DNA of 32,000 nucleotides from Cuniculiplasma divulgatum (GCF_900083515.1 NZ_LT671858.1:1260001-1292000), one strand, 5' to 3'. Counted from the first letter of the stretch, positions 1 to 32,000 are shown. Numbers and translations are program-made. Notes: a model not told the origin generated them from the sequence alone.

Positions 1-241
1 CCAGTTCTTTCCTCTTAGCCTGTATTAGGTCTCCAGCCTTCCTGACTATTCGTCCTCTCTCCTTCGAGCCAAGATCATTCCACTTCCAGAATGTTCCTTC
101 TGCCGCGTCTATGGCTCTACTCACATCATCTTTTGTTGCAGCTGGAAATGTATCAATTTTCATGCCTGTTGCAGGGTTCAGATCATCCAGTGTTTTTCCA
201 CTTGACGAATCTACCCACTTTCCATCGATTAAATTCTTCAT
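1..241 (-). CDS. Aldehyde dehydrogenase family protein, N-terminal fragment (gene continues beyond the window start). It may be a Thermoplasma-type glyceraldehyde dehydrogenase.
   Basis: Not in the ORF track because it runs off the edge. The reverse complement from ATG (241..239) reads MKNLIDGKWVDSSSGKTLDDLNPATGMKIDTFPAATKDDVSRAIDAAEGTFWKWNDLGSKERGRIVRKAGDLIQAKRKEL. This is the canonical ALDH N-terminus (DG.WV....G......NPATG, A...DV..A..AA...F..W, ER...L.K...L). The specific substrate is only a recollection-based guess. Confidence 0.75.
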   Translation of the reverse strand, partial: MKNLIDGKWVDSSSGKTLDDLNPATGMKIDTFPAATKDDVSRAIDAAEGTFWKWNDLGSKERGRIVRKAGDLIQAKRKEL

Positions 242-345
242 AGGTAGTAATGGCTTCAATGGAATTTAGTATTTTCTATTTTTCCGCCATATGAGTTTAG
301 TTGAATTTTCTCAATAATTTGCGTGATATTTTTTAAATAACATCC

Positions 346-370
346 GCTTAAATGAATTAAGCTTATAATG
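346..370 (+). promoter_or_regulatory. Palindrome GCTTAA-N5-TTAAGC abutting a TATA-like TTATAATG, upstream of the zinc-ribbon gene
   Basis: A perfect 6-bp inverted repeat (346..351 and 357..362) is immediately followed by the TATA-like box (363..370), about 25 nt before ATG 391. The region is shared with the divergent ALDH gene. Confidence 0.3.
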
Positions 371-390
371 CCTGAAGATCATGAGGAATA

Positions 391-582
391 ATGAATCATG
401 TGGTCTGTCCTATGTGCGGATCGGAGAACATTTTCGCTGATTCCGGATTGATAACTGGAAAATACAAATGCAATGAATGTGGGTACGTTGGCTCACTCAT
501 ATATGAATTTGATGACAAGGATTATGAATTATTTAAAAGACAGCTTGAAAGGAGTAAGAGCAGAGAAAAATTCCCTAAATAA
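391..582 (+). CDS. Small zinc-ribbon protein (63 aa)
   Basis: ATG start. There are two CxxC pairs (CPMCGS ... CNECGY) spaced as in a zinc ribbon, followed by a charged C-terminal tail. A TATA-like CTTATAAT lies about 25 nt upstream. Confidence 0.5.
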   Translation: MNHVVCPMCGSENIFADSGLITGKYKCNECGYVGSLIYEFDDKDYELFKRQLERSKSREKFPK

Positions 583-1704
583 TCATAGGGGACCCAGATC
601 AAGGATGTTTGCAATCTGTACCCCAAATTCACCTGCAAGTTTTAATTTTTCCCTCAGATTATCAACGGTTATCTTGTCCTTGTCCGCCCTTTCCTTTATC
701 TGATTTATATAGCTCTTCAGTGCATCTTTCTTAATCTCAATTATCTTTACAGCAAGTTTCCTGAATGATCCTGTTGATAGTATATCAATCCCATCTTCCA
801 CAAGCCTGATTAACTTAGTCTTGTTTGATTCTATCTCCTTCAGTGTACCATATATTCTGTCAAGTGGTACCTGGATCTTGTCGATTTCCAGCATATTGTT
901 GAGGGCAGGAATACTTGTTACATCAACTGTCTGGTTGTCATCCTTATATTCTATGGAAAGGAATGAGTTTTCATTTCCTCTTGACATAACAAATGTGACT
1001 TTAGCATTACTGTCAGGATCTGCAAATTCAACAAACAGGTTTCCCTTGTTTATGCTTGCAGAGACCATGTAAAATTTATCAATCTTTTCGTAGTCAATCT
1101 GAGCTTCCTTTCCTGCCCAGTTGCTTGCAGAGTTTATTGGTATCTTGACCCCTTTTTCCAGAAAACCAAAGCGCAGAGATTCCTTGAATAAATCTGAACT
1201 TCTTGAATTAAGTGAGAAATCGTATTCAATTGCACTCTCTGCTGTATATCTCACTGCAGCATCATAAACGCCATCAATCCATTTTACGAAGATATTCGCA
1301 TCTATGATTTTCAGAAAATCCATGGAAAGAAATGCCTGTATATTCTTTATAGAATTAGTCCTCGAGGCAGACATTGACCCTTCAAGATCATTTATTTTGT
1401 TCTTATAATCATCATTAAGTTTCCTCTTGAATTTCTCAAGTGATACACCAACTAAACTCTGTATTTCCTTCTCTGTATCATCAAACAGACCGGAAACAGT
1501 TGTTGACTTGAAATCGCCAAGTAATTTTTCAAGTGAAACCATTAAATTGTCCACTTCAGCAATGCTCTGGGGCTGTTTAGATTTTAATGCGTCCTGAAGA
1601 CTCTTGTGATTTTCATATTCGTTTTTACTTATTATTGCATCAAGTAAATACTGATAAAATGCTTTGAACATTAAATCAGAATTTTGCTGCTGGTTTGACT
1701 CCAT
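583..1704 (-). CDS. Hypothetical cytosolic protein with helical/coiled-coil ends and a beta-rich middle (373 aa)
   Basis: Long ORF with an ATG start and no predicted TM segment. I recognise no family motif. Overlapping plus-strand ORFs are low-complexity shadows. Confidence 0.6.
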   Translation of the reverse strand: MESNQQQNSDLMFKAFYQYLLDAIISKNEYENHKSLQDALKSKQPQSIAEVDNLMVSLEKLLGDFKSTTVSGLFDDTEKEIQSLVGVSLEKFKRKLNDDYKNKINDLEGSMSASRTNSIKNIQAFLSMDFLKIIDANIFVKWIDGVYDAAVRYTAESAIEYDFSLNSRSSDLFKESLRFGFLEKGVKIPINSASNWAGKEAQIDYEKIDKFYMVSASINKGNLFVEFADPDSNAKVTFVMSRGNENSFLSIEYKDDNQTVDVTSIPALNNMLEIDKIQVPLDRIYGTLKEIESNKTKLIRLVEDGIDILSTGSFRKLAVKIIEIKKDALKSYINQIKERADKDKITVDNLREKLKLAGEFGVQIANILDLGPL

Positions 1705-1806
1705 TAAATCCCTAGTCAGTAATTACTTCAATGGTTTAAGACTTTATGGAAAACCTGATTACAAGGGTCTGTCAGACATTGTTATGCTCACATATAATGC
1801 ATGCTT

Positions 1807-1821
1807 TTGTTTATTAAACAA
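1807..1821. promoter_or_regulatory. Perfect 15-nt palindrome TTGTTTATTAAACAA in a divergent promoter region
   Basis: 7-bp arms around a central T, between the divergently transcribed genes 583..1704 (-) and 1879..2349 (+). It is AT-rich, so a chance occurrence is plausible. Confidence 0.25.
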
Positions 1822-1878
1822 TATGAAGCAATGTTTTTATGGAAAGTTTATTAATGGAATTTCATAAGGAGATATCAT

Positions 1879-2349
1879 ATGGAATCTAATAAGAAAGAGG
1901 AATTACTCAATCCTCTAATAGATTCACTTGAAGTAAACATAAAGGGACTGATAATATTAAGCGATAATGAGAAAGATATTTCCAGAGCTGACGTTATCAG
2001 GAAACTTGAAAATTCTAAGGAAGAGGAAGTAAGGGAATTTCTTAATCTCATAAAGGAAGAGCGCAAAGGAACAGATGTTAACATTTTACTGGCCACATTG
2101 GGTGAATTCCTGCTCTCATCATTCCTGTTTGTAATGGGTATACTTTTTGTCATCCCAACTTTTTTTGGAGGAAATGCATCTGGTTATCTGTTAAACTATT
2201 ACGGAAATGCTCTACACAGTATATCAGAAACAAGTGGACTGCCATCTCTGACCATTGTTATAAATTTTCTTGTAGCAGTGGTCCTGCTTCTGGCTTCTTT
2301 TAACACGCTTAAAACTGCCAGGATGAACATCAGATTCCTGTTCAGGTAA
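1879..2349 (+). CDS. Hypothetical membrane protein (156 aa) with a charged N-terminal domain and two TM helices
   Basis: ATG is preceded by AAGGAG (1866..1871). There are two hydrophobic stretches (LGEFLLSSFLFVMGILFVIPTFF and LTIVINFLVAVVLLLASF). The next gene starts 6 nt downstream, so an operon is probable. Confidence 0.55.
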   Translation: MESNKKEELLNPLIDSLEVNIKGLIILSDNEKDISRADVIRKLENSKEEEVREFLNLIKEERKGTDVNILLATLGEFLLSSFLFVMGILFVIPTFFGGNASGYLLNYYGNALHSISETSGLPSLTIVINFLVAVVLLLASFNTLKTARMNIRFLFR

Positions 2350-2355
2350 ACGCAA

Positions 2356-4176
2356 ATGGATAGAAGAACAGTACGAGAAATCTATTTGGGAAGGCTCATA
2401 ATAACAGTTTTAAGTCTCGCTGTTTTTTTATTCTCCATACTTTTCTTCGTTAGTAACAAATCAGTTTTACTTAATTTTAACAATATGACAATAAATAAAT
2501 CTCTTCTGATCGTTTCCATAATGGCAATGATATTTTTTAGCCTGTATCTCACAGTATCATTTCCAAAATCACTTAGAATTAAATTCTCCAGACCCAGAAT
2601 CAGAGGAAAGCCAAACCCCGTTTATGGTTTTTTTATAATTCTTTCCATAGGGATAGGTTCTACTCTAGGTTCACCTTTATTTATACTCATACCAGAAAAT
2701 GCACTGCAATACGGCATAATATCAACGGTATCTCTTCTTGTTGCCGCCATTACTTCCCTTTTTATGGCCAAGGTTTACTTTGATGTCTATGAGTTTCACA
2801 AAAACAATGGTAGAGATATTGTCGGAGGACCTGCATTTGTAAGGGAGGCCTATGGAGTTTCATCTGTCAGATACTTCATTAGCAGAATTTCTATGTGGGT
2901 AGCGAACTCAGCCCTATCAGCCTACTGTGTGATCATCTTTTTTGACCTTCTATTGATCGTTATACCAGATAGTTCCATTGGTGGGTCGCTAATCTCAATG
3001 GTTATGGTATATGCCATTCTTGGGTTATTTGTTGTGTGGTTCATAATAAATGCATTCTTCGAGGAAAGATTTCTAAGATCTATAGGTAAGGTTCAGCTAA
3101 TTATGATGATCGTTATGGCTGTTATACTAGTTGCAGAAGAAACTGTAATTTTAAGAACACCCGCACACCTTTCGACTCATCTATTTTTTTCCTTTACAGG
3201 AAACTGGATAGAAGATATACTTATAGATACGGGATACCTGTTTATTCTCTTCTTCGGGTTTCAGGAAATCATGGCATTTCAGAGGAATATTACGGATAAA
3301 AGCACTATAAAAATACCAGGTATTAAAAAGACCATAGTGATGGATAAGGATCATGTTATAAAATGGTCAATGATTTTTACCATAATTGTCTCTTCTTCCA
3401 TTAATATCATTTATTCCATTGCAGTCCTTTTGACGCAATCCAGGGGCACAGGAATAGAGAAAAGCTCGATTCCTGCATTTCTTATTGCGCAGATGACAGG
3501 GGGTGAATCATGGTTTTTATTGATGATTATCGCATTCATCATTGCCACCCTGACAACCTTTGTACCTGCATTTCTGGCCGCATCACGACATCTTAAATCC
3601 CTTGGTGAGGACAGAATATTTCCATACAGTTTAACAAAATACTCGTGGCTATTTACACTTGTGTTCATCATCCTTCTGGTTGCATCTGGTGAATCTTTTC
3701 TCCTGAGCATTACAGATTTCATGGTTCTTATAAGTCTTGGTTTCATAACAATTTCCGGTACACACTACAGGAATGAACTTGGAAATGTGAAAGGATTGCT
3801 TTTTCCAGTTATGGTAGGTATACTGACATTTACCTTTGGTGCGTTTAATTATTTTGTTGATCCTGTCGTTGTATTATTTTCAATTCTGATCATTTCTGTT
3901 GCGTATCTTGTCCATAATCTCATTAATATGGATTCTGTGGCCCTTAAGTTATTTACTGGTTCTATGCTGGTTATGATCTTATTGACTGATATGTTCATAA
4001 ATATTGAGGTGACTGGAACTAGTGGAATTCATTTTTTCTTCCTGAAAGAAGGGTTAAAGAATACCTTTGATGAATTCTTATTGCTTATGTTTTCGCTTGT
4101 AATATTAAGTATAGTGGATTTCATGTTGGAGTGGAGGCTAAGTCGAAAAATGAACCTACTTGACATTCTGCAGTAA
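2356..4176 (+). CDS. APC-superfamily-like polytopic permease (606 aa)
   Basis: At least 12 hydrophobic helices. It has a TM1-like glycine motif SIGIGSTLGSPLFILIPE and a TM6-like LFFGFQEIMAF, resembling the APC amino acid/polyamine transporter signatures GxG..GSGIF and FFAF.GFE. The extra N-terminal helices are atypical. The substrate is unknown. Confidence 0.6.
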   Translation: MDRRTVREIYLGRLIITVLSLAVFLFSILFFVSNKSVLLNFNNMTINKSLLIVSIMAMIFFSLYLTVSFPKSLRIKFSRPRIRGKPNPVYGFFIILSIGIGSTLGSPLFILIPENALQYGIISTVSLLVAAITSLFMAKVYFDVYEFHKNNGRDIVGGPAFVREAYGVSSVRYFISRISMWVANSALSAYCVIIFFDLLLIVIPDSSIGGSLISMVMVYAILGLFVVWFIINAFFEERFLRSIGKVQLIMMIVMAVILVAEETVILRTPAHLSTHLFFSFTGNWIEDILIDTGYLFILFFGFQEIMAFQRNITDKSTIKIPGIKKTIVMDKDHVIKWSMIFTIIVSSSINIIYSIAVLLTQSRGTGIEKSSIPAFLIAQMTGGESWFLLMIIAFIIATLTTFVPAFLAASRHLKSLGEDRIFPYSLTKYSWLFTLVFIILLVASGESFLLSITDFMVLISLGFITISGTHYRNELGNVKGLLFPVMVGILTFTFGAFNYFVDPVVVLFSILIISVAYLVHNLINMDSVALKLFTGSMLVMILLTDMFINIEVTGTSGIHFFFLKEGLKNTFDEFLLLMFSLVILSIVDFMLEWRLSRKMNLLDILQ

Positions 4177-4202
4177 TAGAATAAAATTATATCATATACC
4201 TA

Positions 4203-4838
4203 TCAGGATGGTACTAGCGTATAGAAGAAAGCTGCAGGTAATGGAGGTATAAAAACGATCATCATCAGGAGACTTATCTGTAAGGTCATTGATACATATA
4301 TTGACTTACTTACAGCATATAATCCAATGTAAATAAGACCGATTGCGAATGAATCCAGTATGAATAGAGGGAAGTACAGACCAGGAAATCCCGGTAATGA
4401 GTTGATTAGAACAACAAAATAATATGCTTCATAAAATAGGGCAGATATTAGAATTGATGTACCACGTTTGAAGTACAAACTCATTGTCTCTATTCCAACA
4501 AGAGCAAATATGGATTGCTCAAAAAATGATGGATAATATAATGATTCCATTAGATAGGTTACCTCAGTTGTTCCAAGATTCATTACCAGAACAATGTAAG
4601 CCCACACGAATATCGCGGAAATAATAAGTATTATCCATTTTATGGAAATCAAGCCCTTGAGGATTTTTTTTCCATTTAATCCGTAAAGTGCAAGGAAAGT
4701 GATTGAGAAAACTGGCTCTATAAGGATGATATAAAAGAAGAATTTTCCAAAATTACTAAACCTATATGTAAAGAAATTTAGAATAACAGATAAAGTAAGG
4801 ATGGAAATACCAAAAATAAAAGTACCTTTCCGTTCCAT
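4203..4838 (-). CDS. Polytopic membrane protein of unknown function (211 aa), last gene of the oxidase operon
   Basis: ATG start 6 nt after the ctaB stop. About 6-7 hydrophobic helices. It contains no His and no Cys. Confidence 0.6.
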   Translation of the reverse strand: MERKGTFIFGISILTLSVILNFFTYRFSNFGKFFFYIILIEPVFSITFLALYGLNGKKILKGLISIKWIILIISAIFVWAYIVLVMNLGTTEVTYLMESLYYPSFFEQSIFALVGIETMSLYFKRGTSILISALFYEAYYFVVLINSLPGFPGLYFPLFILDSFAIGLIYIGLYAVSKSIYVSMTLQISLLMMIVFIPPLPAAFFYTLVPS

Positions 4839-4844
4839 ATTGAT

Positions 4845-5726
4845 CTATTTCAATATAGTAAAAGTAGATATTATGATTAAGATCAAAGCTATGGTAAGAT
4901 ATCCATTTGTATATGAAAAAAGTTTCCTGTACTCCTTTGCTTCTCCTTTTCTCCTGAAATAATAATATGATGGTATCAAAATCCACAGAGCAAGTGGTAC
5001 AGACGCTATTCCATAAATGAGATTCAGGCCAATTCTTGAATAGACAAATGGAATGATAGTCACTATCGCAAGGAAGATAGAATTTATTAGTATGTATTTT
5101 CTGGTGATGGCAATTCCCTTAACAGCTGGAAGCATTGGAATATTTGCAGATGAATAATCATCCTTATATTTTATAGCCAGGGACCAGAAATGAGTTGGTG
5201 TCCATACGAACACAAGAACTGCGATAAAAATTGCTGCAGGTGTTACCGTTCCTGATATTGCAGCAGAGCCGGCAAGTGCTGGAAAACTTCCTGCTATACC
5301 TCCAAATACAATATTAAGATCTGTCCTTCTCTTTAGTACCACAGTATAAAGGAAAGCGTAACTTAGAAATCCTGCTATTATGTAAATTACTGAAACGTAG
5401 TTTAGGTATGAGAATCCAACTATCATTGACGCTGCGAAGAGAACTATCAGAAGAATAATCATCTTTGATTTGTTCCTGTAAACAACCTTTCTTCTTTTTG
5501 AAACCCTCTCCATTTTTGAGTCTATATCTGTGTCATATATGTTGTTGAAGACGCCAGATGCCATAGATGCCAGTGATCCTGAAACAAGCAGAGGTATTAG
5601 AAAAATAGTATCCTTCAATGATTCTGTGTACGTAAAAAATCCTGCAATCGCAACAAGGTCGATGAGAAATGTGATCTCTAGCTTAAAAATATTATTAAAA
5701 AAAGAAAAGTTCCATTTCTGTTCCAA
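4845..5726 (-). CDS. ctaB: Protoheme IX farnesyltransferase (heme O synthase), UbiA family
   Basis: Asp-rich prenyltransferase motif NNIYDTDIDSKMERVSKRR (N...D.DID..M.RT..RP pattern). About 8-9 TM helices. The start codon of the ORF is TTG (5726..5724), immediately after the upstream TAG stop. Confidence 0.85.
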   Translation of the reverse strand: MEQKWNFSFFNNIFKLEITFLIDLVAIAGFFTYTESLKDTIFLIPLLVSGSLASMASGVFNNIYDTDIDSKMERVSKRRKVVYRNKSKMIILLIVLFAASMIVGFSYLNYVSVIYIIAGFLSYAFLYTVVLKRRTDLNIVFGGIAGSFPALAGSAAISGTVTPAAIFIAVLVFVWTPTHFWSLAIKYKDDYSSANIPMLPAVKGIAITRKYILINSIFLAIVTIIPFVYSRIGLNLIYGIASVPLALWILIPSYYYFRRKGEAKEYRKLFSYTNGYLTIALILIIISTFTILK

Positions 5727-6392
5727 CTAAAACACCGGCAGGTCTCTTGCTTCTAAATTAATAAAAGCCTTCACCGTGTTGTGAAGGTTGAAAGTATTCA
5801 ATAGGTTTAACTGAGATTCTGAAGGGTTTTCATTACTCTTGTGTGCATTGTGACCCGCTATTGGCTGAGAAACAATGGATGTTGCTGCTGTTCCGCTTGC
5901 AGTTCCATTTACCTGTATTCTAGCAAGCATTGTTGTTTGATGTACTTCACACCAGTAGGTGTAATTTCCTGGTTGGAAAAATATATAAGATTTAGAAACT
6001 GAATGCCCTGGAATCTGTGTTAACTCTCCGGTTGTTACTAGAGTTAGACCCGTCGCTGCATTTTCGTATGCAGTCAGTACGGTGCCTGGAACATATTTCT
6101 TATCCTTATTTATTGTGAATGTGTGTGGTAGATTGTCCTCCTCTATAATTGTAAAGCAGATCTTGTAGTCAAGGGGAAAATATAAAGTTGGGTTTATCGG
6201 ACCATGAGAATAGTTCCATCCACTTGCATCTGCATAAATTGTTTGATCTATTGTTCCCTTCACCTTAAGTCCAGCCGGGTCTATCAGCCCCCCTCCAGAG
6301 GAAGTTGGTGCAGATAGAACAAATGTCAATGATAATCCGACCAGTAGAATTATAACAATCCCATATACTACTCCTAATTTTCCTTTATTCAA
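5727..6392 (-). CDS. Sulfocyanin-like type-1 (blue) copper protein, membrane anchored
   Basis: N-terminal TM/signal anchor followed by a Ser/Gly linker. Upstream His ligand context NLPHTFTIN and a C-terminal copper loop YWCEVHQTTM (C-x2-H-x3-M). The ORF track starts at GTG 6401. I prefer TTG 6392 because a perfect 9-nt Shine-Dalgarno AGGAGGTGA (6406..6398) lies 5 nt upstream of it. Confidence 0.8.
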   Translation of the reverse strand: MNKGKLGVVYGIVIILLVGLSLTFVLSAPTSSGGGLIDPAGLKVKGTIDQTIYADASGWNYSHGPINPTLYFPLDYKICFTIIEEDNLPHTFTINKDKKYVPGTVLTAYENAATGLTLVTTGELTQIPGHSVSKSYIFFQPGNYTYWCEVHQTTMLARIQVNGTASGTAATSIVSQPIAGHNAHKSNENPSESQLNLLNTFNLHNTVKAFINLEARDLPVF

Positions 6393-6393
6393 A

Positions 6394-8115
6394 TTATTCA
6401 CCTCCTACTGCCGATGGATTTCCAAGTGGTTCTGGCTCCTTATCCGGCGATGGCTCTTCATCATTGTATGTATCTTCGAATGCGTTGTTTGTCGTTGTGC
6501 TTGGCTCATCCAGCGTGGACTTAATGAGATTTGCAAGGAAGAACAGCTGACCTATTCCGATAATTACTCCACCTGCGATGGCAATATCCTGATAAACCTG
6601 GAATCTTGCAAAGTAGCCGGATACGTATCTAGGCATTCCTAGAAAACCTCCTATAGTCCATCCCATTGACATTATAAACGATCCAATTGCAGTTAATGCC
6701 ATGTGCCAGGTTGCCAGGCGCTGATCGTACTTCCTACCTCTGGTTATTGTTGGCCACAACATATACACTGAAGCAAAGAGGATTCCAGTGGTTATTCCCA
6801 TGAATATGAAATGGAAGTGACCTGTTACCCAGTAAGTTCCGTGTACCTGTATATTAACCACTAGCATTGATTGCATTACACCTGTTATTCCTCCAATGAT
6901 AAAATCAAATATTCCGTTGACCACGAATAACATTGGTGTTGAAAGCCTTATTTTGTCCGCTGTCCACAGGGAAGCTATGTAATTGAATATGGTAATTGCT
7001 GACGGAATAACTACAAGGAATGAAGCTGTTGAGAAGAATAATCCCCACTGAAGACCAAATCCTGAATTTAGAAGATGATGCCCCCATACGAGTTCAGATA
7101 ATGGCATCAGTAAGGCAAGACCAATAACACCAGAGGTATAACTGTATATCTTTTTTCCCGTGAACTTTGGTATAATTTCGTAAATCAATCCAAATTCTGG
7201 AAGAATTGCAATATAAACAATCGGATGTCCCCATATCCAGAATAGTTCTGCAAATGATAGTGGAGAGCTTGCTCCTGCTACACCTGTGAAGAATATAGGA
7301 TTGAAGAAATCATAGAAGAGCATTACTAAAGCTGACATTAGAAAAGGTGCCGACGCAAGGAACATTAATAGTGTGAATAGAACGCTCCAGGCAAATAGTG
7401 GCATTTTTGTAAGTGGTACGTTGTCTCCACGATCCATTATGATCATTCTTATCACAACTATCGCAGCAATTGTTATGCCGATGAATATCATTTCCAGACC
7501 TATAACAGCCAGCCAGTTGTAAGCTCCAGCTCCGTAAGGGTTCAACTGAAGAGCAAGTGGAGGGTAAAAATACCATCTTGTGGATGTTCTTGATAAAAGT
7601 ATGAATACACCTCCGAGAAGATATATCCAGAATGCAGTGGATGAAATTGACCCATATTTATCAGCCTTTACCTTTAGGAAAGAAGGCAGCAAATAATAGG
7701 CTATTCCCATTGCCCCCCCAAGTGCCCACATGTATATCATAAGTATTGAGTGTTCTGTTGTCAGAACGTCATAAAGCACTTCTCTTCCTGCAAAAAGGGT
7801 TGGATTTGGCTCAACCAGACTTACTCTCATCAGTAGCCCAAAAGATCCTGCAATGAAGAAGAATACAATTGCGCTCATGATATATCTCATTCCAATGCTC
7901 TTTGAGTCATTCAGAATAAAATTGTTTGGTGATAGGAAACCCCCCTTCCTTTTATTTTCTCTAAGATATGACCCATAGTCGTAATAATTATTTTCGTTTG
8001 CTGCAACATCCGCCTCTGTTTTTGCATTCAGGTACTTGTAATACATGAAGAAAAGAATTGCAAAACCTATTGAGAGTATTAAGGAAAGTTCAACAAGAAG
8101 TGTAGTTGATGACAT
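6394..8115 (-). CDS. Heme-copper oxidase subunit I (573 aa)
   Basis: CuB/crosslink motif WIWGHPIVYIAILPEFG, the HH pair in LVWGHHLLNSG, and heme ligands in VHGTYWVTGHFHFIFMG and TTEHSILM. At least 12 TM helices. Ile occupies the position of the D-pathway Glu of GHPEVY, as in B-family (ba3/SoxB-like) oxidases. Confidence 0.95.
   Translation of the reverse strand: MSSTTLLVELSLILSIGFAILFFMYYKYLNAKTEADVAANENNYYDYGSYLRENKRKGGFLSPNNFILNDSKSIGMRYIMSAIVFFFIAGSFGLLMRVSLVEPNPTLFAGREVLYDVLTTEHSILMIYMWALGGAMGIAYYLLPSFLKVKADKYGSISSTAFWIYLLGGVFILLSRTSTRWYFYPPLALQLNPYGAGAYNWLAVIGLEMIFIGITIAAIVVIRMIIMDRGDNVPLTKMPLFAWSVLFTLLMFLASAPFLMSALVMLFYDFFNPIFFTGVAGASSPLSFAELFWIWGHPIVYIAILPEFGLIYEIIPKFTGKKIYSYTSGVIGLALLMPLSELVWGHHLLNSGFGLQWGLFFSTASFLVVIPSAITIFNYIASLWTADKIRLSTPMLFVVNGIFDFIIGGITGVMQSMLVVNIQVHGTYWVTGHFHFIFMGITTGILFASVYMLWPTITRGRKYDQRLATWHMALTAIGSFIMSMGWTIGGFLGMPRYVSGYFARFQVYQDIAIAGGVIIGIGQLFFLANLIKSTLDEPSTTTNNAFEDTYNDEEPSPDKEPEPLGNPSAVGGE
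6398..6406 (-). promoter_or_regulatory. Shine-Dalgarno sequence AGGAGGTGA inside the 3' end of the oxidase subunit I gene, serving the sulfocyanin gene
   Basis: The reverse complement of 6398..6406 is AGGAGGTGA, a 9-nt match to the complement of the canonical 16S 3' end (..GAUCACCUCCU). A TTG codon follows after a 5-nt spacer. Confidence 0.55.
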
Positions 8116-8594
8116 TACTTAACCACCGTCAAATATCCTCTCATGAGGTAATGATCATATCCACAGTACTCCACACATTCGAATATAAATACACCCGTAT
8201 GAACTGGTGTGAATGTTATTGTATTGTTTTGACCAGGTACTGCATAAATCTGGATGTCGAACTGAGCTATGTAAAGATCGTGTATAACTGCAAAATGATG
8301 AGAACCTTTCGAAGAACTCACAATTAAGGTATATGTTGTATTAACATGTATTGTCAATGAATCAGTACAGGTATGCGTCCCAGTGGCGTTTTCCTTTGTA
8401 AAGACCCATGCCCACTGCTCTCCTGTTACATCAATAATATGATTATTAGGATTTATGTTCGTGTGAGGCGTTTCCTTAGTGGCTATTGAGAAAGCAGGTA
8501 AGCCTGTGGTATAAATATTTAAGCCTGCCGCTGCCCCTAGCACAACCAATACACCTATAAGCCATAAAGCTTCAATTTTCATTTTCTTATTCAT
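8115..8594 (-). CDS. Heme-copper oxidase subunit II (CuA cupredoxin, 159 aa)
   Basis: One N-terminal TM helix plus a cupredoxin domain. Complete CuA motif CVEYCGYDHYLM (C-x-E-x-C-G-x2-H-x2-M) and upstream His in GSHHFAVIHD. It overlaps subunit I by 1 nt (TAATG) and the upstream small gene by ATGA. Confidence 0.85.
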   Translation of the reverse strand: MNKKMKIEALWLIGVLVVLGAAAGLNIYTTGLPAFSIATKETPHTNINPNNHIIDVTGEQWAWVFTKENATGTHTCTDSLTIHVNTTYTLIVSSSKGSHHFAVIHDLYIAQFDIQIYAVPGQNNTITFTPVHTGVFIFECVEYCGYDHYLMRGYLTVVK

Positions 8595-8839
8595 CTAAAA
8601 TCCTCCCACTGATGACTCCTATCTCCTTTCTTAAATACTGGATAAAACAGTAAAAGACTTGTAAAGACTCCAGAAGCTATTCCTGCTCCATAGAAAGGAG
8701 AGGCATAAGTTGCCTCGATCTGCCCTTGCGTCGTAGCTTCGTAACCTGTCAGGAATATTGTTAACAGGATACTACTCACAATTCCAACAATTATAGAAAT
8801 AATGAGGAAAATAGTTACAACATTTGCCCCTTTGCTCAT
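8591..8839 (-). CDS. Small two-TM membrane protein (82 aa), probable accessory oxidase subunit
   Basis: ATG start, two hydrophobic helices, and an ATGA overlap with the subunit II gene. It is the first gene of the operon. There is no recognisable motif, so assignment as a subunit rests on context only. Confidence 0.5.
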   Translation of the reverse strand: MSKGANVVTIFLIISIIVGIVSSILLTIFLTGYEATTQGQIEATYASPFYGAGIASGVFTSLLLFYPVFKKGDRSHQWEDFR

Positions 8840-8882
8840 AAGTCACCAATTATTAATTTTTATTAATAGTTTATGTTTCGCT

Positions 8883-9323
8883 TCAGAATTTTTCAACCAG
8901 TTTTATTTTAAGAAAAAGCTCTATTTTTCTTGCTGTTTTTATATCTGGTTTAAGACTCCCTCTTTCAATTGCAGCAATAGATGTCCTTTTTTCCTTTATT
9001 TTGGCGGCAAATTCATCCTGTGTCATACCAGTTTTTTCCCTTGTTTCTCTTATCAGGACAGCGAAGTCTGGAACTATTTCAAGTTCATCAATATCAGCCT
9101 CTTTAGTGGTCTTTTTCCTTGGTTTTTGCTGTGGAATGAAAACAGGTTTGGCACTTATATTTGATTGGCTGTGGGTGGAAACGCTTTTGATAACTGGTTT
9201 ATTTCTGTAATTCTCAAGTGGAGTTCCGAATTTCTCACAGTCACTGCATACAGCCATCACCGCGCCATCAATTTTTACTTTCTTAAGGTGATCAGTCTTT
9301 TTACCACATAATTCACATTCCAT
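8883..9323 (-). CDS. mbf1: Archaeal multiprotein-bridging factor 1 (N-terminal zinc ribbon plus C-terminal XRE-type HTH)
   Basis: MECELCGKK ... CSDCEKFG zinc ribbon. The C-terminal region IRETREKTGMTQDEFAAKIKEKRTSIAAIERG is a typical Cro/C1 HTH. The length (146 aa) and architecture match aMBF1. Confidence 0.8.
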   Translation of the reverse strand: MECELCGKKTDHLKKVKIDGAVMAVCSDCEKFGTPLENYRNKPVIKSVSTHSQSNISAKPVFIPQQKPRKKTTKEADIDELEIVPDFAVLIRETREKTGMTQDEFAAKIKEKRTSIAAIERGSLKPDIKTARKIELFLKIKLVEKF

Positions 9324-9408
9324 CTCTATTCACTACCTCAATTTGTCATTTTCATTATGTTTATTTACTTTTTTCCTTTTCTGGCATGTTTTATAGGACC
9401 GCACTACT

Positions 9409-10023
9409 TCAAATAAATCCATGACCCAGAGAGACAAGAAAGGTAACTGAGAAAGCAAGCTCAATTATGTATATGTAAAAGTTCCATTTTAGGATACTGT
9501 ATCCCGGTAGTGGGGGAACTGGCAATGAAGAAAAGACCGCAACCATTAAGCTTGAACCACTAATTATAATAAATATTTCACTCAGAGTACCAGAGCTAAT
9601 GAATGAGAAGGCTGATAGAAGGGCTCCAAGGACAATATTCATAAGGGGAGAACTAAGAGCTATTTTTCCCTCAATTTCGTTGTTGACTGAACCTATGATC
9701 CTGGTGCACCCTGGGAGTGATATAATAAAACCAAATATGGAAGTAACTAGGGCAAATATAATGCCTGAGGTAAACAGAGTAAAATTTACCCTATATCCAT
9801 ACCTTTCAGAAAAAAAACTCATGCTGCCATAGCTTAGTCCTATTGCAATTAATGAGGAAAGGAATCCAACAGGAAGCAGCAGAAACAGGAATTTTTCTGG
9901 GGAGTAACCTGATATTATACGTCTATAGGCAATGCTGAGAGCTAAACCAAGTACAATGAATGAAATCAAGAAATCTTCTTTCGCGGAATGATGCTGCCTG
10001 ATGTTGAAATTCAGGATGTCCAT
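9409..10023 (-). CDS. Membrane protein resembling a catalytically inactive site-2 protease (peptidase M50-like fold, 204 aa)
   Basis: About 6 TM helices. AVFSSLPVPPLPGYSILKW (nt 9481..9540) resembles the M50 motif FNLLPIPPLDG..IL, but with Pro in place of the zinc-ligand Asp. At the position expected for HExxH it reads LGLALSIAYRRIISGY (LALSI at 9931..9945). Its start overlaps the stop of the upstream 1213-aa gene (TAATG). Confidence 0.5.
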   Translation of the reverse strand: MDILNFNIRQHHSAKEDFLISFIVLGLALSIAYRRIISGYSPEKFLFLLLPVGFLSSLIAIGLSYGSMSFFSERYGYRVNFTLFTSGIIFALVTSIFGFIISLPGCTRIIGSVNNEIEGKIALSSPLMNIVLGALLSAFSFISSGTLSEIFIIISGSSLMVAVFSSLPVPPLPGYSILKWNFYIYIIELAFSVTFLVSLGHGFI

Positions 10024-13000
10024 TAAGCAAACCCACCATCAAGACTCTGCACCGCTGCCTTGAGTTTCAATGCCCCCCTTATTCCAAGATTGAATTTTAC
10101 GCTATATACAAATGGATTGGAATAGGGCATAGAAGCAGCCTGCTGTAATAATTTTATTGTAAGTGGGTCCTTTGGAACCTGACGAACCTTGAAGTGATAA
10201 TACGAGTCATCAACGTAATCCTTGATCATCTTAACCAGTTCTATATCTTTTGAACCATTACCAAGAAAGAAAATTGGTAATGTTAATTCTTCAACTGTAG
10301 TTATTCCGGTCTTTTTGTAAATGTTCTTCATTATTCTACATGATTCCTGCTCGAGATATTCCATATCAATACCCTCAAAATTCGAGGGTGCATTCAGAAA
10401 TTCATATATTTCATCAATCATGTTCACCTTTATCTTTGTATACATAACTGCTTCCCTTTTGTCTAGAAACTTATTATGCTTTATACAGGCCTTCATCAAT
10501 CTTTCAGAAAGAATAATTATTTCTGCCCTGTTTTCTGTGTTCTTCAAAATGTTCATTAGATCGGTGAACTTTTCCTGGGTAATCGTTTTCTGATGCTCTC
10601 GCGATAGTAGATTTTCAGCTATATCAAAATTTTTTGTATTGATTAGAGTGAGTGCCACTGTTTCCGTTGAGTCTGCGTTTAATAGATCAGGGAACATTTC
10701 ATAGAGCTTTAATACGTCTTTGTAAAGACCATTGTTAAAATTTATTCTTTCCATTCTAGCAAGAACTTCAATTTTATCTGTTCTTTGAGTGTTCAATTTC
10801 AGGTACTGGAAACAATCAGTATTTGCCTCCTCAAATTTACCGGCCTCCGCTAGCTTTTCCATTAGAACCGTTATTATCCTTACATCTGCAGGGTTATTCC
10901 TGAAAAGCATGCGCAGTATTTCCAGACTATCGTTGCTTTTCTGTTCAGATATCATTCTCGAGGATATATCAAGTCCAAGACTTGTATTGCTTGTCTTCTT
11001 GAGAAGAGAGATCAATTGATTTTTAATTATCCTGTTTTCCCAGTATTTATCAACTATATTCTCCAGAACAGCCTCCATTGGTTCATCGATTTTTCCAATA
11101 CCCTTAATGGTGTTTGCAAGTTTTTCGACGTTTCCAGATGCCTCATATAGTTTTAGAGTGAATGCTGACTTATTTTTTAGTTTTTCAATAAAAATTTCGG
11201 CTTCCTTGAATTTACCCTGTTCTAATAATGATTCTACAAGTCCACCAGTAGTTTCCTCCCTAAATTCTTCCTGAAGGCTCTTTCTAAAGAAATGTTCTGC
11301 TGACACAGGGTCCTTATTTACGAGGTAATAATCTCCAAGCATCGAATTTATTCCTGCAGGTAATTTTAGAGCTGCATACTCGTTTATAACACTATCCAGT
11401 TCTTCCTTGCTTCCGAAATCTTTCAAATCGATGATATAATTGATTTTATCCTGTTCCTCGCTCGTTCTCATTTTGCAGATTTTACTATCGAGGTTGATTA
11501 TATCCAGCGTGTTATTCTCCCTCTTTCTGAACTTTCTGAGCACCCTCAATGCCTGCAGATTTTCAGTTCCAGAGAACTCTAGTAGATCGATAAAATTTAG
11601 TAATTTTGTCTCATCTATCTTTGATAATCTGTCGTATATTGATGCCCATGGAACGTGAAGTCCACCTCCACTGTTGACTATTTCTTCAGTTTCTCTTATG
11701 ACACTCTCAGCATCCATATCTTCAAGCCTCACCTGTAACAATAAAGCCCGGAAAGGGCTGGCCGAAAGTTGATTGTATGCAGATTCAAGTTTGCCTATCT
11801 TTCCCTTGGTCAGTTTTGCGTTATCCTCAGCCAGCATTGAATAAAAAGTAGTATATGGATCCTGATCCTTTATGACATTGAGAAGTATCGAGGATGCCTT
11901 ATCATATTTCTTTTCCATTAATAAAATATTGAGTCGTGGATAATTGTAAATATTAATATCCTGATCAGGATTTATTCCATGTTGAGAAAGTATAAGATTT
12001 ATTTTTGATTCAGCTTCTTCATACCTTATTGTGTCAAGATGCTTCCATAGTTCATTTAACCAAATAATATTGTTAAGAACTTCTCCTTCTATGAACCCCT
12101 GAATTGCAGCAACATCCTTCTCTTTAATTGTGTTACCGTAGACATAATCTCTTATAATTTCTAGATAAGACCTCATCTGAGAAGATAATCTGCCACTAAT
12201 TGCGGAATAGCTTGACCATCTTTCGTTAGTTCTCATTGAGCCCAGTAAAGCACTATGAATTTTGTCGTTTACGTACTGAAAATCTATTAGAGATAGCGAA
12301 TCAATGGCTTCGCTTATTCTTCCAGTTTCAATATTTGAGAGTAATATAAATAACAGTATTTCCTGATTGTTTCTGTCTATGTTTTGTATATTGCTTATTT
12401 CCAGTATTTTATTCCACAATTTTTTGTTTTCAAGTTCCCTTAGTACTGTTACGATAAATGCAGAATCTTCAGGCGATTCTTTTATATATTTTATACATTT
12501 TTGGAAATATTCATTATCCTTACCTTCCTGTTTCGATATCTCTGCATCAAGCTTAAGCCCCAACCTGGAGTTTAAGGTTTCTCCTGTTGCCCTTGTAAGT
12601 ATGTTTTTTGCCTTTTTGGAGTTACCTTCAAAGAGGTACAGCTGGGCTATGTAAAGTATGGATTTTTGTGAAAAATCCTGATTTGAGCCAAGAGATTCAA
12701 TATAATCCAGTGCCTCTCTGTAATTTTTCATTTTCACACATGCTTCTACGAACGATTCTTCCAGCTGTTTTGTTGATCTTAAAAGGCTTTTTCTCTTTGC
12801 CAGGAATGAAACTATTAACTCCCATTCGCCTAACTTTCTCATTGCTTCAACATATAACTCTATGGCTTCCTGATTATTCTGAGATACTGAGATTACCCTT
12901 TGTAGTATTTCCATGGCCTTTTGGTATTCACCAACTTTAATGAAAAGAGAAGAAAGCCGGATAAGAGAACCTTCTTCTTTGAAATTATCTATATCTACCG

Positions 13001-13664
13001 TTTTCAGCAGTGAAACCAGAGAGGGTGTTTCCAGATTTAAATCGAGAGCTTCTAGATAATCGAGTATATATTCAGTATTTGTAGGATCTGCGATGGTAAT
13101 AAGTTTTAGAAATTTCAAAAGTTCTCTCTTTCCATGACTCGTCCTGTAATTTTTTGTGATTTCCTTATTTATAACATATGAATTATTATCTATGTACTTT
13201 CTGAAAAGATTTTCGTCAAAAATACCATTAGCAGAAAGTAGAAGTGCAGCGTAATCCCAAAGGTTTGTAAGAGATGCTAACTCATTTACATTATCTATAA
13301 TATCCTGAGAATTAAATAATTTTATATTTGATTTTAGATATTCCTTAGCTAGATCTGTGTTCTTCTCATTTACCAGCGCTTTGGTGTAAAAGGATTGGAT
13401 AATTTCGCTATCCTTGTTTGCAAGATAAAAATATTTGTATATCTTAGATTCCCAAACATGCATATTTACCCAAAGTTCCCTAACGACAGTGTCAATTTTT
13501 GCCTTAATCTCAGCGTCATTTTGAATAAGAAGTATATAATCAGGAACCTGCAGGACCTTTGTCAGTTTAGTCAATTGTTCCTGTCTTTCGGCTACATCTT
13601 TCGAGTCCAGAAATCTGTCAATTATCTTGTTTAGATTTCTTTTCGAATCATCGCTTTCCAACAT
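10023..13664 (-). CDS. Giant all-alpha TPR-like repeat protein (1213 aa)
   Basis: Uninterrupted ORF with an ATG start. TPR-like helical hairpins recur (VGEYQKAMEILQRVI, MKNYREALDYIESL, EGNSKKAKNILTRA, EKKYDKASSILLNVI, EQGKFKEAEIFIEKL, EAGKFEEANTDCFQYL). I see no TM segment, Walker A motif or enzymatic motif. Confidence 0.7.
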   Translation of the reverse strand: MLESDDSKRNLNKIIDRFLDSKDVAERQEQLTKLTKVLQVPDYILLIQNDAEIKAKIDTVVRELWVNMHVWESKIYKYFYLANKDSEIIQSFYTKALVNEKNTDLAKEYLKSNIKLFNSQDIIDNVNELASLTNLWDYAALLLSANGIFDENLFRKYIDNNSYVINKEITKNYRTSHGKRELLKFLKLITIADPTNTEYILDYLEALDLNLETPSLVSLLKTVDIDNFKEEGSLIRLSSLFIKVGEYQKAMEILQRVISVSQNNQEAIELYVEAMRKLGEWELIVSFLAKRKSLLRSTKQLEESFVEACVKMKNYREALDYIESLGSNQDFSQKSILYIAQLYLFEGNSKKAKNILTRATGETLNSRLGLKLDAEISKQEGKDNEYFQKCIKYIKESPEDSAFIVTVLRELENKKLWNKILEISNIQNIDRNNQEILLFILLSNIETGRISEAIDSLSLIDFQYVNDKIHSALLGSMRTNERWSSYSAISGRLSSQMRSYLEIIRDYVYGNTIKEKDVAAIQGFIEGEVLNNIIWLNELWKHLDTIRYEEAESKINLILSQHGINPDQDINIYNYPRLNILLMEKKYDKASSILLNVIKDQDPYTTFYSMLAEDNAKLTKGKIGKLESAYNQLSASPFRALLLQVRLEDMDAESVIRETEEIVNSGGGLHVPWASIYDRLSKIDETKLLNFIDLLEFSGTENLQALRVLRKFRKRENNTLDIINLDSKICKMRTSEEQDKINYIIDLKDFGSKEELDSVINEYAALKLPAGINSMLGDYYLVNKDPVSAEHFFRKSLQEEFREETTGGLVESLLEQGKFKEAEIFIEKLKNKSAFTLKLYEASGNVEKLANTIKGIGKIDEPMEAVLENIVDKYWENRIIKNQLISLLKKTSNTSLGLDISSRMISEQKSNDSLEILRMLFRNNPADVRIITVLMEKLAEAGKFEEANTDCFQYLKLNTQRTDKIEVLARMERINFNNGLYKDVLKLYEMFPDLLNADSTETVALTLINTKNFDIAENLLSREHQKTITQEKFTDLMNILKNTENRAEIIILSERLMKACIKHNKFLDKREAVMYTKIKVNMIDEIYEFLNAPSNFEGIDMEYLEQESCRIMKNIYKKTGITTVEELTLPIFFLGNGSKDIELVKMIKDYVDDSYYHFKVRQVPKDPLTIKLLQQAASMPYSNPFVYSVKFNLGIRGALKLKAAVQSLDGGFA

Positions 13665-13830
13665 ACTCTGTCTATTATACCATATCCATATAATAATTTA
13701 ATGAGTTTGTTATCTTCTCATCGATGTAGATGTTATATTTTTATTCATTTTTCTTTCTGGTCATACATTTTTGAATTTTTTCATTAAATTTAGATTTTTC
13801 TTTTGTAATGTGTAGTGATTTATGGACGCA

Positions 13831-14310
13831 TTAAAGATAAGTGTCTTTCAGTTGCACATAGTCCTCTGCGTTTGTATGGGCCATTTTTCTATATTCGTTA
13901 GAATTAGACCTTATTTTTCCTGGAATTCCTGCAACCATACTATTTTCAGGGATTTTTGTGTTTTCAAGTATTACTGCCCCCGCTGCAATAACTGTACCAT
14001 CCCCAATCACACTTCCATTCATTATTATCGCGCCCATTCCTATAAGACAATTATTCCCAATTGTGCATCCATGCACTACAGCGTTATGTCCTATTGAAAC
14101 ATATTGACCAATATTTACATCGTATCCTGGATCGCAGTGTATTGTGACACTATCCTGAACGTTTGAGAAATCTCCGATCGTTATGGAACCCAAATCTCCC
14201 CTTATTGATGCAAAATCAAAAACAGAACAGTTATTTCCTATTCTCACTCTTCCCCTAATTGAACACATATTTGAAATGAATGTGTTTTTACCTATTGTTA
14301 CATCGTTCAT
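13831..14310 (-). CDS. Gamma-class carbonic anhydrase-like / left-handed beta-helix (hexapeptide repeat) protein
   Basis: Repeated [LIV]-G-x4 hexapeptides throughout. His pattern VTIHCD ... IGHNAVVHGCTIG matches the Cam/YrdA/PaaY metal ligands. The length of 159 aa fits. Confidence 0.85.
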   Translation of the reverse strand: MNDVTIGKNTFISNMCSIRGRVRIGNNCSVFDFASIRGDLGSITIGDFSNVQDSVTIHCDPGYDVNIGQYVSIGHNAVVHGCTIGNNCLIGMGAIIMNGSVIGDGTVIAAGAVILENTKIPENSMVAGIPGKIRSNSNEYRKMAHTNAEDYVQLKDTYL

Positions 14311-14415
14311 ATTAATAGAATAGATCGAAATATAACTTATTTCCTATGATTTATTTAGAGAACTTGATGTAAGATTAATAAATAAGTAAACGATTAGGAG
14401 GAAAAGTGAAATCAT

Positions 14416-14856
14416 ATGGCGAGAATGCATACAAGAAAGAAGGGAAAATCCGGTTCAAAAAATTCTTTTTACGGTGCAAACCACAATTGGGTGCAGCAAA
14501 GTCCAAAGGAATTAGAAGAGATTATAATACAGCTAAGAAAAGATGGTCTAACAGCTTCTCAGATAGGGATTAAGTTACGAGATTCATATGGAATACCAAG
14601 AGTAAAGGCAGTGATGCATTCCAAAATGGGCGATATACTTGGAAAAAATAATTTAAAGAGCGATGTGCCCGAAGATTTAATGAGTTTGATTAATACATAT
14701 AAAAGAGTTTCTGCCCATATGTTGCTAAATAAACGTGACCTAAACAATGGAAGGAAAAGGGCACTGATCATGTCAAAAATGTTGAGACTTGTTAGATATT
14801 ATAAGGAGAATGGCTATCTAAAACAGGAATGGGAACTTAACAAGGTTCTTCAATAA
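14416..14856 (+). CDS. rps15: 30S ribosomal protein uS15 (archaeal S15/S13e type)
   Basis: The N-terminus MARMHTRKKGKSGS is characteristic of archaeal/eukaryotic S15/S13e. Length is 146 aa. AGGAGG lies at 14396..14401 upstream. Confidence 0.9.
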   Translation: MARMHTRKKGKSGSKNSFYGANHNWVQQSPKELEEIIIQLRKDGLTASQIGIKLRDSYGIPRVKAVMHSKMGDILGKNNLKSDVPEDLMSLINTYKRVSAHMLLNKRDLNNGRKRALIMSKMLRLVRYYKENGYLKQEWELNKVLQ

Positions 14857-14858
14857 GC

Positions 14859-16205
14859 ATGATCACTGATTTAATTGGCAAGGAATTTTCGGAATCCCTG
14901 GAAAAGGGAAAAAGTTTTTTTTTAAAATACGACTATGTAAGGGTTCTTGCCCACTACGATGGGGATGGGACAAGTGCCAGTATAATATTAACAAAGTTGC
15001 TGTTAAGAAATAGTAAGAAATTTCATCTTGGTTTTATCAAGGATTTATCCTCTGAAGGTTTTTCTAAAAGAATAATGGAGGAACCAAATTTGCCAACCAT
15101 AGTGGTTGATGCAGGATCCGATCAGTTAAAATTTCTAAAGGGAGATACTGCCGAAATACTGGTTCTCGACCATCACTTTTACAGTGGAGGTTCTAAAAAA
15201 GAGCTAAATATAAATGCAAGAGATTTTGGAATTGATGGGACTAGAGAAGCATGCGGGGCCACAATGGCATTTGTTTTTGCTCTCTTTATAAGTGAGGAAA
15301 ATGCTGATCTTTTACCATTCATGGTATCAGGGGCTATAGCCGATAAACAGGACTTGGGGAGTTTTAGAGGACTTAATAAAACACTTATAGAGAAATATGG
15401 AAAAAATGTAGAGAAAAAACATGTGCTGAACCTGGACGGTGAATCTATACTTGATGCGCTTGTATATTCCGTTGACCCTTTTATAAAAAATATTTCAGGA
15501 TCACTTGAAGGCACAAGAAAAGTGCTTGAAAAATTATCCATAAATCCAGAGACAAAACCAGAGGATTTGACAAGAGAGGACACATTAAAACTTGGAAGTT
15601 ATCTCGGATACGTTCTTTCATTTCAGGGTGCCCATTCTGAAGCTATGTCTTATCTAGAGAAGGATGAAATGTATTTCAATAATGGTTTTTCAGCTTCATT
15701 ACTTGCAAAAATAATAGATGCAAACTCCAAAAATGGTGATAACAATATTCCAATTGAATTTTTTATGGGAAATAATTCGCTCAAAAACGAAATGATTTCA
15801 AACAAGAGAAAATATGAAACGAGGCTAATAGACTACATAACAAGATCATACAAATCCATTACAAAGGAAAAGAACTTACAGTTCTTTTATGCCCCGGGAT
15901 CTGAGATGGCTGGAGCCATATCCGGACAGCTTATGCTGTATCTTCTTGACCAGGATAAACCTGTAATAGGTTTTAACGTAGGTGATGACAGTACACTTAT
16001 TTCATCAAGAGGAAATAGAAGAATGGTTGAAAGGGGACTTAATCTATCTAAGGTAATGAAGGAATGTACAGAAAAGGTAGGTGGCTCTGGAGGAGGACAC
16101 GATATCGCCGCCGGTGGATCCATTCCAAGAGGGATGGAAAGACAGTTCATAGAAATAGCTGATGAAATGATAGGAAAACAGTTAAACCCTAACAAAAATG
16201 AATAA
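14859..16205 (+). CDS. RecJ-like DHH/DHHA1 phosphoesterase (archaeal RecJ/GAN/Cdc45 family nuclease)
   Basis: All DHH motifs are intact: HYDGDGTSA (DxD), VVDAGS, VLDHHF (DHH), and the DHHA1 motif GGSGGGHDIAAGG. The start lies 2 nt after the rps15 stop, so co-transcription is likely. Confidence 0.85.
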   Translation: MITDLIGKEFSESLEKGKSFFLKYDYVRVLAHYDGDGTSASIILTKLLLRNSKKFHLGFIKDLSSEGFSKRIMEEPNLPTIVVDAGSDQLKFLKGDTAEILVLDHHFYSGGSKKELNINARDFGIDGTREACGATMAFVFALFISEENADLLPFMVSGAIADKQDLGSFRGLNKTLIEKYGKNVEKKHVLNLDGESILDALVYSVDPFIKNISGSLEGTRKVLEKLSINPETKPEDLTREDTLKLGSYLGYVLSFQGAHSEAMSYLEKDEMYFNNGFSASLLAKIIDANSKNGDNNIPIEFFMGNNSLKNEMISNKRKYETRLIDYITRSYKSITKEKNLQFFYAPGSEMAGAISGQLMLYLLDQDKPVIGFNVGDDSTLISSRGNRRMVERGLNLSKVMKECTEKVGGSGGGHDIAAGGSIPRGMERQFIEIADEMIGKQLNPNKNE

Positions 16206-16285
16206 AATAAATTGCTATTGACCAAAAAGTAACTGTTATTAGGAATACAAAAACTTTTTAATGTTTCAATTGATTTGATTACTGA

Positions 16286-16933
16286 ATGGCAAGGTTGGGA
16301 ATTTACACCCTTGATTTCAGGTTCTATTATAGGGTGCTTCATCTTTTAAAAGAATGGAATGTGCCTTTTGTTTCCATAGAAAAACCTAATGATATACCTT
16401 CAGATGTGCCGGTTGTGCTGAGTTCTGTTGATGATATTGATATTCAATTTGAACAAATAAGAGATAACGATGCAATGAGAGCTATAAGACGCGCAATACC
16501 ATATCTACTGGATAAGAAATTATTTAATGAGATATTCATAGGAATTGATCCCGGGCCAAAGCCAGGTGTGGCTGTGCTGGCAGATAGAGTTTTAATCGAA
16601 GCTTTTGAACTTGGAGATGTTTTTTCTGTGGCTGAAAATATAGAAAATATAATAATGGGATATAACACCCACTTTATGTCCATAAGGATAGGAAATGGTG
16701 ATAAACCAAACAGAGAGAGGATTATCCAGGAACTGAAAAATGTAGATGTGCCAATTGATATTGTTGATGAAGGTGGTACGAGTATGCCTCATAAAACTCA
16801 TGATAACGTAATCTCTGCTGCAAGGATAGCGAATATAGAGAATTTTAACAAAGAAAAGGTTCAAAGAATAAAGAAAAGTAAAAGAAGAACACAAATAGAA
16901 AGAGAATTTGTAACAATTAAAGCTTTTTTATGA
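16286..16933 (+). CDS. Predicted RNase H-fold nuclease (YqgF/RuvX-RuvC-like core) with an ~85-aa N-terminal extra domain
   Basis: The motif order matches YqgF/RuvC-like resolvase-fold nucleases: IGIDPGPKPGVAVL (nt 16541.. for GIDPG), MSIRIGNGD, IVDEGGTS (compare DERLST) and HDNVISAARIA (compare DS.AA..IL). This is a by-eye alignment only. Confidence 0.5.
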   Translation: MARLGIYTLDFRFYYRVLHLLKEWNVPFVSIEKPNDIPSDVPVVLSSVDDIDIQFEQIRDNDAMRAIRRAIPYLLDKKLFNEIFIGIDPGPKPGVAVLADRVLIEAFELGDVFSVAENIENIIMGYNTHFMSIRIGNGDKPNRERIIQELKNVDVPIDIVDEGGTSMPHKTHDNVISAARIANIENFNKEKVQRIKKSKRRTQIEREFVTIKAFL

Positions 16934-17815
16934 TTATTTTTTAGCAATCTTTTTTGGTTTATCTTTTCTATTCTTCCATTTGGGTTGCTTTGTACCCCTT
17001 CCTCTGCCTGAAGAGAGAACAAGAAAAACCATGAATATGATTACTATTCCTGAAATATAATATATCCAGCTATAGTTTGGTGGAGATCCATAGAAGAATT
17101 TTGATGAGTAAGAAACAGAAACACCATTTTTATAAGAGGCAGCATTGAGAACCTTCACTTCAAGTGTATTTACCTTGCCATAGTCCAGAACGTTGGAACT
17201 GACAGTTATATTTAGCTTTTCTTTTGAATAGGGAGTAAGCTTACTGATTGTGTCTGTTTTGAATGTTGCTCCGTTTATTACAAAACTGATAGTAACGTTA
17301 TAATAAGGAATGTAGTTAGAATTATATACCTCTGCATACAATCTCACAGGAGCATAGACATTTACGTGGAATTCGGATGTATAATTGACTGGGGTGCCAT
17401 AAAATGAAGCGGTCAGATAGATTGATCCATATATTGTCTGGTTATCTGCCTCAGGAGCTGTGATATTAAATTCGAAATATCCACTTTTCGAACTCTCATG
17501 TGTTGAGTTGAGTGGAGACATTCCTTTATCATAATTTGCTCCAAGATATAACGTGGCTGTGTAATTGGAATAGCCTGAAGTTGCATTTACAAACATTGTA
17601 AAATGTTGTCCCTCATAAACTGCAGAAATTGGTGATAATACCGCTGAGAATCCGTTAGTTGAAGTATATATTTTGTCTTGTTTAGCAGAAATTCTTTGAT
17701 AAGAACCATTGTTTTGGTGTGAAATTGTTGAATTTTGTGAAAGAAATGTTGATGGAACAGCTGTGACTATCAGTGTAAATGCTATTAAGATTATGATTAG
17801 TAATTTCTTATTCAT
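16934..17815 (-). CDS. Secreted/membrane-anchored beta-rich protein, probable N-glycoprotein (293 aa)
   Basis: N-terminal signal/anchor (KKLLIIILIAFTLIVTAV), an ectodomain rich in N/S/T/Y with about 11 N-x-S/T sequons (hand count), a C-terminal TM helix (IYYISGIVIIFMVFLVL) and a Lys/Arg tail. Its ATG overlaps the aglB stop (ATGA at 17812..17815). GGGGGAG lies about 10 nt upstream. Confidence 0.65.
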   Translation of the reverse strand: MNKKLLIIILIAFTLIVTAVPSTFLSQNSTISHQNNGSYQRISAKQDKIYTSTNGFSAVLSPISAVYEGQHFTMFVNATSGYSNYTATLYLGANYDKGMSPLNSTHESSKSGYFEFNITAPEADNQTIYGSIYLTASFYGTPVNYTSEFHVNVYAPVRLYAEVYNSNYIPYYNVTISFVINGATFKTDTISKLTPYSKEKLNITVSSNVLDYGKVNTLEVKVLNAASYKNGVSVSYSSKFFYGSPPNYSWIYYISGIVIIFMVFLVLSSGRGRGTKQPKWKNRKDKPKKIAKK

Positions 17816-20800
17816 TTTCTCTTTCTCCCCCTTATAGCAACTCCTGCTATCCCACCAATTACAGCTATAGCAATTATAATTATTCCATACTCAACGGTCA
17901 CAAAGGGATCACCAGTATAGTTAGATATAATACCAGGGCCTTTTGAATACACAGTTATTCCAGGTGCATCTGGAGAAGTGTAATGAATATTGACATATCT
18001 AACAACATTGGTATTTGTTAGATTTGCATTAATGGTGATATCAAAGGAAGGTGACGGAACTTTTCCTGGCTTAAAAACTACATTTATTACCTTAGTTTGT
18101 GAGTAATTCAATGCTATGTAACTAATAGTCTTCCCATTGTACTGGAAGCTAACATTCCATGAATCATGAACCAACGTTTGTATGCTGGTTGAATTCATTG
18201 AAAGGGATATGTTATCCGCGGTATTCCCCGTATTTATAAGTTTGTATGATAATACTGATGTTCCGTTATTATAACCAGGGGCAGTGTAAATCTGCTGTAT
18301 TTCAAAGTTTGCATATTTAGTTATGTTAACCTTAACGAAATCCTGCGATTGACCCCCAGAGTATTTAATTTCTATAGGTACTCTGTTGATTCCATCTGGA
18401 ACCATTGCAGTATTGTTCAACACTAACTGCAATTTTACTGAACCATTGATAGGCAAATTGTTTATTGTAGTTTTATTGAATTTCATAGCCCAGGAACTGC
18501 TCCCAGAGGAAAGTGTTATATTCTCCATCGAGTTTAAGTGATTTTTCAAAGTTATATAATATGTCACGGTGTTATATTCTGATGTTTTACTTATGGTATT
18601 TTGTGATACAGTTATATTTCCAATCAAAACCTTGCTCAGCATCAGATTAATGTCTTTCGTTGTGTTTGTAAATACAGACTTTGAAGTTTGGTATAGATAA
18701 GAGGTACTATAACCGTTCACTGTAACATTGCGTGAGATATAAGATGAGAAGGAATAATTTTCTGATGGTAAGATCAGAGGATATCCGTTCGATGTTACTC
18801 TGAATAGTTCCTTATTAAGTGTTACATTTACTGTCGTTGCCTTTTCTACTCCACTTACATAGGTGAAAAGCGATATAAAATGAGCATTTGATGCAGTTAC
18901 AGTAATATTCTCTCTGTTAATAAATGGATTCACCGTAATAATTCCGGTTCCAGCCATCATGTACTGTGATGAATATGTGTAATACGTGTAATTCCCATTT
19001 TGAAGGTCTACTGAGAAATTCCCTTTGTTGCTTGTGGTAGTCTTATCAACAAGGGATCCATTTCTGTAAATATTTACGAAAAAGCCTGAGTTAGAACCAC
19101 TCGAAACGCTTAGTTTACCCATAACATCTGTACTGAATGTTTCATTCTTTATACTGAGGGTCAGTGAAGTTGGTGCATTAAGTTGAATGTTTTTGTTTCC
19201 AGTTAGCACATATTCGCCACTATTAGTTATTAGATGGGATGTCAAATTAACATTATAGCTACCTGCTGGTAATAAATTCTTCAGTCCAGGCATCACAATT
19301 TTTTCACCATTGAAGATCAGAGTAAGACTCACTTTTCCATTTAAATTGTTTAGAATGCTCAGGTTGTACGATTGCATCAATGTTGCGGAGATCGAAGTAT
19401 TTTGTGTGATATCTACCTCCTGTATGGAACTTTTCATACTTCTAGAAATGGAGTAAACAGTGTAGTTACCAGGCAATATTTCAGTCGGATTGGTAATTAA
19501 TTTACCGCTCTTTCCGTAGATATATGCAGTGTTTACATTTACTATGGATAATGAGACTTCAGGTTTAAATGAAATGTTAAGACTCTCATTTATAGCGCCA
19601 ACAGTAAAGGAATTTGTGTAGTTAAATACAAACATATTGCCACCATTAACTTTGAATACGTAACTCCCTGATGGCAGTGTTAGTTTTGCTGTACCATTAA
19701 TTATCTGGGATGTTTGTGATGTTGTGCCTCCTATATTTATTTCACCGTTTAATGGGGAGGAACTCATTACTGGCTTGAAGTTTAAGGTCACTGATTTTAG
19801 GTTGACGTTTAGAGCTATGGCTACACTTGGAGTTAACTTGTATGAACTGGCAAAATATCCATCGCCGTATACTTTTAGTTCAAAGTTGCTTAATGAAGAG
19901 GTCTGCGTGTAGATTGAAGCATATCCTCCAGAAACATTTGCTGCTTCGAATGGCTGCTTGGCAAGTTTAAAGATGCTTATTCCCGAGTTTAGTGCTGATA
20001 AAGAGTTAAACGATGCAGATATTGCAGGGTTAAAAATCTCAACTTTTTCAACCGTAGCGTTTTGTGGTGACAAATAAATATTCTGGCTTACTGATATTGG
20101 CTCTACAATCGAAGCGTAGTAATTCTTTCCTGCTCTACTCAAAGTCTCATATATTCCATAATTATTTTCTGCAGGAAGAATGAATGTGACATTTTTCAGT
20201 GTAGTACCTTCGTACTGAAGAACATTGTTACCATAAATAACTCCTATAGATCCTGAATATTTAGAGAGATTTAGGTTATTGTTTATTATTGATGTTGCGT
20301 AACCTTTTGCGAATGATATTTTAATGACAGTTGTTTCGTTTATATTATATGATCCGAATGCCACATAATTTCCACTTGTTTTATAAATTGTATAATATCC
20401 TGGCGATACCATACCTCTAAATTCATTGGAACCTATATTGGTGAGATTAGTATAAGTACTCAAATCACCATTTTCAAGCAATGATAGATTGCCATTTACA
20501 ATTGGACCTTTTAGTAATACCGTGAGATTTACTCCTAATTGAAGATTTAACGTTATGCTCTTTGTAGTATTCAATGATGTGAAAGATACATCGTTGATTC
20601 CAGAAACCAAATTTCCAAGGCTTGCATTAATCCTATACGTGCCTGAATCTAATGCTACATATGCTTCTCCTGAACTATTGGTCAACAATTTTTTATTTCC
20701 TACCATTACAGCAGCATACGAAACGGGCTTGCCTCCAGATTGTACATTAATATTAAGCCTATTTTCGTATACGAGGAGATTTTTTGATGTACTTGATCCA

Positions 20801-23800
20801 TTGGATATGGAGATAGTGTTTACATTTTTATATACAGAGTTGTTTGAAATTACGCTAACATTGTAAGTTCCTATGGGAATGTTAACAAATTTGTAATTTC
20901 CATTTACTATTGGAGCGAGAAACACCTGTCCAGACGTAGAATTACTTATTTTGACCTTTCCGCTATTAATCTTTGTTGAAGTATACCCAGACGATTTAGG
21001 TTTTTCAATTGTAACACTACCTGAAGCTGAGGTGGGCGCCGTTACAATGTTCTTTTGAATGTAGTAATTAGGCAGTCCCGTCGTTTCATTTATTCCAATA
21101 ACTTTTCTTTCCGCCATTGCTCTGCTTATCACTACCTTTTTGGCTGTTAAAAAGTTTTGTCCCTCCAAGAATTCCTTATTTAATGCACCGTAAGAATAAA
21201 TTAATGTATCATTTCCGGGAAGAACGGTAATGTTATAGAATCCGTTCTTGTTAGTCAGAACTGTGCTATGCGGTATGTTATATTGATCATATTCAGTTAC
21301 CCTTATTCCAGGAAGTGGTATTCCACTGGGAGTTTTAACCTGACCTTCAACTATAGCTCCTGGGAAGTATCTCAGAATTGGATCAGATGACTGGATAATG
21401 GAAGATAATCCAGGGAATATAAACGCCGTTCCCTTTCCAGAATGCTCAAGAGAATATGCTTTTTGAAGCGAAATTATGGAGAAGTCATTTGGATGACTCG
21501 AATAATTAGTATATGGATTGTAAGGCACTCCTTCATAGCATATTTCAAAATTACTCATGTTAAATGCTGGTTCCATTGTGTACCGGCTACTACCATATGA
21601 GAGACCTGGGATTCCATTGGTTTGACCGACAGCAGATGGTGGAAGACCGACCAGTGCTTTGTATATGGTGGTGTTGTAAAATGCTGGTGTATAACCCAGC
21701 TCATATGATGTGACAGTTGCAGTTACAGGCGTTTCGTTAAGAGGGAATGTCCCGTTTGTGGTAACTGCATAAATCTGATAATACTCATATGGAACAATTG
21801 CTCCAGATGAAGTAGAGTAGGCCGGTGTGTCAGTTAAATAAGCTGGTGCATAGAACGTTCCAGTATTAGTTGCAGATAATGGGAATAATGTGTGATCAAC
21901 CTGTATGTATTGAATGCTCCAACCTGTTGCTTGTTGTAGTTCTTGATAGAAATTAATCAGGTTCGGAAGGCTTAGCTTTGACGCGAGTTGTCCTTTTTCA
22001 AGTGCGTAATAAGCATTTGCTGATGTTATGCTTGTATTAAACTTACCATAGATCGTTGAATTATCTGCAATCCATTGTTTATAGTTCATTGGATTTTTGT
22101 AGATATTTTGAAGTAGTGTTATTTCTGAATTGTTAAAATACTGTGACAATACGCTCTGTAAAGCAGGAGAGAATTTTCCACTTGAGTTATCCAGAGATGC
22201 CTGCATAAGCCTTGATGAGAAAAGGGCCACTATTTGAGATTCATTTGTGGAAAGTAGAATTTGACCGGCTACCTGATACGCCTGTTGAAAGTCATCAGCC
22301 ACGGTTGGGTGATTTCCCTGATAAAGTTCCTGGAATCCATAATCCCACCAATTCACATAAGCTGGCTTATCTGCAAGAGAAAGGTTCGCTTGCTGCTCTG
22401 CAAGCCAGGCCATTGATAGTGATAGTGGGGAACTGCTATTTGTTATTTGGGAACCTGTTGTTCCAAAATATGCACTTTCATTAGCGAGGTATGTTGGAGG
22501 CTTTGCAAATGATGGTAGAGCTGAATAAACCTGGTGATTTACTCCAGTTGCCGAATTCACAGGGACTGCTGCTGACATTACTCCTAATCCTGAAGGTATT
22601 AATATTCCAAATACAACTATGATAACCATCACAGCCTGAAGCCATGATATGTCTCCTTTTATACCACTTCTCTTTCTAAAAGCTTTTTTAGTTCTGGTAT
22701 CGTCCTTTACATTTGAAAGTTTTAGTATATCTGCAAAGTAGTATAATAATGCACCTCCCATTATGGCATATGCTGGTGACGCAGTTATGTTAAATCTGGC
22801 AGCTGTAAAACTCATATAAATGGATACTGTGGAAAAGATGATTAAAAATGCCAGAGAGTCAGTCTTTTCCTTGATGAATTTGTAGATAATGAACATGAAC
22901 CCCCCTATACCTACTACAAACTGGGCTACACCAAAACCTCCAATGTATTGGCCAAGTGCTGGAGCTTGAGCCTCCGCTATAGTTGAATATAGCTTTGTTT
23001 TTATAAAATACCCTTCACCGCTTATGATTTCTGTATAGATATGAGGAGATAAGAAATACATCCCTCCGATAAAAGCTGATACAGTCAATACAAGCACAGG
23101 GATAGCAATTATCCATGGTTTTCTTCCTACTATGCCTATCAGAGCCGCAATAAAAATCATTCCTACTCCAATAAGTAGAGGTGGCACATACCATATAGCT
23201 GGGGCATTGTTTGCGGCATAATAATAATACCCACCCATGGCAAATGACAAAAATACAAATATTATACTTATGTAAAGAAGATAACCAGTGTTCCTCGAGA
23301 GAAAGAGATTTATTAATAATTGTGCCACTACATAAATGGTAATAATTGCCAGTATGTATGCATGACCCTGCCATGATAACATGAGAGCACCATAGGAAGC
23401 GCCTGCGAACAAAGCGTAAAATGTTGTCTTTTTATTTGATTTGACGTAGTTTATTATGCTGGAATAATAGTTATTTACTTTCAATAGACTTCCTTCTATT
23501 ATCCTGTTCTTATTGGCATAATGAACGGCTCTTTCAAAGAAATAAATAGCAAAAAATGCGAATATAAGCTCTGGAGTATGCATTCTTCCATCAGAAAGGA
23601 TACCTGAGGTCAGATTACTTGGCATAAGTGTGTATAAAACTGCACCTATCATTCCGGCTTTTTTACCAAGTATACTCTTTCCAAGCAGATAAACTGGAAT
23701 TATAAGAAGAGCACCAAACACTGCATCGAATTCCATGAATGAGTAATACGCTGCGTGTAAAGCACCTCCTAATATTGGTGCGGTAATAGTTGCAACAAAT

Positions 23801-24099
23801 GCTATCATCCAGTGGAAAAACAATGGTCTTGGATCTCCAGAGCCTATTGGATAGTTTAGGCCACTGGTGTGTAGCAGAGAAACGTGAGTTGTTAGTATGT
23901 GTATTATTATATAATAATTAAAATAGGGATCACTTCCACCAGAGAAATTCGCATATCCGTTTAAGAATGACTGTCCCCACATATAATAATTAGACAGAAA
24001 CATATAGAGTGAAAACAGCAACAGGACTCCTGCGAACTCCCAATTACGGCTGAACCAGCCTTTAAATTTTTTTATAGATTCAATTTCCTGGAGTTCCAT
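17812..24099 (-). CDS. aglB: Oligosaccharyltransferase AglB (STT3 family) fused to a very large C-terminal surface-domain array (2095 aa)
   Basis: The N-terminal ~560 aa are polytopic, with the first-loop motif GGSDPYFNYY. The STT3 catalytic signature WWDYG is at aa 584-588 (nt 22336..22350). The ORF then continues without a stop through ~1180 aa of beta-rich repeats to a terminal TM helix plus RGRKRK. Confidence 0.85.
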   Translation of the reverse strand: MELQEIESIKKFKGWFSRNWEFAGVLLLFSLYMFLSNYYMWGQSFLNGYANFSGGSDPYFNYYIIIHILTTHVSLLHTSGLNYPIGSGDPRPLFFHWMIAFVATITAPILGGALHAAYYSFMEFDAVFGALLIIPVYLLGKSILGKKAGMIGAVLYTLMPSNLTSGILSDGRMHTPELIFAFFAIYFFERAVHYANKNRIIEGSLLKVNNYYSSIINYVKSNKKTTFYALFAGASYGALMLSWQGHAYILAIITIYVVAQLLINLFLSRNTGYLLYISIIFVFLSFAMGGYYYYAANNAPAIWYVPPLLIGVGMIFIAALIGIVGRKPWIIAIPVLVLTVSAFIGGMYFLSPHIYTEIISGEGYFIKTKLYSTIAEAQAPALGQYIGGFGVAQFVVGIGGFMFIIYKFIKEKTDSLAFLIIFSTVSIYMSFTAARFNITASPAYAIMGGALLYYFADILKLSNVKDDTRTKKAFRKRSGIKGDISWLQAVMVIIVVFGILIPSGLGVMSAAVPVNSATGVNHQVYSALPSFAKPPTYLANESAYFGTTGSQITNSSSPLSLSMAWLAEQQANLSLADKPAYVNWWDYGFQELYQGNHPTVADDFQQAYQVAGQILLSTNESQIVALFSSRLMQASLDNSSGKFSPALQSVLSQYFNNSEITLLQNIYKNPMNYKQWIADNSTIYGKFNTSITSANAYYALEKGQLASKLSLPNLINFYQELQQATGWSIQYIQVDHTLFPLSATNTGTFYAPAYLTDTPAYSTSSGAIVPYEYYQIYAVTTNGTFPLNETPVTATVTSYELGYTPAFYNTTIYKALVGLPPSAVGQTNGIPGLSYGSSRYTMEPAFNMSNFEICYEGVPYNPYTNYSSHPNDFSIISLQKAYSLEHSGKGTAFIFPGLSSIIQSSDPILRYFPGAIVEGQVKTPSGIPLPGIRVTEYDQYNIPHSTVLTNKNGFYNITVLPGNDTLIYSYGALNKEFLEGQNFLTAKKVVISRAMAERKVIGINETTGLPNYYIQKNIVTAPTSASGSVTIEKPKSSGYTSTKINSGKVKISNSTSGQVFLAPIVNGNYKFVNIPIGTYNVSVISNNSVYKNVNTISISNGSSTSKNLLVYENRLNINVQSGGKPVSYAAVMVGNKKLLTNSSGEAYVALDSGTYRINASLGNLVSGINDVSFTSLNTTKSITLNLQLGVNLTVLLKGPIVNGNLSLLENGDLSTYTNLTNIGSNEFRGMVSPGYYTIYKTSGNYVAFGSYNINETTVIKISFAKGYATSIINNNLNLSKYSGSIGVIYGNNVLQYEGTTLKNVTFILPAENNYGIYETLSRAGKNYYASIVEPISVSQNIYLSPQNATVEKVEIFNPAISASFNSLSALNSGISIFKLAKQPFEAANVSGGYASIYTQTSSLSNFELKVYGDGYFASSYKLTPSVAIALNVNLKSVTLNFKPVMSSSPLNGEINIGGTTSQTSQIINGTAKLTLPSGSYVFKVNGGNMFVFNYTNSFTVGAINESLNISFKPEVSLSIVNVNTAYIYGKSGKLITNPTEILPGNYTVYSISRSMKSSIQEVDITQNTSISATLMQSYNLSILNNLNGKVSLTLIFNGEKIVMPGLKNLLPAGSYNVNLTSHLITNSGEYVLTGNKNIQLNAPTSLTLSIKNETFSTDVMGKLSVSSGSNSGFFVNIYRNGSLVDKTTTSNKGNFSVDLQNGNYTYYTYSSQYMMAGTGIITVNPFINRENITVTASNAHFISLFTYVSGVEKATTVNVTLNKELFRVTSNGYPLILPSENYSFSSYISRNVTVNGYSTSYLYQTSKSVFTNTTKDINLMLSKVLIGNITVSQNTISKTSEYNTVTYYITLKNHLNSMENITLSSGSSSWAMKFNKTTINNLPINGSVKLQLVLNNTAMVPDGINRVPIEIKYSGGQSQDFVKVNITKYANFEIQQIYTAPGYNNGTSVLSYKLINTGNTADNISLSMNSTSIQTLVHDSWNVSFQYNGKTISYIALNYSQTKVINVVFKPGKVPSPSFDITINANLTNTNVVRYVNIHYTSPDAPGITVYSKGPGIISNYTGDPFVTVEYGIIIIAIAVIGGIAGVAIRGRKRK
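17815..21363 (-). other. C-terminal extension of AglB: tandem ~70-80-aa beta-sandwich modules, two CARDB/NEW3-like modules, and a TM anchor (17815..17895)
   Basis: The signature 'LPxGxY' recurs: LPGIRV../VLPGNDTLIY (from aa ~913), IPIGTYNVSV, LDSGTYRINA, VSPGYYTIYK, LPSGSYVFKV (aa ~1475), ILPGNYTVYS (~1542), LLPAGSYNVN (~1610), LQNGNYTYYT and LPSENYSFSS. Near the end are modules of the form YKLINTGNTADNISLSM...WNVSF...VINVVFKP. The final 27 aa are VEYGIIIIAIAVIGGIAGVAIRGRKRK. Confidence 0.6.
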
Positions 24100-24196
24100 T
24101 TCTTGACTACCGAAGACGCTAATACAATTGAACTATTAAAATGTTTAAGAATATTCCACCCATTGATTTCCCTAGATATTTGAGAATTTCAGCCTT

Positions 24197-25783
24197 TCAA
24201 TTTGAATTTGTTAATATTGAACCAAGGCTTAACTCGAGATAGACAGTTGGAAACGGGATATTAAATTTTTCAAGTAAGAAGGGATGTACTTCCCCTAGAA
24301 AATTTGATAAAGAGTTATTTTCAGAAAAGATAATATTCCCTGACCGTCCATTGATAAAATGATCATTTTTGGTTGGTCTGATTTCAGATAATCTAACATT
24401 CAAGGCCCGCAGCAGAGCATCCAGTACACCTTTAATTGTGTCGTAAGATGCTGATTTTCCACTCATTATGCATCCTAAGGAGGTTTCCTGTGTTCCGTTG
24501 TCCCTGATGCAATCACCTACCTCAAACAGTGTCTGCGGAAATGGTTGAGCCCGGTTTCTTTCAACTGCCCTTATAAGACTTGAGAGTAAGTCCTGTCTTA
24601 TTCGACTGAAGTCGGAACTTTTGGGATTGTTTATTTGGAAGAACTGATCCAAATCAATTGAATCTGAAAGGACAAAATTCTTTACCTCTTGAAATCCCAG
24701 TCCTACCATTAACTCTCTTAGAACATTTGAGGCGTGGTTGATTCTATTTTCTTTTCCAATAAAGTTATTCTCTAATACTCCCTCGTGAATGTTTTCAATT
24801 CCGTAACCTTTTATAAAGTCTTCTATTATATCAACCTCTCCCATTATGTCTACTCTGCCTATGGGAATGGAGCAATATCTCTCATTGTATTTAATTCCCA
24901 TTTTTGCTAATGTTCTTAGCATGGTATCCTCATTAACTTTTATTCCTACTATATTTTTAATGATCTCAGATGAGATTTTGATTTTATTTAAACTTAGATT
25001 ATTCTCGTAGCTTGAATATCTTTCTGGTAGGGAGATATTTATTCCCTTACTTAAGAAATACCCAGCCATTAGTCTAAATCCAAGGTCCAGTCCCTGTTGT
25101 GATGTTGCCGTTATGTCCACAAGCATTCTCTCTGTCCTGGAAGTTACTCTGGTTCTGTATGAATTGAAAAACGGTGGAACTGATATAATACCTGATTCAT
25201 CAGAAACTCCTACAACTTCTTTATTATTCTGTAATAATTGATATTTTATCCCTTTTTCATGCTCTGTTAATAGTTCAGAAATCTTTCCTTTCATTCCATC
25301 ATAAGTTGTTATTACTTCATTAGCGTCAACTGGACCATAAACAATTTTTCCTCTAATAGCAGATAAATCATGAGCTCCAATGGCAAATTTACTTCTACTT
25401 TTCCCAACCGACTCTGAAACACGATCGGAATACTCCAAAAAATCTTGATTTAAAATATTATGACTGTTGTCATCCTTAAGACCATCGGTCATAAAGACAA
25501 CAAAATATGGTCTTGTTCTGGCTGCATGAACTGAAATATTTTCTTTTTTTAAAAATATTTTTCCATTCCTCATTTTTCCAGTTTTGTATATTTGAAAACA
25601 GTTGAAAAGAGATGCAATGGAGTAAAGGTCTGGTCTATCTGGATTCAACTCTATTTTTATATCATCTTCAACCTGAGGTTCGAAACTGAATCCAATTATT
25701 CTTGAAAATTCGTAAATGTTTTCCTTCCAATCTAAGCCGAAATATTCTTCTAATGTTTCCCGGTTTGATCTTATTACTACCAT
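24197..25783 (-). CDS. pheT: Phenylalanine--tRNA ligase beta subunit (archaeal type)
   Basis: B3/B4-domain motif IELNPDRPDLYSIASL (compare E.TPNRPD.LS). The length and overall pattern fit archaeal PheT. The ORF-track start at 25792 is TTG. I prefer the in-frame ATG at 25783 (MVVIRSN...), 5 nt after the upstream stop. Confidence 0.85.
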   Translation of the reverse strand: MVVIRSNRETLEEYFGLDWKENIYEFSRIIGFSFEPQVEDDIKIELNPDRPDLYSIASLFNCFQIYKTGKMRNGKIFLKKENISVHAARTRPYFVVFMTDGLKDDNSHNILNQDFLEYSDRVSESVGKSRSKFAIGAHDLSAIRGKIVYGPVDANEVITTYDGMKGKISELLTEHEKGIKYQLLQNNKEVVGVSDESGIISVPPFFNSYRTRVTSRTERMLVDITATSQQGLDLGFRLMAGYFLSKGINISLPERYSSYENNLSLNKIKISSEIIKNIVGIKVNEDTMLRTLAKMGIKYNERYCSIPIGRVDIMGEVDIIEDFIKGYGIENIHEGVLENNFIGKENRINHASNVLRELMVGLGFQEVKNFVLSDSIDLDQFFQINNPKSSDFSRIRQDLLSSLIRAVERNRAQPFPQTLFEVGDCIRDNGTQETSLGCIMSGKSASYDTIKGVLDALLRALNVRLSEIRPTKNDHFINGRSGNIIFSENNSLSNFLGEVHPFLLEKFNIPFPTVYLELSLGSILTNSN

Positions 25784-25788
25784 ATATA

Positions 25789-26115
25789 TCAATCCTTTTT
25801 GTTCCGTTCCAAACTTTCGCTCTCGTTACTAATTTTATTTCTGGTATATTCTTTCAACACGCTTCTAATTAGATCATCAATGGACACAGCTTCTCCTCTC
25901 TGCAATAATGAGTTTAGGTCATCTACCATTTTCCTTGTCAACTGAACTTCAACTTTTTTATTAATTCCTTCATCGTCATTTTTTTCGAGAAATTCTCTTA
26001 GTGCAATCCTGATGATCTCGGATATGCTTTCATAATTATATCTGTCTAAAAGTCTTTCCATTCTATCCATATCATCTTCTGATAATCTAATTGTTATTCT
26101 ATAAGGAACTGCCAT
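25789..26115 (-). CDS. Ribbon-helix-helix (CopG/Arc/MetJ-like) DNA-binding protein with two RHH units in one chain (108 aa)
   Basis: Unit 1 is YRITIRLSEDDMDRMERLLDRYNYESISEIIRIALREFLEK. Unit 2 is KVEVQLTRKMVDDLNSLLQRGEAVSIDDLIRSVLKEYTR. Both fit the beta-strand/helix/turn/helix pattern of RHH domains. Confidence 0.65.
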   Translation of the reverse strand: MAVPYRITIRLSEDDMDRMERLLDRYNYESISEIIRIALREFLEKNDDEGINKKVEVQLTRKMVDDLNSLLQRGEAVSIDDLIRSVLKEYTRNKISNESESLERNKKD

Positions 26116-26595
26116 AATGAACCGCCATTAAATATGTTTCATTAAGTTTATTCAGTTTATAAATATTTGTCCTAAAAATCTCTACACACGTTGAGAATAA
26201 ACGTTAACAACCTTACCTAAAAAAGCTTTATCATACCATTTTATTCAATTAAAATATTAAAAGAACTCAACTTTTAACAGTTGTTAAATCCCCTTTTTGT
26301 AGTTCTAAGAGTGAAATAAACAGAACGACTTACAGTAATATCAATAAGCAAAAAGCCCTTTAAATTTCATTATATAATAGAGATCTGATGTGATTTTATC
26401 CTAGGACATTTTATCCAAAAATATCTTTATATTGTACAGAATAAATAAAAAGATTTGACCCAATTAAACCCATTGTTAATAAAAAATAGACATATAAGCT
26501 GAACCATATTCCGATAAAGTAGTTCCCAAAACTACAAAACTCTTTTAATATTGGAATGTCTACAATAGAAATAAGGTGAAAAAAAATTGATTGCA

Positions 26596-28410
26596 ATGGA
26601 AGAAAGGAATAAATATCCCGAAGTCAGATTTGCCAGTGACTTTGAGATAAGCAAGAATGCACCGTTCAAGACCGTCGATGAGTTTATAGGTGCCATGAGG
26701 AACCTTATCTCAGATGACATGATGCTAATAAGGGTTACAGAAAGCTTGTGCCCAATATGTGTTGATGATGAGAAATTCGACCAGATGAGAATTCCAGCCA
26801 TAGTTTATGAAAATGCTGGAGAAGTAAAGTTAATAAAGGAATGCGCTGAGCATGGAATAACAAAGGAGAAATACTGGGAAGATTACGATATGTACCAGGA
26901 AGCCAAAAAATGGCAGGATCCCGGAGTTAAGATATTAAACCCACACGTTGCATACCTTGAGTCAAAAATAGTTTGTCCTACACACTGCGGACTTTGCGTA
27001 AAACATAAGTCACATACTGGACTCGGAAATGTAGTAGTTACAAACAGGTGTGACCTTTCCTGCTGGTACTGTTTCTTCTATGCAAAAGAGAATGAGCCAA
27101 TTTACGAGCCATCACAGGACCAGGTCAGAATGATGCTAAGAAGGATGAGAAATGAAAAACCAGTAGGAGCTAATGCAGTTCAAATAACAGGTGGAGAACC
27201 AACAATCAGAGACGACATACTTGATGTGATCAAAATAGCCAGAGAAGAGGGGTATGAACACATACAGTTGAACACGAACAGTGTAAGAGCAGCCTTTGAC
27301 CCAGATTTCCCGAAGAAGATAAGAGAAGCTGGTTCCAACGTAGTTTATACGAGTTTTGATGGACCGACCCCAAGATCAAACCCAAAGAATTTCTGGGAGA
27401 TTCCGGCCGCATTACAGAATTACAAGAATGCTCCAATGGGAGTGGTTCTGGTTCCAACAGTTATAGGCGGAATAAATGATATGTACCTTGGTGATACAAT
27501 CAGATTTGGTCTTTCTAACATCGATTCGGTTAGGGCAGTAAACTTCCAGCCAGTAAGTTTGGTAGGAAGAATGCCAGACAGAATGAGAGAAAAACAGAGA
27601 GTCACCATACCAGGATGCATAAAGAAGATTGAGCAACAGACTGATGGTATGATCGGAAGAGAAGACTTCTTCACAGTTCCTTCTACTACAAAGGTTTCAA
27701 ACTTTGTTGAGCAGCTAAAAGGAAAGGATATGTACAAACTTTCAATACATTTTGCCTGTGGAATGGGAACTTATCTCTTCAAGGAAGGAGACAAGATTAC
27801 TCCAATAACCAGATTCATAGATGTAAGAGGAATGTTCGAGTACATTGGTGAACTTGCGGATGATATAAAGGATTCATCATTCAAGACTGTTAGGAAAGTA
27901 ACTTCAGCAGCAAAACTGTTAGCCAGTCTCAAGAAATTCGTGGACTATGAAAAGGCACCGAAGGATTTCAGTATAAAGGACATGGTATATAACGCATTTA
28001 CTGAGGGAGATTACCACGGATTAAAGGCTTTCCACTACAAGAGTATGTTCATAGGATTCATGCACTTCATGGACCCATACACATATGATGTGGACAGAGT
28101 TGAAAGATGCGATATCCATTATGCAATGCCTGATGGAAGGGTTGTTCCATTCTGTGCTTTCAATGTTATACCTGAGCTCTACAGAGATGCAACGCAGAGA
28201 AAGTATTCAATTCCTGCTAAAACATATGAAGAGAGAACGGGAAAGAACCTGAAGAAGGAAAAGTACTTCAGGGAGTACACACTGGAAGAAAAGAAGTCTA
28301 TACTAAACTTCTACGAGAAGAGCATAGGCAGGAAACTTTCACAGGATGAGATTGGACTCAATCTCAACGAAGCCATACCAGTGATATCTTCTGACAAACC
28401 AGAAGATTAA
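26596..28410 (+). CDS. tes: Radical SAM enzyme, probable tetraether lipid synthase (Tes / GDGT-MAS family)
   Basis: Radical SAM motif CDLSCWYC (27049..27072) and a second CX3CX2C, CPTHCGLC (26974..26997). The N-terminus carries CPIC...C..H, a rubredoxin-like Cys3His pattern, and there are C-terminal Cys residues (CDIHY...FCAF). The ORF-track start at 26587 is TTG. ATG at 26596 with AAGGTGA upstream is more likely. The family assignment comes from recollection of the Tes/MJ0619 architecture. Confidence 0.65.
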   Translation: MEERNKYPEVRFASDFEISKNAPFKTVDEFIGAMRNLISDDMMLIRVTESLCPICVDDEKFDQMRIPAIVYENAGEVKLIKECAEHGITKEKYWEDYDMYQEAKKWQDPGVKILNPHVAYLESKIVCPTHCGLCVKHKSHTGLGNVVVTNRCDLSCWYCFFYAKENEPIYEPSQDQVRMMLRRMRNEKPVGANAVQITGGEPTIRDDILDVIKIAREEGYEHIQLNTNSVRAAFDPDFPKKIREAGSNVVYTSFDGPTPRSNPKNFWEIPAALQNYKNAPMGVVLVPTVIGGINDMYLGDTIRFGLSNIDSVRAVNFQPVSLVGRMPDRMREKQRVTIPGCIKKIEQQTDGMIGREDFFTVPSTTKVSNFVEQLKGKDMYKLSIHFACGMGTYLFKEGDKITPITRFIDVRGMFEYIGELADDIKDSSFKTVRKVTSAAKLLASLKKFVDYEKAPKDFSIKDMVYNAFTEGDYHGLKAFHYKSMFIGFMHFMDPYTYDVDRVERCDIHYAMPDGRVVPFCAFNVIPELYRDATQRKYSIPAKTYEERTGKNLKKEKYFREYTLEEKKSILNFYEKSIGRKLSQDEIGLNLNEAIPVISSDKPED

Positions 28411-28424
28411 TCCTATTTTTTATA

Positions 28425-28832
28425 ATGTTTAAAATTGTTGATCACGAAGCCGATACAACTATAAGATTTTTTTACAGCAGTATTGATGAAATAGTAACGT
28501 CAATTATAAAGAGTTTTCAGGAAACGGTTTTAGGCAGATCGGAAGATTTGGAATGGGGAGAACTTGAAACTATTAATATTGCAATCGATTGTAAGTTAAG
28601 CTACAAATTTTTAGCTATCGATCTTTTTAATGAAATGATTTTTTTAATGGAAGAAAAGGACATATTTCCAGTTGAGATGAAAAAGATAAGTTTTAATGGG
28701 GACTCTAACAATCTGGAGATCATCTATGGCAAGTGCCTAAACGTTAGAAATTATAACGCTATTCCAAAAGCAGCAACAACAAACAGTGGTAAGACCTCTG
28801 ACCAATTCTTTGATATAACACTTGACCTGTAA
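28425..28832 (+). CDS. Archease-like protein (divergent)
   Basis: N-terminal [14 protein letters not shown] (archease F..DHTADI motif with T replaced by E). C-terminal IPKAATTN (compare KAVTYH) and FFDITLDL. Length is 135 aa. The start lies 14 nt after the radical SAM stop. Confidence 0.65.
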
Positions 28833-28912
28833 ATAAAGAAAGTGGATGTTTAGGAACCAGAACTGAGCTTATACTAACTAAAGTTTTATTTTGTGAAAGT
28901 ATTTACCTTAGT

Positions 28913-29461
28913 ATGACCAATTTAGTACCGAGTAAGCTTTTTTTCACCAGAGGTGTCGGAAGAGGAGATACCATGTTAAGATCCTTTGAGGAGGCACTCA
29001 GAGATGCAGGAATAGCCCAGTTTAACATCGTCGCAGTGAGTTCCATATTCCCCCCTGGTGCTCAGATAGTAAGCAGGGAGGAAGGATTGAATTATCTGAA
29101 TCCTGGACAAATCCTCTTTACTGTACTTGCAAGGAACGCTTCAAATGAAATGAACAGAATGCTTTCTTCTGCAATCGGATATGCAATTCCTACAGATAGG
29201 AGCAGATGGGGGTATCTGAGCGAACACCACAGTTTTGGGGAAACGGAAAAAAAAGCTGGCTTTTTTGCTGAGAAGTTAGCAGCTGAAATGCTTGCAAGCA
29301 CCACTGGTGAACAGGATCAGCTGGTGTGGGATGGCAAGAATGAAGAGTACAGATTGAAAGATAGAATTCTACAAACTAAGAACATATGCTCAACCGCAGT
29401 GGTTTTGAAGGAGGATGAATGGACAACCACCATAGGTGCAGCAGTATTGATAGTTGAATGA
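28913..29461 (+). CDS. pdaD: Pyruvoyl-dependent arginine decarboxylase
   Basis: [17 protein letters not shown] matches the PdaD self-cleavage region (NLIRISSIMPP in the methanogen enzyme, with serinolysis at the Ser-Ser pair). Length is 182 aa. A TATA-like TTTTATTTTG lies about 28 nt upstream of the ATG. Confidence 0.85.
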
Positions 29462-29466
29462 TCCAA

Positions 29467-32000
29467 ATGAGTGAAGAGAAGGAATGGCAGGACAAGTGGA
29501 AGGAAAGTGGGATATTTAATTCTGAGCCTGATCATAGAAAGAAGTACCTCATAACTGTACCGTGGCCATACACAAGTGGGCCTCTTCACGTAGGTCACGG
29601 GAGAACGTACACGTTAGCAGATATTATGGGCAGATACAAGAGGCTAATGGGGTATAATGTTCTTTTTCCAATGGGTTTTCACGAAAGTGGTACTCCAATA
29701 GGTTCAATTTCAGAAAAGATTAAACGTGGAGAAGAGAAGACAATTTCCCTATATAGAAAGTATATATCAGAATATGAAAATAACGAGAGTATTAATGAGA
29801 TTATAGAAAGCTTCAAGGACCCGCTGAATGTAGCTAACTACTTTGCCTCAAAAATTACAAAAGATTTCATGGCATTAGGTTATTCTATTGATTGGCGAAG
29901 ATCATTCAGATCAATAGATCCGGCTTATAGCAAATTTGTTCAGTGGCAATTCAGAAAACTTGGACACCTGAATTTGCTAAAACAGGGAAGCCATCCTGTT
30001 TTATACAGTCCAGAAGATGGAAATGCAGTTGGAGAAGATGATATTGAAGACGGTGACACCAACAAGGTATCCATTGAAAAATTCTCTATGGTACTTTTCA
30101 AAAATACCACTGATGATTATTATCTGGCAGCTGCATCTCTTAGACCAGAAACCCTCTTTGCTGTTACAAACCTGTGGATCAACCCTGATTCTAAATATAT
30201 GAAAATAAGAATCAATGATAAGATAATAGTTGTTTCAGAATATGCTTCAAAAAAGGTTCTATTACAGTTCGAAGATTCAGAGGTAATTGGAGAAGTTACT
30301 ACTGTTGAGTTACTGAAGGGGTCTTATACTGTTCCTTTTGCAGAAAATATAGTGAACGTTTACTCAAACCATGGAATCAATCCTGAGCAGGCTACCGGTG
30401 TAGTGTATAGTGTTCCCGGCCATTCCGTTATGGACCTGAGCTTTATCCACAGCCTTGGCCTTGATATTCAAGCTATTCATATAATATCGGCCAAGTCTGG
30501 ATTGTCAAAAGCTTCAGATTATTTGAAGAAATTTGATGATCCAGCAGTAGCGAATACAGAGATTTACAGGGACGAATTTTATGATGGAACTATGGTCAAT
30601 AATTTACCATTTATTGGAGGTAAAAGCGTAAAAGATGCAAGAGATGTAATGAACTCGAAGCTTTTTGAAAAAGGTATTGGGTTTTTGTTTTATGAACCTT
30701 CAAGGCCGGCAAAGACCAGGGATGGAAAGCCAGTAATTGTCTCCATAATGCACGACCAGTGGTTCATAGATTATTCCGATGAGGTTTGGAAAAAACATAC
30801 TGTGGAAAATGTTTCAAGAATGGAGTTTTTTCCCGAGTTTTACAGGAAAAACATGTTTGACGTCATCGATTGGATCGAAGAAAGGGCATGTGCCAGGAAA
30901 AGAGGGCTTGGAACACCTCTTCCCCAGGATCCTTCATGGGTTATTGAATCTCTATCTGATTCAACAATCTACCCTGCGTTCTATACATTTTCTCATCTAA
31001 TAGATGGAAATGTAACAAAAGAAATAGATGATGAATTCTTTGATTATGTAATGAATGATCAGGAAGAAAGAATTCCAGAGAAGCTTGGAGATTTATCTGA
31101 AAAGGCGAAAGAGGAGTTTCAATACTGGTATGGCGTTGATCAGAGGATTACCTCAGCTTCACATATGTCCAACCATCTTGTATTCTATCTCATGAATCAC
31201 AGGGCGATACTTGGAGACCGCTACCAGCCTGGAGGAATTTCAATCATAGGAATGGTTATATCCAATGGTGCTAAGATTTCAAAAAGTAAAGGGAATGCTG
31301 TTTCCCTTCTTGACGTGGTTAAGCAGTACGGGGCAGATCTTTTCAGATTGTATGTGGCACTTGTTGCCGAGGTGGATTCGGTGCTTGACTGGAACGAGGC
31401 TGAAATAGAAAATATACGAGGAGTGTATGAAACTATCAGGAACACACTTAATATGCAAGGAAACAACTCAAAAAAGGATAAGTATACTGAAATCTTTAAA
31501 ATTAAATTCAAGCACCATCTTAGAAATTACTATGAGAAAATGGATAAATTCCAGATAAGAGGGGCCTATGTGGAAATGGTCTACGAAGTTCTGAGAGAGA
31601 TGAATCAGCTTGGAAGTCTGGGAATGGATATAGGCACTGCTGTTCACGAGGTCAGAAAGGAATGGGTTCAGGTATTATCATGTGTCGTTCCCCACATGGC
31701 TGAATCCATATGGAGTCAATTTGAGGGGAGTGGTTTTGTTTCAAATAGTGAAATGTCCATAGAGGCCATTTCAGATAATGAAATGAAAAGTGAAAGAAAC
31801 TTTGACTATACTACATCTCTTGCTGACGATATAAGATCAATTCAGTCGGTCACAAAAATTAAACCTTCGGAAATTAAAATAACAGTATGCAATGAGAAGA
31901 TAAAAGAAGAAACAATGAAAATAATAAATGGAGATCTCAATGTGTCTATGAAATCAATTATTGGAAACGTGAAGAAATATCGTGGGAAACTCAACATGGA
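29467..32000 (+). CDS. leuS: Leucine--tRNA ligase, archaeal type (3' end beyond the window)
   Basis: Not in the ORF track because it runs off the edge. ATG at 29467 gives MSEEKEWQDKWKESGIFNSEPDHRKKYLITVPWPYTSGPLHVGHGRTYTLADIMGRYKRLMGYNVLFPMGFHESGTPI, with a HIGH-type HVGH. The KMSKS-type motif KISKS is at 31273..31287. The frame stays open to nt 32000. Confidence 0.9.
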   Translation, partial: MSEEKEWQDKWKESGIFNSEPDHRKKYLITVPWPYTSGPLHVGHGRTYTLADIMGRYKRLMGYNVLFPMGFHESGTPIGSISEKIKRGEEKTISLYRKYISEYENNESINEIIESFKDPLNVANYFASKITKDFMALGYSIDWRRSFRSIDPAYSKFVQWQFRKLGHLNLLKQGSHPVLYSPEDGNAVGEDDIEDGDTNKVSIEKFSMVLFKNTTDDYYLAAASLRPETLFAVTNLWINPDSKYMKIRINDKIIVVSEYASKKVLLQFEDSEVIGEVTTVELLKGSYTVPFAENIVNVYSNHGINPEQATGVVYSVPGHSVMDLSFIHSLGLDIQAIHIISAKSGLSKASDYLKKFDDPAVANTEIYRDEFYDGTMVNNLPFIGGKSVKDARDVMNSKLFEKGIGFLFYEPSRPAKTRDGKPVIVSIMHDQWFIDYSDEVWKKHTVENVSRMEFFPEFYRKNMFDVIDWIEERACARKRGLGTPLPQDPSWVIESLSDSTIYPAFYTFSHLIDGNVTKEIDDEFFDYVMNDQEERIPEKLGDLSEKAKEEFQYWYGVDQRITSASHMSNHLVFYLMNHRAILGDRYQPGGISIIGMVISNGAKISKSKGNAVSLLDVVKQYGADLFRLYVALVAEVDSVLDWNEAEIENIRGVYETIRNTLNMQGNNSKKDKYTEIFKIKFKHHLRNYYEKMDKFQIRGAYVEMVYEVLREMNQLGSLGMDIGTAVHEVRKEWVQVLSCVVPHMAESIWSQFEGSGFVSNSEMSIEAISDNEMKSERNFDYTTSLADDIRSIQSVTKIKPSEIKITVCNEKIKEETMKIINGDLNVSMKSIIGNVKKYRGKLNM

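Follow-up and report, generated by a model that had tools for sequence, protein, structure and literature searches.

A beta-sandwich array fused to the AglB oligosaccharyltransferase of Cuniculiplasma divulgatum and conserved in the class Thermoplasmata

The aglB locus

The stretch of DNA analysed here, hereafter the window, covers 32,000 nucleotides of the Cuniculiplasma divulgatum genome (GCF_900083515.1, NZ_LT671858.1:1260001-1292000). Two of its genes are considered (Table 1). The product of the larger one is an AglB followed by about 13 beta-sandwiches, which adjoin it without a linker, and then by a TM helix; the rod of sandwiches is membrane-tethered at both ends. The sequence matches exactly that of CSP5_1323 (WP_148689937.1 in RefSeq; A0A1N5VD11 in UniProt, named "Oligosaccharyltransferase AglB").

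The AglB-rod protein is a real gene product and not an artefact. It was detected with 43 peptides in published MS data of the C. divulgatum proteome, where it is the only STT3-annotated entry among the rows listed. Its abundance is moderate, comparable to that of PheRS beta and not coat-like, a comparison to be read with the under-sampling of glycosylated membrane proteins by shotgun MS in mind. The unusual length of the ORF and the shorter entry (1911 aa) from an older G-plasma MAG could speak for an assembly or frameshift artefact joining two adjacent genes. This is vanishingly improbable: the same continuous ORF is found in 62 independent genomes, complete chromosomes (e.g., Oxyplasma meridianum) included, it is intact on the 1.94-Mb contig of C. 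divulgatum and on a 1.58-Mb contig of T. volcanium, and the protein was seen by MS. The single unbroken frame described in the initial annotation, which had named such an artefact and the existence of the protein as points to check, is therefore borne out and the protein is made in vivo.

Table 1. Features of the aglB locus (positions counted from the first nucleotide of the window)
Feature	Residues	Positions	Strand	Basis or remark
Full ORF	2095 aa	17812..24099	(-)	Uninterrupted; stop codon 17812-17814
AglB/STT3 polytopic TM domain	1-520	22540..24099	(-)	Hydropathy, NCBIfam TIGR04154, 3WAJ profile alignment
EL1 motif SDPYF	56-60	23920..23934	(-)	Aligned to GGNDPW of AfAglB
TIXE motif TIAE, external loop 5	373-376	22972..22983	(-)	Aligned to TIAE of AfAglB
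AglB external globular domain	521-912	21364..22539	(-)	Weak Pfam and PDB matches, conservation 0.45
WWDYG motif	584-588	22336..22350	(-)	Sequence position; invariance across 63 sequences
D1, first CarboxypepD_reg sandwich	914-1020	21040..21360	(-)	Pfam PF13620, AF2 strands
D2-D11, ten tandem sandwiches of 68-87 aa, transthyretin/CarboxypepD_reg-like	1024-1812	18664..21030	(-)	AF2, hhalign, Pfam
D12-D13, two membrane-proximal sandwiches of another type (NxGN; NEW3/FixG_C/CARDB-like)	1815-2042	17974..18657	(-)	AF2
Juxtamembrane linker with NYTG(D/N)P sequon	2043-2064	17908..17973	(-)	AF2 pLDDT <50, consensus
Last TM helix and cytoplasmic basic tail RGRKRK	2065-2095	17815..17907	(-)	Hydropathy, AF2 helix
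Partner gene	293 aa	16934..17815	(-)	ATG overlaps AglB stop (ATGA)

The catalytic unit

The amino-terminal part matches NCBIfam archaeo_STT3 (TIGR04154) over aa 25-630 with E 1e-47 and a score of 162.8 bits, which lies under the NCBIfam subfamily cut-off of 450. With E 5e-9 the family profile aligns to the TM domain of Archaeoglobus fulgidus AglB-L (3WAJ/5GMY); GGxDP (GGSDPYF here, GGNDPW in AfAglB) and TIAE are in register. The polytopic TM domain of STT3-type enzymes has 13 TM helices; hydropathy gives about 11-13 hydrophobic segments in this part of the protein. In the alignment of 63 sequences used for motifs and conservation, G54, G55 and D57, the latter being the first catalytic acidic residue, are invariant (63/63), as are T373, E376 and the whole of WWDYGF, while I374 is found in 60 sequences. 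The WWDYG motifs of this family and of AfAglB align only in a separate weak stretch that is non-significant by itself. Inspection of the sequence downstream of WWDYG gave no clear instance of DxxKxxx(M/I) or MxxIxxx(I/V/W), the DK/MI motifs of the Ser/Thr pocket; a conserved A-D-[DN]-F-Q beside WWDYG is the only part there that aligns to AfAglB. The position of the second DXD in EL2, whose placement depends on the alignment, reads GRMHTPE in Thermoplasmatales, with H174 and E177 conserved within this order, and D/D in other Thermoplasmata. The external globular domain has a weak match to Pfam AglB_core-like (aa 579-621) and matches the carboxyl-terminal domains of PDB 3VGP/3VU0 at E ~0.009; it carries 13 sequons versus 5.2 expected.

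The motifs and the TIGR04154 match bear out the initial reading of this region as an AglB/STT3 unit with an external domain. The protein is the N-oligosaccharyltransferase AglB of C. divulgatum, predicted to be catalytically intact from its D57, TIxE and WWDYG motifs. The role of TIXE and of other OST motifs has been described (PMC8342417). For the reaction of this family (GT-C, GT66), transfer of a lipid-linked glycan to the Asn of N-x-S/T, there is an indirect sign in C. divulgatum, whose pilin bears N-glycans at NxS/T sites (PMC12448462).

The beta-sandwich rod and its anchor

The AlphaFold2 model of aa 905-2095 (mean pLDDT 84.9) shows beta structure throughout, folded into about 13 sandwiches, apart from a single carboxyl-terminal helix. 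D1 matches PF13620 with E 1e-13 and 51.7 bits (cut-off 32.3) and adjoins the catalytic part without a low-complexity linker; pLDDT at this junction is 86-90 for model residues 11-90 and goes down to 76-78 for residues 91-110. For D2-D11 it is mostly 80-90. Comparison of the rod profile with itself (hhalign) shows tandem homologous modules with E as low as 4e-31. CarboxypepD_reg of Pfam matches 27 of 27 orthologues (best E 5e-67) and NOMO-like Pfam domains 5-6 of the same 27. Foldseek retrieved, among the matches listed, multi-sandwich Ig-like/MG-type arrays (TIE, DSCAM, SbsC, alpha-2-macroglobulins). No binding or enzymatic domain is recognisable in the rod by Pfam or Foldseek.

D12-D13 were compared with the Pfam models PF07705 and PF10633 (CARDB and NEW3, the latter being NPCBM_assoc). 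The pair of the window has no Pfam match at E <= 1, but D12 of Methanomassiliicoccales passes NPCBM_assoc (28.6 and 26.5 bits; cut-off 24.4) and FixG_C (40 bits, above cut-off) and comes just under the CARDB cut-off of 22.7 (19.5 and 18.2 bits). Positions N949, N952, N1052, G1054 and N1055 (extension numbering) of these two modules are invariant or at least 90% conserved. The juxtamembrane linker has pLDDT <50 at model residues 1143-1161 and its NYTG(D/N)P sequon is common in the consensus of Thermoplasmatales orthologues. It is followed by a TM helix (model residues 1161-1190) and the basic tail (aa 2090-2095), an ending found in 7 of 7 distant orthologues inspected and whose arginines are conserved in the 63-sequence alignment. 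The carboxyl terminus reads ...NYTGDPFVTVEYG-TM-RGRKRK, without PGF; the PGF-CTERM/archaeosortase signal (TIGR04126) is absent from the whole-protein NCBIfam scan, which at E <= 1 gave TIGR04154 alone.

Most of the initial description of the extension is supported: its beta-sandwich nature by the model, the PF13620 match and the tandem repeats, and the second membrane anchor by the helix and tail. Anchoring at both ends stands as topology reasoning, with the extension outside and the basic tail inside. Some details need adjustment. An "LPxGxY" signature had been assigned to every module; the strict form [LIVM]PxGxY occurs only 3 times, and the extension has about 11 instances of a looser GxYx[LIVFY]. 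Two CARDB/NEW3-like modules had been proposed at the end of the rod; here the Methanomassiliicoccales equivalent gives matches above cut-off to NPCBM_assoc and FixG_C but not to CARDB, and the Pfam scan of the window gives none.

The partner gene

The gene whose start overlaps the aglB stop codon (CSP5_1322) codes for a protein that begins with a signal/TM helix; two beta-sandwiches bearing 11 sequons come next, and a TM helix then leads to a basic tail in which the motif PKWK occurs (AF2 pLDDT 80.7). Its homologues (237-293 aa) are bitopic two-sandwich proteins encoded immediately downstream of AglB. Tblastn found them there in 44 loci, and in a further 20, Methanomassiliicoccales among them, they were recognised from their position and domain layout; the gene is present in every locus examined with downstream sequence available. 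Members of the family are related by profile comparison (hhalign 99.9%, E 8e-34). The last module and TM helix resemble the carboxyl terminus of AglB (hhalign 89.5%, E 2e-6), and there is a weak match to CARDB (E 0.004). Foldseek gave, among the matches listed, generic Ig-like/MG arrays and no OST accessory subunit. The protein was not found among the listed rows of the C. divulgatum proteome. CSP5_1322 is probably a partner subunit of AglB. Note that this conserved gene with its overlapping start had escaped the initial annotation, and that its homologues are "hypothetical" or nameless with the exception of one JGI label.

Distribution and conservation in Thermoplasmata

Two homologue searches gave 235 and 709 matches, and 62 full-length orthologues were retrieved across the class Thermoplasmata, all 62 having 2022-2191 aa; carriers include Thermoplasma, Oxyplasma, Aciduliprofundum/DHVE2 and Methanomassiliicoccales. 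When only the extension was searched, it occurred almost solely in proteins of about 2000-2700 aa, beginning near residue 900-1100. Far from being a rarity, the AglB-rod protein is the form of AglB that is standard throughout the class, and every complete orthologue retrieved has it.

The conservation of D1 (0.45) equals that of the external AglB domain, versus 0.18-0.29 for D2-D13, which evolve fast (17-30% identity between orders). The number of sandwiches is fixed, with a gap fraction of 1-6% across the alignment. The constant domain number, together with a D1 conserved to the degree of the catalytic domain, points to an enzyme-linked structural role. The fast divergence of D2-D13 is compatible with a spacer as well as with an appendage that is merely tolerated.

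Sequon density and composition

The protein has exactly 64 sequons, of which aa 1-912 hold 16 and aa 913-2095 hold 48; the initial hand count had given about 64 and, for the extension, about 48. The 48 of the extension compare to 28.6 +/- 4.5 expected from its composition (20000 shuffles; z 4.3, 1.7-fold), and its density of 4.06 per 100 aa to 0.57 in 20 other ORFs of the window (7-fold). The extension is low in charge and rich in N/S/T, a composition shared with the partner protein, but "almost free" of charge, as first described, overstates the case with 11.8% of charged residues.

The mean density is 4.7 sequons per 100 aa in Thermoplasmatales and 1.6 in Methanomassiliicoccales. In 8 of 9 sequences the latter have 0.9-2.1 per 100 aa; their acidic content is normal, and they retain every domain as well as the anchors at the two ends. 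The saturation with sequons and the low charge are an overlay, found in most lineages. Glycan display was not the original reason for the fusion, because Methanomassiliicoccales keep the architecture at about 1.6 sequons per 100 aa.

Comparison with known systems

The protein shares the TM domain, the EL1 acidic residue, TIXE and WWDYG with characterised archaeal AglBs (A. fulgidus AglB-L 3WAJ/5GMY/7E9S, P. furiosus AglB-L, Hfx. volcanii AglB). Its 2095 residues are more than twice the 875-aa chain of A. fulgidus AglB-L; other characterised AglBs have roughly 600-1050 aa. The additional parts are the 13 beta-sandwiches, the carboxyl-terminal TM helix and the co-encoded bitopic protein. AglB is described as a single-subunit enzyme (PMC8342417), whereas here a candidate partner is encoded with it.

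In domain type and layout the protein resembles NOMO (nodal modulator) of the BOS complex (PDB 9C7V chain B), in which a long string of CarboxypepD_reg/transthyretin-like domains likewise precedes one carboxyl-terminal TM helix with a short tail in the cytosol, the string lying on the extracytoplasmic side of a membrane engaged in protein biogenesis. The family profile matches NOMO2 (PDB) at E 7.5e-5, while NOMO is absent among the 50 Foldseek matches listed. NOMO is, however, eukaryotic and carries no enzyme. In eukaryotic OST, ribophorin I/Ost1, ribophorin II/Swp1 and OST48/Wbp1 place extracytoplasmic beta-sandwiches and a single carboxyl-terminal TM helix beside STT3. The partner, together with the rod and its terminal TM helix, may offer an analogous layout, with the difference that the catalytic subunit itself carries the main "accessory" part by covalent fusion. 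The likeness would be one of analogy: homology to ribophorins or OST48 was detected neither among the listed Foldseek matches of rod and partner nor in Pfam/PDB sequence searches.

Archaeal S-layer and surface glycoproteins are likewise extracellular, beta-rich, sequon-dense and anchored by a carboxyl-terminal TM helix, and SbsC is among the Foldseek matches. The protein described here differs from them in that both of its ends are anchored, that it carries an enzyme, that it has no PGF-CTERM, that its abundance is moderate and that its cells have no paracrystalline S-layer. C. divulgatum was described without S-layer (PMC5155288). Cryo-ET of C. divulgatum and O. meridianum, which both encode the AglB-rod protein, showed no paracrystalline lattice and a dense, unordered exterior protein layer of about 20 nm whose composition is unknown; according to the authors, RNA-seq gave no obvious S-layer homologue (PMC12448462). 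S-layer proteins form such a lattice and rank among the most abundant proteins of a cell, whereas the published data show no lattice and a moderate abundance of the AglB-rod protein. The AglB-rod protein is a plausible candidate component of the ~20-nm layer, and a surface-coat role in acidophiles gains support because this layer is seen in C. divulgatum itself.

Proposed role of the rod and its alternatives

The explanation that fits best, with moderate confidence when taken as a whole, is that this AglB has a non-catalytic scaffold built into it and probably a partner subunit besides. Neither the rod nor the small partner would be catalytic; both would be structural parts of the AglB assembly. 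D1 would pack onto the catalytic domain, and D2-D13 would bend into an arch or hairpin whose length is fixed; 13 domains of ~4 nm would give a contour of ~50 nm and a height of ~20-25 nm. At its end the rod would return to the membrane through the last TM helix, and the partner through its own, possibly beside the AglB TM bundle, which would parallel ribophorins and OST48 flanking STT3 in eukaryotes. In the acidophilic lineages, N-x-S/T sites would have become dense in the partner, the rod and the ectodomain of AglB, and AglB itself would therefore glycosylate all three, in cis or in trans. A further role of the assembly would be a contribution to the ~20-nm exterior layer of glycoprotein on these S-layer-less cells.

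The initial annotation favoured another order of causes, namely a coat protein in the first place, to which AglB is fused mainly to secure the dense glycosylation of the rod. The 48 extension sequons with their enrichment over window and composition, the low charge and N/S/T-rich composition found also in the partner, the two anchors, the match between the height of a folded 13-domain rod and the ~20-nm layer, and the demonstrated N-glycosylation in C. divulgatum all argue for it. Nevertheless it is unlikely: the architecture is kept with few sequons and normal charge in Methanomassiliicoccales and is present in Aciduliprofundum/DHVE2-type genomes too, the proteomic abundance resembles that of a housekeeping enzyme, and no obvious S-layer homologue was seen in RNA-seq by the authors of PMC12448462. 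The view of the rod as prime substrate of its own active site fails as an explanation of the fusion on account of the sequon-poor Methanomassiliicoccales that keep the architecture.

Multi-Ig/MG-type arrays like those retrieved by Foldseek are typical of adhesins and binding proteins, and D2-D13 diverge rapidly, as might be expected if the rod served in adhesion or binding, whether to other cells (ARMAN/Micrarchaeota partners, for example), to substrates or to minerals, and were placed on AglB by chance. Domain number and length are, however, strictly kept across lineages of very different habitats, no binding or enzymatic domain is recognisable, and a double-tethered rod would reach out poorly, which makes this highly improbable. 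Equally improbable is a precursor cleaved into an AglB of ~900-1020 aa and a carboxyl-terminally anchored surface glycoprotein of ~1100-1200 aa. The modular layout is compatible with it, and a dominant membrane glycoprotein of ~150 kDa was reportedly found long ago in Thermoplasma acidophilum. At the junction, nevertheless, the extension is better conserved and better structured than anywhere else, with D1 following directly from aa 914, and the extension-only search found no clear stand-alone extension. The short matches inspected mostly begin inside AglB without a signal sequence, like truncated gene calls, with the exception of P0160, which starts with a signal-like hydrophobic segment.

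The scaffold reading can be carried further, tentatively and with considerable doubt, to a hetero-oligomeric OST of Thermoplasmata. It would consist of AglB, its 13-domain "ribophorin-like" scaffold and a co-translated subunit of the CSP5_1322 family, and in wall-less acidophiles would be a self-glycosylating principal building block of the ~20-nm layer. If so, it would be an OST unlike any other described in prokaryotes, and the enzyme making the glycocalyx would also be part of it. The initial annotation knew of no earlier description of the architecture. This holds for the literature, where our search found no paper describing it and no experimental study, but not for the identity of the protein, which RefSeq and UniProt already name AglB; its labels in databases are AglB, GT39 or CarboxypepD_reg.

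The long AglB gene and its distribution

The initial annotation reported a single unbroken reading frame that codes an AglB oligosaccharyltransferase (aa 1-912) prolonged by an extension of aa 913-2095, hereafter the rod, and this ORF was confirmed. Its product is identical to the C. divulgatum protein SIM70570.1 / WP_148689937.1 / UniProt A0A1N5VD11, coded on a 1.94-Mb contig by locus CSP5_1323, whose database label is 'Oligosaccharyltransferase AglB'. The long AglB is expressed in vivo: the published proteome of C. divulgatum S5 (PMC7285479, Table S1) includes CSP5_1323 with 43 peptides. The exact match on the 1.94-Mb contig, the 62 complete orthologue ORFs and the peptides detected by mass spectrometry refute the explanation that the ORF is an assembly or frameshift artefact.

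Coordinates of the features discussed in the window
Feature	Position (nt)	Strand	Remarks
Long AglB gene, CSP5_1323	17812..24099	-	2095 aa
WWDYG motif of AglB	22336..22350	-	aa 584
Segment aligned to EL2 D-x-H	~23566-23595	-	aa 169-178
Partner gene, CSP5_1322	16934..17815	-	293 aa; ATG overlaps AglB stop as ATGA
Convergent neighbour of partner	16286-16933	+	215 aa, highly charged
Heme-copper oxidase cluster	4845-8594	-	
COX2-like	8115-8594	-	in oxidase cluster
COX1	6394-8115	-	in oxidase cluster
Unassigned membrane protein			224 aa, in oxidase cluster
UbiA-family prenyltransferase	4845-5726	-	in oxidase cluster
TPR-repeat protein	10023-13664	-	1213 aa
Radical-SAM protein	26587-28410	+	HMPTM-type zinc ribbon

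A protein search identified 235 homologues. Nearly all of the best 120, which include T. volcanium TVG1271204 and proteins of Oxyplasma meridianum and Caldiplasma, are ~2050-2120 aa long and align with ~100% coverage. A genome scan found 79 loci. Their 62 complete ORFs, which belong to Thermoplasmatales, DHVE2/Aciduliprofundum, I-plasma and Methanomassiliicoccales, are all 2022-2191 aa long with extensions of 1134-1294 aa, and a C-terminal transmembrane (TM) helix followed by a basic tail was present in 7/7 distant orthologues inspected. The search with a Methanomassiliicoccales query gave 709 more matches, M. luminyensis (2173 aa) among them. Archaeal and bacterial oligosaccharyltransferases (OSTs) are regarded as enzymes of one subunit, roughly 600-1050 aa long; the AglB of ~2100 aa is that of a whole archaeal class, with Thermoplasma, Cuniculiplasma, Oxyplasma and Methanomassiliicoccus among its cultured members. 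Note that the AglB ORFs of Acidiplasma aeolicum (locus L031, 1425 aa) and Cuniculiplasma sp. KMA_Bin18 (locus L044, 1589 aa) are short though they lie within the locus ends, for which a frameshift, a pseudogene or a sequencing error may account.

The extension alone, searched against 1.84 billion representative proteins, gave 123 matches, nearly all in proteins of ~2000-2700 aa that align from about residue 900-1100 onwards. The shorter matches inspected were rejected as stand-alone extension proteins: they mostly begin within the AglB part and have no signal sequence, so that most of them look like N-terminally truncated gene calls. P0160, a JGI metagenome protein of 1593 aa, has a signal-like hydrophobic start and its residues 306-582 match the first three rod domains; possibly this is a relative of the rod that exists on its own, without AglB.

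Public databases already contain the gene, in part with annotation, so its sequence is not new. The long AglB form was not found described in the literature searched (AglB combined with Thermoplasma, domain, length or subunit), key subscription papers on AglB phylogeny lying outside its reach. Neither the class-wide, length-conserved AglB form, nor the second anchor, the partner gene or the link to the exterior layer (see below) is described in the papers searched. Database labels such as 'GT39 family', 'carboxypeptidase regulatory-like domain-containing protein' and 'hypothetical' mask both the multi-domain AglB form with its partner and the candidacy of the two as layer components.

The catalytic part

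The amino terminal part matches NCBIfam archaeo_STT3 with E 1e-47, a score under the cut-off of that subfamily. Its search against the PDB with the single sequence gave only marginal matches and a family profile was required: with 26 orthologues, A. fulgidus AglB-L (3WAJ/5GMY) was matched at E 5e-9. The GGxDP and TIAE motifs then align residue for residue with the A. fulgidus enzyme, while WWDYG aligns to it only in a separate stretch that alone is non-significant. The SDPYF motif announced by the initial annotation is found at aa 56, and WWDYG is likewise where it had been placed. Residues D57, T373, E376, WWDYGF, H597, P598, A601, D602, F604 and Q605 are invariant in an alignment of 63 sequences. 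By these motifs, whose roles are described in PMC8342417, the AglB part is predicted to be catalytically intact. No clear DK/MI motif was recognised. The segment aligned to the D-x-H of EL2 in A. fulgidus AglB reads GRMHTPE in Thermoplasmatales-like sequences, R172, H174 and E177 each being found in 31/63 aligned sequences, and other Thermoplasmata have aspartates at two of these sites. An alignment shift, or a lineage-specific alteration of the metal-binding motif, may account for the difference.

The extension is a rod of 13 beta-sandwiches

The AlphaFold2 model of aa 905-2095 (27-sequence alignment, mean pLDDT 84.9) is all beta except for the C-terminal helix, aa 2065-2094, and agrees with Pfam and Foldseek on the beta-sandwich fold proposed for the extension. 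The terminal hydrophobic helix followed by RGRKRK is also as previously read, and the long AglB thus carries a doubly anchored extracellular rod of 13 sandwiches. Their number was counted from the DSSP strand pattern of the model, not from coordinates: D1 (aa 914-1020), D2-D11 (68-87 aa each) and two membrane-proximal modules of a different type, D12-D13. Profile self-comparison (E down to 4e-31) identifies the modules as homologous repeats. In Pfam, CarboxypepD_reg is found in 27/27 orthologues, and NOMO-type, SdrD_B, bMG3 and SpaA models match subsets of them. The 'LPxGxY' signature attributed to each module was overstated: the strict form [LIVM]PxGxY occurs three times only, and a looser GxY about 11 times in the extension. 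D12-D13 of the window protein have no Pfam match, and the label 'CARDB/NEW3-like' given to them is indirectly supported and reasonable since the orthologous Methanomassiliicoccales module scores above gathering for NPCBM_assoc/NEW3, as well as for FixG_C, and near the cut-off for CARDB. The PGF-CTERM sorting signal is absent from the long AglB.

The PDB matches listed by Foldseek for the rod are all multi-sandwich proteins (alpha-2-macroglobulins, complement, HYDIN-like proteins, TIE, DSCAM, SbsC), with no enzyme fold among them. For both the rod (1191 residues) and the partner, the Foldseek matches were of a generic multi-Ig/MG type and gave no specific functional lead; their low TM-scores are expected from flexible, multi-domain models.

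D1 and the catalytic domain are equally well conserved (identity to the query 0.45). D2-D13 show 0.18-0.29 identity, yet only 1-6% gaps; rod length and domain number are conserved. A recount gave 64 N-x-S/T sequons, 48 of them in the extension and 16 in aa 1-912, and so bears out the hand count. Composition-preserving shuffles predict 28.6 +/- 4.5 for the extension (z 4.3), and the AglB ectodomain also exceeds expectation (13 vs 5.2). Sequon density is 4.06/100 aa in the extension; for comparison, 20 further ORFs of the window have 0.57/100 aa. The extension is not almost free of charged residues, as had been stated, for these make up 11.8% of it. Extension sequons average 4.7/100 aa in Thermoplasmatales, 4.0 in a group made up of DHVE2 and others, and 1.6 in Methanomassiliicoccales, whose extensions have 8.7% acidic residues and keep all domains and both anchors. 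Sequon density tracks lineage, not architecture, and since Methanomassiliicoccales keep the architecture with few sequons, glycan display is an overlay on an older architecture.

A probable partner gene follows the AglB gene

The gene of a bitopic protein is tightly linked to the AglB gene. The partner begins with a signal/TM helix, after which come two beta-sandwiches, a TM helix and a basic tail that carries an invariant PKW motif (PKWK in the window); the protein has 11 sequons. It was found by tblastn directly downstream of AglB in 44 loci, and 20 further loci have a gene of equal size and topology after AglB; it directly follows the long AglB in every examined locus with downstream sequence available. 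The Methanomassiliicoccales version is homologous (hhalign 99.9%, E 8e-34). The last sandwich and TM helix of the partner resemble the C-terminus of the AglB extension (hhalign 89.5%, E 2e-6). Its database homologues are all 'hypothetical' or unnamed, except for one JGI label. The product is probably a partner of AglB. A scan with bacterial-type promoter and terminator models, which are uninformative in an archaeon, stayed at chance level. The gene that converges on the partner gene in the window lies close to it in 49 loci; its product has no TM segment noted and belongs to no Pfam or NCBIfam family.

Proposed role of the rod and of the partner

Archaeal OST is treated as single-subunit in the literature (PMC8342417). 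The rod and the partner would have structural, non-catalytic roles in an AglB assembly; should the partner prove to be a genuine subunit, prokaryotes would offer a precedent for accessory OST subunits. Eukaryotic ribophorins, OST48 and NOMO have a like layout of extracytoplasmic beta-sandwiches and one C-terminal TM helix. This is an analogy only: profile and Pfam searches and the Foldseek matches listed gave no homology to the OST subunits, and the resemblance to NOMO is one of domain type and layout. An Ig-like sandwich is ~4 nm long. The 13 sandwiches would give a contour of ~50 nm and, being tethered at both ends, the rod would reach a height of ~20-25 nm. In C. divulgatum and O. meridianum, cryo-ET (2025) revealed no S-layer but a dense, unordered 'exterior protein layer' of ~20 nm, whose identity was left open, and N-glycans were demonstrated on C. 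divulgatum pilin sequons (PMC12448462). Both species have the long AglB gene, which makes it plausible that the glycosylated rod and the partner contribute to this layer in acidophiles. They are concrete, testable candidates whose dimensions match.

The initial annotation read the extension as a glycocalyx or S-layer-like protein. A contribution to the surface layer is plausible, while the reading as a pure coat protein is weakened by the Methanomassiliicoccales, where the architecture is kept with few sequons; a dominant coat role is further disfavoured by a proteomic abundance of CSP5_1323 similar to that of PheRS beta, as measured by a method that under-samples membrane glycoproteins. A precursor cleaved between AglB and extension is unlikely: the junction is both the best conserved and the best structured part. 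That the rod acts as an adhesin is argued against by its tethering at both ends and by a domain number that is fixed across very different habitats.

Other genes of the window

The TPR-repeat protein is weakly conserved, with an identity of just 22-33% to its counterparts at four related loci. The UbiA-family prenyltransferase of the heme-copper oxidase cluster is probably heme O synthase. For the radical-SAM protein, identity reaches 89-98% in loci L002, L004, L006, L015 and L029 of the genome scan, where AglB is only 41-68% identical to that of the window, a situation resulting either from unusually strong constraint or from recent transfer.
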